Part shown: positions 1 to 64,000 of the stretch, piece by piece
Numbering within the stretch: position 1 is the stretch's first letter
How the letters are laid out: the number at the start of each line of letters is the position of its first letter
From: Candidatus Bathyarchaeota archaeon
GTDB taxonomy: Archaea > Thermoproteota > Bathyarchaeia > Bathyarchaeales > DTEX01
Direction: 5' to 3'
NCBI GenBank assembly: GCA_963714275.1
Contig: CAVQNT010000002.1
Coordinates: 288,001-352,000, forward strand
DNA: 64,000 nucleotides
Position numbers and translations under genes: made by a program
The notes under the pieces: generated by a model
Databases searched by the model: none
What the model was told of the DNA's origin: nothing
The model's input: only the letters and a program-made list of their open reading frames with translations

Positions 1-75
1 CGGATGCTTATTTTAATTATATATAATAAAAGCTTATATCAATATTTATCTATATAACTAGAGGGTCGAAATGCA

Positions 76-264
76 ATGAGTAACGAAATATTTGGAAACA
101 GAAAGAAAATTTATGAGTTAATACAAAAGAAGGGCAAAGTTTCGCTTAAGGAAATTGGGGCCTCTACTGATGTTAATTACAATTCGATAAGAAGTGCGGT
201 TATTGGCCTTACGAAGGCTGGTTTGATAAAACGCGTCGATCGTGGCGTTTACCAAATTAAATAA
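76..264 (+). CDS. Small winged-helix DNA-binding protein
   Basis: 62 aa with wHTH pattern (SLKEIGASTDVNYNSIRSAVIGLTKAGLIKRVDRGVY); AT-rich promoter-like DNA upstream. Confidence 0.7.
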   Translation: MSNEIFGNRKKIYELIQKKGKVSLKEIGASTDVNYNSIRSAVIGLTKAGLIKRVDRGVYQIK

Positions 265-502
265 AGGTTTAAGTCCTGTTCCAAAACTAGTTCAAGTCAT
301 CTCCGCTTTTTCCACATCTAAGTATTATTAAACATTCCTATATTTTTATCAGAAAAGGTATTTTTTAGGTTATTCCCTCCCCTCAATATGTTGCTTAACC
401 GATACTCATATGTACAAAAATCACAACCTGTAATAACAGTCTAAACTAAGGTGGAAGAATTCCGTAAATCCTTTATAATCATATTTACCTAGAATTATAG
501 AT

Positions 503-1045
503 ATGGAAAACATTTATGATGAATATGAAATAGAATGGAAGCTGGCAGGCAATTCGAGAGAAACCCTGAGAAAAGACGTGGTCAACAAATTCTTATCTGA
601 ACCATGTGGGTATTGGAAGAATGGAGAAAAACACGTAACTCGTTTCAAATATTTTGTCGAGAAACTTGAGGATAGTAGAAGAATCTTCTTACTGAGACCA
701 ACATATCTAAACAAAGGCATAGATTTTCAAGTCTGGGTTGAAAGATTCAACGGAATCAAAGACCAGCGACCCAGTCACAAAGACATTTTCAATGACTTGA
801 AATTGAAGAAAAAGGAAAATCCAAAAGACTTCTCCAGACTCATTCAATTGATTGACGAGGTATGGAACTGTAAAGAACCCGATTCCATTTTAGATAAGGA
901 GAACAGATATGCATTCCGTGAGGGATTGCCAACCGAAATGCTCTTGAAAATTCTCAAATGGCTTTTCATAGAACAGGACATCACCTACTGGAACTATGAT
1001 GGCAGAAAAATGCTTAGAATGGCAATAGACAGTGAAACAAAGTAA
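503..1045 (+). CDS. Hypothetical protein, remote paralog of 2369..2905
   Basis: 180-aa ORF; RPSH..DLKLKK and KWLFIEQD motifs; no function recognised. Confidence 0.6.
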   Translation: MENIYDEYEIEWKLAGNSRETLRKDVVNKFLSEPCGYWKNGEKHVTRFKYFVEKLEDSRRIFLLRPTYLNKGIDFQVWVERFNGIKDQRPSHKDIFNDLKLKKKENPKDFSRLIQLIDEVWNCKEPDSILDKENRYAFREGLPTEMLLKILKWLFIEQDITYWNYDGRKMLRMAIDSETK

Positions 1046-1257
1046 CCATGCATCAAATTATTTCGCATCCGAATGCAGTGGAGATATCTCCCGAACACTT
1101 TAAGTTTCTTAGCGCGCGCTTGAGAAATTCATTCTCCATATATACCCTGATCCAAAATGCAAGTCATGAAAAAATGAAAAACATATAGTAAAGATCATTA
1201 AGTCAAACTATGCTAACTGAATAATGAACAACATCTCATTTTAGCGAGTCGGTAAGA

Positions 1258-2157
1258 ATGCTTGAGGAAGAAACTTTAGAGAAGTATCGTCGCGCAGGAA
1301 AGATAGCTGCAAAAGTCAGAGAAGAAATGAAGCGAAAGACCAAGGAAGGGATGCCGTTACTCGAAATCTGCGAAAAAACAGAACGCCTAATTACCAGCAT
1401 GGGTGGCAAGCCAGCGTTTCCTTGCAATGTTTCAGTTAATGAGGTTGCAGCACACTATACGTCTCCTCCCGACGACGCCCAAACGGTCCCAAATGACTCG
1501 TTGGTTAAGATTGATATTGGTGTCCACGTCGATGGCTACGTTGCTGACACCGCAGTTACAATATGTTTCAATCCTGAACTTGAAGGCATGGTTCAAGCCT
1601 CCGAGGCAGCGTTAGAAACAGCCGTCAAAACCGTTCGACCAGGCATACACACGTCTGACTTAGGCTCAGAAATACAGAGAACCATCGAACGCCGAGGGTA
1701 CAAACCTATTTCAAATTTGACTGGTCACCAAGTCGGACGATACATTATTCATACAGGAAAGTCGCTGCCGAATGTTACGCACATTTCCTTTACGAAGATT
1801 AATGCTGGAGATGTCTGCGCCATTGAACCTTTCGTGACTCTTAGGGACGCAGCTGGCAGAGTGGAGGATGGAACGGAAGCCTTCATTTTCAGGTTCGTTA
1901 AGCGGAAGCCAGTTAAAGACCTTGAGGCAGCGCAACTTTTAAAATTTATCGAGGAAGAATACCGAACGTTGCCTTTTGCTGAAAGGTGGCTAGAAAAATA
2001 CTATAAAGGTCACGAGTACAAAGCAGCATTCGCGAAACTGTTGGCTTCTAAGTGCATAATGTCTTACCCAGTTTTCATTGAGGCCAGTCAGAAGCCCGTA
2101 GCCCAATCTGAACACACAGTCTACATTGACAGAAATTCAGCTGTCGTTCTCACATGA
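1258..2157 (+). CDS. map: Methionine aminopeptidase type II
   Basis: AFPCNVSVNEVAAHYT, KIDIGVHVDGYVADTA, NLTGH, AIEPF, AQSEHTV metal-ligand motifs. Confidence 0.97.
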   Translation: MLEEETLEKYRRAGKIAAKVREEMKRKTKEGMPLLEICEKTERLITSMGGKPAFPCNVSVNEVAAHYTSPPDDAQTVPNDSLVKIDIGVHVDGYVADTAVTICFNPELEGMVQASEAALETAVKTVRPGIHTSDLGSEIQRTIERRGYKPISNLTGHQVGRYIIHTGKSLPNVTHISFTKINAGDVCAIEPFVTLRDAAGRVEDGTEAFIFRFVKRKPVKDLEAAQLLKFIEEEYRTLPFAERWLEKYYKGHEYKAAFAKLLASKCIMSYPVFIEASQKPVAQSEHTVYIDRNSAVVLT

Positions 2158-2368
2158 TTATAATTGAACCAACATATGGTTATTTTTTCTCTTCTTCCGT
2201 TTGAAAGATTCAAAAGCCGGAAGCGTTAACTTGAAATTTTTTTTGTGTTAGCACTAGTTAGATAGCCGATCCCTCTAGTTCCATCCAAGATATAACGGAT
2301 GCAATAAAAAACTATGGGATTACTTCGTATTCGGTAGGTTTTTAAGTTTTAAGAGTCTATTTGGTTTT

Positions 2369-2905
2369 ATGCATTTAAAATGCTCTGTTGAAGCTAAAAA
2401 TGGTGAACGAAAGCATTTATTTTCTTTTAAGGAATTTTATCTTAAAAATGGAACGATTATTGGTGTTTTTCAAGGTAGTTATGGGGATAATCCAGAACTT
2501 GATATGATTATAAAATATCAAGAAAAAGGAAAGAGAATTAGAACACCCAAGCACATTCATTGGGCTATTGATTTATTGATTAAGAAAGAACATGAGCCTG
2601 AATTAGTTAAGGATTTTGTCAAGTATTTAATCGAAATGTGGGATAAAATTAAGCCTTTTTTAACAAAGGCAGAACAACAAAACTGCGAATTATATTTCAC
2701 TAATCCTGAAAATCTTAAACCTTTTGAAAAACTTAATGATCATGGAGAATATTCAGTGGAATTTATCGGGCACATTATTGAGTTGATGATGCTTGAAGAA
2801 AAAACAGGCAATCATCAAGCATTTATGTTCAAGGGAGTTTTAGAAGCAATTTACAACGATAAAGAAATCTTCGAAATTGTTTCCAAAGCCAACTTTAGAG
2901 GCTGA
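2369..2905 (+). CDS. Hypothetical protein upstream of the methyltransferase pair
   Basis: 178-aa low-GC ORF; RTPKHIHWAIDLLIKK motif. Confidence 0.6.
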   Translation: MHLKCSVEAKNGERKHLFSFKEFYLKNGTIIGVFQGSYGDNPELDMIIKYQEKGKRIRTPKHIHWAIDLLIKKEHEPELVKDFVKYLIEMWDKIKPFLTKAEQQNCELYFTNPENLKPFEKLNDHGEYSVEFIGHIIELMMLEEKTGNHQAFMFKGVLEAIYNDKEIFEIVSKANFRG

Positions 2906-2980
2906 TTAGAAGATTAATTGAAATTTTAAGCAAGAGCCAGTTATAAAATCCAGAAATAGACTTACAGTCATATTCTCTGT

Positions 2981-3250
2981 CTAGATAGAAGTTAAACTCT
3001 CTATATCTTGTTTCGTAAGAATTTTCCTTTTAATACTTGCTGCTATCAATGAAACAAGTTCTTCTTTGAGCATAATCGGAGCATCTTGTTTGAATTTCCC
3101 ATTTTTCCAGTATGCAATTCTTATGGCTTCAACAGAATTTTTGGTTCCTTTTTCATCTTCTCTTTCATGAAGAATCTTCTGAATTTTATAGGTATATCTC
3201 TTATCTTTTGCCACTATAGAAGCTTCATCTCTAACTATAATTTTTGTCAT
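2981..3250 (-). CDS. Small hypothetical protein
   Basis: 89-aa ORF with purine-rich RBS-like sequence upstream. Confidence 0.5.
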   Translation of the reverse strand: MTKIIVRDEASIVAKDKRYTYKIQKILHEREDEKGTKNSVEAIRIAYWKNGKFKQDAPIMLKEELVSLIAASIKRKILTKQDIESLTSI

Positions 3251-3462
3251 ACAGACCCCTTTTTCTTGATTAATGTTATTAATTATATTGTTAGTACGAT
3301 GAATATTTCTTTATATCTTCCTAATCTGACTTCAGATGCAAGTACTAATTAAATAAAAAGGCTTCGCTGAAAAATTTACACAATCATTAGAATCTAAAAG
3401 CTCAGCTAGGCTTGACCAAATCTCTATAAAGTGCTTATGTGTACAATTCTTAACGAGCAATA

Positions 3463-4326
3463 ATGGAAACATTACTGAATGTCCCCTTGGGCAAGTCGCC
3501 ACGACCATTTGTAAAATGGGCAGGAGGAAAAAGTCAATTACTTGAAAGCCTGAAAAGCCATTTTCCAAAGGACTTTGGGACTTATTATGAACCTTTTCTA
3601 GGAGGCGGTGCTGTCTTTTTCTATCTTGTCGGTAAAAGGCCTCATTTTAATGCTGTTCTGTCGGATGTTAATGCGGAATTAATCACAACTTATCGTGTTA
3701 TAAAAGAGAAAGTTGACAGCCTCATAATGAATCTTGAAGAGCACAGGTTAAATTATAGAATGGAACCAAAGGATTACTTTTATAAAGTTAGAGCTGAAGA
3801 GCCTAAAGATGACGTTGAAAGAGTTGCTAGACTATTATTCTTGAACAGAACATGCTACAATGGTCTGTACAGAGTTAACAGTAAGGGCAAATTCAATGTC
3901 CCTTTTGGTCAATACAAGAATCCAAAAATCGTTGACAAGGAAAACTTGCGAAAAGTAAGCGAAGTCTTACGTGAGTCAAATGCTGAGCTACTTTCAGTTG
4001 ATTATCATGAAGCTACAAAAGATGCAAAAGAAGGCGATTTTATTTATTTTGACCCTCCATATCAGCCCTTGAGCATTACTGCTAGCTTTACAAGCTATAC
4101 TAATTCCGGTTTCTCGATTCAAGACCAAGAACGGTTAGGCAAGTGGTTTCGGGAGTTAGATAAACGAGGATGTCAGATTCTACTTAGCAATTCTGATACT
4201 AAAGAAGTGCGCCGTATCTACGAGGGATATGAAATTCGCCAAGTTCAAGCATTACGCGCTATTAACTGCAAAGGCAACCAGCGTAAGGGTCACACTGAAC
4301 TCATAATAAATAACCTCAAATCGTAA
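3463..4326 (+). CDS. dam: Dam/DpnM-family N6-adenine DNA methyltransferase
   Basis: KWAGGK, EPFLGGGAV (motif I), YNGLYRVN, DPPY (motif IV), LSNS. Confidence 0.93.
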   Translation: METLLNVPLGKSPRPFVKWAGGKSQLLESLKSHFPKDFGTYYEPFLGGGAVFFYLVGKRPHFNAVLSDVNAELITTYRVIKEKVDSLIMNLEEHRLNYRMEPKDYFYKVRAEEPKDDVERVARLLFLNRTCYNGLYRVNSKGKFNVPFGQYKNPKIVDKENLRKVSEVLRESNAELLSVDYHEATKDAKEGDFIYFDPPYQPLSITASFTSYTNSGFSIQDQERLGKWFRELDKRGCQILLSNSDTKEVRRIYEGYEIRQVQALRAINCKGNQRKGHTELIINNLKS

Positions 4327-4393
4327 CAATTCACATAATACACTTTTTAGTAGGAGTAGCTTCAGACTTCGTGAAATAGTGGAAGGGCACAAC

Positions 4394-5431
4394 ATGTCCG
4401 AGAAATATGTTTTCATGAAAGAAATCAAAGAACAAGATCTAAAGAAATTCCTTAAAAGGCATAAATTTGTTAAAATTGGGACTGCTGAAAACAAAATAGG
4501 GCAGCAAAAAATTATTACACAGTATCAACCAGAAGAATTTGAGCTAGAAAGGACCAATGCTTGGTCTTTCCCAAAAAGAGGCAAATGGGCAACACATCAA
4601 GGCAACTTCAGAGGAAACTGGCCCCCTCAAATGGCACGCAACATCATCTTAAGATATTCCAAACCAAACGAAACAGTTTTAGACCAAATGTGCGGTTCAG
4701 GCACAACCCTAATTGAATGCAAACTACTCGGAAGAAACGCCATAGGAGTAGATATTAACCAAAATTGCATCATGCTTACACGAGACAGACTCAACTTCGA
4801 ATATAACCCCCTTGACTCAAACTTTCCCAAAGTTTCAGCAAAAACCTACATCGGAGACGCCAGAAACCTCAACTTAATTAAAGATGAGACAATAGACCTC
4901 ATTGCAACACATCCGCCGTATGCAAACATCATCGCTTATTCAAATAGAAAGAACCAAGTCTCCGGGGACCTTTCGTTTGCTCGTTCACTCGTAGGATATT
5001 TGGATGGAATGCGGGAAATCGCCAAAGAAAGCTATCGGGTTCTTAGACCTGGAAGATACTGCGCAATATTAATTGGCGATACCAGAAAACATAGACACCA
5101 TGTACCGATTGCTTTCAGAGTCCTGCAGGCCTTCTTGGATGCGGGGTTTATCCTAAGAGAAGATGTAATGAAATATCAATGGCGAACCAAATCTACACGG
5201 GAGAAATGGGATGGCTTATCCAAAGTCGCTGAAGAATGCTGGGTAGACATAGACAATGAAGGAAAAAAAGGACGCTACACAGACTTCTTGCTCCTCATTC
5301 ACGAACACCTATTCATATTCAGAAAACCTGAAGAAGGAGAAGACTTGTCAACCCTAAAGAGTAGTATGAAATGGTGGAATGAAAACTCAGAGAATTGTGG
5401 TAAATACTCGATTAAGTTCATGAAAGGTTAA
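4394..5431 (+). CDS. Site-specific amino (N4-C/N6-A) DNA methyltransferase
   Basis: GNWPPQ, DQMCGSGTT (SAM binding), THPPY catalytic motif; start probably the ATG at 4394. Confidence 0.85.
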   Translation: MSEKYVFMKEIKEQDLKKFLKRHKFVKIGTAENKIGQQKIITQYQPEEFELERTNAWSFPKRGKWATHQGNFRGNWPPQMARNIILRYSKPNETVLDQMCGSGTTLIECKLLGRNAIGVDINQNCIMLTRDRLNFEYNPLDSNFPKVSAKTYIGDARNLNLIKDETIDLIATHPPYANIIAYSNRKNQVSGDLSFARSLVGYLDGMREIAKESYRVLRPGRYCAILIGDTRKHRHHVPIAFRVLQAFLDAGFILREDVMKYQWRTKSTREKWDGLSKVAEECWVDIDNEGKKGRYTDFLLLIHEHLFIFRKPEEGEDLSTLKSSMKWWNENSENCGKYSIKFMKG

Positions 5432-5899
5432 CCCTTGGCTTTTTTTGTTCCATTTGGGAAAGTTCATGGCAAAAACCTCGGGAATAACCCGTACCAACCA
5501 TTTGGAATGTTTGCTCTAAGAATAGGGATCGTATTATTTGGTGTCCGGTAATAAAAGACCACAATCGCCAAGGCTCGCGTACGTTGTGAATGTTGAACAT
5601 GGTGAGAATATTTCTAATTTGGTCTGGTTCTTCAATTATGTTTGCAGGAATCTTTTCTAATCCAAAATCTAATGCGCATTGCCATCGGCGTTCTCCATCG
5701 AGAATAACATATTTTCCGTCGCTTTTCCTTTCATAAATTAATAATGGAACAAGAATTCCCACTTTTTTATGGATTCTTTCAGAATTGCCATACTAGATGA
5801 AGGAAAGACTAATTGAGGGTTCTGTGGATTTCTTTCCACTTCCTTTGGGTCAACATAGGCAAGTTTACTTGGTTCAATAAGAGGTTGTTCAATGCCCAA
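5418..5899 (-). pseudogene. ParB/Srx N-terminal domain protein, frameshifted and truncated
   Basis: VERNPQNPQ..SIKK joins GILVPL..ILDGERRW across a frameshift in the T-run near 5762; C-terminus runs into the MTase end. Confidence 0.7.
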
Positions 5900-5989
5900 A
5901 ATAATTCACCTGACTCATTACTAGAATCGTGATGTGGTTTTATAAATATGAGTGATAAGCTGAGTTAGTTTGCTTTCTAAATCTAGCAC

Positions 5990-6589
5990 TTAAATTATCT
6001 GTCTCAGAAACTCAAGGTGAGCGAGTCTATGCTTAACAGTATCAATTGAAGCGCAACTACGAGGAACAGAAATGACATCATATTTTCCATTAAATCCTAC
6101 ATGCTTAGCTATAGAGTAGACATATCTTCGCCAGTATTCCTCATATCCTTCATGCTCCATCACAAGAATGAAGTGAGTTGCATTGAGGTTCATCTGTTTG
6201 TGATAACTCCTTCTATAGGTAGCTCTGTCAGCGCCATAATAAGTTTTAATTTTCACATCTTTCTTTAGAACCCTACCAAATTTCGTTTCATCTTTAATTT
6301 TGTAAAAGGTAGTATACTCAGGTCGCATCATTAATGCTAAGATTGTGTCACCAGTTATCTTTTTTAGGGTAACCCATCCAGATTCTATTTCCCAAACGAA
6401 AACAGACGGTTTAAACCGATTGCCTTCATTATAGAGCCATAAAACATCCGGATGATATTCAAATCTTTTATTTTTAATTTTATAATAGACATTTCCAGTG
6501 CTGGGTTCATATATATTTCTGTTTAATCCTAGTTCTATTATAGCATTCTTAACACGAGGGTGCCAATCCTGATTTCCCTGTTTAGCCAT
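5990..6589 (-). CDS. Putative PD-(D/E)XK-fold nuclease
   Basis: YHPDVLW...VWEIES motif; sits beside methyltransferases. Confidence 0.45.
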   Translation of the reverse strand: MAKQGNQDWHPRVKNAIIELGLNRNIYEPSTGNVYYKIKNKRFEYHPDVLWLYNEGNRFKPSVFVWEIESGWVTLKKITGDTILALMMRPEYTTFYKIKDETKFGRVLKKDVKIKTYYGADRATYRRSYHKQMNLNATHFILVMEHEGYEEYWRRYVYSIAKHVGFNGKYDVISVPRSCASIDTVKHRLAHLEFLRQII

Positions 6590-6893
6590 AAGAAACCCAA
6601 TATTCTGTATTCTTTGAATGCTATCTAAAGCTAGCTCACTCTAATACATAAAAGACAATGTGCGTCTCTCACTCCAACAGCCAAGACAGTGGTCTTGAAC
6701 ATCCCAGACATATATTATAGAGACCAACTTGGGCTGAGGATAAACCTAAAATAAAAATTGAACCCCTACTTAAAACAACTATCTAGCTCACTAAGTTTGA
6801 ACTAAACAAAAATGGTTGATTCGACTCTTAATAAATGGATTATCATATATAGAATGATGGTGCCAGGAAAGAGTTTTGTCGAGGTGATGTGGC

Positions 6894-7172
6894 GTGATTG
6901 TTTATCTTCGAAAAGCAAGAGATGCTTCTTCCACTAAATTATTTGAGTGGCGAAGCGAAGGTTCTGAAACTTGGAATCGCATTTCCTCTGAAGACATACA
7001 TATGGGTACACATGGTGACTTATTCGAGACGGCACTCTTTTGCCGTATTGAGGGGCGAGAAGAAACTGTTTTACTTGAGGCCTTCCTCACCATAGGAAGA
7101 GTAATAGCGCAGAAAAGACCCAAAAAAGCACACAGTCGTAAAACTAGGCTGGGAAAACCTAACGACGACTAG
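6894..7172 (+). CDS. Hypothetical protein
   Basis: 92-aa ORF preceded by GAGGTG RBS. Confidence 0.4.
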   Translation: MIVYLRKARDASSTKLFEWRSEGSETWNRISSEDIHMGTHGDLFETALFCRIEGREETVLLEAFLTIGRVIAQKRPKKAHSRKTRLGKPNDD

Positions 7173-7339
7173 CTGAGCTTCTGGTATGCGAGAACCTATT
7201 TGTCTTTAGTCTCTTTTGTTTTTAACACATCGATTTAGCATGCGCGCGCTAAAACCGCGTATGATGATTGCATAAAAACAGCAAACAGAAGTATCGTTGG
7301 GAATTTATAAACTAGTCTAGTAATTTGTAGATAAGCTAA

Positions 7340-7609
7340 CTATTCATAGATAATATCCACCAATTTTTCAAAAGTTTTTAGTTTTTTTAACCTTAACTTT
7401 TTAGTTTTAACTATAAGATGAAATTCACCTCTTTTGCAGTATATATGCCAAAGTGTACATCCTTCCATCCACATGTGCATACGCTTTTTACAGAAGGGGC
7501 AATAAACAGCTTTTCCATCAATTTTAGCAAGCTTATCCATCAGTATAGTTTCTTGATTTGAATCTTCTTCTCCATGAGTCCATATCCCAAATGCCCTCGG
7601 AATTCTCAT
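7340..7609 (-). CDS. Small Zn-finger-like protein
   Basis: CPFC...HIYC; GGTGAG RBS upstream. Confidence 0.5.
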   Translation of the reverse strand: MRIPRAFGIWTHGEEDSNQETILMDKLAKIDGKAVYCPFCKKRMHMWMEGCTLWHIYCKRGEFHLIVKTKKLRLKKLKTFEKLVDIIYE

Positions 7610-7826
7610 TATCTCACCATTTCCATTAGAAGAAACTATAATGATAAGTATCTAAAAATAGCTAGCTAGCTGCCAATAATAATCGACCAAGGGTTTTTTG
7701 GGATGATTTTGAGGTTGGGTTGGGATGTGGAGCCCAGTTCAAAGACCCTAGTAAGCATGAAAATACAGAAAATAACACTAATAAAGAGGAAAGAAGATTA
7801 AACTAATAGCATTAGTTGGGATATAT

Positions 7827-10153
7827 TTGAGTTCTTTCAAGGACCAATTGAGTGAACGTCTCTCGAATCTTGAAGATCTCTTGACAAGAAATAAATGGGA
7901 AGAATCTGTAGAGAGTTGTATCAAATTAATTGACATTGCGTTAACGGAAAAGTATAAATTGCTTTTTCATTCGTTAACCCCATCTGCGCAAAAGCAGATT
8001 CTTGAAGAACTTGAAAAACTGAATAAGCGATTTGATGAACTCCAATTCGGTGACAAGTCTACGCATTTTTAAGGAACATAAAATCTTGTCTTTCAACAAA
8101 ACATTTACTCTAAGTCGCATCACAGACCTTGATAACATCTTCATCATTAATGATCTGAGAGTCGAGTCTACTCATCCAACTAAGGTGGATAAGAAGTTTA
8201 AGGAAATCACAAAAGGTCTTTCCTATTTTAGTTACGCTGTAACTCTTGAATTTCTATCTGCATTGAATATGTTACCAATTGATTATGGGAAGGAACGTGC
8301 CCAAATATTCAACAATCTCCCGCCTTCCGACTGCATTGAATTCATTGGAAGAGAGCACCAAGTTCAGGAAGTTGTAGATGCCTTAATGAATGAGAGGTTC
8401 CCAATCGTTTCAATTGATGGCATCGGAGGAGTTGGTAAATCCACATTAGCAATAGAATGTGCAAGTAAACTTGCTGAGAAGAGCATCTTTGACGCCATCA
8501 TTTGGTTAGGAGCAAAAAAGCAAAAACTAACAAGTGAAGGAATCAAAGATATCGAAAACAGTTTTGAAAATCTCGAAGATCTCTTCACAGTCGTTTTGAA
8601 GGCTTTTGGTGCTTCCGATTTCCTTGAATACAACTTTGAAACTAAAAAAGCAAAAGTCTTAGAAATTCTCCAGAACAACGCTTGTCTAATGGTAATTGAC
8701 AATCTAGAAACAATAGAAGACCAGAACCTAAAGCGGTTTCTAATCGACGACCTTCCGCCCTTGCCAAAAACCCTGATCACAAGTAGAGAAAGATTAGGAG
8801 AACTCGAAAAAGTAGTGTGGCTTAAGGAGTTTTCATTAGATGAAACTGGAAAATACATACACTCACAATTGAAACACCGAGGATACACTGAACCTATCAC
8901 GGATATATTGATCAAAAGATTGCACGCAGCAAGTGGAGGTATACCTCTAGCCCTTAGAATATCAATTCCTTGGATAATAGAAGGTAAATTAGGACCTGGA
9001 ACCAGTGAAGATAAAGTTTTTGAGAAATCAGAAGTCCTAAAATTTTGTTTTGAAAAAGTATTTAACGATTTTCTTGATGAAGATACTAAAAATCTCTTCT
9101 TAATGATGTCTGTATCCCCAAGCGATATCAGTGAATCAGCGTTGAAGTTTATTTCTGGACTGAGCGAAGAAAAGTTTACTACAAATGTAAATAGTCTCAT
9201 AAAGTATTCGCTTATTTCAAAGATCCAATCAATAGAAACTGCTGAAACCTTGTTTTCAATGCTTCCTCTCACTCAACTGTTTGGCAGAAAACTTGTTGAA
9301 GAAAAACACAAGGAGATTCGAACAAGAGTGAGTCGCGAATATCTCAAATACTTCCAGATTACAAGCGATGAAAAAGTTTCAGCTAAAAGAGCGATGTCAC
9401 TTAACAAAGCAGAAGAAGCTATGAGGCTATCACGTGCAGGTAATGATTCAGAGGCCGAGTCTCTGTTTCGTGAAGCACTAAATTATGATAAAGACGATGA
9501 TTACGCTCTTTATTTGTATGCCATATTTTCCAAGGAAAGGCAAAATTATGGACAAGCGATGGAACTCATACAACGTGCAATAAATCTGCAAAAAGAGAAT
9601 CCCGTATACTGGATAGAATTTTCAAACATCCTAGAATTATGGGGGGACTTTAGGAAGGCTGAAAGGATCTTGGAAGAAGCCCTGAGGCGCTGTAGTCATG
9701 ACATGCGGATAACACAGAAACTGGTTGTGATAAAAGAGAGGTTGAACAAAATTGAGGAAGCAATGGCTCTTGCCGAGAAACATATCAACATGAACCCTGT
9801 AGACACAAAACAAACATTTCTGAACACGTTATTTGTAGTGGCTATCCTAGAAGGAAACTGGAGACTTGGCTGCCGCTATCGACAAACAAATCCTGACGCC
9901 AGTTTGGCATACTTCCTTGACAGCATGAAGAGCATGGAAAAATACAGAAGTGTCATACAACCAAACAATGCGAAATTGCAATTTCATGAAAAGAAAATCC
10001 TCAAAGCAATAGTGACTCTATCAACAAAAAGGCGATATTACGAATGCACGCCAATACTACGAGCGAAGTCTGTATTCCGTTGCATTTTTCGAGGATAGAC
10101 AGAAGCACAATGAAATAATCAACAAAAGAATAGCAGAACTCGGGAACTCGTAA
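7827..10153 (+). CDS. STAND (NB-ARC) NTPase with N-terminal HEPN-like domain and C-terminal TPRs; frameshifts near 8060 and 10030
   Basis: FIGRE, Walker A GIGGVGKS, Walker B VIDNLE, ITSR, GIPLAL; TPR-like helices; LRVESTH (Rx4H) near N-terminus. Confidence 0.85.
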
Positions 10154-10495
10154 GATATTCTTTCGTAAGAAGTGTCCAAAATTCTTGACTAGAGTTTTTG
10201 TCATTAGAAACTAGTCAGTGGTTATAATAGTGATTTCGAAGTAGACTTTCATGTCCTGAGTCAGCTAGCAAGGATTCATGATAGTTTTGAAGCCCAAGAA
10301 GAGTTCTAAACCCCCGTAAAAACGTTTCTATATATAGAAAAATGCCCTTCTAAGTTAGCTAGCTAGTACACAGTCCCATTAAATCCTTAATTAATGTTCA
10401 GCAGTTCTCCTTGGTAAAACCATGTAAAGAGTTTTTATACGTTCATTTTATGGCACTTCGTTAATAAAGTCTTTTGCGGGACTACCTACTAGCTA

Positions 10496-10560
10496 GGACA
10501 TGACAGGAAATGGGAAACCACGACTTTCGATCTTTAAGGGTATAAAAGCAAGACTGAACA
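10496..10560 (+). repeat. Decayed copy of 14089-14153 (5' end of the wHTH gene)
   Basis: GGACATGACAGGAAATGGGAAACCA.GACTTTCG.TCTTTAAGGGTA..AGCAAGACTGAACA occurs at both places. Confidence 0.85.
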
Positions 10561-10640
10561 AAATATATGGCTGAAAAAAATACTTTGCTAGCTAGTTAAA
10601 TTAATGGAGATAAATTAATAATTAATTGCAAGCCAAAAAA

Positions 10641-10781
10641 CTAAGCAACACACTTTTTCTTTTTTCTAATTTCTTTGATTTCTTCTGTCTTCGCCCAGTT
10701 AAGCACCGCAATTTCAAACTTTGCATCCAATATTTCTGAGTCATAATCACGTTTCTTTTCTTTTTTAACCGTCATCATCAT
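10641..10781 (-). CDS. 46-aa charged peptide coupled to the peptidase gene
   Basis: ATGA overlap with the 10778 stop; MMMTVKKEKKRDYDSEILDAKFEIAVLNWAKTEEIKEIRKKKKCVA. Confidence 0.45.
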   Translation of the reverse strand: MMMTVKKEKKRDYDSEILDAKFEIAVLNWAKTEEIKEIRKKKKCVA

Positions 10782-11584
10782 TTTTTCTCATCCTCTAAGC
10801 CTAAGTTGTTTATCATTTCCTCAACTTCTTTAGGCTTCTCAAATTTTATTTTTGTATCATGTATTTCTTTCAGTTTATCCAATTCCGATTGATTAAGATA
10901 ACGAATTTCTTGATTTATTATTGCTAGGTCAGTATAATCTCTGCCTACTCCTGGTGCTGCTTCAGCTCTACGTTTTGCTTCATATACTAAGAAAACTGCT
11001 TTATTTAGATTCAAGCTTGTATTATAATTGTTAAATATAAAGGCAGACATGGCATGAGGGTAGCCTGAGCCAAAACCACAAAAACCCAGAGGATTAAAAC
11101 ACTGACTTACACCAGGGTCAACAAGACAATATAGATGGGCTCCAATTTGGTCAACACCTACAATAATCATCTGCAAGTTTATTTCAGCTTCGCTCAAGGC
11201 TTTATCAAGCCTCATAGATATATTTGGGTCCATTGCTCTTTGTGCACCACTATAAAAATCCACTAATGTAAGTCCTCTCGGTTTAAGTTCAGCTTCTTCA
11301 AATCTTTTCTTTCTTTCATTTACAAAGGCTTTTTTTATTTCTTCAACTAATTGTGGGATTTGAGATATTGCAGATGAACCAATGCTAGCTTTTGCTGACT
11401 GCAAGATTTCGTGTTTTATTAAAGCGTCTCCAGCAGTCATAACAACACATGATTTTGTTATTTCTTCTATTTTGGGTTCCAATGTTTCAAATTCAACTGA
11501 AAGCCCCTCTTGTGTTAACATTCTATCGGCTGCAACTATAGCACTTTTCCCTCCACTGCAAATTGCACCAACGATAATTGTCAA
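10778..11584 (-). CDS. Proteasome-beta-like Ntn hydrolase
   Basis: TTG start at 11584 gives M-TIIVG..AIVAADR..K..GSG, placing Thr at position 1 after Met removal. Confidence 0.75.
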   Translation of the reverse strand: MTIIVGAICSGGKSAIVAADRMLTQEGLSVEFETLEPKIEEITKSCVVMTAGDALIKHEILQSAKASIGSSAISQIPQLVEEIKKAFVNERKKRFEEAELKPRGLTLVDFYSGAQRAMDPNISMRLDKALSEAEINLQMIIVGVDQIGAHLYCLVDPGVSQCFNPLGFCGFGSGYPHAMSAFIFNNYNTSLNLNKAVFLVYEAKRRAEAAPGVGRDYTDLAIINQEIRYLNQSELDKLKEIHDTKIKFEKPKEVEEMINNLGLEDEKK

Positions 11585-11960
11585 AGGATTCCCTTTCCTG
11601 TTTCCAAGCACTTAATACAATGCTCTGGTGTTATATCAAAGTTACTTAAAACTTTTCTATAATATTTGTGAACTTCAAACATAGACTATAATCCAATATA
11701 GAACTCTTGTTATGACCCGATGGTTAACATGGTTCTCCATGACCTGAAAAGATAACAAACTATGCAAAAGATGAGCAGTTAATAATAAAAATAAAACAAA
11801 GCTTGGAAAAAACCAGAAAATACTTTAACTCAACAAACAAGGTTGACTGGACTCAAAGGTTCTATCAATATACTTCTGATTTGATGAAACAGAAATAGCT
11901 GTCTAGATATTAAATTATGTGTTGGTTTTAAACGGTTCCTGCATATTGTAAACCTTTATT

Positions 11961-12230
11961 TTATTTGATTTCTATGAGTTGCATGGCTTCGTGGAAGTAG
12001 TTGAGCACGTTTATGCCTTTCTCTGTGATCTTGTAGGTTATGTGGCATCCCAACTCTTCAGAAGTAATCAGCTTTTGCTCTATCATTGTGTCGAGAACAT
12101 GCTTAAGAGGTTTCCAAGAAAGATTAGTTCGATACATAATTCGTGTTGGCTTGTCGACACCTTTCTTTATTGCCTGTAAAATGTCAAGGTAAATTTCAAT
12201 CCGTGAACGTTTAGTACTCACATTAAACAC
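11961..12230 (-). CDS. Winged-helix regulator, paralog of 46148..46417
   Basis: KRSRIEIYLDIL..KPTRIMYRTNLSW..YKITEKG. Confidence 0.85.
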   Translation of the reverse strand: MFNVSTKRSRIEIYLDILQAIKKGVDKPTRIMYRTNLSWKPLKHVLDTMIEQKLITSEELGCHITYKITEKGINVLNYFHEAMQLIEIK

Positions 12231-12569
12231 CTATTATCTAGCTAATTTTTTCTTATTGAGTTTTAACCGAGAAACACATGTAATTACAATTAACATTAAG
12301 ATTATGAACCAAAGGGACAGACGTTGGATCTTTCTTAAGGGTCGCTAACAATGTGCGTCTCTCTACACAACACAAAAATTCATGAGAAAAAACATTCGTT
12401 TAGTTAAGAATCAGTAACATTCAAAAAAGAAATTACATGAGTAAGTGAGGAAATGGTTCAAAGCCTCTCAGCCAGAACCAGTTAAGACTCAAGTTGAATA
12501 GGCTCTAAACCTTTCCAGAGAAAGGAAGGGTCCTCTTTTCTTTATATAATTTTCCAAAGTTAAAAGCGA

Positions 12570-12604
12570 GTGCATTAAATTTTAACCCCCCAACCCTAAA
12601 CTAA
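12570..12604 (+). repeat. Junction motif GTGC + AT palindrome + C-rich arm
   Basis: GTGCATTAAATTTTAACCCCCCAACCCTAAAC; similar at 55312 and 62879. Confidence 0.7.
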
Positions 12605-12694
12605 CTTTTCCGTTCCTTCTCTTTTCCTATTAGCAATGTATCTAATGCAAGAGAGCTAAGCTTCTTAACTAGCCTTTTTTTTGTCTTAATACTT

Positions 12695-13018
12695 CTATTT
12701 TCGCTCTAGCTTGAAGATTACTGGTCTTAATCCGTCTGGGCAACATGCTACTGCAACTCCAGGTTCCTCATACCACTCAGGATACCAGGGATTGCCACCA
12801 AACCTGAGCGTCATAATCATCGCGAACATTGCCTCCCAAGCCCAGGTGCAAAACTCGCTTGGCCTACAACAGTATTCATCAACCTGGAATACCTGTCCTT
12901 CTTTGAAGACGGGACATGGACCACTATACTTTGCCTTGATTGGAAGATCTTTGAATACCTCTTTGGTGTCAAAACGCTTGAGCACTGTAATCTCTAAGTA
13001 ACTTGCCTTCCTCTCCAA
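12695..13018 (-). CDS. TIGR04076-like Cys-rich protein
   Basis: GPCPVFKEGQ, FCTWAW, ACCPDGLRPVIFKLER. Confidence 0.8.
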   Translation of the reverse strand: MERKASYLEITVLKRFDTKEVFKDLPIKAKYSGPCPVFKEGQVFQVDEYCCRPSEFCTWAWEAMFAMIMTLRFGGNPWYPEWYEEPGVAVACCPDGLRPVIFKLERK

Positions 13019-13077
13019 ATAAACACCTCACATATTGTCTAACCCGTGCACTTTTATGGCTTATGGAAGGACCTTCG

Positions 13078-13102
13078 TTTGGGTTTGGTGTTAAATTTTA
13101 AT
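13078..13102 (+). repeat. Junction motif G-rich arm + AT palindrome
   Basis: TTTGGGTTTGGTGTTAAATTTTAAT, inverted relative to 12570. Confidence 0.6.
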
Positions 13103-13212
13103 TAAATAATAATAATAAGCCTTACGAAATAATGCCCTCTCTCCCCTTAGCTTCACGGATTCTTTAAGTAGGTTTTAAGCTCACTCTAAAACCCTTTAAG
13201 GATGGGTTTGTT

Positions 13213-13518
13213 TTGGGTAAGACTGTTCCTTCCTTTCGTATGATGCTTGAGTCGGAGATTGCTAAGTGGAAAGAATTCATAAAGGCTCTTCCAGGCAACT
13301 CAGACAAAGAAGCCTTTGAAGAGTTAATGAACCATTGCCGCAGTTACGCGTCAGCTGCGGGAGCTGCTGTTAGACCAATCGTGTCAGATGCCATGTTCAT
13401 GTCCATTCTCTTAGCTCACGAAAAAGAACTAAGAGAGATCAAGGCTTCACTAGAAAAACTTAACAATACAGCAAATGACGAACGAAAATTACCGATTGTT
13501 CCTGCCGGACAAACATGA
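13213..13518 (+). CDS. Small helical protein resembling the PolB2-associated arCOG07300 family
   Basis: MGKTVPSFR...W..F...AMFMSILL pattern, recognised from memory. Confidence 0.55.
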   Translation: MGKTVPSFRMMLESEIAKWKEFIKALPGNSDKEAFEELMNHCRSYASAAGAAVRPIVSDAMFMSILLAHEKELREIKASLEKLNNTANDERKLPIVPAGQT

Positions 13519-13569
13519 GACAGAGATTATCACCCAAATATTCAGAAAGAACGAAGGAGAAGCAATCAA

Positions 13570-13818
13570 GTGAAAATTCACCATTGGGTCTCAAGAAAAA
13601 AGTACCTACGCAATAAGGCTGCCTATGGATATGAAAGGTTATGTGTACCCGTACCTAAACGGTCACAAAACATCGTAAGACCCTTTGCTGGCAAGGATGT
13701 CAAAATTAAAATAGAACCACAAGAAGACGGCTTTACAATGCAAGTTCACCTTTCCTCCCGCCCCAAAACTTCTAAAGACATGAAAAATGACGATAAAAAG
13801 GCTTCACGAACCCCGTAA
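13570..13818 (+). CDS. Small basic protein, possibly AbrB-like; homolog at 48367
   Basis: SRKKYL..YGYERL.VPVPKR.QNIVRPF. Confidence 0.6.
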   Translation: MKIHHWVSRKKYLRNKAAYGYERLCVPVPKRSQNIVRPFAGKDVKIKIEPQEDGFTMQVHLSSRPKTSKDMKNDDKKASRTP

Positions 13819-14092
13819 AACCGTTTATGCGCACCGAAAAACACCCCGTCAAAATCCCCACTTCTGCACATGCCCAAGCCGTGAATTTGACAAAAAAATG
13901 TGCATCAGTCTTAAGTGCGGTTCTTAATTGCGATTTTGCTATAGGGCATTTCTGTACACAGAAACGTTTTCGCCTATAGGACCTCGTATTGCATAAATTT
14001 GTGTAAAAAGCTGAAAAACCCCAAGCCCAAAAATTCGTTATTCATGCAGCCTTGATGGCTGAAGCTTGTCTGTTTAAGGGCTTGTTGAGGAC

Positions 14093-14479
14093 ATGACAGG
14101 AAATGGGAAACCAGGACTTTCGGTCTTTAAGGGTAGAGAAGCAAGACTGAACAGAATGATCCTTCTCTTTCTTTGCAGGGAATGTTGTTTGAACATTTGG
14201 CAAGTCTATAAGAGGGTAAGAGAAACCCGAGGTTTTCGGCATCTAAGATACCATGTTATTAACAGACGCATAAGAGATCTGGAGCAAGAAGGATTCATCG
14301 AAGTAACGACGGTAAGAGAGACGCCTCAAGGACAAAAAGTGAAATACTTCCAGCCCACCACGAAAACCTACCTTGCTTTCCTCCTGGATGCCGTTGACCT
14401 TGACCAACTCATACAATCAGCAAACAAAACAGACATCATCACGTTACTAGCAGCCTTATCAACCACAACTATGACTTAG
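14093..14479 (+). CDS. Winged-helix DNA-binding protein
   Basis: YHVINRRIRDLEQEGFIEV..KVKYFQPT. Confidence 0.7.
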   Translation: MTGNGKPGLSVFKGREARLNRMILLFLCRECCLNIWQVYKRVRETRGFRHLRYHVINRRIRDLEQEGFIEVTTVRETPQGQKVKYFQPTTKTYLAFLLDAVDLDQLIQSANKTDIITLLAALSTTTMT

Positions 14480-14709
14480 AATCCTTATTTTCTTAAGAAG
14501 CCAAGGAACATATGTTGCTAAATAAAAAATTTTTAAGGAAAAATGCTAAGGGTTACCTGCTGGTAGCATAAACTAGTTTAATTCAGTATTCATTCACACT
14601 TATTTTATGTTGATGTTGGGAACATTAACATAATTGACTTATATTTAATAAAATATATAGAAAAAGATAGATTTGGTTTAATAAAATGATTAGGATGTGA
14701 AGAAATACA

Positions 14710-15330
14710 TTGGAGGATAAGGAGCCACATAAGAACCGAATAAACCTAAACCCAATAACTAGGTTGTTTGAGAATCCCAAAAGAAGTATTGAACCTTATG
14801 TCAGAGAGGGTCAAGTGGCTGCTGACCTTGGATGTAACACAGGCTATTATACGTTCGCTTTGGCTGATTGCGTAGCTCCTAAAGGAATGGTCTACGCAGT
14901 GGATTTAAAAGAAGAATATATCAATGCGTTGGAGAAAAAAGGAGATAGACTCGGTTACCACAATATTGAATGGCACACTGCTAATGCTTCAAACCTGAAC
15001 TTTATCAAAGACGAGTCAGTTGATTTTGTCCTAGCTAATGGATTATTATGTAATGTTCCCGACAATAGAGGGTTAATTGTAAATGAAATACAACGTATCC
15101 TCAAACCAACAGGACAGGCGTTTATTAGCCTAGGCGGGGTTTCGCCCTTTTTTGGTTTTGTGGGGCGAGCAGAATGGGAGCGAATCCTTGAGACATTCAT
15201 CGTCAATCAGAGAGGCGGTTTCATTCAAAAATGGGCAGCAGTATCAAAAAAAGAAAACAGTAAATACATAGAAGGAAACAATGTTAAACGCCTAAGATTC
15301 CTCAAACTTAGAAAGAAAGCTGGCGAATAG
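14710..15330 (+). CDS. Class I SAM-dependent methyltransferase
   Basis: ADLGCNTG, VYAVD, DESVDFV, RILKPTG. Confidence 0.85.
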   Translation: MEDKEPHKNRINLNPITRLFENPKRSIEPYVREGQVAADLGCNTGYYTFALADCVAPKGMVYAVDLKEEYINALEKKGDRLGYHNIEWHTANASNLNFIKDESVDFVLANGLLCNVPDNRGLIVNEIQRILKPTGQAFISLGGVSPFFGFVGRAEWERILETFIVNQRGGFIQKWAAVSKKENSKYIEGNNVKRLRFLKLRKKAGE

Positions 15331-15362
15331 CGCGTTAACTTAAAAGATATTGGGGTGATAAA

Positions 15363-15833
15363 ATGGGATATTGGCTCCCTAACTTGGTCAATCCTGTCCT
15401 TGAGCTTATTCTACGTTCACCTTTTCGCTTCCTGTTACCTGAGTCCTGGGTGATACTGACTTACACGGGAAGAAAGACACATAAGAAACGCTCGCTAGTT
15501 TTTCATGTCGCACAGTACAGAGATGAGTTTATTGTCGTGCCTGGATGCTTTGGTGAATTACCAACTTGGTGGCGCAACTTTCGCAAAGAGTCACCGGTCA
15601 ACCTGTTTTACAGAGGAAAATCAATGGAATGTTTCGCGAGAGTAATCGAAGACGATGAAACAGTTGCGGTGCCTAGGCTCGCAGAGTATATACGGCATTT
15701 CCATGCGTCAAGCATTGGAATTAAGGCTGATACAACGGAAGAGATGTTCAACAAGTTAGTAATAAAGGCTGCCAAGACTTTCCCAATTGTGGCCATAAGG
15801 CCAAGATCTAGCGTCAGCGGTGGTGCGTACTAA
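15363..15833 (+). CDS. Deazaflavin (F420)-dependent nitroreductase-family protein
   Basis: LTYTGRKT, WWRNF motifs. Confidence 0.75.
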   Translation: MGYWLPNLVNPVLELILRSPFRFLLPESWVILTYTGRKTHKKRSLVFHVAQYRDEFIVVPGCFGELPTWWRNFRKESPVNLFYRGKSMECFARVIEDDETVAVPRLAEYIRHFHASSIGIKADTTEEMFNKLVIKAAKTFPIVAIRPRSSVSGGAY

Positions 15834-15874
15834 AAAGTAATTGATGCGTATGTAGATCTAGTTGGCTCTTTTTT

Positions 15875-15907
15875 AGACAGACAGAGAAAAAGATTAATTT
15901 TTAATGA
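15875..15907 (-). repeat. Junction motif: AT palindrome + pyrimidine arm (candidate empty site)
   Basis: AGAAAAAGATTAATTTTTAATGA matches GAGAAAGATTAAAATTTAATGA at 62616. Confidence 0.55.
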
Positions 15908-15917
15908 TGTAAAAAAG

Positions 15918-16106
15918 CTATGAAAAATCTTTACCAAACTTGGATAACGATGAAAGGCCTTGTTTATAAATTCTTTTTATCTTAAAATTCCTGTCGAAAT
16001 GAACCTTAATCACTTCACACTTAGGATTCGGACAGATAAAACCTGACTTTCCCTGCCTATGTAAAATTGAACCGCACACTGGACATCTAGGTTCAGCCTT
16101 TTTCAA
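15918..16106 (-). CDS. Small Zn-ribbon protein
   Basis: CPVC...CPNPKC. Confidence 0.55.
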   Translation of the reverse strand: MKKAEPRCPVCGSILHRQGKSGFICPNPKCEVIKVHFDRNFKIKRIYKQGLSSLSKFGKDFS

Positions 16107-16208
16107 CCCTTAAACCACACAAAAAGAATAAAATAAAAGATATTAGAGTTTCGAACATTCGCTACGCTAAGTTAAATCGATATCATGAATTTATTATATT
16201 TATTATAC

Positions 16209-16275
16209 TGTCCTTTGTCGGGGTCTGCAAAGGACAGTGTCCTTTGCTGGGGCGTTTAAAGGATAGTGTCCTTTG
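16209..16275. promoter_or_regulatory. Palindromic iterons (parS- or operator-like)
   Basis: TGTCCTTTG at 16209, 16238 and 16267 (29-bp period); perfect inverted repeat GCAAAGGACA-G-TGTCCTTTGC at 16227-16247. Confidence 0.75.
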
Positions 16276-16330
16276 CGGGCGCCAGAAATGTCTTATAGTT
16301 TTGTTTCAACAAACATTTAAGGTGACATAA

Positions 16331-16591
16331 TTGGTCAGTTTAGTGGAGTCTTGGGAAGACCTAGAAGAATACGCGAAATGGTGCAGAACCGGCGCCTACC
16401 AGACCCGGGAAACGGTTGAAGGCATCGAACTACGGATCTTCACCGGCAAGTACGGCTTTGTAAAATGTTTCAAGGAAACGCAGGATCCCCTGTATAGTCA
16501 CATCTTAGACTTCTGCAAAACGGAAGGGTTCATTAAAGTCCTGGGCAACGTGCCAGACGACCTCTTCTTTTCTGTGCATAGGGAATCCTAG
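16331..16591 (+). CDS. Small hypothetical protein, paralog of 18581..18841
   Basis: W..LEEYA.WC..G.YQT.ET..G.E.R...G..GF pattern shared with 18581. Confidence 0.7.
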   Translation: MVSLVESWEDLEEYAKWCRTGAYQTRETVEGIELRIFTGKYGFVKCFKETQDPLYSHILDFCKTEGFIKVLGNVPDDLFFSVHRES

Positions 16592-16646
16592 CTAGCGCGT
16601 GAAACCAAAAGCCCTTATCGTCAAACAAGTGAAGGAGGCTTAAACG

Positions 16647-18182
16647 TTGACAGAATTCAAGTCTGCGACTAACCTGGAGAACGCTTTTGCTCAGCTCCTG
16701 AAAAAGTCAGCGAGGGAAGTCGTGAAGGTCTTCGAGTTCTCCGAGGACAACGATGTTGTTGTTGCTCATCAATTACCCACCGCTTACATAGACCGCGAGG
16801 ACTGGCTCAAAGTTCACCACGCCTGCAGAGAAGCTGGAGGACAATCCAAAAAGGACGAGGAATCTGGCCACTGGTTTTTCAGGTTCCCGAAAGCAGCCGC
16901 TCCTTCCACTCAAGAAATTAACAAGGCTCCCAACCACGGACCGGGACTGCAGACAGCGGCTGCCGGACAACCAGAACAGATACAACCCCCTACCCCTTCG
17001 ATGCAGAAGTGGAATCCTGAATACCCAGCCAAAGACGCCCCTGTAACGCCAGGATACTACCCTGAGTTTCCAGTTGACCGCATCGTTCAGCCCGCTTTCA
17101 ATTTTCGACAAGACCTCAAAGACGGAATAAACGCTTTAATGGCAGAGATCCACGCTGCAGGCATGATCATTGAACCCATAATCTGCAGGCCTGCGACAGC
17201 AACAGGCTACGTTATTATTGGTCCTGGAGAAAGAAGGCTTTACGCGTCCAAGCAGCTTGGCATGAAGACGGTGCCCGTCATTGTCAAGGACCTTAATGAC
17301 GTCGAGTTTGACAGGGTAAGGCTGCTCGAGAACCTGGCACGCAAAGACCTCACAGACATGGAAACCGCGAGGATCCTCAAGTACCTCATGGACAAGTACC
17401 CGCAGGAATACCCCACCCAGGAAGCCCTAGCGCAGGCTTTTGGTAAGCCACAAAATTGGGTTTCTCGACATCTCGCTATGCTTCAGCTTGAGAAAGATGA
17501 AATTATACCACGTGGTATAATAGAGACGGAAAAGCTGTCCGAAGGGCAAGCTCGAGAGATCATAGCAGCCCCTCCAGAGAAACGTGAGGAAGTCGCTAAG
17601 GCAATAGCTGAACACATCGAAGCCGAAGGCAAACCTCCATCCATGGCTGATATCCGTAAGGTATCAAGGCCTGATGAAGGGCAAAGGGTTCGTTGTGCCC
17701 GCTGCGGAAATCCCACGTACAAGCCTGTTGAAGTAGACGGAGAACAGTATTGCCAGGTTTGCAGTGCCATAGTTAAGTCTAAGCCAAAACCGAAAGAAAC
17801 ATCGGAATCAGTTCCGAAGCCCCTTATAAGCAGGCAAGGAACTGAACCAGAGCCCCAACCTAAACCCTTAAAACGTGTTTTTCCAGCAGGCACATTGCCA
17901 TGCGACACTTGCGTCAATGGCGGAGAATGTGCACAAGACAAGTCCTATGTCATGGATTCTGAAGAATGGACATGCGACAGTGACATCGAAAGATCTCCCG
18001 AAAAAGAACAGCCTTCTCAAAACCTTAAACCGGACGAGAAAGAAGGGGAACCAGAACCTATCGACACTGGCATGCTCTTTGATTGTCCAATCTGCCACGA
18101 AACCTACACCATCATTCACGTTGCTAAGGGCAAGCATAGGCTGCAGCCAATTATGGTCATGGAGGAAAAGAAGGATGCCTGA
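16647..18182 (+). CDS. ParB/RepB/Spo0J-family protein with C-terminal Zn ribbons
   Basis: IIEPIICR, GPGERRL, LLENLARKDL, HTH (TQEALAQAFGKPQNWVS), CARC/CQVC/CPIC. Confidence 0.85.
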   Translation: MTEFKSATNLENAFAQLLKKSAREVVKVFEFSEDNDVVVAHQLPTAYIDREDWLKVHHACREAGGQSKKDEESGHWFFRFPKAAAPSTQEINKAPNHGPGLQTAAAGQPEQIQPPTPSMQKWNPEYPAKDAPVTPGYYPEFPVDRIVQPAFNFRQDLKDGINALMAEIHAAGMIIEPIICRPATATGYVIIGPGERRLYASKQLGMKTVPVIVKDLNDVEFDRVRLLENLARKDLTDMETARILKYLMDKYPQEYPTQEALAQAFGKPQNWVSRHLAMLQLEKDEIIPRGIIETEKLSEGQAREIIAAPPEKREEVAKAIAEHIEAEGKPPSMADIRKVSRPDEGQRVRCARCGNPTYKPVEVDGEQYCQVCSAIVKSKPKPKETSESVPKPLISRQGTEPEPQPKPLKRVFPAGTLPCDTCVNGGECAQDKSYVMDSEEWTCDSDIERSPEKEQPSQNLKPDEKEGEPEPIDTGMLFDCPICHETYTIIHVAKGKHRLQPIMVMEEKKDA

Positions 18183-18546
18183 ATTCATCCGCCTCAGCCA
18201 AATTTACAAGTTCGTTCCCCTTTCTGAACGTGTCTGCGGAGGCAAACACCCCCAGGAAAATGTGGGCTGCGGCAAACCCATACTCCGCAACGCAGCACTC
18301 CTCGATGGCGTGCTGATGCATTATGGCTGCCTCAAAAAATCGTGCCTTGAACCCACGCACATGTGCAACAACTGCGGCAGCTTCCTCACGCCGAAGAAGA
18401 TTGTAACCATCCTTTTTCGGGGAGAAAACTTCAAGAGCTGCGGATTGTGCGGCAGCAGCGACATTTTCAGTTTAGGCTGGAATAGGCAGCAGACAATCAC
18501 CGTTTCTCATCAAAAAATGATCAACGAATTACCTGAGCAAACATAG
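18175..18546 (+). CDS. Multi-Zn-finger protein
   Basis: ATG overlaps ParB end; CGKPI..HYGC, CNNC, CGLC. Confidence 0.65.
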   Translation: MPEFIRLSQIYKFVPLSERVCGGKHPQENVGCGKPILRNAALLDGVLMHYGCLKKSCLEPTHMCNNCGSFLTPKKIVTILFRGENFKSCGLCGSSDIFSLGWNRQQTITVSHQKMINELPEQT

Positions 18547-18580
18547 ATACAAACTTTACAGAAGAGGAGGAAAAAACGAG

Positions 18581-18841
18581 TTGGTTAACATCGTGAAAGA
18601 CTGGAACCAAATTGAAGAATACGCTGAATATTGCCATATCGGACAATACCAAACCACAGAAACCCTAGACGGCAAGGAAATACGCGTTCTTGTAGGCAGG
18701 TTTGGCTTCATACGGCGATTCAAAGACGAGAAAGACGATCTTTTCAAACACATCATCAACTATTGCCAACACAACGGATTCGTCGAAGTTGTAAGTAACA
18801 TCCCCGAAGAACAGTTCTTCAAAACAGCAATATTGGAATAG
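18581..18841 (+). CDS. Small hypothetical protein, paralog of 16331..16591
   Basis: Aligns end to end with the 16331 protein; GGAGG RBS. Confidence 0.7.
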   Translation: MVNIVKDWNQIEEYAEYCHIGQYQTTETLDGKEIRVLVGRFGFIRRFKDEKDDLFKHIINYCQHNGFVEVVSNIPEEQFFKTAILE

Positions 18842-18853
18842 AAGGGCAAGGGA

Positions 18854-20198
18854 ATGGCTGGCTTCCACAGCTCCGTCGGCGTCTCCTTTTCACCAAAGCA
18901 GGTTAACAGCTGGATGTCGGATCATCATGTGGATCCGCCTGCCCAGTCCCCTAATTGCCCAGAATGCGGATCAACCAAAGCCTGGAAAGACGGGTTTAGA
19001 CATGCAGAACAAGGCCTAGTGCAAAGATGGCTCTGCAGAAGCTGCGGAAAAAGGTTTAGCCAATCAAGCCTAACCAATAAAAAGGAGAACCAGCTTAATT
19101 TAATGTACCAAGTATGCGTTGCTGACGGAGTTACGAAAAACTTGGACATAATAGAAACCCGAACACAGGATCAGGCTGCGGGAGTCTACATTAATACAGG
19201 AACAATCAAAGAGTGACCTACTAAGAGATTTTTCAGAAAGTTTACGGGCTACGCTTTTAAAAATGGCTGTGGAGCTCTTAAAAGACGGTAAAGAGGAAAG
19301 CACAATCAAAGCGTACATCAAGGACCTTCGTAATTTGGTTATAAAAAAAGCAAACCTTTACGACCCGGAAAATGTGAAGGAAGTAATTGCACTTCAGCAG
19401 TGGAGCGAAGGATATAAAAGAAACGTCACATTCGCCTACGAAGCCTTTCTGAAGATCCTTAACGGAACTTGGAAACGACCAAAATACAAACATCGACCTA
19501 AAGAACCGTGGATTCCTCCTGAAGCTATGATTGACCAACTAATAGCACATGCCAGCAGAAAACTCTCCACCTTTATTCAAACAGCCAAGGAAACAGGAGC
19601 AAGACCTGGAGAAATCGCTCGAATTCGCTGGACAGACATGGATCTAAGTCATAACAGAATAAGCATAAATTATCCAGAAAAAGGCAGCAACCCAAGAACC
19701 ATCAACGTGTCCAACAGCCTAATCGCAAGATTAAACCTACTGCAAAAAGATTCCGAAATAGTCTTCGGCAAATTCAGCGCCCTAATCGCCATCACCGGAC
19801 TAATAAACCTCAGGCGCAACCTCTCCCAGAAGCTGCAGGATAACAGATTCCAGAAAATCAACTACATAATCCTCCGCCACTTCAAGGGAACCTGGGAATA
19901 CTATAACACAAAAGATATCCGCCACGTCCAATACGTCCTCGGCCACAAAAACATCCAAAACACCCTGATCTACGTGCAGATCGTGGAAACATGGCAGGTC
20001 AAGCCAGACATGTGGACCTCAAAGGTCGCGCACAATGTTGAGGAAACGTGCAAGCTCGTCGAGACAGGATTCGAGTATGTAGGCTGCATCCACGGAGCAG
20101 AAATTTTCCGAAGGCCTAAGCAGCTTGAAGAAACGTTGCCACAGCAAGAGGAACATAAAGAAACAGTGCCACAGCATAAAGAAACGATTAAATCTTAG
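18854..20198 (+). CDS. Tyrosine recombinase with N-terminal Zn ribbon; frameshift near 19180
   Basis: CPECGS..KDG..QRWLCRSCGKRF; TGARPGE, EKGS, ILRH, LGHKNIQNTLIY; the integrase frame is open upstream of 19263. Confidence 0.85.
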
Positions 20199-20236
20199 TT
20201 AGCCATTATTTTGATGCGTAGAGGTAAGGTGAGATT

Positions 20237-20518
20237 ATGGCGATCAAGGCTTATGTGCTGATGAAAGTGAATTCAGGTTCTGAAAGAGAAGTCTGCAAAC
20301 AAATTTCTGAGCTCGACCAGGTTTTGGACGTGAGCATAATCTATGGCGAATTCGATATTATCGCCAAGGTTCTGGTAGATGAGTCTGAGTCGCTTGAAGC
20401 CTTCCTTTCCGAGAACGTGCGCAACATTCCGAGCATCATGCTGACATCAACGATGATTGTGGCACGTGAATACAAGGGAAAAAACAAACGTAACTCCCTC
20501 AAAGCAGAGAACCAATAA
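20237..20518 (+). CDS. Lrp/AsnC ligand-binding-domain protein
   Basis: KAYVLMKV..G.E..IYGEFDIIAKV..TSTMIV. Confidence 0.88.
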   Translation: MAIKAYVLMKVNSGSEREVCKQISELDQVLDVSIIYGEFDIIAKVLVDESESLEAFLSENVRNIPSIMLTSTMIVAREYKGKNKRNSLKAENQ

Positions 20519-20580
20519 AAGTCCAAAAAAAGACTGACATATTTGAATCTTGAACATGAATTTGACATAATTCTCATTTT

Positions 20581-20727
20581 TCAGTCTGGTCTGATTTGTT
20601 CAACATCCGAAAATGCATTTGAACAACAAACAGCATCGTCTTAGACCCGTCTGATTTTTGTAACAACAGGTTTTCAATTTTATGTAACACTCAGAGTTGT
20701 CTTAGACCTGTCTTGTTTTGTGTGACA
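20581..20727. repeat. Three degenerate ~25-bp direct repeats with ~60-bp period
   Basis: T(C/T)AG.C..GTCT..TTT...ACA at 20581, 20641 and 20702. Confidence 0.55.
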
Positions 20728-20863
20728 TTGGAGTTTTTCGTTTGCGAGGTAATAGTCATTGTCCGTGAAGACCTTTTTGATTTACGGCGTACCTGTCCTG
20801 TTAGTGGCTAGCTTTTTTCGTAAAAGCACGCGCGCTTGCCCATTCTCGTTTCCATCTAGGAGT

Positions 20864-21499
20864 TTAGCTCTCGCTCCATATGAAGCTGCATTTCTGGCAT
20901 TGATATTGTTTATAATCGCTCCAATCCTTGGAGTCGAACAGTAAGACAACACCTTCATTAGAGTACTTGCATTTCTCGCATCCAAACTGCCAAAGGGCTT
21001 TGTCCAGTGTTCTTCTAGTGATGCCAAAGGGCTTGAAGTTATCAACAATGTCTCCGCACACTTTGTTATAGTACTCATAGTACTCGAAGGTGTCTTTCAG
21101 CTCACCATCAATTAAGTGGTTGATCTGCAGAGTCTTCCAAGCATATCTATCCATGACAGAGTATTTGTCTTGGAAGCAGAACCAAAGGATGGCTGACGCC
21201 ATTCTGACGTTTACTCCGTTCAAGATCCTCAACGCTTCAAGCCTGAGCCTCTCGTTATGAGTAGTTAGTGCTACCTGCGTAATGTCCTTCACGTCATTGT
21301 CGTTGTTAGCCTCTATGTACCCCATAATCATATGAGCTTTCCATTTCGCGATGTCCTTCAAAACAGCTAACGTTAGATGTGTTGGCGGGGAACCAATCTT
21401 CTTAAGCTCTGTGGAAATATCGCTCTCTAATTTTACTTCCTCTTGATGACGCCTATCATACACCTTAGCCCATTTATCAATCCAAGCTTTACTTAGCAC
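20864..21499 (-). CDS. Helix-hairpin-helix DNA glycosylase-like protein
   Basis: IAKWK..LRILNGVNVRMASAIL..YSVMDR..LDKALW. Confidence 0.6.
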   Translation of the reverse strand: MLSKAWIDKWAKVYDRRHQEEVKLESDISTELKKIGSPPTHLTLAVLKDIAKWKAHMIMGYIEANNDNDVKDITQVALTTHNERLRLEALRILNGVNVRMASAILWFCFQDKYSVMDRYAWKTLQINHLIDGELKDTFEYYEYYNKVCGDIVDNFKPFGITRRTLDKALWQFGCEKCKYSNEGVVLLFDSKDWSDYKQYQCQKCSFIWSES

Positions 21500-21875
21500 T
21501 GTACTTCACCCCAGTTAGGATGTCTAGCTCAGCCCCTTTAAAAAGTGTAATGAACTAGCAGACTGAATTCTTGGTTTATATTCTTAAAATATGTTTAGCT
21601 GAGCTAGCTAGCGCTAAATCGACCAATCGGTGTCTTAAGAGCAAGAAGTCATGAAGAAATTAGTCAGAAGCAGGCAGTTCAAATTGCCATCGTTTCCCTT
21701 GTAGTTATAGCCATTTTTGAGTTAGCTAATCTCATAGTCTTGATTCTGAAATGACTCTAGTCGTAGAATAAGGATGTATTTTAAATCAATATCTAGATTG
21801 TTCTGGATTATATGAGCTGAATCCTAGATTATAATAAATGGATGTATATTGATCATATTAAAGAAGGCAGGAACC

Positions 21876-23091
21876 ATGAAGCCTTTTAGCTTCGTTCACG
21901 TTGCGGACTTGCATTTGGGCTACGAGCAGTACAATTTGGCTACTCGCCGAGAGGACTTTGACCGAGTCTTCCACGAGGTTGTAGACAAGACCATTGAGCT
22001 GAAGCCCAGCTTCATGATAATTGCAGGAGACCTTTTTCATCAAGCTCGTCCTTCTAACGTGACGCTTGAGAATGCTGTTAAGAATTTTGCGAGGCTTAGG
22101 GACGCTAGCATTCCCGTGCTTGCTGTTGACGGGTCGCATGATGCTGCCCCGAACATGGTAACTGGAACGATTCTTAATCCCCTAGATAGCGCGAGCTTAA
22201 TCTACTATTTACCTAGACACGAAGGAGCATGCTGGGACAACGGAGACTGCTACGTGTATGGGATTCCGAACTATCGAACCCGTTTCCGCACAGAAGCTCA
22301 GCTGCCCGATTTCTATAAGTTGAATAGTCCACAACCGCGACAGGACGCCTTTAATGTCTTCGTTTTTCACATGGCTCTCGACATACCTGAAATCATGAAA
22401 GGCTTATCGTCGTACATGGCTGAGGCGTCGCCTGATTTTGTTCCCAGCGGGTTTGATTATTATGCGGGCGGTCACCTTCATGCGCCTTGGCAGTTTCCCT
22501 TCAAAAAATCATTGCTTGTCTATAGCGGGTCGACTGAAACGGTAAGCTCCGAAGACGCAACAACAGAAAAAGGATTCTACTATATTGAAGTTGAACAGAA
22601 GAATGAAATTGAAGTTTCAAGGATGAAGCTAGAGACGCCACGCTGTTTCAAAATTTTGGAAAACGACTACTCTGGGCAATTACCACAAAAAATTTCGGAA
22701 TTAGCAGTCTGAAATGGTGAAGGAAGCAGACGAACCCGGAGCCATCATTGTCCCAATACTGAAAGGAACATTGCCCATGGAATCCAGCAGAAGGCAGATT
22801 GACCTTTCGAAAATTAGGGGAGCAGCGGAAAAAGCTCTCTTAGTGCACGTTCTGGTTGCGATGAGGGAAATGGACATTCCTGAAGAAACCATACGTTCCA
22901 TCTTTGAGGGCGAAATGAAAGACCTGAAAACTAAGTCATTCGAGTATTTCCGCCAGTACTTTTCCCAAAGGTATAAGGAGTCTGACGTAGAAAGAAACGC
23001 TCACTTGGCTCTTGATTTAATTCAGCTTCTGGTTAAGGGAGACGAAGAAAAGGCATCTTCGCTTTTGGAGGAAGTCTCCAATGAAGATTGA
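21876..23091 (+). CDS. mre11: Mre11/SbcD nuclease; frameshift near 22710
   Basis: DLHLG, GDLFH, GSHD, GGHLH, YSGSTE; overlaps rad50 start. Confidence 0.88.
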
Positions 23092-25168
23092 AAGCGTTGA
23101 ACTTGAGAACATCAGAAGCCACACAAAAACCCGCATAGACTTCAGCGACGGCTTCAACAGCCTTGTAGGCGGGTTGGGGACAGGAAAATCCAGCATACTT
23201 TACGCCATCGACTTCGCGCTGTTTGGTGAACCCATCGGAAGAAGTTACGATTACCTGCTTAGGGAAGACGCTGACTTTGGCAAGGTGACCGTGAAATTCC
23301 TGAAAAACGGGAAGGAATATGTCATTCAAAGAGCCTTAAGAAGGCAGAACGACCGTATCAGCCAGGACATGGAGCAACTGAAGTTTCTGGAAGAAGGCAA
23401 AGTCACAGCTGAAATGAAAGGCGAAGCGGTTGCTGAGCAGCTTTTTTCTGTTACGGGATTTGATAGAGAAATTTTCAGGGAAATAATTTGGATACGCCAA
23501 GAACACTTGAAAGACGTTCTTAACATGACACCTACTGAGAGGCAAAAAAGGCTCGATCAGCTTTTCGGTCTCTCAGACTACGAAGTAGCGTGGACAAACC
23601 TGAGACCCGTCATCGCGGGGCTCGAAAAAGAATCAGGCATTCTACAACAGGATGCTGATGTTGTGGGAATCGGGGAGTTGACATCCAGACGAAACGACGC
23701 AGCCAAAGAGCTCGAAACGAACGAAAACGAGCTCACGGAAACCAAAACTAGACTTTTAGAAGCCGAAAAAGGGGTTCAACAAACGTTGGAACGACTGAAA
23801 AGTCTTGAAACTGTCCGGCGGACTAACGAGCAACTCCGCAGAGAAGAATCCAACCTTCAAGCGAAACTGTCAGGTGTTCAGCAGTCGTCCAGCAGACTGA
23901 ACGAGGAAATTGAGAAACGAACAAAAAAAGTTGAGGAGTCACAGAAACGTCTCGCCAACCTAAATTCGCAATTGAATTTATATAGGGAGAAATTGCGAGA
24001 GGTGGGGTTACCGCCTGAACTTACGGTTGAGCAGCTTCTGGATTACAAACAAACGTTGAAAGGCGAAATTACGGGAAATTTGGGTCGCGAAGAAAGCCTT
24101 AAAGGCGAAATTAGCAAGTCAACCCAGCGGATAACAAATCTCGTCAAAGAAAACACGTGCCCTCTGTGCCTTCAGGTTCTCAGCCCAGAATACAAGGAAA
24201 GCCTGATGCAGAGGTTGTACAATGAGATTTCTGACAACAAACAACAACTAGTAAATCTCGAAAACATAACTGAGAAACACGAAAACGTCCAAAACATCGT
24301 TGAAACAATAGTCTACAATTTTCAGACAACCCAGACTCGAACGGAAGAGATTTCTGGACAGATAGAAGACGAGAAAAAAACTTTGGTCGATGCTCAAAAC
24401 CGTCTTGAGCAAAGCCGAAACGACGAAAAAATGCTCGATGTTGAGCTAAAATTGCTTCGTTCAAAAATCAAAGAATTTGACATCTCCGAGTTGGAGAAGG
24501 CGCAGGAAGAAAACAAGGCTGCCTACGAATCGTTTTCAGACCTTAAACACAAAACGCAAATCAACGAAACCAACAAGCTTGAAATCCTCAAAAGGCTTCA
24601 GACCCTCGAAGAACGGTTAGAGATTGCTCAACAAAAAACGTCGAGGCTTGAGAAAGTCAAAAAAGTTGCATCACTCGCTCAGGAAATTCGGCAATCATAC
24701 CGAAGCATCCAGCCTAGATTAAGAGGCGAATTCATCAGATACCTTGAAAGAGTCGTACAGCAGTTTTTGGACGAATTGTCCGGAGCTGAAGGAACGGTGG
24801 TTTCTGTTAAGATTGATGAGGACTATACTCCGGTGATTGAGGGCGAAAAAGGCGTTGAAAGAAGCTCTTTGAACCTTTCAGGTGGCGAAAGGACGCTGTT
24901 GGCCTTTGCTTACCGTCTAGGTTTAGGTCAACTCATAATGCAGTGGAGGGTAGGTCACGGGCTTCCGATGCTTTTTTTGGACGAGCCGACTGAAAGCTTG
25001 GGAAGTGAAGACGGTTCAATAGACCGTTTGGCTGAGTCGCTTTCACAGCTGAAAACCGTTGAGCAAATCATCGCGGTGACCCACAGCGAGGCATTCGCGG
25101 AAAAAGCCGACCATGTCATAAGATTGGAGAAGCACGAAAACCGAAGCGTCATGTCCATAGAGCGATAA
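23081..25168 (+). CDS. rad50: Rad50/SbcC ATPase
   Basis: Walker A GTGKSS, coiled coil with CPLC hook, LSGGE signature, LDEPT, VTH. Confidence 0.9.
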   Translation: MKIESVELENIRSHTKTRIDFSDGFNSLVGGLGTGKSSILYAIDFALFGEPIGRSYDYLLREDADFGKVTVKFLKNGKEYVIQRALRRQNDRISQDMEQLKFLEEGKVTAEMKGEAVAEQLFSVTGFDREIFREIIWIRQEHLKDVLNMTPTERQKRLDQLFGLSDYEVAWTNLRPVIAGLEKESGILQQDADVVGIGELTSRRNDAAKELETNENELTETKTRLLEAEKGVQQTLERLKSLETVRRTNEQLRREESNLQAKLSGVQQSSSRLNEEIEKRTKKVEESQKRLANLNSQLNLYREKLREVGLPPELTVEQLLDYKQTLKGEITGNLGREESLKGEISKSTQRITNLVKENTCPLCLQVLSPEYKESLMQRLYNEISDNKQQLVNLENITEKHENVQNIVETIVYNFQTTQTRTEEISGQIEDEKKTLVDAQNRLEQSRNDEKMLDVELKLLRSKIKEFDISELEKAQEENKAAYESFSDLKHKTQINETNKLEILKRLQTLEERLEIAQQKTSRLEKVKKVASLAQEIRQSYRSIQPRLRGEFIRYLERVVQQFLDELSGAEGTVVSVKIDEDYTPVIEGEKGVERSSLNLSGGERTLLAFAYRLGLGQLIMQWRVGHGLPMLFLDEPTESLGSEDGSIDRLAESLSQLKTVEQIIAVTHSEAFAEKADHVIRLEKHENRSVMSIER

Positions 25169-25304
25169 GCTGCGAAATTTACGAACTATGTATAAAGTAT
25201 CTGTTGCGGTCATTTAGTCAACATGGGCAGGTACTGTGAAAAAATTCCTATATGCTATAAAAAGGGAACTTGGGTTCTAACTGCTTTTTTCTGTTACTCA
25301 GAAT

Positions 25305-28300
25305 TTACCAGTAGTTAAAGGGTAAGTTTTCCATGTATTCGTTGAGGGACTTTGTTACGGACTCTCCCGTGGCACGGTATTTGAGGACTTTTACGAGCGC
25401 TGACGCCAGCTCCAACGTGGTCACGATGGGTATGTTGAACTCAACCGCCAGCCTTCGGATTGTGTACTCGTCCTCCAGAATTTCGGATTTCACGCCAACG
25501 GAATTCGCGGATGGAATGTTGATGACAAGGTTCACTTTCCTTCCAAGCAAGTAATCAAGGATGTTAGGCTTTTTTTTCGCCTCCCTAACCTTATGCAGAA
25601 CCGTGACAGCATCTAGCCCAGCTCTCCTGAAAACGTCAGCCGTATGCTCAGTCGCATAGATGCTGAAGCCCAAATCCCTAAGTTTTCGAGCAAGAGGTAC
25701 AATTCTCTTTTTCATTTGTTCTCCGCCGACCGTGATGAGAACCGAGCTACCTTCTTTCGGCATCTCAAACTCAACCGACTGCAACGCCTTCAGCAAAGCG
25801 TCAGCAAAATTTTCACCGATACACGCAGCTTCACCCGTGCTTAGCATCTCAACACCCAAAATCGGGTCTGCGCCTGTCAGACGCATGAAACTGAACTGGG
25901 GAACTTTTATGCTCACGTGTGGGATTGGTTTTAGCTTAACGATTCCTACGTCGCGAAGTGTTTTGCCTAACATTATGGCGGTTGAAACCTCGATTAGGTT
26001 AACTCCCCTAGTTTTACTTACGTAAGGCAACGACCGCGAAGCACGAAGGTTGCATTCGATAACGGAGACTCCGCTATCTTTAACGAGGTATTGAATGTTG
26101 AAGGGACCCTTAATTTTTAAGGCTTTAGCGATTTCTCGCGAGTAGTCTTCAATCTTTTTCACTATGTTGTCACTCAAGTCTGTGTGGTGGAATACTCATG
26201 ACCGCGTCGCCGCTGTGTACGCCAGCTTGCTCAACATGCTCGATAACTGCGCCTATCAAAGTGTCCTCGCTGTCTGAAACACCATCTACTTCTACTTCTT
26301 TGGCTCCAGAAACAAACTTTGAAATCACAACAGGATGTTCGTGGGAAACCGTCGTCGCGAGCTCAAGGTAATCCCTTCAGCTCACTAACGTTCTGTGCAA
26401 TCCTCATCGCATAACCGGAGAGGACATAGCTCGGGCGGACCAAAATTGGATACCCTATTTCTTGTGCGAACATTTCAGCCTCTTTCAATGTTGTAAGCTT
26501 GCTCCACTTTGGCTGCGGAATTCCAAGACGGTCCAGTAGTGCGCTGAACTTCGACCTGTCTTCCGCTTGGTCTATGCTTTCGCTTGTTGTTCCAAGCAAT
26601 TTCACTCCAGATTTATCTAGCTTCAGAGCCAGATTATTCGGGATTTGCCCGCCGACGCTTCCTACTACGCCGAAGGGATTTTCTTTGTCGTAGATGTCGA
26701 GGATTCGTTCAAGCGTCAATTCCTCGAAATAAAGCTTGTCAGAAATGTCGTAATCCGTCGATACCGTTTCAGGGTTGTAGTTGACCATTATGGCCTCATC
26801 TATGCCCTGCTTTTTCAGAGCCCAAATCGTGTTGACTCCGCCCCAGTCGAACTCCACGCTTGAGCCGATTCTGAAGACTCCCGCGCCGAGAACCAACACC
26901 TTCTTCTTGTCAGAACCGAATTTTATGTCGTCCTCGTCGCCATGGTATGTTAGATAAAGGTAGTTTGTCTTAGCTGGCCACTCCGCTGCCAACGTATCAA
27001 TCTGTTTAATAACCGGGACAATGCCCTTACTCTTCCTAAAGTTTCTGACTTCCATCTCATCAATACCCAAACACTTGGCGATCTGGCTGTCCGAGAACCC
27101 TAAACACTTGGCTTCACGAATCAGTCTCAGCACCTCGTTCGCTGTCTATGTCTAAGGTTTTGAGCTTTCCTTCCATGTTGACGATGTTTTTAATTTTGTA
27201 AAGGAACCACGGGTCAATGCCTGTTAGCCTATAGATTCTTTTTATCGTGACTCCCATCTTTAGGGCGCGAATAATCTTGAAAAGCCTCTCGTCAGTCGGG
27301 TGCTCTAACCCATCAAGCACCGATTTGAGACTTTCAGATTCGCTGTTTCCGTTGCCCACAAGCCCGATTTTTCCGATGTCAAGCATCCTTACAGCCTTTT
27401 GCAGAGCCTCCTCGAAGTTTCTGCCGATCGCCATGACCTCGCCGACCGACTTCATCTGCGGACCAAGATGCGGGTCAACATTCCTGAACTTACGGAGGTC
27501 CCAGCGAGGAATCTTGACAACCAGATAGTCAAGCGCAGGCTCGAAACATGCGGTCGTTACGCCCGTGACCTTGTTTGTCAGTTCAGGCAGAAGGTAACCG
27601 ATAGACAGTTTAGCAGCGATGTACGCAAGTGGGTAGCCTGTTGCCTTGCTTGCGAGCGCTGACTCCTCGACATTCTGGCGTTAACTTCGATTGCACGGTA
27701 GTCTTCCGATTTTGGATACAGCGCCCACTGTATGTTGCATTCGCCGACTATGCCGAGGTTTTGGATTGCCTTGATGGAGGCTGAGCGGATAAGGTGGTAT
27801 TCACGGTTCGTCAGCGTCTGCGAAGGCGCGATGACGATAGAGTCGCCCGTGTGAATGCCCATCGGGTCAAAGTTTTCCATGTTGCAGACAGTCAGGCAGT
27901 TGTTCTGGTAGTCCCGCATGACTTCATACTCGATTTCTTTCCATTTCCCAATGTATTCTTCGACCAGAACCTGCGTGATCATGCTTTGTGCAAGCGCCCT
28001 GGTTACAATATCTATAAACTCCCGCTTGTTGTGGGCTACACCGGAACCTTTCCCTCCAAGTGTGTATGCGACTCGCAAAATAACGGGGTAACCAAGGTCC
28101 TCAGCAATCTGTAAGGCTTGCTCCACCGAGGTCGCTGAATTGCTTTTAGGTATAGGAATGTCGGCGCTGATCATGGCTCTTCTGAAAAGTTCTCTGTCCT
28201 CAGTGTCCTCGATGGCTTTAATCGGCGTTCCCAGAACCTTAACATCGTATTTCTCGAGTATGCCCGATTGCGCGAGCTTCACGCCACAGTTCAGAGCAGT

Positions 28301-28579
28301 TTGACCGCCAAAACCAAGCAGGATTCCGTCTGGTTTTTCTTTAGCAATGACCTTTTCGACGTATTCTGGGATTACGGGCAGTAGGTAAACTCTGCCAGCC
28401 AGCCTTGGGTCAGTCTGGATAGTTGCGATGTTCGGATTTATGAGGACAGTTTCTATGCCTTCCTCTCTTAGAGCCTTGAGGCACTGGCTTCCTGAATAGT
28501 CGAATTCTGCTGCTTCGCCGATTTTTATCGGTCCACTCCCGAGAACTATGATTTTTTTGACCCAGTCGAACTTCGGCAC
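25305..28579 (-). CDS. carB: Carbamoyl-phosphate synthase large subunit; several frameshifts
   Basis: [49 protein letters not shown] and MGS domain spread over consecutive ORF pieces. Confidence 0.95.
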
Positions 28580-28584
28580 GCCAG

Positions 28585-29730
28585 TCACCCCATGTTCTCC
28601 ATGAACTTGTCGAAAAGAAACTCCGTGTCGTAGGGTCCCGGAGAAGCCTCTGGATGCCACTGCACGGCGAAGGTTTTTCCGTCTTTATGTTTTATGCCTT
28701 CAACCGTCTGGTCGTTAGCGTTGATGAACCAAACTTCAAGGTCGGTGCCCTTCAGGGAATCAGCGTTCGTCGCGAACCCGTGATTCTGGGTCGTAATGTA
28801 ACATCTGCGGGTCTCAAGATCGTAGGCAGGCTGGTTCTGCGACCTGTGACCGTACTTCAGCTTGTACGTATCGCTGCCCAGAGCCAGCGAAAGAATCTGG
28901 TTCCCGAGGCATATCCCCATCATTGGAACGCCCTCTTCAACGAGACATTTCGCAGTCTCAATAGACGTCTTTGGCAAGAATTTCGGGTCACCCGGACCAT
29001 TGCATAATACTATACCGTCAGGCTCAAATCCCATGACTTCATCAGCGGAAAAAATGTGGGGTACACGGATGACATCGACCTTACGTTTCAAGAGGTCTCT
29101 CAAGATTCCAGCTTTTACGCCATAGTCTATTAGTACGACTTTTTTCTTTCCATCGTTCTCATAATAGATGGGCTTTTTGATCGAAACTTCGCCAGTCAGG
29201 TCTCTCAGGTTCGGGTCGGGAATATGTTTAGCTTCATCAAGTATCTCATTAACATCTGGTTTTTTGCTCTTCGGGAACACCGTAAGAATGCCAAGCATAA
29301 CTCCCTTTTCTCTAAGTTTCTTCGTAAGGCTCCTAGTGTCAATACCGTATATGCCCGGAATTTTCTCACTCTTAAGCCACTGGTCAAGAGTTCGTTCAGA
29401 CGCCCAATGATACGGTTTCAGGCAAAGTTCCTGAATGACCAGCCCAGATACCTTTATTCCTATGGATTCAAAATGTATGGGAAGCCCGAACTTGTCGCCT
29501 CCGTAAGCTGGGACTCCGTAATTTCCAACTAAAGGATATGTTAAAGTTAAAATCTGTCCACGGTACGACGCATCGGTCAGAGATTCGGGGTATCCCACCA
29601 TGGAGGTTGAGAAAACAACTTCTCCAGAAACTTTGCGTGGTGCCCCAAACCCTTTACCGATGAAAAGCGTTCCATCTTCAAGAACGAGCGCAGCGTCTCC
29701 GACTTTTTGAGGGCGTGTTTCGGTTTCCAA
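28585..29730 (-). CDS. carA: Carbamoyl-phosphate synthase small subunit
   Basis: GEVVFSTSMVGY, NGPGDP, GICLG, QWHPEASPGP. Confidence 0.97.
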   Translation of the reverse strand: METETRPQKVGDAALVLEDGTLFIGKGFGAPRKVSGEVVFSTSMVGYPESLTDASYRGQILTLTYPLVGNYGVPAYGGDKFGLPIHFESIGIKVSGLVIQELCLKPYHWASERTLDQWLKSEKIPGIYGIDTRSLTKKLREKGVMLGILTVFPKSKKPDVNEILDEAKHIPDPNLRDLTGEVSIKKPIYYENDGKKKVVLIDYGVKAGILRDLLKRKVDVIRVPHIFSADEVMGFEPDGIVLCNGPGDPKFLPKTSIETAKCLVEEGVPMMGICLGNQILSLALGSDTYKLKYGHRSQNQPAYDLETRRCYITTQNHGFATNADSLKGTDLEVWFINANDQTVEGIKHKDGKTFAVQWHPEASPGPYDTEFLFDKFMENMG

Positions 29731-29778
29731 TCGACCCTTCCCCAGCCAAATTAGGAACCGAAATTTAAGCGTTGTGGT

Positions 29779-31267
29779 TTAGATTGCTTGATTATTATTT
29801 AAGATTGCCTGGATGCTGGAATTTAATATTTCGTTGGCTTTGACAATTCTCGCCTTTTTTTCTGAAATCCAAATCCTCGATTCAGTCATCTTTTTAATTC
29901 GCAAAGTCATCATTCTTTTCACTTCTTTTGGAGAAGGTCCACCTCTTGTGCTATAGGATTCGATGACAAGTGACGGTTCGGTGCTTTCGCGTATTTCCTG
30001 TTCTTTCACTTTAAGCGAATAGCCAAGATTCTTTTTTGAGGTTTCCATAATTAGTTTAGGCGTTATATCTCGAAGAGACTTGCCTTCTCTGAGTAAAGTT
30101 TTGACAATCGAGCCGACAATCGTATGAGAACCCCTAAACGGGATATTGTAGTTCCGAACAAGCATGTTAGCGAGTTCAGTTGCCATCAAAAACGTTAAAG
30201 CAGGTTTCTCAAGCACGTTCTTTGTCACTTTAAGGTTCGGAATTAAATTAGCAAGCATCGTTAAGCAATTCTTTACGGTTTCCAAAGAGTCCCAAAGCTT
30301 CGGTGTTACCTCTTGGAAATCCATGTTATACGTTGATGGAAGCGCCATAAGAGTCGTTGTTGAGCCTGTGAGATTCCCTAATATTAAGTCTCATTCGAGA
30401 TCGCACCACTTCTAGAACATCGGGATTCTTCTTTTGTGGCATTATGCTGCTTGTGAAGGTGAACTCGTCGGGTAGTTCAATCATCCCAAACTCCATTGTG
30501 CTCCAAATTTCCAGATCCTCGACAAAACGTGTAACGTCAACCGCAAGGATTGTTAGGTTAGCCAGAGTTTCAAGTAGGAAATCTCGTGAAGTTACGGCGT
30601 CAACCGAATTTTCAAGAACCTCTCTAAACCCGAGCAGGTTAGCCACTCTTTCTCTGCTTATCTGGAAGCTGGTCGTTGCCAATGCGCACGCTCCCATAGG
30701 GCAAAGGTCAACACGCTTGTAACCTTCTTCAATACGTTCTATGGATCTCTGAAGGGCGTCAAATTGTGCGACAAGATAGTGGGCGAAGGTTACGGGTTGA
30801 GCTGGTTGAAGATGGGTGTATCCCGGAATAATAGTTTCAATGTGTTTTTTTGCTTGCTGAAGCAAAGCTTCCTGCAACTCAATTACTGTTTCCACGGAAT
30901 CAACGATTTTGTCTCGAGACTCCATCCTAATGGCGGCGGAGACTTGGTCGTTTCGGCTCTTAGCCAAATTCAGGTTTCCGCCAATGTCCTGTCCCGTGGC
31001 TTTGATGACCTCTTCTTCGACCGCTATGTGACCATCTTCCATGTCTGGAGAAAGTTTAATCTTACCTTCAAGGTTAGTCAGTGCCCCTAAGATTTTGCTG
31101 CCTTCGTTCTTGTCGATGATTTTGTTTTCGACAAGCATCACAACGTGGGCTTTGTTGATGTCGGTTATGTGTTTCAAGATTTTTTTGTCAATGAGGGCGG
31201 AGGAAGTGAACTTCACAACGTCCTTTCTAGCAGAAGACAGCCGTCCTTTCCTCAACAATTCAGACAT
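29779..31267 (-). CDS. argH: Argininosuccinate lyase; frameshift near 30380
   Basis: [33 protein letters not shown]. Confidence 0.95.
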
Positions 31268-32474
31268 TCTTTTTCGCCGTTGACTTTCTCTTTAGGGCAT
31301 TAGCCACCCTTGTCTGCAGTCCCCACAGTTCGATGAATCCTGCTGAAGAAGACTGGTTGAAGGTTGACTTAATGTTATACGTTGCCAAATCCGTGTCGTA
31401 CAGTGACATTGGCGAAGATCGACCTACGATCCGAAGCCCACCCTTGTAAAGTTTCAGTCTTACCTTTCCGTTGACATGTTTCTGTGTCGACTCAATGAAG
31501 GCGTCAAGGTCCTCTTTAAGCGGGTCATTCCACAATCCCGTATAGACAAGGTTAGACCACAACACATCCACCTGTTGCTTGAACGAAAATTCGTGTCTTG
31601 TCAGTACAAGCTTTTCGAGGTCTTTATGCGCCTCAATGATGACGGTGGCTGCGGGGCATTCGTAAACTTCGCGCGACTTGATTCCTACTAATCGGTCCTC
31701 TATGTGGTCGATACGTCCGACGCCGTTGCGTCCAGCAGCCTCGTTGACGTAATCAATTAACGCCAAAGGTTTCATTGTTTTATTATTGACTGCTTTCGGG
31801 ACGCCGTTCTCGAACTCTAATGTCAAGTATTCAGGCTTGTCAGGCGCCTTTTCGGGAGAGGTGGTCCATTCGAATATGTCTTCAGGCGGTTCTATGTCGG
31901 GGTTTTCGAGGATTCCGCACTCTACGGAACGTCCCCAAAGGTTCTGGTCGACACTGTAGGGTTTTTCAACACTAACCGGGACTGGGATTCCGTGTTGTTT
32001 GGCGAACTCGATCTCTGCGTCTCGGGTCATCTTCCACTCTCGAACGGGCGCTATCACGGATATTTCTGGGGCGAGAGCTTTCGCTGTGACCTCTATTCGA
32101 ACTTGGTCGTTTCCTTTCCCCGTGCAGCCATGTGCGATGGCGTCAGCGCCCTCTTTTTCTGCGATTTTAACCAGTTTCTCAGCGATCAACGGTCGTGAAA
32201 GAGCGGTGCTTACTGGATACTTCTCCTCATACAAAGCGTTGGCTTTGATGGCTGGAAAAACGTATTTTTCAACGAATTCTTGTTTTGTGTCCAAAGAATA
32301 ATGGTTTATGACGCCAAGTTTCTTCGCTTTTTCTTCGATTGCGTCCAAGTCCTCTTTTTGTCCCACATCTAACGTGACCGTAACGACATCTGCTTCGTAT
32401 TTTTCTTGAAGCCATTTCAGAAGAACCGATGTGTCCAAGCCACCCGAATAAGCTAAAACTATTTTTCTACGCAT
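31260..32474 (-). CDS. argG: Argininosuccinate synthase
   Basis: [34 protein letters not shown]. Confidence 0.98.
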
Positions 32475-32566
32475 TTTTTCGTCTCCAGTTTTTATGATGA
32501 AACTACGAAATTCTTATATATACTTTTTGGTCAATATATGTCAAAAATTATATGAGATGACCGAAA

Positions 32567-33237
32567 ATGGTCGAAAACTCGCTTTCAAGAGTAATCCAGC
32601 ACTTAATAGAACAGGACCCGTCCATAGAAGACGCTCTAGAAAGGGGTTATGCCAACTTCAGCGGCATATCTCGAACGCTCAAGCCTAAAGCCGAGGGGCT
32701 CTTGGGAAAAAAAGTTACAATAGAAGGAATGATAACAGCTGTAAAAAGAACGCAGGTAAAATATGTCCCTAGACAAGACTTCCAAAAAATCATCGCTGAA
32801 AGCATCATAAGCCTAAGAACAGACGTAGCCAAGATGTCGCTTGAAAAAACCAGAAAAAACCTTGAAAAAGCAAGGTTAGCCTCAGCGGACTACCCGGAAG
32901 CCTTCTTCCAAGTCCTCGAAGGCACAACAACACTGACACTAATCACTGACCAGCGAATCATTGAGGAAGTCCAAGCTGTCTTCAAGGACGAAGAAAAGCT
33001 GGAAGAAAAACAGAACCTTGCAGCCATAACTGTACAGAGCCCGCATGGCATCGTTGGCACTCCGGGATGCATTGTGGCTTTCTATAATCCGATCGCGAGA
33101 AGTCAGATAAACATCGAGGAAACTGTTACTGCTTCACTGAAACAGCGATCGTTCTAAGAATGGAAGATGCTGCTAGGGCTTTCAGCATCCTCACAGACCT
33201 TATCTCAAGCGCAAGGAAAACAGTAGCCAAAAAATAA
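32567..33237 (+). CDS. ACT-domain protein, probable regulator; frameshift near 33130
   Basis: GYANFSGISR N-terminal motif; TPGC...INIEE ACT motif; divergent from argG. Confidence 0.7.
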
Positions 33238-33262
33238 TTTTTGATTTCTTTTCATTTTTGGT

Positions 33263-34087
33263 CTATATGAATTGCTCTAGAAACTGTTTCGCCTTCTGGA
33301 ACCCAGCCTCCGCGGTGAAGAAGGGGTCTTCGTGTTCTATGCTAAGGACGTAATCATATCCCGTCTCTTTTAACGCCGTCAGATAGGCAGTCCAGTTGAC
33401 GCGTCCCCAACCTGGTATCCTGTATCTCCACCAGCCTTCGCCTAGGACTCCTACTTGCCTAAGCTTATATTCCAGGATTTCGGTGTCCTTTGCGTGAGTG
33501 TGGTGTATTCTGTCTCGGAACCTGTGAACAGCCTCAACGTAGTCGATTTGCTGCCACAACAGGTGGGATGGGTCAAAATTTAGACCCAAAGTCTTGTCAG
33601 GAACCGCGTCTAAGGCAGCCTGAAAATGGTCCAGACCCTGCAGGTTTGTGGCGAACCAGTTTTCCATCGCGATCTTTACGCCCTGTTCTTTTGCCCTGTC
33701 AACCAGCGGATTAAAGACTTTGGGAAAGTCTTCTTTTAAAGTTTGGATTTTGTCTTTGCCTGCAGCTGGTCCTCCTGCTAACGTGCAGGCAACTTTCACG
33801 TCTAGGGCTGCACAGGCATCTATGACCTTCTTTAGAAATCGTTGTTCATCGGGATTTTCGAGGATTCTTATGCTGTAGAAGGCAAGGCTCGTAATTTCCA
33901 AGTTTTTACTAGACAATAGGTTTTTAATTTTTCCTGCGCCGCCGCTTAAGATGCGGTCTACATCAACCTGTTTTGAACCTGGTGAAACGCTTACTTCCAA
34001 ACCCTTAAAACCGTTTGCTGATGCCCAACCTACAAGTTTTTCGAAACTCCAGTTTCCTAAAGGAGCCGTTAATAACCCTACAAACAC
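33263..34087 (-). CDS. Sugar-phosphate isomerase/epimerase (TIM barrel)
   Basis: MEN, NFDPSH, HAKD, IPGWG, SIEHED. Confidence 0.88.
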   Translation of the reverse strand: MFVGLLTAPLGNWSFEKLVGWASANGFKGLEVSVSPGSKQVDVDRILSGGAGKIKNLLSSKNLEITSLAFYSIRILENPDEQRFLKKVIDACAALDVKVACTLAGGPAAGKDKIQTLKEDFPKVFNPLVDRAKEQGVKIAMENWFATNLQGLDHFQAALDAVPDKTLGLNFDPSHLLWQQIDYVEAVHRFRDRIHHTHAKDTEILEYKLRQVGVLGEGWWRYRIPGWGRVNWTAYLTALKETGYDYVLSIEHEDPFFTAEAGFQKAKQFLEQFI

Positions 34088-34369
34088 AGTTCAACACCTC
34101 TACCTAACATGATTGATGTGCATTAAATAAATTTCGAACCCAATACAAAAAATGTATGTAAAGTAACAATATGTTTTTGGTTAATTATGGTTGTAATACG
34201 AGTCTAATGTCATAGAATATTGTTTCTGCGTTGTTTTTTCATAGAAGGGAGTTTGGCGGAGAGTTCAGTAATCTTAAGTAAGCGTTCAGTACAGACGTTT
34301 GGATAACATAGCTTTGAGCCCTCCTACTGATAGATAGCTAGCCTATGACTCATTGTTTCAGTTTGCTCG

Positions 34370-35914
34370 TTATATTTCAATTTTCAAGGCTTCTTGTTCA
34401 ATCTGTTTTGAAAGAATCCTGAAAACGATAGCGGAATAGATTAGAACGGGGACCGCAGAAACAAGTTTCGTTACAATGTCAAAACCTAGAAAAAGACTGA
34501 GTATTGCGTAGATGTATGTTGGGGTGATGAGAAGACCCGATAAAAACATTGCAGCATAATTAATCATTAAGGCAGGAGTTGCTCTTCGTTTCCTTGAAAG
34601 GAAACTCATCATCGTATACAGGTTTGCTGAGGACCCTATGATGGAGGCTGATGCGATCAACACTATGGGCACAATAGGGTCAGCGTGGTTGATGAAGGTG
34701 AGTAGGACAGTTGTTACAGCGGGAACAGCGAAGGCTAAAAGAGTGAAATCGTAGAGTATGGCTTTGGCGACAACTCCGAAACTCAGCCCCGACGTTATGG
34801 GCATCCAAAGGTTGTCCAGTTCAACCATTCTCCAATTGCTTGTTAACATGGCTGGAACTATGAACGAGTAGAAGGCTAGGAGGAATATCCACATGGGAAA
34901 AGTGGTTTCGTTGGGTCTGCTCGCAATATTTATTACCATCAAAACCGCGTAGAACATAAAAACCATGAAGAGACTGCCATCGCGCACTATTCTGACGAAC
35001 TCTTTTTTCATTAGAAAACTTTGAAGCGACTTCGAATCGAGGTTTAAGCTTGTCTGGAACCCAAACCGCGAAAAAAACTGTATGTTCTTTCCAGTTTTGA
35101 TTGTTTGAACCCTCATTGAAGTGTCAAACGGTGAAACGAAAGGAACAGGCTTCGCGAGCTGATAAAGGTTCAGGTTGGAGTAAAAAAGGAAAAACAAGGA
35201 GGAAACGAGAAAATAAGACAGTATACCCAAAACAGTTCCAACATTGGAGATTCTTCCATACAGAGAGTTGAGTATTATTTCCGCCAAAAATGTCGAAGGG
35301 TATGGGAGTTCGCTGTATTTTAGGGGAAAAGGAATCACTAGACTGACGGCAGGAAGCATCAACGATGCCAGAATAATTGTCAGAACGATTCGGACTAGGG
35401 CGTCTTGGCGGTAAGATTCCAGAATAGACAGAGATGTCTTCGTGAAGTAAACGAAAAACAAGAAGAGAACAAAACCTGTAACGATTAATATTGTTGATAG
35501 AACAGACAGCTGAAGAGAAACTATGGTAATGCAAAGACAGACGCCCAGTGGCAGCAAAAATACTGAGAGGGCTGTTAAGTCAGCTAGAAGGCTGACGATG
35601 AGATATGTTCTCGGAGTTATAGGAGACGTGAACAACAGGGTCTGTTCATATTCGTAGGCAACATATCCTCTGTAGGCGGAGAGCAGCAACAAGGCAACGA
35701 CGCTGCTAAGTAATGCGGCAAGGGGATTGAGGAAAGCTGTGATGTCAACTCCGCCTTTCACGACATTGATGACACTCAAAGACACGCCTATGCCCGACGG
35801 CAGCATACCCAAGACATAGACTACAATAAGAAGCAAGCTAGCCCGAGAAGACTTGAGGGCGCCTAAAAAAACCTTGACCTTAAACATGTAAAGGTCGCGT
35901 ACAACGCTCATCAC
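34370..35914 (-). CDS. ABC exporter permease
   Basis: Many transmembrane segments; overlaps the ABC ATPase gene. Confidence 0.75.
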   Translation of the reverse strand: MMSVVRDLYMFKVKVFLGALKSSRASLLLIVVYVLGMLPSGIGVSLSVINVVKGGVDITAFLNPLAALLSSVVALLLLSAYRGYVAYEYEQTLLFTSPITPRTYLIVSLLADLTALSVFLLPLGVCLCITIVSLQLSVLSTILIVTGFVLFLFFVYFTKTSLSILESYRQDALVRIVLTIILASLMLPAVSLVIPFPLKYSELPYPSTFLAEIILNSLYGRISNVGTVLGILSYFLVSSLFFLFYSNLNLYQLAKPVPFVSPFDTSMRVQTIKTGKNIQFFSRFGFQTSLNLDSKSLQSFLMKKEFVRIVRDGSLFMVFMFYAVLMVINIASRPNETTFPMWIFLLAFYSFIVPAMLTSNWRMVELDNLWMPITSGLSFGVVAKAILYDFTLLAFAVPAVTTVLLTFINHADPIVPIVLIASASIIGSSANLYTMMSFLSRKRRATPALMINYAAMFLSGLLITPTYIYAILSLFLGFDIVTKLVSAVPVLIYSAIVFRILSKQIEQEALKIEI

Positions 35915-36732
35915 TTAGTTCTCCTGAACGCGCCGAAGATGCCATGTCTCACCTTTTTTGTTTGTTCTTCCGATTTTTCACTTGACGATGCTGTTCCCGT
36001 TTCTTCGGTGAGTTTCAAGAAAACCTCCTCTAACGTCGCGTTTTCTTCGGTTTCTGAGAGGCTTCGCAGTTGACTTAGGTCTCCGGTTGCCACGTTTCTG
36101 CCTTTGTGAATGATGGCGACGCGGTTGCACATTCTCTCGGCTGTGTCAAGCATGTGGGTTGAAAGAAAAATCGTTTTGTTCTCTTTTATTCTTGCGTTGA
36201 ACAGTTCTTTTATTGTGTGCTGTCCAGTGGGATCTATACCTATCAACGGCTCATCCAGTATGAGAAGGTCCGGGTCATGTATAAGCGCGGATGCCATAGC
36301 TGCCTTTTGCCTCATTCCCCTTGACAACAATAGTACGAGTGATTTTCGTTTTTCTTCCAAATCGAAAATCCGCAGGTACGTGTCGATTCTTTGCCTTATC
36401 AGCTCGTTGGGTATGCTTCGAATCTTGCCCGAATAAATCAGAAGCTCCTCAACAGTCAAGTAGTCAGGCAGCGAAACGGACTCAGGCACGTACCCGATTG
36501 ACCGCTTATATTCGTACGGGCTCTGCGTTGGGTCTAAGCCGTTAACGTTGATTGCGCCCTTATCCATCTTCAAAAGACCAACAATTATTTTTATGCAGGT
36601 CGTTTTTCCTGCGCCGTTCGGTCCGACAAGCCCGAAGATTTCTCCCCTTTTTGCCTCCAAGTCTAGACCGCTCAGTGCCTGAACCTCGTCGTATGCTTTC
36701 CAGACGTCGGTTAACTGTAATATTTCTGACAT
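35911..36732 (-). CDS. ABC transporter ATP-binding protein
   Basis: GPNGAGKTT, LSRGMRQ, ILDEP, STH. Confidence 0.95.
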   Translation of the reverse strand: MSEILQLTDVWKAYDEVQALSGLDLEAKRGEIFGLVGPNGAGKTTCIKIIVGLLKMDKGAINVNGLDPTQSPYEYKRSIGYVPESVSLPDYLTVEELLIYSGKIRSIPNELIRQRIDTYLRIFDLEEKRKSLVLLLSRGMRQKAAMASALIHDPDLLILDEPLIGIDPTGQHTIKELFNARIKENKTIFLSTHMLDTAERMCNRVAIIHKGRNVATGDLSQLRSLSETEENATLEEVFLKLTEETGTASSSEKSEEQTKKVRHGIFGAFRRTK

Positions 36733-36737
36733 ATGCT

Positions 36738-37220
36738 TTACCTTTTGTACCCTATTTTTCTAAGCAGGTTTTTGCGCCACTCAACTTCTTTCTCGTCTTC
36801 GACGCCCTTCGGTTTTTGCCCGTCAATCACGCCTAAGATGCCTTTTCCCTGTTCAGACTCAGCAACAACAACTTCCAGAGGGTTCGCTGTGGCAGCATAA
36901 ATAGTGCACACTTCGGGAACCATTTTTAATGCGTTAAGAACGTTAATTGGGTATGTTCCTTTCAGGAAAATGATGAACGAGTGTCCGCAGCCTAGCCTAA
37001 GCATGTTTTTGGCTGCTGCCTTCTTCAGTTCTTCGTCTGTGCCTTCCATCCTTATGAGTCGTTCGCCGCTGCTTTCGCAGAACGCCACTCCGAACTTGAT
37101 GTTGGGCACAGAGTTGACCATGGCTTCGTAAATGTCTTCGACGGTTTTTATGAAATGGGACATCCCAAGGATGACGTTGCTGTCCTCCGGCGTCTCAATC
37201 CTGACGATACTAATTTCCAA
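36738..37220 (-). CDS. Adenosine-specific kinase family protein
   Basis: SHFIKTVEDIYE, AFCESSG, ATANP, GVIDG. Confidence 0.85.
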   Translation of the reverse strand: MEISIVRIETPEDSNVILGMSHFIKTVEDIYEAMVNSVPNIKFGVAFCESSGERLIRMEGTDEELKKAAAKNMLRLGCGHSFIIFLKGTYPINVLNALKMVPEVCTIYAATANPLEVVVAESEQGKGILGVIDGQKPKGVEDEKEVEWRKNLLRKIGYKR

Positions 37221-37487
37221 CTTTCGTCACTCCTGCTGACAAAGAATGGGGTAACAAATAATTAATCCTATGAATATAACGTATTAACCTTTTTTCCTGC
37301 TGATGTTACGGTTTATGATTGTTGGCAGTACTGCCTTGTCCATGATACCATAATGAATCCTTACAGCTAGACTCGACTTTAAGCACTTATGAATCCAGCG
37401 ACAATGTGTAATTATTCAGTGTTCAAGCTGCGATTATAGGAGCTCTCAGAAGCCTGTAGAGGATATCCTTGAATAAGTAAAATAGTT

Positions 37488-37730
37488 AACGAGACACACA
37501 GAATTGTAAGGATCATTCTTGAACATTTGTTTGTGAAGCCTTTGCGGTGGAGTGAGATTATGGAACTCACCACGAGATCTTCATTTACTTACAGCTAGGT
37601 CCAAACAGTCTTTACTTGGCTCGCTTTAAACGGCTTTATCAATAAAGGCTCAGAACATAAAGACCCATACATGATAATCAACAAAGGAAAAGCCTTCCTT
37701 GAAGTCTTAATACATGCCGAACGTGCTTGA
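37488..37730 (+). pseudogene. Winged-helix gene relic with in-frame TAG
   Basis: RIILEHL..PLRWSEI..FTYS*VQTVFTWL..GFI..PY.I..KGKAFL; stop at 37596. Confidence 0.55.
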
Positions 37731-37954
37731 TGATAACAGCAACCTTCATTCCGTCCTTAGTTAGAGACAAATATCCACAGTCTTTCCAAACCATAGACTT
37801 TTCACCTCCAATTTTTCGTCCCAGTCGAAAAATCCAGTAAGGGACAACACCTCCATATCTTTCAGAGAATTTTGAGCCATTTTTCTGATAGAGTGCATAT
37901 TCGTTGAAGCGATAAATATATATGTGGGCTGGATGGATAATCTAACCTGTCACA

Positions 37955-38491
37955 ATGAATACTGTCAAAATAACGATTATTGTTACATTCTGCGCGCTAT
38001 CAATAGCGACAAACTATGCTTTGATAGGCGTCTCAAACGTTAAACTAATGGACTTGATTGTTTTTGTTGCGGGTTTCCTTTTTGGTACAGTCATCGGATC
38101 TTCAATCGGAATATTCTCTTGGTTGATCTATGGTGTGATAAATCCTTATGGCTTTATCCCTCAAATTTGGCTCACAACAATGATCGCAGAATCCGTGTAT
38201 GGTATAACTGGAGGTGTTCTCAGAAAAGCCCTTGGCTCAACAAACTTAGACAATCAACGATTCAGACTCAGTATTCTGTTTGCAACAATGGGTTTTCTTC
38301 CAACAGTACTGTATGACATGATTACCAACATTGTTTATGCATCTTCTTTCCAGATTCCTCTTGTTGTTGCCATTTTTGCGGGAGCCCCCTTCACGGTGTT
38401 GCATGAAGTTGCTAACGCTGCTATCTTTGGTGTTTGTTCGGTTCCATTAATTACAGTGCTTGGGAAAATTGTTAAGGTGAGTAAGATATGA
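37955..38491 (+). CDS. ECF transporter S component
   Basis: Hydrophobic 178 aa; NVKLMDLIVFVAGFLFG; H near C-terminus. Confidence 0.7.
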   Translation: MNTVKITIIVTFCALSIATNYALIGVSNVKLMDLIVFVAGFLFGTVIGSSIGIFSWLIYGVINPYGFIPQIWLTTMIAESVYGITGGVLRKALGSTNLDNQRFRLSILFATMGFLPTVLYDMITNIVYASSFQIPLVVAIFAGAPFTVLHEVANAAIFGVCSVPLITVLGKIVKVSKI

Positions 38492-38943
38492 AGATTGCAG
38501 AGAACACATGGATTCTTGCAGTATTAGTTATACTCTGCTGGGCTTTAGCAGCTTCATTTATGACAGGGTACTACTATTTTCAGTACACCGACCTCTCGAC
38601 CAAAGTGAAAGAGCGTATAATCTCAACTAATCTTGGCATTAACTACGGCAATGGAACCATTCTTTGGTTCAACGAAACCAAAATCAATGCTGGTTCCACC
38701 ATGCTTGATCTCACCAAGCTTCTTGTTTCAGTAAACTATACAGAAAGTTCGTCAGGTACATCCATCAACGCAATAGAAGGAGTACCCAACTCTTATCCTG
38801 AATATTGGGTGTGGTGGAGCCATTCAAGTTATGGATGGACTTTCGGTCCCGTTGCTTGCGACAAATACGTAGTTGGAGATAACGAAACTGTGCTTTGGTA
38901 TCGGCAGGATATCACCAATTATCCTAACTTATCTCCACCTTAA
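38488..38943 (+). CDS. Membrane-anchored DUF4430/transcobalamin-like domain protein
   Basis: N-terminal TM; SINAIEGV..YWVWW..GPVACDKYVV..VLW. Confidence 0.7.
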   Translation: MKIAENTWILAVLVILCWALAASFMTGYYYFQYTDLSTKVKERIISTNLGINYGNGTILWFNETKINAGSTMLDLTKLLVSVNYTESSSGTSINAIEGVPNSYPEYWVWWSHSSYGWTFGPVACDKYVVGDNETVLWYRQDITNYPNLSPP

Positions 38944-39014
38944 TTAAGGATAACCGCGTGTTGCTGGATTCATAGATGAGCAAAGTTTGGAACATGTAGG
39001 TAAAAAACGTGCCT

Positions 39015-39653
39015 TTAAATTTTAGTTCTTGTTCTTAGGAGTCCAAGAGCCGCGTTTCTTGCTCCAAGTTCTGCATTTATTTTTTCATTTGCACTTCCGA
39101 TTATTATAACGTCGCCCTCCTTTAAGCTCAGTTTCGACAAAGAAGCAAGAATAGATGGATCGCTTTCTAACACATCTTCCTTCATTCCAGGCATAGTCAG
39201 TTTGTTCTCGGCGAAGATTAGAGTAGTGGCTCCCTTTGCGCCTGCCATTATGGCAGCGTCTCTTTGTTCTAAACCATATCTTATGAAATCTTTCATCCCC
39301 ATTACCCGAACTGCAACATTGAAAGCAGCAACTGTCAAAGGTGTAGATTGAATCTCCCTCGGTTCACTTATTAGAGTTCTCAGACGTGAAAGCAGTCTTC
39401 TTCCATCCGAAGATAGTGACATCCCTGAGTTTGAAACATCAATCAGTCCTTCATTCTTGAGATGTCTGACGAGTGTTCTGATCTCGCCTTCTCCCAGGCT
39501 GAGGTCTTTTGAGAGTTTCAACCGACCTACGCTTACTTGGAGACTGATCTCTTCTAAAGCCTTCATAACTTGAGCTTCAGTAAATGAAGGCGAACGTCCA
39601 GGCGCTATTTTCCCTGCAACCTTGTTGACTATTTCAAGGGGATCCATATGCAT
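39015..39653 (-). CDS. DUF4443-type wHTH transcription factor
   Basis: GRLKLSKDLSLGEG; GLEQRDAAIMAGAKGATT. Confidence 0.8.
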   Translation of the reverse strand: MHMDPLEIVNKVAGKIAPGRSPSFTEAQVMKALEEISLQVSVGRLKLSKDLSLGEGEIRTLVRHLKNEGLIDVSNSGMSLSSDGRRLLSRLRTLISEPREIQSTPLTVAAFNVAVRVMGMKDFIRYGLEQRDAAIMAGAKGATTLIFAENKLTMPGMKEDVLESDPSILASLSKLSLKEGDVIIIGSANEKINAELGARNAALGLLRTRTKI

Positions 39654-40447
39654 TCTCCGTGCTTATAGGCTGTCATAAGTCATTATATTACTTGATAAAA
39701 GTGTCTTTTCTTCATTTCCTAATCTGAATTCTTCCATCTTATCTCCACCCCTTTATTAAATATCATAAACATGTTACTTAAATTAGCTGGCTGAACGGTT
39801 CGGGTTGAACTTGTACTTAATACCGATTGGTTTTGAATTTGTTCTTTTCATTCTTTTTATACAAAAAAAGATAAAACAGTTAGAGGAAAGTATAAAACAA
39901 TTAAGGAAAAGTTAAGGCGATTAGAGAATGCCAACTCTTAAACTTTCGTGGTCAGAGTTGAACAATTCTTGGAATCCATGTCTCTCGTTCGCCACGAAGG
40001 TATTTAGCGAACAAAAGAGCTTCCTCGCAAATCAGCGTTTCAAGGGTCTGTTTGTAGCCTACCTTTATTCTCGGAGCCTCGACCTTAATATTGTAGCTAG
40101 GGATTTTCTCTAGGGAGTTTTAGCTCAGGTTATTTCCGCAAAATACCTTTTATTTAAGCCTATTTTACATAGTTAAGTATGGATTATGGTTTAGTTGCCC
40201 TTGGCAGTCGGTGCAGGATTAACCTTTACTAGGAAAAATTCCGTTTAGCCCAGAAACCAACACAAACTAATGACCAAATGATTTGAGCCCACAGAACAAA
40301 CATGGCAAAATATAGTTTATCTTTTCATAATCTTTAGTGTTGTCACACAAACGGAAAACTCAGTTGTTACACAAATCAGACCAGATGAATCCATTAAGAC
40401 CAATGAACAAGCATGAAGAACATTATTGGAATGGAAAATATTGCTTG

Positions 40448-41506
40448 TTAATTGCTTGTTTCTTTGGCTTGTTGTTGTTCGCCGATGATGGTTTTGGCGT
40501 TCCTCCACTGATCATGAAGGATGTCGATTGTGCCTGGAAGCCCAGCGTGAACTGAATAGAAAATGTAGCAAAGATACGCGCATTTCGTGCATTGGTTGTA
40601 TTCTTTCCTGAGTCTGCGGAGATCAGCGTTTTTCCAGACTTTCGGCAGGACAAATATTGAAGCCACGGGTTCCCTACTGTGGCATCCCGCGACTCTCCCC
40701 AAGTGGTCAACTATGAGGAAGCCATCAAGTGCCCTGCATGTCCACGTCCGTTCGTTAGATAAAGCGAGCTGCCTCAAAGCCTTCAGAGTTTTCTTCGTGA
40801 TATAAACGCAGTCGTTCTTTTCCCTTAACTCCAGTAGCTGGTCGAAAACTTTGACAAGCGCCTCTTTGTCCCGAATCTCGTACTCGTCGTTCTTCTTTCC
40901 TATGCTGAACATCCCGTCCTTGAACGGGTAATCGTACCAGTAAAGGCAGAACCAAACAGGCGTGTCACGTTCAATGAAATATTTGGTGTAATCAACAATC
41001 TCGTAAAGGTTAAACTGAGAAATAGTAGGCGAAACCCCAACATGAATACCCTTTTCCTTCAAGGTCTCAATAGAGTTCATCGCGTTTTTATATGCGCCCG
41101 GGACTCCTTTCAAATAATCATTTTTTTGTTCGTCCAGCGAATCCAACGAAATGGCGACGAAGTCAACATTCCGTAGCGTGTCAACTTTTTTTGCTGCCAT
41201 GCTGCCGTTGTCGTAAACTGTTGTGATAAATTTTTTTGAGGCGTAATCCAAAATTTCGCCAATGTCGTCTCTCAGCAAGGGGTCGCCACCTGAAAACACG
41301 ATTTCTAAAACGCCCAGTTGACTGAGTATGTCCAAGCCCCTTTTTATTTCGTCCGTCGAAAGCTCCGTGGAATCTTGTTCAGCCCACACGCTGCATCCCC
41401 TGCAACGGTAATTGCACCTCCGAGTCACCATCCACTGTGCATGGTAGGTTTTAGGCGACTTGAAGGAACGCTTTATCAAGCCAAAGGTTTTTGACCGATG
41501 GGGCAT
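40448..41506 (-). CDS. Radical SAM protein with C-terminal Cys cluster
   Basis: CNYRCRGC, FSGGDPLLR, ISLD; CRA..GC..CTKCAYLC. Confidence 0.88.
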   Translation of the reverse strand: MPHRSKTFGLIKRSFKSPKTYHAQWMVTRRCNYRCRGCSVWAEQDSTELSTDEIKRGLDILSQLGVLEIVFSGGDPLLRDDIGEILDYASKKFITTVYDNGSMAAKKVDTLRNVDFVAISLDSLDEQKNDYLKGVPGAYKNAMNSIETLKEKGIHVGVSPTISQFNLYEIVDYTKYFIERDTPVWFCLYWYDYPFKDGMFSIGKKNDEYEIRDKEALVKVFDQLLELREKNDCVYITKKTLKALRQLALSNERTWTCRALDGFLIVDHLGRVAGCHSREPVASIFVLPKVWKNADLRRLRKEYNQCTKCAYLCYIFYSVHAGLPGTIDILHDQWRNAKTIIGEQQQAKETSN

Positions 41507-41572
41507 TTTTGAAGCTCCGACAGCTACGAAATACGCTTTAGAGTTCTGATAAACCTTACCATTTTTCGTCTT

Positions 41573-42283
41573 TTATCTTACGGGGACCCAAACCTTTGAC
41601 ACGGTTCTTCGGAACAGCAAGTAAGACACGTAGTCAACAGTCCACATTCCAAGAACGTTGCGAAACCCAGATTTCCGAATCCGTCTCATAGACTCATACA
41701 CGCACAGGTCAGCAATGAACCTGAAATCTCCTAGTTTCGAAACCCGCAACGCAAGGTCATGGTCCTCGATGCAGGGCAACTTCTCGTCAAACCCGCCCAC
41801 TCTCATAAAAGCGTCTTTCCTTACCGCCAAAAACTCTCCTCTGGAATGAGGCTTAATTCTCGTTAAAAATTGTAAAAGCCGATTATAGAATTTGAAGAAA
41901 GCAAATTCTGAAATTCTGGGATTCATGGGCATGATGTTGCAAGTGGCGCCCACAACTCGATGGTCCTTAAAGGTTCTCACCGTTTTCTCCACAAAATCCG
42001 AGGGAGGAGTAACGTCTGTGTCGAGAAAAATGATTATTTCGCCTTTTGATTCGTGAGCACCAAAGTTTTTTGCCTTCGCTATTCCGCGCTGGTTGACCAC
42101 GTAAACTTTGTCCGTGAACTGTTCTGCAACTTTCACAGTGTCATCTCTGCTTCCACCATCAACGATGATGGTTTCAAAGTTTGGTCCAGCCTTCGAAAGC
42201 TTGGATAGTAAGCCGCCTATGTACCGTTCTTCGTGGAAAGTCGGAATCACGACTGAAACCTTAACTGGCTGAGCTTCTCGCAT
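41573..42283 (-). CDS. Family 2 glycosyltransferase
   Basis: VVIPT, VDGGSRD, FLDTD, GGFDE..EDHD. Confidence 0.9.
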   Translation of the reverse strand: MREAQPVKVSVVIPTFHEERYIGGLLSKLSKAGPNFETIIVDGGSRDDTVKVAEQFTDKVYVVNQRGIAKAKNFGAHESKGEIIIFLDTDVTPPSDFVEKTVRTFKDHRVVGATCNIMPMNPRISEFAFFKFYNRLLQFLTRIKPHSRGEFLAVRKDAFMRVGGFDEKLPCIEDHDLALRVSKLGDFRFIADLCVYESMRRIRKSGFRNVLGMWTVDYVSYLLFRRTVSKVWVPVR

Positions 42284-42541
42284 GGCAAATCTACTTTTCT
42301 AAGGCGTCAGGTTTCAACAGCCTTACGTGTTTGTAGATTATGAAAGAAGTTTATCTGTTTTTTGACAGAAAACAGGCAGTGCCCCTTCACTATTTTTTGG
42401 CGTTCAGCAATAGTCAAGTAAAATTTCTTCCATGCAAGAAAAAAATCTAAAAAAAAGGGGCGAATAACTAATTTTTCACACATTTTTTATCATAAGAACA
42501 GAGGCTAAGGTGATGTGAAGCATTTAGTCTTCTATTATTTA

Positions 42542-42866
42542 TTACTCTTCCCGTCTTTCAACTACGATTTTGCATCGTGTAACCATAGCTGCAATGACGC
42601 CTAGAACTGCCATCCAAGGTACTAGCAACGCACCTATGACGCCAACCGTTACTGGGATTTCAAGCAAGGTTTCGTCCTTTTCGTTCTTGAGAATTATTTT
42701 TGTGATGTTACCTTCATGGATCAGCTCTTTCACCTTTTTGACAAGATCGTCCGAGGAAACTGTGTAGACTTCGCTGGTTGTCTTCTTGGTTGACACGCCG
42801 CAGAATGAACAATAGTTCATGCCTTCAGTCTATCTCTTTTCCACAATTTCGACAAAACATATTCAT
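42542..42866 (-). CDS. Zn-ribbon + DUF4342 protein; frameshift near 42825
   Basis: FCRNCG / YCSFCG; VKELIHEGN..LLEIPVTVG. Confidence 0.75.
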
Positions 42867-43152
42867 TATACTCTCCTAATGACCGTATATGCATCTTTAA
42901 AAAATGACCGATATAAACATATATATCAACCAGCATAACTACTGCCGATGATTTATAAGCTAGCTGACTAATTTTAGCAAGAAATACTAGAAAGAAGAGT
43001 TCCCACATAACGCGCGCGCACTCCTTTTCTCAGACAAGCGAATCGTTTTTCAAGTCAATGCGACATTAAATGTATACTGCTGCTTGATTTGGTCGCAATA
43101 CCTAGATTGCAATACATACCCTACAAGCGGATTTGAGAAGGCAAGAAAGCAG

Positions 43153-43899
43153 GTGGCAAAAGCGAAGCGGAAAAAAGGCTATAAACGTGGCTATCCAGTA
43201 GCGCTTCTTGTAGGTTTCGAGGATAACCACGCAGTTCTGTGGCAAGTATTCAGTCAAACAGTAAAACTGCACTTAACAGTGGAGTGAACATAAGCAAACC
43301 AGACGAGCTGTCTAAATATACGTTTCATGAATCTATCGTCAACGCGTTAAGACCGCTGCTTAAGGAGGGAGTAAGAGCCGTCGTAATCGCGGCTCCAAGA
43401 AACACCACCTACGCAGCAGATTTTCTCGACCACGTACAAAGACACCACATGTACCTAACTAAATCGAAGGTCCAGAACAAAACAGTTTTCGGTGAAATAG
43501 TTGGCTCAGCAAGTCAGCACCATACGGTGGTCGAACTGTTAAAAACCGAGGAATTTCGCAGTCTAGTCGCGGAGACAACCTTAGGAGAAGCTGATCACCT
43601 CGTCAACACGTTGGAGAAACATCTCTACAACATCGACAACGACTCGGTTGTTCTATATTCACTTAAAGAAATCGAAGATATGATCTACGGCCGGGAGAAG
43701 CCAACCGGTTCCGAGAGCTGAATATCTGATACTTACAGACAAGTATCTTACCGGTGCCGGCGACAAGAAGAGAATCCAAAGGTTACTGCAGATTTCAAAG
43801 AACAAAAAAGTAATGACGAGAATAGTCAACGCGGAAACGTCAGCAGGCAAGCGAATCAGTCAATTCGGAGGCATGGTTTTCCTAAACGTAGTCAGCTAG
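43153..43899 (+). CDS. Pelota/eRF1 domain 2-3-like protein; two frameshifts
   Basis: ALLVGFED..FHESI..VVIAAP..EYLILTD..IVNAETSAGKRISQFGGMV. Confidence 0.6.
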
Positions 43900-43930
43900 C
43901 TAAACATATATTTACAAAAAACCTCTTCGT

Positions 43931-44392
43931 CTAAAGCGTCATTGAAGTCTTTTTCAGCCTCACAGCGTCCACATTATGATCATAATAATCCTTCAGCCTA
44001 ACAAGAAGTTTGTAACCATGCTTAGAGTATAATCTTCTTGCAGGAACATTGTCAACACGCACTTCAAGAACAAAATTCTTGACGCCTTTTTCAGCTAAAG
44101 CAGACTCAAAAAATTCGAGAAGCTTACTGCCAATTCCCCGTTTCCTGTGAACCTGTTTTACATCTAAAGTATAAACGTGCCCCACGTTTTCTTCAGCCGA
44201 CATTTCGATAGAACCAGTAATGAAACCAATAATCTCATCGTCCACTAACGCGGCGAAAGTGACAAAATCGGGCGCCAATAAACAATAGACAAGCTGGTCT
44301 TTAGAGAAAGCCTCTTCCGTAAAACACTCAGCCTCAATCCTAAGCAGGCTGCCCAAGTCGTTAACAGTCGCCTTCCGAATTTTGAGACCCAA
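43931..44392 (-). CDS. rimI: RimI-like GNAT acetyltransferase
   Basis: HVYTLDV..RKRGIG, LEVRVDN..LY...YY. Confidence 0.8.
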   Translation of the reverse strand: MGLKIRKATVNDLGSLLRIEAECFTEEAFSKDQLVYCLLAPDFVTFAALVDDEIIGFITGSIEMSAEENVGHVYTLDVKQVHRKRGIGSKLLEFFESALAEKGVKNFVLEVRVDNVPARRLYSKHGYKLLVRLKDYYDHNVDAVRLKKTSMTL

Positions 44393-44462
44393 TTGGTGCT
44401 CCTCAAATCATCTTATTCATGTTTTCTATTAATTTGGATGTTTGTTGAGAACACAAGGTGGT

Positions 44463-44975
44463 TTACTGAAACCTGAAAACAAAAACCTTGCCATCAGCCT
44501 TTTCTTTATACAACTTAACAGTCTTCTCGACAACATTACGAGTTTGGCCTAGAAACAGAAGATGGCTGCCACAGTGTTCCGTGCAGTCCGATGACCCAAA
44601 GACCAAAAATGGAATCTGAGCGTGGAACAATTCCCCCAAGCTTTGATTGATGGCGCATTCCATCTTCCTTTTCATTAAGCCTGCTACGACAGCCATTAGA
44701 TTAACATCTTTATCCGATAAAAGATAGTCAATGTGCCATCTTCTCGGTTTTTGTTTTTTATTGTGCCTTCGGATTCGTCCACCAAGACTTGATGATCCCT
44801 TGCCAAACGCAGAACCAGTATAAGCATAACAGCCCCTTTGAAACTTTCCTGAGCCTATTCTGCCGATTGCTATTTGTTTCTGAACCTGAACGAAAATTAA
44901 GAGCGTATAATTTCCCTTAGCATCTGAAAGTGCATTCAAAACAGACGATGCGTTTTCATCCAAGTTTCTGCCCAT
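44463..44975 (-). CDS. GIY-YIG nuclease (DUF123 type)
   Basis: KGNYTL, YAYTGSA, RWHIDYL, FGSSDC..SHL. Confidence 0.85.
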   Translation of the reverse strand: MGRNLDENASSVLNALSDAKGNYTLLIFVQVQKQIAIGRIGSGKFQRGCYAYTGSAFGKGSSSLGGRIRRHNKKQKPRRWHIDYLLSDKDVNLMAVVAGLMKRKMECAINQSLGELFHAQIPFLVFGSSDCTEHCGSHLLFLGQTRNVVEKTVKLYKEKADGKVFVFRFQ

Positions 44976-45412
44976 GTTTATTATTTCCTTTAGTATTTAT
45001 TCATAGAGGCTACTGGTTTCAATAATTTTTTTCTTTATATTTATTGGTAAAGCAAGTTTAATTTTTTTTCTCACACATCCCTCTCACACCACAACTTACA
45101 GAACACACGTATACACAACACAAAAAAACAAAAAAGTGCGTCAGGTGCGGCTTTCAGTTTTCATTTCTTTTCGCTTTCTTCAAGGACATGTGGGTAGAAA
45201 CGTCTTTAAAGTGTCTTGTACAGACTCGGGTTGCGGCTTCCTCATACGCTTTCCACGTTGAAGCTCTGGTTTCATTGTACGCTTTTAATTGTTCTGGTGA
45301 CAGTTCTTGTAGTAGCCTCATTTTTCGCAGACAGCCTTATCCTCTTCATTGCAAAAACATTTCAATTCTACCTTAGTGCGATTTCAACGGATAATTAAGA
45401 AGAGAAGCGTAA

Positions 45413-45628
45413 ATGTCTAACCCTGGGAAACAGCCTAGAATCACGATCAAGAAGGATGTTCTTGGCATTAAGGTTGGTATGGCTGACTATCGTTTCCTTA
45501 TTGCCCTAATCCTTGTTCTCGGTCTTGTAATTGTTCTTATCAGGGGAGATGCGGAAAGCGGTAAAGTCCTTGTGCCCCTTGTCCTGCTTGCGGTTGAATG
45601 GCATTTCAAGGACAAACTGAAAAGGTGA
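45413..45628 (+). CDS. Small two-TM membrane protein
   Basis: 71 aa with two hydrophobic segments. Confidence 0.4.
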   Translation: MSNPGKQPRITIKKDVLGIKVGMADYRFLIALILVLGLVIVLIRGDAESGKVLVPLVLLAVEWHFKDKLKR

Positions 45629-45765
45629 TCATAGCTAACCGAAAAGATAGTAACTAAAAGGTTAGGGATGTTGAAATGAAGGGTAAGCCTTGGACAGGTT
45701 AGGAGGAAAAGCAACTTAGAGAATTATGTGAACAGGGGAAACCTGTTAATCTCAAAGCTACAACG

Positions 45766-46017
45766 ATGAATAAGTCTCATCAAAGTGTGCAGAAGAAAAT
45801 TGTTAGACTTAATCTAAAAGTAGTCCACGGAATTCACAGGACTACATCAACGAGATTAAGTATCCCTGATGATCTTCCAAGCGTTGAGGAAGCCCTCAAA
45901 ATTCTGTGTGCTGCGTTAACAGCTCTTCAGAAAGGAGGACTTGACCAGGCTGAGGTTTTAAGGTTGTACCTTCTCACATTAGTGCCTAATTTGGGGATCT
46001 CCATCAGCATTTTTTGA
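45766..46017 (+). pseudogene. Fragment of a probable mobile-element protein
   Basis: DLPSVEEALKIL..AL..GLDQAEVLRL motif, then abrupt loss of protein-like sequence. Confidence 0.45.
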
Positions 46018-46147
46018 AATAATTTATCGATTGCACTTAAATTTTGGTCAAACAATTCTGATCACGCCCCAAGACATAACATTGCTGTCCGAATCTTGAA
46101 TTATGTGCTGGTTCCTAAACAGTTCCTGCAGATAGTAGACTTTTCAT

Positions 46148-46417
46148 TTATTTGATTTCGATGAGTTGCATGGCTTCGTTGAAGTAATTGAGTACGTTTC
46201 TGCCTTTCTCTGTTATTTTGTAGAAAGTGTGGCTGTCCTCTTCTTCAGATGCTATTAAATTCTGCTCCATCATCGTGTCGAGAGCATGCATAAGGGGCTT
46301 CCAGGAAAGGTTTGTACGATACATTATGCGTGTGGGTTTGTCGACGCCTTTCCTTATAACCTGTAAAATATCAAGGTAAATTTCAAGCCTTGAACGTTTT
46401 GAGCTCACTTTAAACAC
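46148..46417 (-). CDS. Winged-helix regulator, paralog of 11961..12230
   Basis: Same length and mostly identical sequence. Confidence 0.85.
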   Translation of the reverse strand: MFKVSSKRSRLEIYLDILQVIRKGVDKPTRIMYRTNLSWKPLMHALDTMMEQNLIASEEEDSHTFYKITEKGRNVLNYFNEAMQLIEIK

Positions 46418-46605
46418 CTATGAGATACAAATATTGTAAATACATAAAAGACAATGTGCGTAGCTTAACCCAACACAAAAAATTATTTTTTTTCTAATAA
46501 TTTTGAATTGTATTAATTTATTAGTCCTAGAAAAGAAGCTAGCTAGCTAAAGGATATATTTAGAATTACCAGCTAAAAAGGAATGAATTGAAATAAGGGA
46601 CTGCA

Positions 46606-47823
46606 ATGAGTGATTTGAAAAAAGACAGGGACATCCTGCGGGAGCTTGGAGAGAAAATTTCCAAAATTGCAGCCATGCCTGTCAATGAGCAACGTAAGGA
46701 ATTGCATAGAAGAATAAACAACTTAGAAAAGGCCAAACCTACTATTCATATTTACGAGGTCCCTTGGCATGAGATGAATGTTAACGATGAACTCAAGTTG
46801 AAAACAAGGGATCCTTTCTGTCAGGGCATTGAGAGGGATCTGAGGCGCATCCTTTACCTATGGAGGCATATGCAGGGCGACATGGTGGTTGAGCCTGTGA
46901 TCGCCCAGCCCCTCTGCATTCATGATACAGGCTTTGGCATCACCGAGGAAGTTGATATTGCTAGAACAGATGTGAACAGCGATGTGGTATCCCGTCATTT
47001 TCATGTGCAAATCAAAGGTGAAGAAGATATTGAAAAGATCAAAATGCCCATAGTAATGTTTGATGCACAGAGAACAGAAGGGGAATACCAAATGCAGCAT
47101 GATATCTTTGACGGCATTTTACCCGTAGAAAAGCGTGGAATGCCTCTGGAAAAGAAAATTTACCCGTGGAAAAGCTCCGAAAGCGATACCTCGTTTTGGT
47201 TTACACCGTGGGATGACATTGTCCGATGGACTGGAATAAAGGAGATTCTGATAGATATGTTTCGAAGACCCGACTATGTGCACAGTATTATTGATAGGAT
47301 GGTTACTGCATGGCTTCATCGGCTGGACCAGTATGAAAGGCTTGGACTTTTGAAGGCTTCTCCCATGAATTTTTGGGGAATAGGGGCAGCCCAGATTTTT
47401 GCAGCGGTTTCTCCAGCGATGCATGAAGAGTTTGCATTAAGGCATGAAGTTCGCTGGTATGAAAGGTTCGGATACAACTTTTACGGTTGCTGTGAACCGC
47501 TCCACCATAAGGTTGATATCATCAAGAAGAACATTCCCAAGTTGCGGAAGATTTCTATGAGTCCCTGGGTAGATTTTGATAAGGCTGTTAAAAATGTCCG
47601 AGACGAGATTGTTTTCGCTTGGAAACCTAATCCTGCTGTCCTTGCTGCCTCGGTTTGGGATCCGGAGACAGTGCGAAAGGACATGGAAAAGAAGCTGGAG
47701 AAAGCCAAAAATTGTATCGTGGAGATACACATGAAAGACATTAGTACCGTAAGGTACCAGCCTCAGCGTCTCTGGGAGTGGGCGCAGATAGCTGCAGAAG
47801 TAACTGGAAAATATGTGGCATAA
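46606..47823 (+). CDS. Uroporphyrinogen decarboxylase/methyltransferase-fold protein
   Basis: VSPAMHEEF, YGCCEPLH, KISMSPW. Confidence 0.65.
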   Translation: MSDLKKDRDILRELGEKISKIAAMPVNEQRKELHRRINNLEKAKPTIHIYEVPWHEMNVNDELKLKTRDPFCQGIERDLRRILYLWRHMQGDMVVEPVIAQPLCIHDTGFGITEEVDIARTDVNSDVVSRHFHVQIKGEEDIEKIKMPIVMFDAQRTEGEYQMQHDIFDGILPVEKRGMPLEKKIYPWKSSESDTSFWFTPWDDIVRWTGIKEILIDMFRRPDYVHSIIDRMVTAWLHRLDQYERLGLLKASPMNFWGIGAAQIFAAVSPAMHEEFALRHEVRWYERFGYNFYGCCEPLHHKVDIIKKNIPKLRKISMSPWVDFDKAVKNVRDEIVFAWKPNPAVLAASVWDPETVRKDMEKKLEKAKNCIVEIHMKDISTVRYQPQRLWEWAQIAAEVTGKYVA

Positions 47824-48018
47824 TTCCTGTATTGATGACGGTATGAACATTACTTTTTAGAGGATTATGAGTTACCTCTTTTACTATTCAGTCTTACCAA
47901 CACTCAGTTAGCTAGAAAGTATTTTTTGGGTTTAGAATTAAAATTTAGGTAGATTTCCTCCCCTCCCTCATTTTTCACAGACTGTTTAAGTAAGCTTCGT
48001 TTCCAGCTACAATCTGAA

Positions 48019-48329
48019 ATGTTATCAACCAGAGAGAACCATTCAAAGGACCTTTGGAAAGATCTTGAGGCTGGGTTGGGAAGCAAAGCCCAGTTCAGAG
48101 TACTCTGGCATCTAATCTTGAAACCGGAAGAGGCATACACAAAGTACGGTTTAGTTAAGGCAACAGGGCTCAGAACCCTGCCATAACCGAACAGCTAGAA
48201 AGACTATCTGACCTTGGTTGGGTAAAGAAACATGAATCTTCTCCAATCACGTATCAAGCCTGCCTTGAGAATGAGGTCGTCAGACTCATTTATGAGCTCT
48301 TTTGTGAATTGAAAGGCGTTAAAATCTAG
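48019..48329 (+). CDS. Winged-helix protein; frameshift near 48180
   Basis: GLGSKAQFRVL..YTKYGLVKATGL..L..LGWVKK..YQ. Confidence 0.55.
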
Positions 48330-48366
48330 TTAGTAATCATCATTGAAAAAATGAGGGCGAGATTGT

Positions 48367-48522
48367 TTGAGGATCTTCAGACGCATCTCTAAGAAGAATT
48401 ATCTGCATGGAAAAGCAGTCTACAAGTACGAACGGCTCTACATCACTGTTCCAAAACGGTTTCAAAACATCGTGAAACCTTTCGTTGGGCAAGACAAAGT
48501 AAAGATTGAACTGGAAAACTGA
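48367..48522 (+). CDS. Truncated homolog of the 13570 protein
   Basis: RRISKKNYLHGKAVYKYERLYITVPKRFQNIVKPF. Confidence 0.6.
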   Translation: MRIFRRISKKNYLHGKAVYKYERLYITVPKRFQNIVKPFVGQDKVKIELEN

Positions 48523-48601
48523 AGGATTCGTGGTTAAGGTTCAGATCTTACCATGAACAGAGACCCTTAAGAGTGTCACAAAAAGGTTAAACTCGAATAG
48601 T

Positions 48602-48627
48602 GCGGGTTCAAATCTCTCTCAGCCCAC
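48602..48627 (+). other. Degenerate tRNA 3'-half (att-site relic)
   Basis: GCGGGTTCAAATC...GCCCAC resembles a T-arm plus acceptor strand; no 5' half present. Confidence 0.45.
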
Positions 48628-48639
48628 TTTTTAAGCATC

Positions 48640-48996
48640 ACAAATTTCCGTGCAGAACTTTCGATCAGGCCTTCTGATAACAGTGATTATGTGTACCAAT
48701 GAGTTGGGCGCCATGTTGCATCGTCTAACTTTTAAGAAGAAATATAGGGAAGGCTTGATTAGTTTGCTGTAAGCAAAAACGGAGATGTTTGAATGAAGGC
48801 CGATTATGATATCATATTTGAGGGAAAAAGACACAATAAAGAAGAATTCGTCTATTGCCCTTGGATAGAACCACCGGAAAAGAGAATGAAATACTGTAGT
48901 GCTTTCTATAGACTATGGGTAAGAGAAAGAGACGTGAAAACGGCGAAAGGATTCAGTAAAGACATTTAGTCGCAGTTTATGGACACGGAAATTTGT
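48640..48996. mobile_element. MITE-like unit with 13-bp terminal inverted repeats
   Basis: ACAAATTTCCGTG at 48640 and CACGGAAATTTGT at 48984; internal 58-aa ORF at 48793..48969. Confidence 0.55.
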
Positions 48997-49151
48997 TCCC
49001 TTTTTTAACAGACTTTACAAAACAAAGAAACACAAAAAAGAACCGATAACGTGGAACGACTTCAAAGAATTAACTCTGTAGCATCGACACCTAAACCCAA
49101 CCCTAGCCTAATACTCTGTTAACTCCGACTATCAGAATATAAAATGCAGTG

Positions 49152-49458
49152 TCACAACTCAAGTATGTTTTCTTTGGTGGTCTCCAGTTTACCAGAACGC
49201 GGGATGCTTAGTTGGAGTTCATTTCTGAACTCAGTAACATAGGCATCGTTGATCTTCACCTTGTCCCCAATGTTCACAGAATCAATTTTCTCTTCCCAGA
49301 GTGAAAGCTTTATGGATCCTGTCTCATCCTGAAGGGTTGCGTCAGCTCACCGAACGCGGCCCATAACGCGTATTAACTCTTCTCGGTTCGGATTTGTCAA
49401 CGATCTTTCCTTCAACCGTAATGCCGCTCATTCCCCGCTTTATTTCGTTTATCTTCAT
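49152..49458 (-). CDS. Single-OB-fold ssDNA-binding protein; frameshift near 49348
   Basis: MKINEIKRGMSGITVEGKIV..DATLQDETGSIKLSLW..GDKVKI. Confidence 0.8.
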
Positions 49459-49500
49459 TGGTTCATCATCAAGGTTAACCCTTTTCTGTCTAGTTACTTA

Positions 49501-49957
49501 TTAGCTTATGAGTTTCTTTGCCGCGATCTTAACGTCTTTTCTTTCGACTGTTTTTCCCGCAATTGGAATTTTCACTTTCTTGGTATTCTGCAAGAACTTC
49601 TCGGTTACAAAGAATACTTGCTCCTCGGTTCTTCCCCTTACTTCTCCTTCCATGAAATCAAGTGAGATTTTGGCACCAACACTTCAACAGTTTGATGCAT
49701 CTCAAAAAGCCGTAGCTGTCCCTTTTCTCAAAAGCCTCAGTGCTCAGATCCTTAGGCAACAACTTTTGTATTTTGTCCAGATTCCAGCCGTCTGATTTCT
49801 TCAGGACAAAATCGCAATCCCTTGTGTATCGTGAGAGTGACGTAAAAGCTCTAAGAGCATATCCACCAATCAAAACAATCTTGGGATTTTCAAATCCGTT
49901 AGTCTGCTTAGACAATTGCTCGATTATTCTTCCAATCTCTTCCTCTCTCAAGTTCAT
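49501..49957 (-). pseudogene. AbiEii-like nucleotidyltransferase toxin, frameshifted and shortened
   Basis: VLIGGYAL...RYTRDCDF. Confidence 0.65.
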
Positions 49958-49970
49958 GATTTCGGAATGC

Positions 49971-50682
49971 TTAACCAAGCTCAACAACCTTCTCGACTGC
50001 TTCATCAATTTCTCTTTTCACAAAGTCATCTTCCAATTTTGTCTCTCTATGCGGAAATTCAACCCCGCCTAACTCGCCTAACTGATGAAAGCCATACTCT
50101 AAAGCCTGTCTTAGCTCTAACGTTTGTCTTGGAAATTCTTTTCCAGTAAGACTCTTTGTACAATCTGTCCAAATTGATTTTATCCCGGTTCTCGTACAAA
50201 GTAGCGAATGCATCGGCAAAAGCCCATTTCTGCAAACACTCGATTACATTTTCTTCGATATCCTCAACAAGCAAGTTTCCAACTTTCCGATACTTGATTT
50301 TGGATGCGTCTTTCGAGTATTCGACTTCAACATTCCAACCTTTCTTCTTGGCAAATTCTTTCAATGCTTTTCCATAGGACTTGTCTTTGACTTTCAAGAC
50401 ATAAACGTCCCTGTGAATGAAATCATTGTTCCAGAAAGACGCGGCGGTTTGAGCAGAGACCACTTTGAAGTTCTTGTCTTTTTCCAAGAAGTCCCAGATG
50501 CCTTTGACTTCTGTAGGAACCCAATACCATCCCCACTTGACCCTTTCTATTGATCCTTCTTTGGCTAATTTGTTCAAGTATTCCTTGGCGTTTGGCTCAA
50601 TGTTTTTTATGGAGTTAACTTTAATCAAACTTCCTTTGAAGGGCCTCAATTTCTCGTTAAATTTTGTCAAGTATTTAGGCAT
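49971..50682 (-). CDS. AbiEi-like antitoxin; frameshift near 50115
   Basis: YLNKLAKEGSIERVKWGWY wHTH; directly upstream of the NTase. Confidence 0.65.
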
Positions 50683-50873
50683 CGTTGTTCACCTTTTATT
50701 ATTGTTTGGCAAACTACTTAAAATTATCTGTTCACCTTTTTAACTATTTTGGCAAACACTAGCTGACTAATACAACAGGCACACTAATCTCTGGATTGTG
50801 GAAAAAAAATAGAAAGACATCCACAACTCTAATGTAGCCTCGAATACGTAACGCTTGGGCATTATATCTTTAG

Positions 50874-51197
50874 TTAGATGGTCCAGTAAGAATGAAGCTT
50901 CAAGTCTTTATTGTTCACTTCGGCTCTCACAAATTCCACGATGTCTTCGTCCCTTATGTAAAGGTTTCCTGACTTGTCAGTGTGCAACGGTATGCCTGTC
51001 TTTCTAAGGCAATTCCCAACTGCGTTATCAATAAAAACATATTGTTTTTCGACAGCTGGCAAGATAAGCCTGAGACCTGTAAGGTGTCTAGCTGATACTC
51101 CCCGTTCAATATTGTAAGCAATGCTTTTAGGAGCATGCTCTATAATTAGTCTCTTAAACTCATCCCACGACTTCACTCTAATAATTTTGCCACTCAA
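50874..51197 (-). CDS. Hypothetical protein, last gene of the DGC/GcvH operon
   Basis: 107-aa ORF with GGGAG RBS. Confidence 0.6.
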   Translation of the reverse strand: MSGKIIRVKSWDEFKRLIIEHAPKSIAYNIERGVSARHLTGLRLILPAVEKQYVFIDNAVGNCLRKTGIPLHTDKSGNLYIRDEDIVEFVRAEVNNKDLKLHSYWTI

Positions 51198-51219
51198 GTT
51201 AATGCTCCCGTTTCATAAT

Positions 51220-51687
51220 TCATTTTTTCAGTCTTGAGCGTTCGTTTTCGATTTTTCGTCTCATTACGTTAAAATAAGATTCAGGGTCGAGAAGGTTTTC
51301 TTTGTCCCTTTCGAAGTCTTTGGTCTCAATCCTCACGAACCATCCCTTGCCATATGGATCTTGGTTTACGAGTTCCGGTTTCTGCTGAAGTTCCTCGTTT
51401 GTTTCTTTCACTACGCCTGATACTGGTGATATCAGGTCAAGCATGGTCTTAATTGCCTCGAACGAGCCGGCTTCGTCAAACTGTTCGACCACGGTGCCGG
51501 ACTCTGGTAACTCAACGAATATGATGTCTCCAGCCATGTTTTGTAAGAAGTCAGTTATGCCTACAGTCGCAAATTTCCCCTCCGGTCTCGCCCAACAGTC
51601 ATTCTCATTATAAAAACGGTCTAGAGGAACACGAAAAGTCCACTTGTCAACTCTTAATTCCAGATGGGTCTCACCCATTTCATTCAC
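51220..51687 (-). CDS. gcvH: Glycine cleavage H-like lipoyl-carrier protein
   Basis: VGITDF.Q..GDI.FVELP, EAIK (lipoyl Lys), SPVSG, NQDPYGKGW. Confidence 0.9.
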   Translation of the reverse strand: MNEMGETHLELRVDKWTFRVPLDRFYNENDCWARPEGKFATVGITDFLQNMAGDIIFVELPESGTVVEQFDEAGSFEAIKTMLDLISPVSGVVKETNEELQQKPELVNQDPYGKGWFVRIETKDFERDKENLLDPESYFNVMRRKIENERSRLKK

Positions 51688-52091
51688 CTATTTTCTGCAA
51701 GCAGTTTATCGATTGTTTCTGCAACTTCTTGCGCAATTATTTCAGCGAGTTTCTCTCCATTCGACCCTATGTTAGATGCGGAGTCAGGCGTTAGATTGTG
51801 CTTCTTGGCGCTGTCTGGGACGAAAGCTCTTCCTCTAATTTTTCCGCCGTTCTTAATCACCAATTTGGTTGCGCAACGTTCAGCGCAACCGTCTACAGTT
51901 ATGACTGGAAGACTCTTGATTAATTCAGAATAATGGCTGACACCAGCCAACAAGGGGGTAAGACAGATCATTTTGGCATTGTTTGGCCTAAGATTTTCCG
52001 TAACCTTGAAAACGCTTGCGCGAGCCACTGAGCCTAGGGCTTTGTCCATGCCCGCGCATGCCACCACAGCTACTTTCACACCTTCCATCAT
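51684..52091 (-). CDS. DGC-domain putative Zn-binding protein (third copy)
   Basis: ACAG, CL, VDGCAERCA. Confidence 0.85.
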   Translation of the reverse strand: MMEGVKVAVVACAGMDKALGSVARASVFKVTENLRPNNAKMICLTPLLAGVSHYSELIKSLPVITVDGCAERCATKLVIKNGGKIRGRAFVPDSAKKHNLTPDSASNIGSNGEKLAEIIAQEVAETIDKLLAENR

Positions 52092-52103
52092 GACTCCCTT
52101 CTC

Positions 52104-52523
52104 TTAGCGCTCCTTTTTCTGACCTAAGGCTTCGTCCACCTTCTTCGCTATCTCTTCAGCCACTTTCTCGGCTAACTCCATGTCCTCAGCGCTCAATTCG
52201 TCTCTTGACTTCAGATTGAGCTGAGGATACTTCTTCAGAATATCAGTGACTACGACAGTTGCGGTGGGCTTACCGCTATACTTCTTCGTCCCGATTTCAG
52301 CGCATCTCTTCTCGCAGCCATCCACCGTTATTGTGGGAAAAACGCGGGCAAAGGCCCTCTCGTCCTCGCTTCCAGCCAAGAAGAGGGGAAGACAGATCGT
52401 AACCGTCTCCCCAGGTCTCAGCTTCTCCAAAACGAGTCGTGTGGCAATTCTGGAGATTGTTCCCTCTGGAATCTCCTCGCCGCTACAGGAGATTATGCCA
52501 ACCTTGTTCATTGCCATACCCAT
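52104..52523 (-). CDS. DGC-domain protein (second copy)
   Basis: SCSG, CL, VDGCEKRCA. Confidence 0.85.
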   Translation of the reverse strand: MGMAMNKVGIISCSGEEIPEGTISRIATRLVLEKLRPGETVTICLPLFLAGSEDERAFARVFPTITVDGCEKRCAEIGTKKYSGKPTATVVVTDILKKYPQLNLKSRDELSAEDMELAEKVAEEIAKKVDEALGQKKER

Positions 52524-52942
52524 TATTCATCTTCTCCCTCTATTTTGTCGATCTCCTTTGCCACTTCGTCGGCTAGGAGGCTTGCCAGATTCTCTCCTTC
52601 AGCGTTTAACTTGATAACCCCCTCAGGTTTCAATCCCCTATGATTCCGTAGAACATCTGTGACCATTATGCTCCTTACCAGCCTGCCCTTTGAGGCTTCA
52701 ATATTCTTTTTCGAGCACTGGGCTGGGCAACCGTCTATCGAAATGCAAGGGTTCTCGCGGATCATCTTCAACGTCTCCTCATCACCTATTGTGAGCAGGG
52801 CCAGACATGTAGTCCTAGCCTGGTCTGGTCTGAGTTCCTCAATGACCTTGTATGCTGCTTTTCTGCCTACAGTCCCGAGGGACTTACCTATTCCGCTGCA
52901 AGGGATGACGAAGACATTATGTTTAGACACTTTTCTCTCCAC
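52523..52942 (-). CDS. DGC-domain protein (first copy)
   Basis: PCSG, CL, IDGCPAQCS. Confidence 0.85.
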   Translation of the reverse strand: MERKVSKHNVFVIPCSGIGKSLGTVGRKAAYKVIEELRPDQARTTCLALLTIGDEETLKMIRENPCISIDGCPAQCSKKNIEASKGRLVRSIMVTDVLRNHRGLKPEGVIKLNAEGENLASLLADEVAKEIDKIEGEDE

Positions 52943-52944
52943 CT

Positions 52945-53229
52945 TTAGTAGCCTCTCTTATCTTTGATTATCTTAAGAACATCTGGTTTGCTTGGAAAGT
53001 TCAGCGCGTCTGCAGCGCAAACTTTTCGGCAACTCCTGCAGAATACGACGCAATTGTCTGGGTTCTTTATTATGAGTTTGGGCGGGTTACCTTCAACACC
53101 GTAAACGTTGTGAGGACAGAATTTGAGGCATTGGGGTTCCCCATCGCACAGATTACACTTCTCATAGTCTATGATTGGTGACCATGGAATCTCCTTGCGT
53201 GGCACGCCCATATAGGCTTCCTCAGACAT
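52945..53229 (-). CDS. 2x[4Fe-4S] ferredoxin
   Basis: CNLC....CLKFCP and CVVFCRSCRKVC. Confidence 0.9.
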   Translation of the reverse strand: MSEEAYMGVPRKEIPWSPIIDYEKCNLCDGEPQCLKFCPHNVYGVEGNPPKLIIKNPDNCVVFCRSCRKVCAADALNFPSKPDVLKIIKDKRGY

Positions 53230-53593
53230 TTTTCCCCGTCTCCTTCAAAGCGTTCTTCACGACGTTCAAAGCTTCCTCCAATTTCATGTTTCTCACATCA
53301 AGCGGGATTAGATCCTTGTTGATGTCTAGGCCCGCTTTCGAGAAGGCGTCTCTGAAGAGCTTCCTCTGCATCACTGGCGCACAACCGGCTACAATGTATC
53401 TGCTTCCTTTCTTGAGGAACTCATCGAGGAAGCGTTCACCGTCCTCGTCGCAGAGCATGGGGTGGATGAAGGCGTACTCCACAGGATACTCGGTTCTTAT
53501 GATGTTGATGAAGTCCCAGATATCCAGCTGAGCAAAGCCTGGACATTTGCCTGTACAGACGCAGAATATGAAACCTATTTTACTATTTTCCAT
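53222..53593 (-). CDS. Stand-alone HdrA N-terminal-like Fe-S domain protein
   Basis: KIGFIFCVC, HPMLC, IVAGCAP...LFR...DVR. Confidence 0.75.
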   Translation of the reverse strand: MENSKIGFIFCVCTGKCPGFAQLDIWDFINIIRTEYPVEYAFIHPMLCDEDGERFLDEFLKKGSRYIVAGCAPVMQRKLFRDAFSKAGLDINKDLIPLDVRNMKLEEALNVVKNALKETGKNV

Positions 53594-53673
53594 AAATTTT
53601 CCCTTACTTTTTTAGGTTTGTTATTTTCGCCCTTTTTCGGTTCAATATTATTTGATGATGGGATATTCATAGC

Positions 53674-53687
53674 AATATTTAAATATT
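53674..53687. promoter_or_regulatory. Palindrome in the divergent promoter (bidirectional TATA box or operator)
   Basis: AATATTTAAATATT perfect palindrome between the two operons. Confidence 0.45.
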
Positions 53688-53709
53688 CTTATTAACTCAC
53701 TCATTAGAC

Positions 53710-54033
53710 ATGTATCCTAAGAAAAGTGGTTCAAACAGGTTTAAGGCGAGAATTTTTAACGCTCTTTCGGATGCGGTTAGACTTGACATAATCGAGTTTT
53801 TGCGTGAAGGAGAAAAATGCGTATGTGAGATAGTTCCGCACATTGGATTGATTCAGCCTGTGATTTCACGGCATTTAAAAATCCTAAAGGAATGTGGCAT
53901 TGTAAGAGACAGGAAAGCAGGGAATAGGCGACTTTATTCAATAACAGATCCTAGAGTACTTAAGATTGTGGACTCGGTGACTCCAGAATTTACTGAATCC
54001 ATTTCAAGATATTTGATTGAATTAATAGCTTAA
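53710..54033 (+). CDS. arsR: ArsR/SmtB repressor
   Basis: FNALSD..RL, EKCVCEI metalloid site, SRHLKIL. Confidence 0.9.
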   Translation: MYPKKSGSNRFKARIFNALSDAVRLDIIEFLREGEKCVCEIVPHIGLIQPVISRHLKILKECGIVRDRKAGNRRLYSITDPRVLKIVDSVTPEFTESISRYLIELIA

Positions 54034-54048
54034 ACGGGAGAAGGAACT

Positions 54049-55087
54049 TTGGAAAGCAAAGAAGAACATATGGAAAAAGAATCATCCCTTGGGCTCTTTG
54101 AGAAATACTTGACTGTTTGGATAGCGCTGTGCATAGTCGCAGGATTGCTTGTCGGAAGATTTCTGCCAGAATTTGGACAATTTATGGACTCTCTAAAATT
54201 TAGACAACTTTCAATTCCAATAGGCATTCTCCTATTCTTCATGATGTACCCCACGGTCGTGGGAATCCGGTTCAGCGACATAAAAAAAAGCAGCAAACAA
54301 TCCTAAACCCTTACTTGTCACTATCATTGCTAATTGGGTTATTGCTCCACCTCTGATGACGCTTTATGCAAACACTGTCTTAGCCGGCAATCCTCAGTAC
54401 ATCGCAGGGTGCATACTTCTCGGGCTATCTCCTTGCACAGCCATGGTTATGTGGTGGATGTTTCTTGCAAAAGGCGACATGGCACAGGGACTCATCAACA
54501 CAGCAGTCAACGCTTTGTTAATGCTCTTTCTGTATGCTCCACTTGCAGCCTTTTACTTGGGCGTAAGTAGTATACCTGTACCTTTGGACTTGATTGCTAT
54601 CAGTGTTTTGGTTTTCATAGCATTACCTGTAGCATCAGGCGCTATTTCAAGAAAGATAATATTAGAAAGAAAAGGAGAAGAATGGTTCAGCAGCACATAT
54701 CAACCAATTGTCGCAAAAATATCTATCATCGCCTTATTGACTACTTTAATAGTGCTTTTTTCCTTTGAAGGAGAAATAATAATTAATAATCCTCTCTTGG
54801 TCGCCTACCTTGCAGCACCAAATCTTATGCATTACGCCACCATGATCACGTGGACTTATCTTCTCGGATACTTTGCAGGCTGGAAATATGAGACAGCCAT
54901 AGATACCACGCTTATCGGGTCAAGCAGCCACTTCGAAGTCGCCATAGCCGTAGCCACAACACTTTACGGCATCGGATCAGGAGCAGCCTTAGCAACAGTC
55001 ATAGGACCATTAATGGAAGTACCCTTAATGCTTTCACTCGTAAAACTTGGCCTTCGCACCAGAAAATACTTTCCAAGAAAGAAATAG
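54049..55087 (+). CDS. acr3: Acr3 arsenite efflux permease; frameshift in A-run near 54285
   Basis: FEKYLTVW, MMYP, SPCTAMV, HFEVAIAVA, GPLMEVPLML. Confidence 0.92.
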
Positions 55088-55311
55088 TAGCTGACTCACG
55101 TTATTTTGATTGCCTGTAATAGAAGTCGTCTGAAGTGTGTTTTAGGAAAGTTTTTCTGCACTTTAGCTGAAAGGGTTAGCTGTTGATCTTGTCGTTTAGA
55201 TTTATGATGTAGAATATAAAACCCCGATTTATGATTATTTCGTGAAAATAAGTTAAATATGGTCTTTTTAACATAGTTTTCAACCCCAATCGATTGTTAA
55301 CAGTGGTGGTG

Positions 55312-55341
55312 GTGCATTGATTTTTAATTCCAAAACCAAAC
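55312..55341 (+). repeat. Junction motif GTGC + core + C-rich arm
   Basis: GTGCATTGATTTTTAATTCCAAAACCAAAC. Confidence 0.6.
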
Positions 55342-55380
55342 TTTCTCTTTCTGTAATTTATTTTTTCACGGTAAGCTTTT

Positions 55381-56029
55381 ATGAACCTGCAACTAAGAGA
55401 ATTTTGGATGAATATGCGGTCTTTATACAATGAACCTGCGATGGTCATTCCTTTTAAACATTATAAACATGATGGCAAAGTCGTCATATACTACGGGAAG
55501 AATGAAGATCCAGTTGAAGCTGGCTTCGACATCATTCCTAACTTAAATTTTGACATCAATTTGTGCCGTGGATTTCCAGTGATGCATGCTAGAATAGAAT
55601 ATTCAGGTCTTGGATACCGGCAGTTATTTGGCTGGATTCAGATAATAACAGATGAGTATTACCAGTCAGGCGAAAAAGGAAAGGTTAAGAAATCAGTTGT
55701 TGTTGATGTTGTTCCGTCAATGCAGGGCTTTGGTTTTCCATTTGCATCTTTCGGGTACCTGCCAGAGATGTTTGATGCACCTTGCTATAACATTGGAAAT
55801 TACGTTAAGCTGAAGATGGGTTGCGGACACTTTCCTAACAACCGTTCCCGGAAGGTCTATTGAAGAGAAGATATCGTGCATAAAGGGTTTCCGTTGGGGA
55901 TGCATTGAGTATGCAAATCCTAAACAGAACCCTCCTTCAATACTGCCGTTACAAGCCATCAGCAAAGATGTTTGGAACAGCCATCTCCAACTACTTAAAA
56001 AGCAATTTAAGAAATGGAAATTTTTGTAA
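55381..56029 (+). CDS. Hypothetical cargo protein; frameshift near 55815
   Basis: GFPVMHA..GWIQ..FDAP, continuing W.ADTFL..GFRWG in the next frame. Confidence 0.6.
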
Positions 56030-56062
56030 TATACACACGGGGACATGCAATGACATAGATAC

Positions 56063-56215
56063 GTTGGTTTAGGGTTTGGTTTAGGGATTAGATTATAATT
56101 TTTTCTTCTTTCTTGTTACGTTATGTTCTCTTCTGTTCTGTGTGCTCTCTATACTCTACTCTCTACACTACTCTATTCTGCACAAAAAAACACAAATAAA
56201 AAACACACACAACGC
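56063..56215 (+). repeat. Junction motif G-rich arm + core + long pyrimidine arm
   Basis: GGTTTAGGGTTTGGTTTAGGG-ATTAGATTATAAT-..GTTCTCTTCTGTTCTG..CTCTCTACACTACTCTA; the arm is an inverted homolog of 62541-62635. Confidence 0.8.
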
Positions 56216-56251
56216 AAAGCTCAGCTAGAATTAAAATGTTAGTAATTCAAA

Positions 56252-57307
56252 TTAACGGGTTTGTTCGTTGCCCCAAATGCCATGTGAAGGTTCAGGCTCC
56301 ACATATTTTCTTACTCTGACATTATCAAATCTAGAATAAGAGCCATAATGGTTTTGGAGAGATATTTCTCCAGAGGCAGTGTATTGGGAGTCTGTGGCAG
56401 TGGACTTTAGCACTCCATTACTGTAAATCCTAAAAGTCGATCCATAGATGACAAGTTTTACTTTTTGCCATTGGTTTGGGATACCGAATCTAGTAACAGA
56501 TGAGCCGAACGCTTGCCAATTATTATATGGAGGTTTCATCCAAGGCGACTCAGTTCCTGAACGACAATCCCACCTGCCTTTATACCCAGTGTTCAAACTA
56601 AAGGTTCCTCTAAACCCTATCTCAGGAAGTGCTTCAGTAGACGGGTAAACGTCAGCTTCTATAACGCCATTCAAGAACCCAGAATAACTTGCGTTAGAAC
56701 CAAGAACAGTGTGACCATAAGGGCTAGAGGTTACTCCTCCACCACAGACTAGATAACCTGATTCAATATAGATGTTAACACCGTTTTTGTGTTTTGTCCA
56801 TTTGCTCAAGTCTCCGCTAAAATCGTCAAAGAATATGAAGGTATTATATCCACTGCTTGTTGTAGTTGCTATGGAGTTGCCATAATAAAGATAAATTGTT
56901 TGAGCTTGTCCAGTTAAGTTGCCTGCTATCTCTACCCAAAAAGTTGCATTCTTACTAACATTCAAAGATTCCCGCCAATAATCCAATAGAATTCCGTCTA
57001 TAGTAGTGAATCGGATATCACCGAAATCGGTTCTAACCTTATTATTAATATACACGGTCTCTCCGTTGTCAGTTCCAGTACCATTTACTACAACAATCCT
57101 AATCTGGTAGTTAGTTCCCGCGTTTGTTCCAATCCCACTAATAATATGACTTTTTCGATAATTCCAATTATTATTAAACCACATTCTTACTATAGTTTGA
57201 GTGAAGTTAAGTGATTGTATTTCGTAAACAAAAGCGTATACTGCAGGTATTGAGATGCTCAAGATAATTAATATGATCCCTGCAATTTGAAGCCCCCTTC
57301 TCGTTAT
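56252..57307 (-). CDS. Secreted DUF2341/lectin-like domain protein
   Basis: Signal peptide (frame open to an ATA at 57307 after GGGGGA); WNYRKSH, DFGDIRFT, IYLYYGN, FFDDF. Confidence 0.8.
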   Translation of the reverse strand: MTRRGLQIAGIILIILSISIPAVYAFVYEIQSLNFTQTIVRMWFNNNWNYRKSHIISGIGTNAGTNYQIRIVVVNGTGTDNGETVYINNKVRTDFGDIRFTTIDGILLDYWRESLNVSKNATFWVEIAGNLTGQAQTIYLYYGNSIATTTSSGYNTFIFFDDFSGDLSKWTKHKNGVNIYIESGYLVCGGGVTSSPYGHTVLGSNASYSGFLNGVIEADVYPSTEALPEIGFRGTFSLNTGYKGRWDCRSGTESPWMKPPYNNWQAFGSSVTRFGIPNQWQKVKLVIYGSTFRIYSNGVLKSTATDSQYTASGEISLQNHYGSYSRFDNVRVRKYVEPEPSHGIWGNEQTR

Positions 57308-57317
57308 CCTTTCCCCC

Positions 57318-57740
57318 TTAGTTAATAATGCCTATGATAAGGGAGAGTATGGATGCTATGCCTGCTGATACTAGGAAAGACATCATCATAGTATTATTTA
57401 TGGTTAGAGGAAAAACGGGCGTTGTAAACCCGCTTATTGGTAGGTATACAGCTAATAATAATACTGCCCATATGCCGAATGTTACCAAAAAAATGTAATA
57501 GGGGGCTTTCTGCCTTACAGCCCCAGCGGATTTTAGGGTACCTACAGTTTTTGGCATGAAGCCTTGCTCAGAGGAGATTAAGGCTTTTCTGACTTTCTCG
57601 GTACTTATGATTTGTTTAGATTCCGTGAAGAACTCTTCTGCTCTCTCCTTAACTACGGTCATCTTTTCTTCTGAGAGCAGAGCTTTTGCTGCTTCAATAG
57701 TCCTTTCAAGGTTCCTTACTGAGTCCAAGGCTTCTCCCAC
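57318..57740 (-). CDS. Membrane protein with two C-terminal TM helices
   Basis: Hydrophobic C-terminus; lies between the two secreted genes. Confidence 0.6.
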   Translation of the reverse strand: MGEALDSVRNLERTIEAAKALLSEEKMTVVKERAEEFFTESKQIISTEKVRKALISSEQGFMPKTVGTLKSAGAVRQKAPYYIFLVTFGIWAVLLLAVYLPISGFTTPVFPLTINNTMMMSFLVSAGIASILSLIIGIIN

Positions 57741-57751
57741 CGAAACTAGGT

Positions 57752-58291
57752 CTAAGTACTTTCTGCTGTGGCTGTAATTGTCACGGTTGTTGCATGATCG
57801 GCTGAAACTGGCTTTGCAGTAGTGGTAACTTCAAAGTCGAAAGTCCAAGATCCTAGAACATCCAGATTGATTGCGCCCGAGTTTGGTGAAGTTAACGACA
57901 GAGTGGCTACGGTTTCACCTAATGTATGTGTGCTTCCTGCGGGTTTTGTGGCAATTTTTACAACAACATTAAATGTTGAGTACCATGTGCTTTGACTAGC
58001 CAAGTCACTGCTAGATAAATGCATGTAAACATTAGCTTCAGTTGTTACAATTGTAATGGCTGCACCAAGGTTCGAGCTATTCACCTTCGTATAAAGTAAT
58101 GTTTGTCCTTCTTTCAAGACACCAAAGGAAGAGCTACTTAGAGTTATGGTAGCAATTTCCTTTATCGTCTGAGTTAATGTTAGCTGCGCGGTTTCATAGA
58201 CATAGGCCGAGACCGAGGTGATGGTGATGCTCAACAGTACGAATAATATGCCGATTAGAGTTTTCCTTTTCATTTTCATAATATATTTCAC
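57752..58291 (-). CDS. Secreted Ser/Thr-rich beta protein, candidate filament subunit
   Basis: Signal peptide ending VSA, then YVYETAQLTLTQTI; GGAGTG RBS. Confidence 0.7.
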   Translation of the reverse strand: MKYIMKMKRKTLIGILFVLLSITITSVSAYVYETAQLTLTQTIKEIATITLSSSSFGVLKEGQTLLYTKVNSSNLGAAITIVTTEANVYMHLSSSDLASQSTWYSTFNVVVKIATKPAGSTHTLGETVATLSLTSPNSGAINLDVLGSWTFDFEVTTTAKPVSADHATTVTITATAEST

Positions 58292-58825
58292 TCCTTTTGT
58301 TCCTGAACAAACCTTCTAATTTTAACTATTTAAACCATTTCTAACAAATATGGACAGCATTTACCTTTTATGGAAAAAAACACGTTCATTTTGCCAAATA
58401 ACGCTAGAAATGAACATATATACCTGAAAACAATATTCAGCATCAATATCACTTGTCCATAAAGGTTCCAATCCGTCCATTCCTTAGTTTACAGAAAAGG
58501 CTAATTTTGGGGTATTATTTGTTATGAATTATTAATCCATATCTAGCTCGCTACCAGAAAAATGGATCAAACAAGCCTAGGAATCCGAGATTCTCTTTCA
58601 TGCCTTAGGTACTTAGCAAACAATAAAGCTCCTCGTTAATCAAGGTTTCAATGGTCTATCTTTTGCCGACTTTTATTCTTGCTAGCTAGCTATGTGTATG
58701 ACTTTTTTCAATTCCAATAATCCTCATTAACGTAACCAAATCAGACTCTGGCTATCGTAGCTTCTGTTCCTTTTTTAGGAAAGGATATATTTTTGGCTAA
58801 TATCATAATTCTGGAAGTGTTGGAT

Positions 58826-59281
58826 ATGGTAAAGGCGCTTATTCTGTATCATTCGCAAGAATTTGGTAACACTGCTGTTATGGCGGAGGCGCTTGCTGAA
58901 GGATTAAGAACTGCTGGCTGTGAAGTCGATTTATTTAACACAAATGATAAGCGCTTCGACCTAACAGAATTCCCTAAATATGACTGCGTAGCCTTCGGCT
59001 CACCAAATTACTACAGCTACATAGCGGGTGGATTAAAGACCTTTATGGATGACCATTACATCCAAGACGTCCGCAAGGGTTTAAAAGGAATTAAGGGAAA
59101 ACCTTACGCCCTTTTCTGTTCACATGGCGGAGGCACTGAAGTAAAGTCAGTGATGGAGGATATCTTCAAACGAGTGGGCACTCAAATTGGAAAAACTGTT
59201 GGATCATATGGAAAGCCAACTCTAGAAGTCTTGAACCAATGCAGAACTTTAGGTAAGAAACTTGCAGAGTCAGTTTCTTGA
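58826..59281 (+). CDS. Flavodoxin-family protein
   Basis: YHSQEFGNT, FGSPNYY, FCSHGGG. Confidence 0.88.
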   Translation: MVKALILYHSQEFGNTAVMAEALAEGLRTAGCEVDLFNTNDKRFDLTEFPKYDCVAFGSPNYYSYIAGGLKTFMDDHYIQDVRKGLKGIKGKPYALFCSHGGGTEVKSVMEDIFKRVGTQIGKTVGSYGKPTLEVLNQCRTLGKKLAESVS

Positions 59282-59490
59282 GTGAGCTAGCTAATTTGTA
59301 TCGATCAATCAACCTAGGACTTAATATATTTTTATCTAGAATCGTCTGGTCGTCAGCTCTTCCTATGCTTGTGCTGACTGTTTGACCAGCTGATTTATGA
59401 TGCGAAATTTATCCCTGTCTAAAAGTATCGAAAGAGTTAGATGATAGGATTTCAAGAGAAATGTGAAAAGTAAATGGCGCTGGACTCGAA

Positions 59491-60228
59491 TTGTATGATT
59501 TGAATGGACTTGAATGGTTGATAGTCTCGATATGTGCGCTTATGATTGGTCTTACTAAAACAGGAATTCCTGGTTTAGGTATTTTGGTTGTTTCGTTGAT
59601 GGCAAGCGTGTTTCCAGCTCGCGTCTCAACCGGCATAGTTCTTCCCATGCTGATGTTTGCAGACGTTTTCGCTGTGGGCTACTATCGCCGTCAAGCGGTT
59701 TGGTCTCATCTCTTACGTGTTATGCCATGGACTGTTTGTGGCGTTGTTCTAGGCTACCTGTTGCTGGGAACGGTTAACGATCAGCAGTTGAAACCCTTCA
59801 TAGGAATCATTGTGTTAGTTATGCTTGGAGTAAACTGGTGGTGGGAGCGGAAAAGCGAAAAAGTGTCAATTCCAACACGGTGGTGGTTTGCTGCAGGAAT
59901 CGGTGTAATCGCTGGCGTAACCACTATGATGGCTAACGCTGCAGGCTCCTTTATGGTAATTTATCTCTTAGCCATACGTTTGCCTAAAACCGAATTCATA
60001 GGCACAGGCGCTTGGTATTATCTTGTTTTGAATTGGTTTAAGGTTCCGTTCAGCTTAAGTCTCAGGCTCATAGATAGCCAATCATTACAATTCGACCTGA
60101 TTCTTTTTCCAGCAGTCGCCATCGGCGCATTAAGTGGCATAATAATACTGAAACATGTATCAGAAAAAAGATTCACAGTAATATTAGAAATCCTGACTGC
60201 AGCCGCTGCGTTTAGCCTTCTCTTGTAA
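59491..60228 (+). CDS. TauE/SafE-family permease
   Basis: GLTKTGIPGLG, TMMANAAG, NWFKVPF. Confidence 0.85.
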   Translation: MYDLNGLEWLIVSICALMIGLTKTGIPGLGILVVSLMASVFPARVSTGIVLPMLMFADVFAVGYYRRQAVWSHLLRVMPWTVCGVVLGYLLLGTVNDQQLKPFIGIIVLVMLGVNWWWERKSEKVSIPTRWWFAAGIGVIAGVTTMMANAAGSFMVIYLLAIRLPKTEFIGTGAWYYLVLNWFKVPFSLSLRLIDSQSLQFDLILFPAVAIGALSGIIILKHVSEKRFTVILEILTAAAAFSLLL

Positions 60229-60391
60229 GACTAGAATACTCGTAATGGATGAGGGTAAAAAGAAGCAGTTATCAAAGTAAAATAGTTAGACTGCCCTATT
60301 AGAAAGTTGGCAATGAAGCTAAACTGGACTTATAGGCTAGCTAACTCGGTTGGTTTGTAGTAGCAGAATATATTGAACCATCTGCAAAAAA

Positions 60392-61862
60392 TCAAGGGAA
60401 CTTAACGACGCCCGTTGTGCCATCGCTCAGGTAGCCGTTCAGTAGTTCGATGACGTGGTCGCCGTGATGAGGAAGCTTCCAGGCCCTGTGGTACAGAAAT
60501 CTCCTAAAGTCTGGATAGTATCCGGCCTTAACGAAGAAGGCTATCCCATCGTATAAATTTCTGAACAGGGGATCCTTCTGATCGTAGTCGAACGTGGGTA
60601 GGTTGTCTAGGTTGTCCTTTTTCTCCACGTTCGGGTTGCTGCGCAGGTAGCCGCTGTAGGCGAGCTTCCTCTCCATTAAGAGCGCTGAGGCGGATCTGAC
60701 TAAGTATGATTGGACATCCCCCCATTCTTGGTGCCTAAACACGGGATGGACGCCCTGGACGTGGGCTTTCCCCTCCTGGATGGACTCGATCAGGTTCAAT
60801 GTGGCGATGCGGAAGTGTTTGCCGCCTGTATCTTGTATTTCGACCTCGGCGATGTTGTCTGGCTTGTACTTGTAGGGCTTGCCCTCCAGCTGTCCGAAGC
60901 TCTGAGGGTACAGGTGCGACTGCAGCCGTTCCTTCCTAACGACTACAATCTTTCCATCCCCCGTGAAAATCGAGGCGCATTCGTTTTCGTCGAAGAACAG
61001 GAAGCGCGCCTTGTTAGCCTGTATGTCTGTTCCCATGCAGCTGCCAGAGCCTAGCCCGAAGAACAGCATCTCAAAGCCCATGTACAGTTTGCTTGGGTCC
61101 ACGTTCGATTCGATCTGCTTGGATAGATCACCCAATCGTTGCCCCAATTCCGCATTGAGCTTATTGTACGGCATGAGATCGCCAACAAGGCCGAAGATGT
61201 TTACGAAGTCATAGCTGAAGTAGACGAAAAGATCGCAGTACCTTGTGTAGAGTTCCTTTGCCGTTAGCCTGGGTAGGCTCGCAACCTTATCGTCACTATT
61301 CGAGTCGCTGTAGTTCGGCCAGGAAATCGTTAGGTCCCAGAAGACATATGGAACCAGAAAGATGTCGATGCGGAAGTTCTTCACGTTCGCGTCGATGTTT
61401 ATTCCGGGGGAGGGATTGTAGGTGATTGCGTGGTCTGGGTACACCTTGTTCTCGAATTCCATTCGAGCCCTCAATCCGCCGTCGATCCAGCGGATGTCCG
61501 TGACCTTCTTCGAGTACCAGTCGTGGAAGTAGATGTCTCCCAGGTTCGGCTGAAGCTGAATGAGGCCGCTGAATCCGCCCCCTGAACCCTGGAAACCGCT
61601 GAAGTCCACGCGCACGACGAAATCTCCAGGCTCCGCAGGATCATTAACCTCCAGTACACTTGATGTTGTTATTCTTCGATGGATCATGTTTCTTGATGAC
61701 ATCCTGCATTGAAGACTTGAACAAGGCGAACATTATCAGGTTCTCGGAGCCATCTGAGAGCCTCAGGTCGATCATCTGGCCATCGAAGCGAATGGAGAGG
61801 CACTCGAAGAAATTGCGTAGAATAACGGGCACGTCCGCGTCCGTGAGCGTGACGGTCTTCAC
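60392..61862 (-). CDS. High-GC hypothetical protein with DUF3892-like motif; 5'-truncated and frameshifted near 61690
   Basis: YLRSNPN...DNLDNLP; GC visibly higher than flanks. Confidence 0.55.
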
Positions 61863-61950
61863 GGAATTATCATGCGCAACCTTGCTTTTCTAGCTTTCCA
61901 CCACGCGCGTGTTTGGTGTCAGATAACTTGGTAGTGGAGCGTGATTGATT

Positions 61951-61989
61951 GTTTGGGTTTGGAATTAAAATTTAATCTTTCTCTCTCTC
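61951..61989 (+). repeat. Junction motif G-rich arm + core + pyrimidine arm
   Basis: GTTTGGGTTTGGA-ATTAAAATTTAAT-CTTTCTCTCTCTC. Confidence 0.75.
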
Positions 61990-62249
61990 AAGTAATATAT
62001 ACAAACAATCAAACGAAAGCCCCGTTTGAATTCCCCGTTTACCCGTCGCCACTAATCCTCCAGAATTCATATGTCTTCGACCTGCGCGCGCGCTGTAATC
62101 TGAGAGAGAGAGAGTGCTTTTGGTTCTACCAAAAATTTTAAGATTAGTTCGACATGAAATTACAATGTCAAGGGGAATTCCAGCATATTATCTTTCTGGA
62201 TTCTTCCTAGGCAAATAAACTTTAAAGGAATAAAGGAGGTGAGTGAAAA

Positions 62250-62534
62250 ATGATCTTTGTCTCTTTGAATAAGTTCAGGGGCAAGGCAACAAAAGAAGAC
62301 ATTGAGAAGACGAACAAGATTCTTGCCAGTGAGCCTAAGGTTAAAGTTCTAGCGTTCTATTGGACTCTTGGAAGGTACGACTCAATATTGATCCTCGAGG
62401 CACCTAATGAGAAGACTGTAATGAAGATACTTGTGCAGGCTGGGGAATATGTAACAACCGAAACAATGGTTGCCGTTCCAAGAGAAGAAGCAGTAAAGAC
62501 TTTTATAAATAAATGCTTGTGGGTACTCAGCTAA
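62250..62534 (+). CDS. GYD-domain protein
   Basis: FYWTLGRYD..EAPNE..TETMVA; GGAGGTGA RBS. Confidence 0.85.
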   Translation: MIFVSLNKFRGKATKEDIEKTNKILASEPKVKVLAFYWTLGRYDSILILEAPNEKTVMKILVQAGEYVTTETMVAVPREEAVKTFINKCLWVLS

Positions 62535-62540
62535 CTTTCC

Positions 62541-62637
62541 TTTTTTTATACAGAGAGTAGAGTAGTGTAGAGAGCACATATAACAGAACAGAAGAGAACG
62601 TAACAGAACGAGAGAGAGAAAGATTAAAATTTAATGA
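62541..62637 (-). repeat. Core + long pyrimidine arm (candidate empty site)
   Basis: Reverse complement aligns to 56087-56190. Confidence 0.8.
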
Positions 62638-62871
62638 AAAAATCTTTCAATGACCAATATCACTAACTACTGTATCGTTGATTAAATTCTTTTTTGTGAT
62701 TCAAAATACTTCTTTAATGGCTCTGGAAGGTCGTTCATTAATCTTGGATTAATTTCAAAAATTTATGGATATGTTCATATTCAAATTAGTTATAGTCGAT
62801 ATTGAACAAATTAAGCTCTTGAACACGCATTGCGAGCTTCGCCAGAAGCCAGTCAACATTCAATCATAAAA

Positions 62872-62914
62872 TGTGTGTGTGCATTAAATTTTAATCCCAA
62901 CCCGACCCAAACCC
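62872..62914 (+). repeat. Junction motif GTGC + core + C-rich arm
   Basis: TGTGTGTGTGC-ATTAAATTTTAAT-CCCAACCCGACCCAAACCC. Confidence 0.75.
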
Positions 62915-63070
62915 ACGTGCTGACGCTTTCTCATATCCTCATACTGAGGGAATTAATTTACTAATCAATCAAACAAACAGACTGACAGGGGAGACGCCTC
63001 TCCTCCTCCACTAGAAAAAGAAAGTCTTTTTATCTAGTTTCATTGAAATAATGATTTGGAGTGTTTTAAT

Positions 63071-63386
63071 ATGCCTCTATTCTTGTCGATTTCAAGGCAC
63101 ATGCCAGAAAACTGTCCCGTATTCAACGCAAAAACAAGAAAGGTCTACATGAACTGGTATAGCAAGCCTAGAAGGAATATTGAAGAAACATGGAGTGAGG
63201 CTAATTTGGGGGGGAAGTGTCTATACAGAACATCTGAGCGTCTATGTATTCGAAGCCCCAAGTTTAGAAGCCTTCCAAAAAGCTACCTTTGAACCAGATT
63301 TCGACGCAATACACGAGTACGAAACAGTCGAAACCAAATTAGTGGCAAGCATGGAAGATGCCATGAAAACGCTAAGTGAGCTATAA
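63071..63386 (+). CDS. Small dimeric alpha/beta-barrel-like protein; frameshift near 63165
   Basis: RHMPENCP...KKHGVRL..EH..VFEAPSLEAF. Confidence 0.6.
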
Positions 63387-63568
63387 TCTCAAACCCAAAA
63401 AAACCCAAAATCTCTTCTTTTTTTCTTAATTCCAAATAACTGTAACTTTTTTATGTCAAATCTGATAATCTGGAATCCATGTTTTTAGTGAGCTGAGCTA
63501 GCTAACAGAGAGACGGACGGACAGACAAGAGACTATTCTAACTTATTTTTCAATAGACTAGCGCGCGC

Positions 63569-64000
63569 TTATCTCATGGGCTGCCACTGCCAACCGGCTC
63601 CTTTCTGGATTACATAGCCTAGTCCAGGGAAGGGGAAATGAAAGGCATGCACCAAGGCTTTCTCAGTTGCGGCTCTATCGAGGAGCCGGCGCCGTGTGGT
63701 TATGACTTGCTCAGGAGCCAAGTCGTACTTAATATACCAGTCTGGCTGCTCCAGATGAATTTGATGAATCACCGTGTCAGAGATACACAAGAGTTGCCTG
63801 TTGTCCGAGATAATGGAAACCGCCGTATGTCCAGGGGTGTGACCACGTGCGCCCACGGTCCAAACACCGGGTACAATTTCTGTTTCATGGTCGACAAGTT
63901 CAAGTTGATTTTGAATTGGCAGGAGGTAATCACGCGCACACTTGATGAGCAATTTTTTCTCGCTTTCACTTATGTCCAATGTCTCCAGGTTTGGCTTGGA
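63569..64000 (-). CDS. Metallo-beta-lactamase-fold hydrolase, 5' part outside the window
   Basis: GHTPGH, SDTVIH, FHFPFPG. Confidence 0.85.
   Translation of the reverse strand, partial: SKPNLETLDISESEKKLLIKCARDYLLPIQNQLELVDHETEIVPGVWTVGARGHTPGHTAVSIISDNRQLLCISDTVIHQIHLEQPDWYIKYDLAPEQVITTRRRLLDRAATEKALVHAFHFPFPGLGYVIQKGAGWQWQPMR

Follow-up and report, generated by a model that had tools for sequence, protein, structure and literature searches.

Dihydrolipoamide has vicinal thiols with a high affinity for As(III), and lipoyl dependence is known for AhpD and Ohr/OsmC; a lipoyl metallochaperone has, to our knowledge, no precedent. For LbpA of the sHdr system, a lipoyl arm carrying sulfane sulfur has been proposed. 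Excerpts of a preprint (bioRxiv 10.1101/2022.10.17.512643) describe an ArsR5-ArsP-ArsE-DGC operon of P. mercurii ND132 that is upregulated, by RNA-seq, with both As(III) and As(V). The cluster described in this work, found in a 64,000-nucleotide stretch of a bathyarchaeal contig (the window), is, on strong support, a member of a widespread set of lipoyl-protein genes that many anaerobes, archaeal and bacterial, have next to their arsenic-resistance genes. We found no description of this gene set in the literature, and its linkage to ars genes points to an unrecognised route of arsenic handling. It was surveyed in 81 loci (34 archaeal and 47 bacterial), i.e., the window and, of the 381 relatives that its hdrAN gene has, the best 80, which were taken as the most similar ones rather than as a random draw, and many of which are kin.

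Layout of the operon and its flanking genes

Seven closely packed genes occupy positions 50874-53593 of the minus strand, divergently from arsR and acr3 on the plus strand, and are spaced, from hdrAN to hyp107, by -8, 2, -1, 12, -4 and 22 nt. All the genes that the earlier note had read here were found at their positions, including the operon, the 116-bp gap and an arsR with a CVC motif. The note's acr3 next to arsR is also there (54049..55087, plus strand; arsenite efflux permease, TIGR00832), but not as the intact gene, since the assembly splits it into two frames (54049-54306 and 54356-55087) by a frameshift at a run of eight A (54283-54290), with the TIGR00832 match divided between separate ORFs, one covering positions 1-70 (76.4 bits) and the other 90-326 (224 bits). 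The shift is evident against an 89%-identical orthologue, and the run is one A shorter, and the frame open, in two public metagenome contigs, of 223 nt (1 difference besides this) and of 1134 nt (38 differences). As several further genes of the assembly are split in a like manner, the break is likely an assembly error.

The gene hdrAN (53222..53593, minus strand) encodes a solo homologue of the N-terminal [4Fe-4S] domain of HdrA, with 123 amino acids and five cysteines. A Pfam profile search gave no match for it; however, three PDB sequence groups match over HdrA residues 1-90 with E between 5e-4 and 8e-3 (7bkb at 5e-4, 9sfi and 5odc), as do positions 1-86 of the NCBIfam HdrA2 profile (E 0.004). 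C11, C13, C17, C48 and C71 are all invariant in 53 of 53 archaeal and bacterial relatives, and about 45 of the 123 positions reach at least 95% identity across the two domains in these sequences. The ferredoxin gene (52945..53229, minus strand), which overlaps hdrAN by 8 nt, specifies 94 amino acids with Fer4-family matches and eight cysteines, invariant in 50 of 50 relatives and probably holding two [4Fe-4S] clusters; its best NCBIfam matches, below cut-off, are HgcB-like ferredoxins. Both proteins are universal and extremely conserved, and we infer that they are the parts through which electrons would enter.

At the opposite end lies hyp107 (50874..51197, minus strand), a conserved gene for a 107-residue protein with no assigned family, for which Pfam and NCBIfam searches gave no match and the Atlas no usable one; its AF2 model (pLDDT 86.8) resembles only an eL38-like fold, and that weakly (E 3e-3). 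Its place in the operon is probable rather than certain. It has a 91% identical paralogue in a second locus of the genome, and of the 34 archaeal loci 10 have it, often beside acr3 (window counted; best 80 of 381 plus the window).

DGC proteins and the lipoyl carrier

The genes of three DGC-domain proteins, DGC1 (52523..52942), DGC2 (52104..52523) and DGC3 (51684..52091), follow on the minus strand, with PF08859 scores of 63.4, 60.2 and 52.7 bits against a cut-off of 27 bits and with four conserved cysteines in each paralogue. The AF2 model of DGC1 (pLDDT 93.6) has a flavodoxin-like alpha/beta/alpha fold, for which structure comparison found no specific solved relative, and DGC and hdrAN gave no significant match when their profiles were compared. 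DGC3 overlaps by 4 nt the gene of a GcvH-type lipoyl carrier protein (51220..51687, minus strand; 155 amino acids; PF01597, E 3.6e-35; TIGR00527, 120.5 bits against a cut-off of 115.85), in which the lipoyl lysine is present (FEAIK, K80), as it is in 67 of 68 GcvH members of such clusters.

GcvH is fused to a DGC domain in every one of the 45 bacterial loci that have it, and with four Asgard cases this makes 49 fusions (best 80 of 381 plus the window), in 44 of which the closest match of the fused domain is DGC3. The N-terminal extension of the window's unfused GcvH even bears a motif, FRVP...YNENDCW, that recurs in the linker of the bacterial fusions. All three paralogue types are conserved across both domains of life, those of DGC1 and DGC2 being kept in the bacterial clusters, where the order fused-3, 1, 2 is seen in 21 of 47 loci and, with one additional DGC upstream, in 3 more (best 80 of 381 plus the window). 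Such ‘Rosetta-stone’ fusions support the relay proposed below.

Could this GcvH simply be a spare part for glycine cleavage, i.e., an arsenic-induced substitute for a poisoned system? The protein scores above the TIGR00527 cut-off, the bacterial loci add dihydrolipoyl dehydrogenase (Lpd, in 32 of 47; TIGR01350, 510.7 against 408.8 bits) and lipoate-protein ligase (LplA, in 15 of 47, and in 2 of 34 archaeal loci; TIGR00545, 412.9 against 280 bits; best 80 of 381 plus the window), and many bacterial carriers are acetogens or clostridia using glycine pathways. On the other hand, neither the DGC fusion nor the universal hdrAN and ferredoxin play any role in glycine cleavage, and gcvP and gcvT were found nowhere in the 91%-complete genome. 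The window's GcvH thus does not serve glycine cleavage, and with its partners missing the spare-part reading is disfavoured and very improbable. The same absence of gcvP and gcvT (2-oxoacid dehydrogenase genes lying outside that search) makes the note's lipoyl decoy, protecting other lipoyl enzymes, a poor fit to this genome. The window itself is, as the earlier note had it, free of arsC and Lpd by tblastn, which found no LplA, arsM, arsA, arsD or arsP there either. Elsewhere the genome has two ligases of the LplA type, two arsM-like genes and an Lpd homologue (C2:199873-201266, also split).

Linkage to arsenic-resistance genes and the shared promoter

Among the 81 loci (best 80 of 381 plus the window), DGC and GcvH are each found in 67, ArsR in 66, and at least one of Acr3, ArsC, ArsA, ArsD, ArsM and ArsP in 60. 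ArsR or another ars gene is present in 74, so that an operon usually without ars genes, the outcome by which the earlier note would have been overturned, is not what the close family displays. The remaining seven lack ars genes in their vicinity; among them, L121, L130, L138 and L139 are full-length loci. By rough expectation a random stretch of about 16 kb of the genome would hold an HTH_5 gene in about 8% of cases (13 in 2.64 Mb) and acr3 in about 2% (3 loci); the surveys show the arrangement to be far beyond chance. The link is kept in archaeal and bacterial loci (34 and 47) despite their differing gene orders, and the genome itself has a second cluster, of GcvH and two DGCs, divergent from arsR-acr3-arsM, one of whose DGCs is 62% identical to DGC2. 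The central proposal of the note, that the lipoyl/DGC/Fe-S operon functionally belongs with arsR-acr3, is thus strongly supported by neighbourhoods in two domains of life, and further by the fusions, the paralogous locus and a promoter palindrome conserved between loci. Related sequence is present in four DNA runs, two of them labelled as wetland, one as freshwater sediment and one as peat.

The product of arsR (53710..54033, plus strand; HTH_5, E 3.5e-17; NF033788, 90.9 bits against 55) has its CVC motif (EKCVCEI) where type-1 ArsR proteins have their As(III) site, and a CxC motif is shared by 82 of the 89 ArsR ORFs found in related loci. The divergent promoter region common to both sides (53594..53709, 116 bp, as read from the sequence) contains a perfect, TATA-box-like palindrome, AATATTTAAATATT (53674..53687), which has its centre about 29 nt before the arsR ATG and is conserved in orthologous loci where the remainder of the region is not. 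Of 34 archaeal ArsR genes, 21 have its 12-mer core close by, against 0 of 55 bacterial ones, and the archaeal loci, 382.5 kb in all, contain that core just 26 times. The genome has two copies of the 14-mer and five of the core, one of them in the gap between GcvH and arsR of the paralogous locus; the three remaining core sites precede unrelated genes, so the palindrome may be merely a strong symmetric TATA box. It is nevertheless a candidate ArsR operator, overlapping a TATA-like box.

Other neighbours bear on whether the module acts on arsenic at all. It might instead serve general thiol, Fe-S or redox-stress repair and be merely co-regulated with ars, mending damaged Fe-S clusters and thiols that arsenic or another stress has oxidised, or working as a lipoyl-dependent peroxidase-type relay that resembles Lpd-lipoyl-AhpD/OsmC. 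Cysteine desulfurase and a PF04060 Fe-S protein (14 loci each; best 80 of 381 plus the window), SufBD, CMD/AhpD-like, OsmC, DsbD/CcdA with thioredoxin-like proteins, and Usp recur nearby. Moreover, about 12 loci of one lineage with distant hdrAN relatives (47-50% identity) have Mrp/NUBPL-DGC-hdrAN-Fdx and neither ArsR nor GcvH, so that the hdrAN/ferredoxin/DGC core is not intrinsically arsenic-specific; the four full-length loci lacking ars genes would also fit such a repair role. Such repair is, however, unlikely as the main role, given the As(III)-type CxC ArsR in 62 of the 66 loci with ArsR, the Acr3, ArsA, ArsD or ArsM in 49 of 81 (best 80 of 381 plus the window), the lack of peroxiredoxin among the recurrent clusters annotated, and the strictly anaerobic life of the carriers.

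A putative lipoyl relay compared with known systems

The operon may be the archaeal, unfused form of a conserved ars accessory module, a putative ArsR-controlled, electron-fed, reductive lipoyl thiol relay; this is the reading we prefer, with something short of even confidence. ArsR would sit on the palindrome over the TATA-like box and, upon binding As(III), be released, turning on acr3 and the module. Electrons would pass from ferredoxin to hdrAN, which, like each of the three distinct Cys4 DGC proteins, would swap reducing equivalents with GcvH through its swinging dihydrolipoyl arm; the bacterial version has a lipoate ligase of its own and an Lpd by which NADH could feed in. The output would be reductive, lending the reducing power of the dithiol to arsenic detoxification, either to pentavalent arsenic species or to the thiol proteins that reduce them (ArsC, ArsE-type thioredoxins), and the trivalent product would exit via Acr3 or ArsP. 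There is room for such a reductase role, as 60 of 81 loci (best 80 of 381 plus the window) have no arsC within about 8 kb, although an LMW-PTPase-type arsC already adjoins a third arsR-acr3 elsewhere in the genome.

A catalytic lipoyl relay amid arsenite is nonetheless paradoxical, the dithiol cofactor being a classic target of As(III), and As(III) capture may explain the parts equally. Dihydrolipoyl GcvH and the DGC cysteines would then bind As(III) or MAs(III) and hand it to Acr3 or ArsP, much as ArsD passes As(III) to ArsA, or act as a sacrificial sink, with ferredoxin/hdrAN or Lpd only keeping the thiols reduced. Three paralogues with four conserved cysteines each would suit this, as would the excess of efflux genes (Acr3 in 37 and ArsP in 21 of 81 loci) over ArsC (21; best 80 of 381 plus the window). 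DGC is also found with ArsR-ArsP-Trx3 and no redox partner: of the 59 loci where a DGC ORF was called, 7 have ArsP in its vicinity and 7 have Trx3. The ND132 operon, as far as the excerpted preprint describes it, is another example. Yet pure binding needs no combination of ferredoxin, Lpd and a conserved Fe-S protein with an extra cysteine, the dithiol is not oxidised by binding As(III), stoichiometric sequestration is costly, and ArsD and ArsA co-occur in just 6 and 10 of 81 loci (best 80 of 381 plus the window). We consider capture a real contender, if somewhat unlikely.

An HdrA-derived Fe-S protein together with a lipoyl carrier also resembles sHdr-LbpA (PMC6067878), and the lipoyl arm might carry sulfane sulfur here too, with the Fe-S proteins making or breaking As-S bonds (e.g., of thioarsenates in sulfidic sediments). 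The cysteine desulfurase of 14 loci and the wetland, sediment and peat labels would agree with this. But the idea is purely inferential, and it seems improbable in view of the clusters annotated, where an HdrB/HdrC (CCG) subunit, rhodanese, TusA and DsrE were all missing, and of a genome whose HdrA/C/B-like cluster lies elsewhere, with a GcvH-like protein that has no lipoyl lysine. Returning to the reductive relay, its hdrAN resembles the N-terminal domain of HdrA but has an additional invariant cysteine, C17, with no cysteine counterpart in the HdrA alignment, and this fifth cysteine would lie near the ligands of an HdrA-type [4Fe-4S] cluster.

The operon and its proteins

What can be stated plainly of the gene set studied here, i.e., hdrAN, a ferredoxin gene, genes for DGC-domain proteins and gcvH (hereafter the module), is that it has a conserved parts list, gene fusions, dedicated lipoyl enzymes and a linkage to ars genes. 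The ORF list and profile scans bear out the earlier note's reading of seven tightly packed co-directional genes, all on the minus strand and spaced by -8, 2, -1, 12, -4 and 22 nt. Starting from the arsR side, these are hdrAN (53222-53593), ferredoxin (52945-53229), three genes of the DGC family PF08859, DGC1, DGC2 and DGC3 (52523-52942, 52104-52523 and 51684-52091), gcvH (51220-51687) and hyp107 (50874-51197), whose 107-aa product falls in no family. The model of hyp107 matched eL38-like folds only weakly (best E 2.9e-3), and an Atlas search with it gave no usable match. Just downstream (49658-50682) lie two Pfam-negative minus-strand genes of 207 and 116 aa, and local G+C is 0.465 at 52-54 kb against ~0.40-0.41 in the flanks.

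The 123-aa hdrAN protein has no Pfam match and is not a full HdrA: its profile and PDB matches (three PDB sequence groups, E 5e-4 to 8e-3) are limited to HdrA residues 1-90, and the FAD-binding thioredoxin-reductase-like, inserted ferredoxin and MvhD-like C-terminal domains of HdrA are absent from it. Its C11, C13, C48 and C71 align with cysteines of the HdrA N-terminal domain in 7bkb and 9sfi, which we take to be the ligands of a [4Fe-4S] cluster in HdrA, whilst C17, four residues past the second ligand cysteine, has no cysteine counterpart in that alignment. Each of the 53 relatives compared keeps all five, and identity is 95% or higher at some 45 of the 123 positions, over two domains of life. 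The family is compact, with 156 clusters at 50% identity (E <= 1e-3) among 1.84 billion representatives and at least 1245 matching proteins in a larger collection; a search for longer, fused forms turned up only two proteins, and a search of a plasmid collection gave no match. The closest relatives, at 84-88% identity, are labelled Bathyarchaeia.

The adjoining ferredoxin keeps its eight cysteines in 50 of 50 sequences. DGC1-3 score 52.7-63.4 bits against PF08859 (cut-off 27) and share four cysteines, C15, C46, C72 and C76 (including that of the D-G-C motif), which are invariant in five paralogues and kept in 114, 108, 114 and 114 of 114 relatives, respectively. The AF2 model of DGC (pLDDT 93.6) is a flavodoxin-like alpha/beta/alpha sandwich with no specific solved relative: Foldseek returned nothing at E <= 0.001, and a wide structure search found only generic flavodoxin-like or HybD-like folds (best 3pu6, Z 8.7, rmsd 2.7 over 107 residues), with neither HdrA nor MvhD among the 50 matches listed. 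Homology between hdrAN and DGC is not supported by profile-profile comparison (probability 0.8%, E 0.07). Judged from its sequence, GcvH is a member of the GcvH/GCV_H fold family (PF01597, 121 bits against 22.2; TIGR00527, 120.5 against 115.85) with a predicted lipoylation site at K80, in the E-x-x-K hairpin FEAIK; this lysine is kept in 67 of 68 module GcvHs.

Across the 116-bp gap, arsR (53710-54033) and acr3 stand where the earlier note had placed them, although it overlooked that acr3 reads in two frames. The break falls at an A8 run (54283-54290), and the two resulting ORFs cover positions 1-70 (76.4 bits) and 90-326 (224 bits) of TIGR00832, whose single-protein cut-off is 282.8. Two public metagenome contigs have one A fewer in this run and leave the frame open; the shorter (223 nt) shows one other difference, the longer (1134 nt) 38. 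In the same assembly, the other two acr3 copies and genes for an ABC ATPase, a CcdA-like protein, MoeA and an Lpd (dihydrolipoyl dehydrogenase) homologue are likewise split. On both counts the break is probably an assembly error. So many splits by a single frame shift (at 2712-3736, 5587-6362 and 9645-10680 of the paralogous locus L006, 6076-7033 of L077, and G000:C2:199873-201266, G000 being the host genome) suggest homopolymer indel errors in the assembly.

Recurrence of the module beside ars genes

Scanning GTDB species genomes with the hdrAN alignment yielded 381 relatives, the best 80 of which were analysed together with the window (81 loci). By their record titles, 33 of these 80 are archaeal (Bathyarchaeia, with one Nezhaarchaeota, three Thorarchaeota and one Promethearchaeota) and 47 bacterial, mainly Clostridia with some Bacteroidota, Planctomycetaceae and Caldisericia. 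The association with arsenic genes first read from one sequence extends to this close family: ArsR or one of Acr3, ArsC, ArsA, ArsD, ArsM and ArsP occurs in 74 of the 81 loci, which are the closest relatives and not a random sample, many of them being kin. At least one of the six proteins other than ArsR is encoded in 60 loci. Three of the seven loci without any ars gene are contigs shorter than 5 kb, and four (L121, L130, L138 and L139) are full-length. As a baseline, the 2.64-Mb host genome has 13 HTH_5 genes and three acr3 loci, so that by rough arithmetic a random 16-kb stretch of it would include the former in ~8% and the latter in ~2% of cases.

Families were counted by clustering the ORFs of the 81 loci and annotating cluster representatives, the ORF caller having at times put conserved antisense ORFs in place of real genes. 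Counted this way, DGC and GcvH are each found in 67 loci, ArsR in 66, ferredoxin in 49, Acr3 in 37, Lpd in 32, ArsP and ArsC-like LMWPc in 21 each, Thioredoxin_3 (the ArsE family) in 19, LplA (lipoate-protein ligase) in 17, cysteine desulfurase and a PF04060 Fe-S protein in 14 each, ArsA in 10, ArsM in eight and ArsD in six. All 32 loci with Lpd are among the 47 bacterial ones, and the representatives of Lpd (TIGR01350, 510.7 against 408.8 bits) and LplA (TIGR00545, 412.9 against 280 bits) pass their family cut-offs. OsmC-like and, in few cases, CMD/AhpD-like genes occur in some related loci; no peroxiredoxin was found among the annotated clusters.

The physical union of two module proteins is frequent. 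A DGC domain stands ahead of GcvH in one fused protein in all 45 GcvH-bearing bacterial loci and in four Asgard loci (e.g., L118:8649-9506, with DGC at residues 6-92 and GCV_H at 159-277), and 44 of these 49 fused DGC domains are closest to DGC3, the one whose gene overlaps gcvH in the window. Bacterial loci are usually ordered Lpd, hdrAN, ferredoxin, DGC3-GcvH, DGC1-type, DGC2-type, LplA; the pattern fused 3, 1, 2 holds in 21 of the 47 bacterial loci, and three more have it with an extra upstream DGC.

Many of the Bathyarchaeia loci L080-L094 continue after GcvH with DUF169, a 76-aa ORF, a 234-aa weakly ResA-like protein, a DsbD/CcdA membrane protein and a small thioredoxin-like protein. The set is a possible trans-membrane route for reducing equivalents; the window operon is without these genes, whilst the paralogous locus on contig C6 has them. 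Several Bathyarchaeia also have a small Cys-rich ORF of ~62 aa (CxC...CxxC...CxxC) between arsR and hdrAN (L083:7773-7997, L094:7802-7985 and one cluster in L080, L082, L090, L091 and L093), for which the window gap has no room.

Viewed from the DGC side, PF08859 is present in 58 of 401 sampled genomes of the phylum, the host included, and the 57 others gave 67 loci. By tblastn, hdrAN is found in 20 of them and GcvH in just two, L008 and L009, from genomes of the same order, both of which have the full hdrAN-ferredoxin-3xDGC-GcvH operon with arsR and acr3 nearby. Among the 59 loci with a called DGC ORF (window and C6 locus included), the recurrent neighbours within 3 kb are hdrAN (16), ArsR (12), ferredoxin (12), SBF/Acr3-like transporters (11), Mrp/NUBPL (11), ArsP_1 (7) and Thioredoxin_3 (7). 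One lineage of ~12 loci, with hdrAN 47-50% identical, has the arrangement Mrp/NUBPL-DGC-hdrAN-ferredoxin without ArsR or GcvH, and it is at this point that a general role of the module in thiol or Fe-S repair must be weighed; we regard such a role as unlikely.

In one genus, the clusters of Mrp/NUBPL (an Fe-S carrier ATPase), DGC, hdrAN and ferredoxin (L019, L023, L027, L036, L040, L045, L050, L051, L054 and L056) have an AsnC-type regulator nearby, with ArsR, GcvH and ars genes absent. In other lineages of the phylum DUF169, DGC and an SBF/Acr3-like transporter recur as a trio without hdrAN (L021, L033, L039, L053, L061, L067 and L069), the transporter being 25-31% identical to the window Acr3.

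Regulation and the host genome

The window ArsR has an ArsR/SmtB winged-helix domain (HTH_5, E 3.5e-17; NF033788, 90.9 bits against 55) and a cysteine pair, CVC in EKCVCEI, at the position of the type-1 ArsR motif. In the R773 ArsR this pair, Cys32/Cys34, lies just before the DNA-recognition helix, and the CxC motif is presumably the As(III) site of type-1 ArsRs. CxC, mainly as C[VA]C, is found in 82 of 89 ArsR ORFs and 62 of 66 loci. By its domain and motif, then, the window protein fits a type-1, As(III)-responsive ArsR. Among the public sequencing runs listed with related sequence, none was of RNA.

A perfect palindrome is kept in the archaeal arsR-hdrAN gaps, the window copy, AATATTTAAATATT, lying at 53674-53687 with its centre ~29 nt before the arsR ATG. 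Of 34 archaeal arsR genes, 21 have its 12-mer core nearby, as against none of 55 in bacteria, and there are only 26 occurrences in 382.5 kb of archaeal loci. In the host genome the core has five sites, two of them in the two GcvH/DGC-arsR gaps, and specificity for ArsR there was rejected as three precede unrelated genes. For this reason the palindrome resembles a symmetric TATA-like box, which may be a candidate ArsR operator too. A different conserved palindrome, TTATAAGCAATTGCTTATAA, is found ~100-140 nt upstream of hdrAN in Acetobacterium (L143, L144, L152 and L155), where, in the bacterial arsR-hdrAN gaps, it lies upstream of TTGACA/TATAAT-like hexamers and is possibly the bacterial ArsR operator.

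The window is C2:288001-352000 of a 10-contig genome, 91% complete. The missing gcvP and gcvT, remarked on for the window alone, are missing from this whole 91%-complete genome as well (PF02347 and PF01571, no matches; the controls match in 10 and 11 of 14 genomes), and the module GcvH is thus without the genes of its glycine cleavage P- and T-protein partners. That it is a spare part of glycine cleavage seems extremely improbable. The absence of Lpd from the window also held up on searching, and neither AhpD nor peroxiredoxin is encoded there. The genome at large has two LplA-type ligases, one Lpd homologue outside the window and four GcvH-like genes.

The paralogous locus L006 (G000:C6:326000-340000, 4927-11485) has GcvH-DGC-DGC divergent from arsR-acr3(split)-arsM, in the order hyp107, small thioredoxin-like, CcdA/DsbD (split), OsmC-like fragment, DGC, DGC, GcvH; its hyp107 copy, 91% identical, lies downstream with the CcdA/thioredoxin-like set, and hdrAN and ferredoxin are absent from it. 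The third arsR-acr3 of the genome adjoins an LMW-PTPase-type arsC.

Other lipoyl- and Hdr-related genes lie elsewhere. An HdrA-like (FlpD and Fer4), HdrC-like and HdrB-like (CCG) cluster on contig C8 (G000:C8:1-7594, 75-6887) is followed by a 195-aa GcvH-like protein without the lipoyl lysine (IETWMF) and a TauE exporter; a similar gene, also without the lysine, is at L008:2574-2942. At L077 (G000:C2:876000-886000, 4119-5890) a canonical-looking GcvH (VESVK) adjoins a pyridine nucleotide-disulfide oxidoreductase nearest to CoA-disulfide reductase, with a score below the cut-off, in this genome without P or T protein.

Proposed function and comparison with known systems

In the mechanism we propose, As(III) would derepress the ArsR-controlled module, and electrons would enter a relay of the lipoyl arm and the Cys4 proteins via ferredoxin and hdrAN, and in Bacteria via Lpd. 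We tentatively favour, at somewhat less than even confidence, a reductive output serving arsenic detoxification, since three proteins that handle electrons are conserved along with the lipoyl carrier and 60 of the 81 loci have no nearby arsC. The same proteins might instead capture trivalent arsenic or hand it off, a reading we find rather doubtful, and arsenic-sulfur chemistry as the output seems very unlikely. A bolder form of the reductive reading, which we put forward as a speculation with little likelihood, is that of an unrecognized arsenic enzyme system in which lipoate is non-metabolic and the near-invariant hdrAN, with its [4Fe-4S] cluster and fifth cysteine, is catalytic, using ferredoxin and the dihydrolipoyl arm and serviced by three Cys4 DGCs, to transform arsenicals beyond the reach of ArsC. 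One such case would be a long-looked-for step in anoxic habitats, in which methyl- or thio-arsenicals are reduced from the pentavalent to a trivalent form fit for export.

If the module does act on arsenic, lipoate would gain a new cofactor role, the second outside the classical lipoyl enzymes after sulfur oxidation, the orphan DGC/PF08859 family and the stand-alone HdrA-N proteins would gain a function, and the handling of arsenic species by strict anaerobes in wetland, peat and sediment could be explained. Such a role is directly testable, since the carriers include several in culture, namely Acetobacterium, Clostridium ragsdalei, Terrisporobacter, Caloramator and Fusibacter sp. 3D3.

Several known systems share one part or another with the module. 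In ferredoxin:thioredoxin reductase a [4Fe-4S] cluster has an adjacent redox-active cysteine, and this enzyme may serve as a working analogy for hdrAN, with its four cysteines shared with HdrA-N, its fifth invariant one and the adjacent ferredoxin gene. The Mycobacterium tuberculosis Lpd-lipoyl protein-AhpD-AhpC relay is a peroxidase system, Ohr/OsmC proteins being lipoyl-dependent too; it resembles the bacterial modules with Lpd in joining NADH, Lpd and a lipoyl protein for detoxification, but the window has ferredoxin, hdrAN and DGCs instead, and regulator and neighbours are arsenic genes. The metallochaperone ArsD and its pump ArsA are likewise a case of small Cys-rich cytosolic proteins in ars operons beside an efflux system. 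However, ArsD requires no lipoyl or Fe-S partners, has no relation in sequence or fold to the flavodoxin-like DGC, and occurs in just six of the 81 loci.

The sHdr-LbpA system of sulfur oxidation is described as joining an Hdr-like complex to lipoate-binding proteins, with lipoate ligases dedicated to them (PMC6067878). It shares with the module a GcvH-like lipoyl carrier outside glycine cleavage, whose gene accompanies that of an Hdr-derived Fe-S protein, and many module relatives have a lipoate-protein ligase of their own. The module differs in having only the HdrA N-terminal domain, as a 123-aa protein, without HdrB/HdrC (CCG) or an FAD domain (profile scans found no CCG or FAD-domain protein in the window operon), and in its three DGCs and arsR/acr3 context in place of sulfur-oxidation genes.

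Operons of ars genes are among the best-studied resistance systems; nevertheless, the arsenic literature searched makes no mention of this module of six to eight genes, which recurs beside them in Bathyarchaeia, Asgard archaea, acetogens, clostridia and other anaerobes. No description of GcvH, Lpd, LplA, DGC and HdrA-N together in ars operons was found in open-access papers and bioRxiv, subscription journals being a possible place for one. The main text of the Fusibacter sp. 3D3 paper (PMC9751042) has no lipoyl, lipoate, lipoamide, glycine cleavage, gcvH or DGC, and passages of PMC9144182 and PMC9623898 contain nothing on ArsE/ArsF relevant to DGC. The nearest item found is a preprint on Pseudodesulfovibrio mercurii ND132 (bioRxiv 10.1101/2022.10.17.512643), where an ArsR5-ArsP-ArsE(thioredoxin-like, PF13192)-DGC operon is reported as upregulated by As(III) and As(V) and the DGC protein is given by the authors as of unknown function. 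That operon has, as described there, a single DGC and no GcvH, hdrAN or ferredoxin; what it shares with the module is a DGC protein under an ArsR, and its association of ArsP, Thioredoxin_3 and DGC is also seen in our DGC survey of the phylum.

Follow-up and report, generated by a model that had tools for sequence, protein, structure and literature searches.

The 13-bp core ATTAAAWTTTAAT, which recurs along a 64-kb stretch of DNA from a Candidatus Bathyarchaeota archaeon (the whole analysed stretch, hereafter the window), is the target-site duplication (TSD) of transposon-like units, copied on insertion rather than being part of the element, and the simple-repeat arms at its sides are the ends of the terminal inverted repeats (TIRs) of these units. 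The units display TIRs, flanking 13-bp direct repeats and, in the longest ones, an internal Cas1 gene, and Cas1 and the core co-occur in the genome. Our results make it likely that the core marks a DNA transposon family found mainly in Bathyarchaeia, with a stand-alone Cas1 as its most probable integrase and, consequently, a resemblance to casposons, without their family B DNA polymerase (PolB).

The core motif, its arms and the units of the window

The nine core sites listed by an earlier note on this DNA were all found where it had placed them, in the three contexts that it had described (core followed by a C-rich arm, core preceded by a G-rich arm, and core with a CT-rich arm only). Three of them match ATTAAAWTTTAAT exactly (61964, 62623 and 62883), as against 0.02 exact occurrences expected in the window, three carry one mismatch (12574, 13090 and 15893) and three carry two (47937, 55316 and 56087). 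Matches with up to two mismatches number 14 in the window, where 6.4 are expected, a count reached by none of 100 shuffles; the core is thus commoner than in shuffled DNA. The association with arms likewise holds across the 2.64-Mb genome, in which 37 of the 39 exact cores possess a G-rich 5' arm and/or a C-rich 3' arm; these usual flanks are simple repeats, and over the first 20 nt outward from the core the G content drops to 7% and that of C climbs to 34%. For the counts of gene orientation, duplication boundaries and arm types given below, 88 cores were selected from the 297 genome matches with at most two mismatches, comprising all 39 exact cores, 38 of the 51 with one mismatch (at least one arm) and 11 of the 207 with two (both arms). 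The segments shorter than 8 kb between cores total 160 kb, about 6% of the genome. Among the GTDB species genomes, the core followed by the CCCAAACCC arm was found in at least 109 stretches, and 72 of the 80 matches listed bear Bathyarchaeia or Bathyarchaeota titles; no such combination was found in IMG/VR.

The features of the window are collected in Table 1. As had been claimed, the unit 12574-13102 encloses one gene, assigned to the TIGR04076 family; copies with 95% identity lie at C6:364609-365647 and C10:14240-14683, and the outer border of the core is precisely where homology with the latter stops. The hypothetical gene noted in 55316-56099 is one ORF with no match in Pfam or NCBIfam and no paralogue by tblastn of the genome, and it is frameshifted, as 160 aa in frame 1 (55381-55863) are followed by about 69 aa in frame 2, to about 56030. 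The two cores of this unit agree at only 9 of 13 positions and, both having two mismatches, are credible only because of their arms. At the adjoining 6.5-kb unit, 56087-56164 and the reverse complement of 62552-62635 share 80% identity, and the same TIR family occurs in four other genomes (G002, G003, G004 and G006) and at several other loci of G000. The 659-bp unit 61964-62635 has identical flanking cores and CT-type arms on both inner sides; its 94-aa ORF appears GYD-like by our reading of the translation, the GYD domain having been scored on an ORF of a different unit and not on this one. The 5' arm of the 62883 core and the 30 nt beyond it recur at C3:77829-77874.

Table 1. Cores, arms, inverted repeats and genes in the window, by position from its first base.
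Feature	Position	Strand	Remarks
Core ATTAAATTTTAAC	12574..12586	.	Left copy, TIGR04076 unit
TIGR04076-family cargo gene, 107 aa	12695..13018	-	89.3 bits (cut-off 33)
Core GTTAAATTTTAAT	13090..13102	.	Right copy, TIGR04076 unit
Core ATTAATTTTTAAT	15893..15905	.	GA-rich arm, 5' side only
Cas1 C-terminus remnant (about aa 291-342)	39961..40113	-	C2:327961-328113
Core-like ATTAAAATTTAGG	47937..47949	.	GGGTTTAGA arm 5'
Degenerate core ATTGATTTTTAAT	55316..55328	.	Left 13-bp copy of single-gene unit; 2 mismatches to ATTAAAWTTTAAT; arms GGTGGTGGTGC 5', TCCAAAACCAAAC 3'
C-rich terminal arm, left end of single-gene unit	55329..55341	+	TCCAAAACCAAAC, CCCAAA arm class
Cargo ORF of single-gene unit	55381..56030	+	Frameshifted near 55820
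G-rich terminal arm, right end of single-gene unit	56063..56086	+	GTTGGTTTAGGGTTTGGTTTAGGG; inverted counterpart of CCCAAA-type left arm
Degenerate core ATTAGATTATAAT	56087..56099	.	Common to left unit and 6.5-kb right unit; arms GGTTTAGGGTTTGGTTTAGGG 5', CT-rich 3'
CT-rich, G-poor TIR of 6.5-kb unit 56087-62635	56100..56215	+	Partner 62552-62622
Cas1 C-terminus remnant (about aa 304-342) inside 56087-62635 unit	58570..58685	-	tblastn, both intact Cas1 proteins (C2:346570-346685)
Exact core ATTAAAATTTAAT	61964..61976	.	TTTGGGTTTGGA arm 5', CTTTCTCTCTCTC 3'
94-aa ORF	62250..62534	+	Sole ORF of at least 50 aa kept as gene in 659-bp unit (crude caller)
CT-rich TIR, partner of 56100-56164	62552..62622	-	Minus-strand reading
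Exact core ATTAAAATTTAAT	62623..62635	.	Arm on 5' side only
Exact core ATTAAATTTTAAT	62883..62895	.	GTGTGTGTGC arm 5', CCCAACCCGACCCAAACCC 3'

Terminal inverted repeats and target-site duplications

The TIRs of the units span 20-271 nt, and the long ones (71-271 nt, 83-100% identity) include repeats of 132 nt at 99% (C4:99115-105172), 127 nt at 96% (C2:931102-937519), about 71 nt (C7:143210-147638) and 195 nt at 99.5% (C6:469853-475249), as well as 124 and 85 nt in G035 and 271 nt at 100% in G108. Simple repeats make up their outermost 10-25 nt; on each strand these are rich in C at the 5' end and in G at the 3' end, and the arm types seen include CCCAAA, CT, CA, TCC and CCAA. Arms facing each other from adjacent cores are of the same type in 16 of 49 cases (8.9 expected, p=0.004), whereas the two arms of one core are so in only 4 of 88 (12.9 expected). 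As the arms of a core are rarely complementary, a hairpin or cruciform reading is out, and the arms described earlier as swappable are the ends of different neighbouring elements around one duplicated core.

Exact 13-mers abut the C-rich and G-rich ends in 9 of the 14 Cas1 regions examined, and five are non-palindromic. These direct repeats are ATTAAACTTTGGT in G024, ATTAATGCGTAAT in G108, ATTAAAATTTAGT and GCATAAAGTTATT in G083, CCATAGTCTTATC in G160, ACTAAATTTTAAT, ATTAAATTTTAAT and ATTAAAATTTAAT in G000, and ATTAAATTTTAAT in G035. The repeat length is 13 bp, since in G108 and on contig C79 of G083 the adjoining bases differ on either side, and the target varies between lineages (ATTAAAWTTTAAT as against GATAAGACTATGG in G160). 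Because Cas1 units of other Bathyarchaeia are flanked by exact non-palindromic repeats of this length, the 13-mer is copied on insertion; for the same reason, with left ends in G024, G108 and G083 that lack TTTAAT, a half-site model, in which TTTAAT/ATTAAA would be carried at the unit ends and insertion would occur at the palindrome centre, was rejected. No exact 13-mer pair was found in the other 5 of the 14 regions: two loci (L267 and L269) show only near-identical repeats, by eye, L271 shows none and L146 is truncated, while the G035X repeat differs at the central base (W) and its one listed pair is a chance match. Furthermore, copies of one unit occur in differing contexts with homology ending at the core, and 7 of 320 duplication boundaries fall within 10 nt of a core (0.26 expected). 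The proposal that insertion duplicates the core, leaving units with inverted ends between its copies, is therefore borne out by exact direct repeats and long TIRs.

Conversely, W departs from what a clean duplication would give. Adjacent core pairs agree at W in 29 of 49 cases (p=0.13) and strict-TIR pairs in only 4 of 12, the latter counted on a list from which seven redundant loci were dropped and which keeps some redundant rows; in the very young unit at C6:469853 one side reads A and the other T. Such flips may have arisen by template switching within the palindrome.

Cas1 genes within the units

A stand-alone Cas1 gene is present in the longest units, those of 3.4-8 kb. Among 123 ORFs of core-bounded segments, the Pfam search found Cas1 in three, and the seven PF01867 matches of the genome are all in or adjoining core-bounded units. 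Two intact copies and about 25 fragments were recognized, and Cas1 genes lie at C7:144190-145224, in a CCCAAA-armed unit, and at C4:100201-101235, in a CT-armed one. Of the 27 Cas1-like loci, 22 have a core no more than 3.5 kb away, where 4.4 are expected and the maximum in 2000 random draws was 11. Most units are devoid of Cas1, and the earlier note missed the gene because the window holds just two short remnants. Units with a single gene, 55316-56099 among them, are best regarded as derivatives that lack Cas1.

The unit proteins match PF01867 with E-values of 7.8e-46 and 3.2e-41 and pass the generic model TIGR00287 (139-161 bits, cut-off 71.7). Their best solved-structure match is a CRISPR Cas1 (4n06, 4e-24), ahead of 6opm (4e-11), presumably the M. 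mazei casposase, so that this ranking indicates no specific casposase kinship. The alignment to 4n06 keeps the E in 'feaKys', the H in 'gflH' and the D/E in 'cDfqE', which we take to be the catalytic motifs of Cas1. The assignment of the catalytic residues follows in part a published account (PMC9939771). In a tree built from the longest HSP per unit only, the CT-armed units fall 5/5 in one clade (support 100/99) and the C7-like clade has CCCAAA arms in 4/4; since arm type tracks Cas1 clade, the arms are inherited parts of the element.

A small AbrB/MazE-like gene accompanies Cas1, often together with small HTH or Zn-ribbon ORFs. Besides Cas1, the units have in common only small ORFs of 52-177 aa (a 52-aa AbrB-like one, and others of 107, 147, 158 and 177 aa), and the cargo is variable and in places defence-like, with a PDC-S45-like ORF (4.9e-17) and an AbiV HEPN. 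No Cas2 was found with the stand-alone Cas1, nor any CRISPR array by a crude scan for 18-mers spaced 45-110 nt, at a genome completeness of 91%. Likewise, no PolB was found among the ORFs of the C4, C7 and G035 units; the three PF00136 loci of the genome all lie outside units, and a search with PF03175 (protein-primed PolB) gave 0 matches, as did its control. The units examined are thus not self-synthesizing. In a cross-tabulated class-wide sample, a close Cas1 was present in 7 of 15 genomes with the core and CC and in 15 of 135 without, an imperfect link. At least 120 protein clusters share 65% or more identity with the query Cas1 and, where named in a source, are called only 'CRISPR-associated Cas1'.

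It could be argued that the TIR/TSD transposons are real and Cas1 is their cargo or a remnant, catalysis being due to a different enzyme whose gene lies outside the units or is one of their unassigned ORFs. Numerous ORFs of the units match no family, the majority of units lack Cas1, the unit Cas1 is nearer to a CRISPR structure, and a Cas1 derived from defence could be cargo similar to the defence-like genes mentioned above. We nevertheless hold this reading to be unlikely, given that Cas1 is the sole recurrent enzyme in the long-TIR units of six genomes (G000, G035, G024, G083, G108 and G160), only the short ORFs being otherwise common to units, that Cas1-like loci lie so often near cores, and that a staggered 13-bp duplication suits Cas1-family integrases.

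Gene context and tyrosine recombinases

Of the 88 selected cores, 84 are intergenic, T-runs often precede cores (e.g., 135 nt after the 16S gene) and the motif is conserved class-wide; in addition, ATTAAA is similar to the BRE consensus of archaea, and WTTTAAT to a TATA box. These traits would suit a host expression or chromatin signal (a palindromic bidirectional promoter, a terminator or an insulator) with selected flanks, to which mobile elements would be incidental neighbours. Such a signal is very improbable as the explanation of the core, because cores show no orientation bias: by crude ORF-based gene calls, 82 arms point to a gene start and 86 to a gene end, rather than keeping a fixed position upstream of co-oriented genes, and flanking genes are oriented as in the background (17 convergent and 15 divergent among 84 cores). 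Moreover, the rRNA promoters of this genome have ordinary AAAG-TTTATWW boxes and not the core, other lineages bear unrelated non-palindromic 13-mer direct repeats in the same position, and cores are concentrated in accessory regions without within-genus synteny. After examination of gene orientation, upstream k-mers and rRNA flanks, a promoter or terminator was rejected as the main explanation.

An integron-like system, in which a tyrosine recombinase, for example that at 19263-20198, recombines circular one-core cassettes with a chromosomal core, would also yield direct repeats around inserts, would leave one core common to neighbouring units and would fit the W discordance as recombination of two independent cores, and the window integrase gives weak XerA/integron-integrase matches (65.7 bits, cut-off 220); it is nonetheless hardly credible, as none of the seven loci of this integrase family lies within 3.5 kb of a core, long TIRs abut the repeats, a typical trait of transposons but not of elements moved by integrases, ORF orientation inside units is mixed, and the 13-mers vary by site in one lineage (ATTAAAATTTAGT and GCATAAAGTTATT in G083), as duplicated targets would. 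The Zn-ribbon tyrosine recombinase at 18854-20198, put forward earlier as a candidate catalyst, accordingly loses its standing, the nearest locus of its family being 4.6 kb from a core. The distinction from integron attC arrays drawn at the same time was correct: the sites are 13-bp duplications beside TIRs, with no attC-type site and no linked tyrosine recombinase of the window's integrase family.

Allele and metagenome comparisons

Neither movement of a unit nor a filled/empty allele pair at strain level was observed, and no synteny of 50000-64000 was found in six genomes of the same genus. Loci L042 and L061 differ by a gene-sized indel with a core at its 5' edge, and are too diverged (75-81%) for junctions to be read. 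When four metagenome contig sets were compared with 44001-64000, one contig of set X2 bridged 55249-56280 in the filled form; joints such as 56210>61964 have sides of at most 30 nt within repeated arms and are explained by these repeats. A metagenome scan for two cores separated by 15-45 nt returned at least 119 stretches, nearly all of them unrelated AT-rich tandem repeats. About seven are Bathyarchaeia-like, and their inserts of 16-41 bp consist only of a C arm and a G arm, which leaves random spacer capture unsupported.

Proposed mechanism and significance

We propose that an autonomous unit would comprise 3.4-8 kb with Cas1, the AbrB/MazE-like gene and variable cargo between TIRs. Acting as the catalyst, Cas1 would attach the two G-rich 3' ends, one to each strand, at a 13-bp site that it prefers, probably ATTAAAWTTTAAT in this lineage, with a 13-bp stagger, and gap repair would then leave one copy of the site on each side of the unit. 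If every copy remains a target for later insertions, runs of core-unit-core-unit-core would arise in which neighbouring units share one core, and hence cores with two different arms. The units 55316-56099, 12574-13102 and 61964-62635 would be Cas1-less relatives or decay products, presumably mobilized in trans.

Casposons are rare, large and known from few lineages, yet they occupy a central place in the hypothesis of an origin of CRISPR adaptation from a Cas1 transposon. The present family is abundant, compact and polymerase-less; its target is short and defined, and many of its relatives are decayed or lack Cas1. It would provide tractable substrates for learning how a Cas1 integrase measures stagger and recognizes DNA ends and target, would explain a large share of the accessory repeat-rich DNA in a widespread class of sediment archaea, and would warn that many Bathyarchaeia 'Cas1' annotations are not CRISPR genes. 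More tentatively, and with considerable doubt, Bathyarchaeia may carry polymerase-less, site-specific Cas1 transposons whose re-insertion into their own 13-bp duplicate builds repeat-insert-repeat runs, a living mechanistic analogue of the proposed casposon-to-CRISPR-array step, and perhaps a host-wide platform by which single genes, defence genes among them, are reshuffled from one locus or genome to another.

Relation to known systems

Judged by anatomy, casposons (Cas1-solo or casposase transposons, families 1-4) appear to be the closest known kind, the present units being smaller, without PolB and directed to a site-specific 13-bp target. We found no published description of this transposon family, and the supplementary tables of casposon papers may list Bathyarchaeota Cas1-solo genes. 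According to two reports (PMC9939771; PMC10359463), casposons have TIRs, TSDs of 14-15 bp, palindrome-containing targets and tandem insertion into their own TSD. The likeness includes a stand-alone Cas1 inside a TIR unit with a TSD (13 bp here, 14-15 bp in MetMaz-C1 and A. boonei), a sequence-specific target with palindromic features and the tandem insertion of units into the duplicate. A Cas1 homologue with catalytic motifs, TIRs and a TSD (in 9/14 Cas1 regions) are all found here, whereas family B DNA polymerase was found in none of the units examined. Casposons differ further in size (8-20 kb, as against 3.4-8 kb); the units described here have simple-sequence repeats as ends, a high copy number (about 25 decayed Cas1 copies in one genome), many single-gene Cas1-less versions and hosts in the class Bathyarchaeia, and the likeness is limited by a Cas1 that ranks nearer to 4n06 than to 6opm.

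CRISPR adaptation, part of an immunity in which Cas1 serves to store viral DNA, likewise relies on an integrase of the Cas1 family, which attacks both borders of a short and partly palindromic sequence in a staggered manner and so duplicates it, and on reuse of this sequence to give repeat-insert-repeat runs. It differs in that the present system has no Cas2, regular array or leader, its 'repeat' being 13 bp; regular repeats of at least 23 bp with spacer-sized inserts were not found by the crude scan of this genome, which is 91% complete. The inserts here are gene-carrying units with their own inverted ends instead of 30-40-bp spacers, and the shortest Bathyarchaeia-like inserts hold arms only.

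With integron cassettes, the units share single-gene modules split by one common recombination-type site and recurring in different contexts, but they have long TIRs and lack an attC-like structure, a linked tyrosine recombinase, a common orientation and a common promoter. Finally, as in MITEs and other non-autonomous TIR elements, Cas1-less units match Cas1 units in the kinds of ends and in the flanking 13-mer; unlike the miniature non-coding MITEs, most of them span 0.5-3 kb with an intact or decayed gene, together with a few 'arms only' versions of 16-41 bp.

A recurrent core with polarized arms

The genome carrying the window (G000; 2.64 Mb in 10 contigs) is archaeal, its SSU rRNA scoring 1492 bits against RF01959. 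An exact 13-bp palindromic core, ATTAAAWTTTAAT, is found in the window at 61964, 62623 and 62883, with 0.02 occurrences expected, and the nine core sites listed in the earlier note, with their flank contexts, were recovered where it had placed them, the other six carrying one or two mismatches (two each at 55316 and 56087). The genome-wide scan proposed there yielded 39 exact cores, 37 of which have a G-rich arm 5', a C-rich arm 3', or both (both arms, 20; one arm, 17). Going outward from the core, the arms consist of simple repeats (CCCAAACCC, CTTTCTCTCTC, GCACACAC, TCCTTCC or CCACCACC), often prolonged by a G-poor tract of about 100 nt; these tracts group into sequence families.

A simple expression signal was rejected: in 88 selected cores with crude ORF-based gene calls, 84 of them intergenic, the orientation classes of flanking genes matched the background, the arms pointed toward gene starts and gene ends 82 and 86 times, respectively, and the rRNA genes of G000 have ordinary AAAG-TTTATWW promoter boxes. 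An exact core follows the 16S gene at a distance of 135 nt from its 3' end, immediately past a series of T-runs; the 16S and 23S genes are unlinked, on different contigs.

Units with inverted ends

Where neighbouring cores are separated by less than 8 kb, their inward-facing arms are of like type in 16 of 49 cases (8.9 expected, p=0.004), and flanking of one core by two arms of like type is strongly depleted (4/88 vs 12.9 expected), for which selection against long perfect palindromes may be responsible. Several units have long terminal inverted repeats (TIRs; see table). Within the genome, 7 of 320 high-identity duplication boundaries fall at most 10 nt from a core, where 0.26 would be expected, and in the C10 copy of the TIGR04076 unit (window 12661-13102) homology runs precisely as far as the core's outer edge. 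G035, a second species, has three consecutive units with cores in common, at 18620, 26619, 34328 and 39048; two of these units carry an intact Cas1. A duplicated DUF2341 gene (98.8% identity) has boundaries almost exactly at the ORF ends, and the flanking TIR families are unlike at the two loci, which suggests cargo exchange between units.

The 13-mer as a probable target-site duplication

Since a palindrome cannot tell a duplicated target from a part of the element, asymmetric flanking 13-mers were sought. The unit at C2:931102 is flanked on both sides by the variant ACTAAATTTTAAT in direct orientation, and in other genomes exact non-palindromic 13-mers flank Cas1 units, abutting their C-rich and G-rich ends (see table); two other G160 units also have CCATAGTCTTATC or near copies of it. 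In G108 and in contig C79 of G083, the bases adjoining the repeat on its two sides are unlike, which sets the repeat length at 13 bp. Of 14 Cas1 regions, 9 gave exact pairs, the remainder being misses, including one chance match. These non-palindromic direct repeats rule out a half-site arrangement within each unit; instead, they support a putative 13-bp target-site duplication (TSD), and, together with the TIRs, they bear out the earlier proposal that a unit with inverted ends inserts and the core is duplicated. The central base W of the core is an unclean marker: 29 of 49 adjacent pairs have the same W, as do 4 of 12 pairs with strict TIRs.

At three loci of G160 (L267, L268 and L269), a more distant member of Bathyarchaeia, the order G arm, 13-mer, C arm is kept with another 13-mer, the non-palindromic GATAAGACTATGG, implying a probable shift of target specificity in this lineage. 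Compared across genomes, the 13-mers show what would be a preferred target that varies between lineages.

Cas1 and partner genes

Among the 123 ORFs of core-bounded segments, Pfam searches identified Cas1 in three. The genome holds seven PF01867 matches, comprising two intact 344-aa genes (56.6% mutual identity), one frameshifted gene and fragments, and tblastn added about 20 short C-terminal remnants, two of them in the window. Of 27 Cas1-like loci, 22 lie within 3.5 kb of a core (expected 4.4, maximum 11 over 2000 random draws). In the decayed copies the last 30-70 codons survive much more frequently than any other gene part, a bias also seen in genomes G010, G002, G031 and G032. Some units (G001:C11, G032:C1:984817) end 50-125 nt from the 3' end of Cas1, which may explain the preferential survival of these remnants.

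The protein scores above the cut-off of the generic model TIGR00287, with no subtype model passed, and aligning it to Cas1 structure 4n06 shows that the E, H and D/E motifs are retained. Identities of 65% or more to it are reached by at least 120 database clusters; those that carry a name in their source are labelled only 'CRISPR-associated Cas1' and come from Bathyarchaeia, apart from one from Hodarchaeales. Neither Cas2 nor, in a crude scan, a CRISPR array was found in G000, and no PolB was found inside units. A conserved 52-53-aa AbrB/MazE-like ORF (1e-8) adjoins cas1, with additional winged-HTH and Zn-ribbon ORFs in the C4 unit; the cargo includes a PDC-S45-like ORF and, in other units, AbiV HEPN, serpin, MBL-fold and SnoaL proteins, methyltransferases and glycoside hydrolases (Pfam).

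In the Cas1 tree, all five CT-armed units fall in one clade (support 100/99), and all four members of the C7-like clade have CCCAAA arms. As judged from this phylogeny, the pattern shows descent and not co-evolution, with the arms as inherited ends of the elements.

The segment at 55316-56099

This small unit has CCCAAA-type ends and a frameshifted cargo ORF (55381-56030) without known family; its two decayed 13-mer copies agree at 9 of 13 positions, and it has the look of an old insertion that lacks Cas1. One metagenome contig, from a different study, spans 55249-56280 in the filled form. The core at 56087 doubles as the left border of a 6.5-kb unit, whose CT-rich TIR (56100-56164) is 80% identical to inverted 62552-62635, and which carries one of the Cas1 remnants.

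Distribution and comparison with casposons

The core with a CCCAAACCC arm was found in at least 109 stretches across GTDB species genomes, 72 of 80 among the matches listed being titled Bathyarchaeia or Bathyarchaeota, and in none of IMG/VR. The exact core is present in 10 of 30 relatives, with the same arm architecture, the next richest genomes holding 6, 4 and 2 copies vs 39 in G000. Five long Bathyarchaeia assemblies hold 2-16 copies of a stricter 15-mer, often spaced 0.7-6 kb apart, with zero for the reversed control. Across the class, 150 sampled genomes included 15 with core+CC (one control hit) and 22 with the close Cas1 family, which was present in 7/15 genomes with core+CC vs 15/135 without; motif and close Cas1 lie within 2 kb on one contig in several genomes (e.g., G103:C14, G111:C18, G143:C22, G119:C198).

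Casposons as described in the literature (PMC9939771; PMC10359463) bring together a Cas1-solo, PolB, TIRs and a TSD of 14-15 bp in an element of 8-20 kb; their target is a palindrome-containing sequence, and tandem insertion into their own TSD is possible. The Bathyarchaeia units resemble them in Cas1, TIRs, apparent TSD and tandem habit; they differ in having no polymerase, a smaller size, ends made of simple repeats and a far higher copy number. Searches of the main texts of open-licence papers yielded no account of elements of this kind. We consider it quite probable that the Bathyarchaeia units are Cas1 transposons of a new variety that has no polymerase and duplicates a 13-bp site-specific target.

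Other features of the window

The tyrosine recombinase advanced earlier as candidate catalyst did not hold up, none of the seven G000 loci of its family (window 19263-20198) lying within 3.5 kb of a core. It belongs to a block with ParB-like and Zn-ribbon genes that has four paralogues and appears to be a second, unrelated integrated-element family. A repeat family of about 400 nt has at least 8 genome copies (78-96% identity), one immediately left of the core at 12574. Two genes, for the large chain of carbamoyl-phosphate synthase and for argininosuccinate lyase, are each broken into two or three ORFs, which points to frameshifts, either in pseudogenes or through assembly errors. On the left of the window, where GC is low, a D12-class adenine methyltransferase stands beside an N4/N6 methyltransferase, followed by an NB-ARC/TPR STAND-type ATPase.

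Coordinates of units, Cas1 remnants, flanking 13-mers and other features (C numbers without a genome are contigs of G000; other G numbers are other genomes)
Feature	Location	Details
Long-TIR unit	C4:99115-105172	TIR 132 nt, 99%
Long-TIR unit	C2:931102-937519	TIR 127 nt, 96%
Long-TIR unit	C7:143210-147638	TIR about 71 nt
Long-TIR unit	C6:469853-475249	TIR 195 nt, 99.5%
Cas1 C-terminal remnant	window 39961-40113	tblastn
Cas1 C-terminal remnant	window 58570-58685	tblastn; in the 6.5-kb unit
Decayed Cas1 copies, examples	C2:483593-483703, C4:123936-124022, C5:87759-87896	
Flanking 13-mer	G024 Cas1 unit	ATTAAACTTTGGT
Flanking 13-mer	G108 Cas1 unit	ATTAATGCGTAAT; TIR 271 nt, 100%
Flanking 13-mers	G083 Cas1 units	ATTAAAATTTAGT and GCATAAAGTTATT
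Flanking 13-mer	G160 Cas1 unit	CCATAGTCTTATC
DUF2341 duplicates	window 56251-57242, C7:28053-29044	
16S rRNA	C6:491752-493254	
23S rRNA	C2:815015-818083	
ParB-like/Zn-ribbon/tyrosine integrase block	window 16273-20198	
Paralogues of this block	C4:11862-15526, C6:368739-370260, C10:20882-22822, C2:557842-559493	
Repeat of about 400 nt	window 11889-12378, 46074-46495	
Further copies of this repeat	C10:2652, C2:255562, C7:140573, C5:85367, C6:363094, C4:15974, C2:166741	
Carbamoyl-phosphate synthase large chain, argininosuccinate lyase	window 25305-28660, 29779-31267	
Methyltransferase pair, STAND-type ATPase	window 3463-5431, 8032-10098
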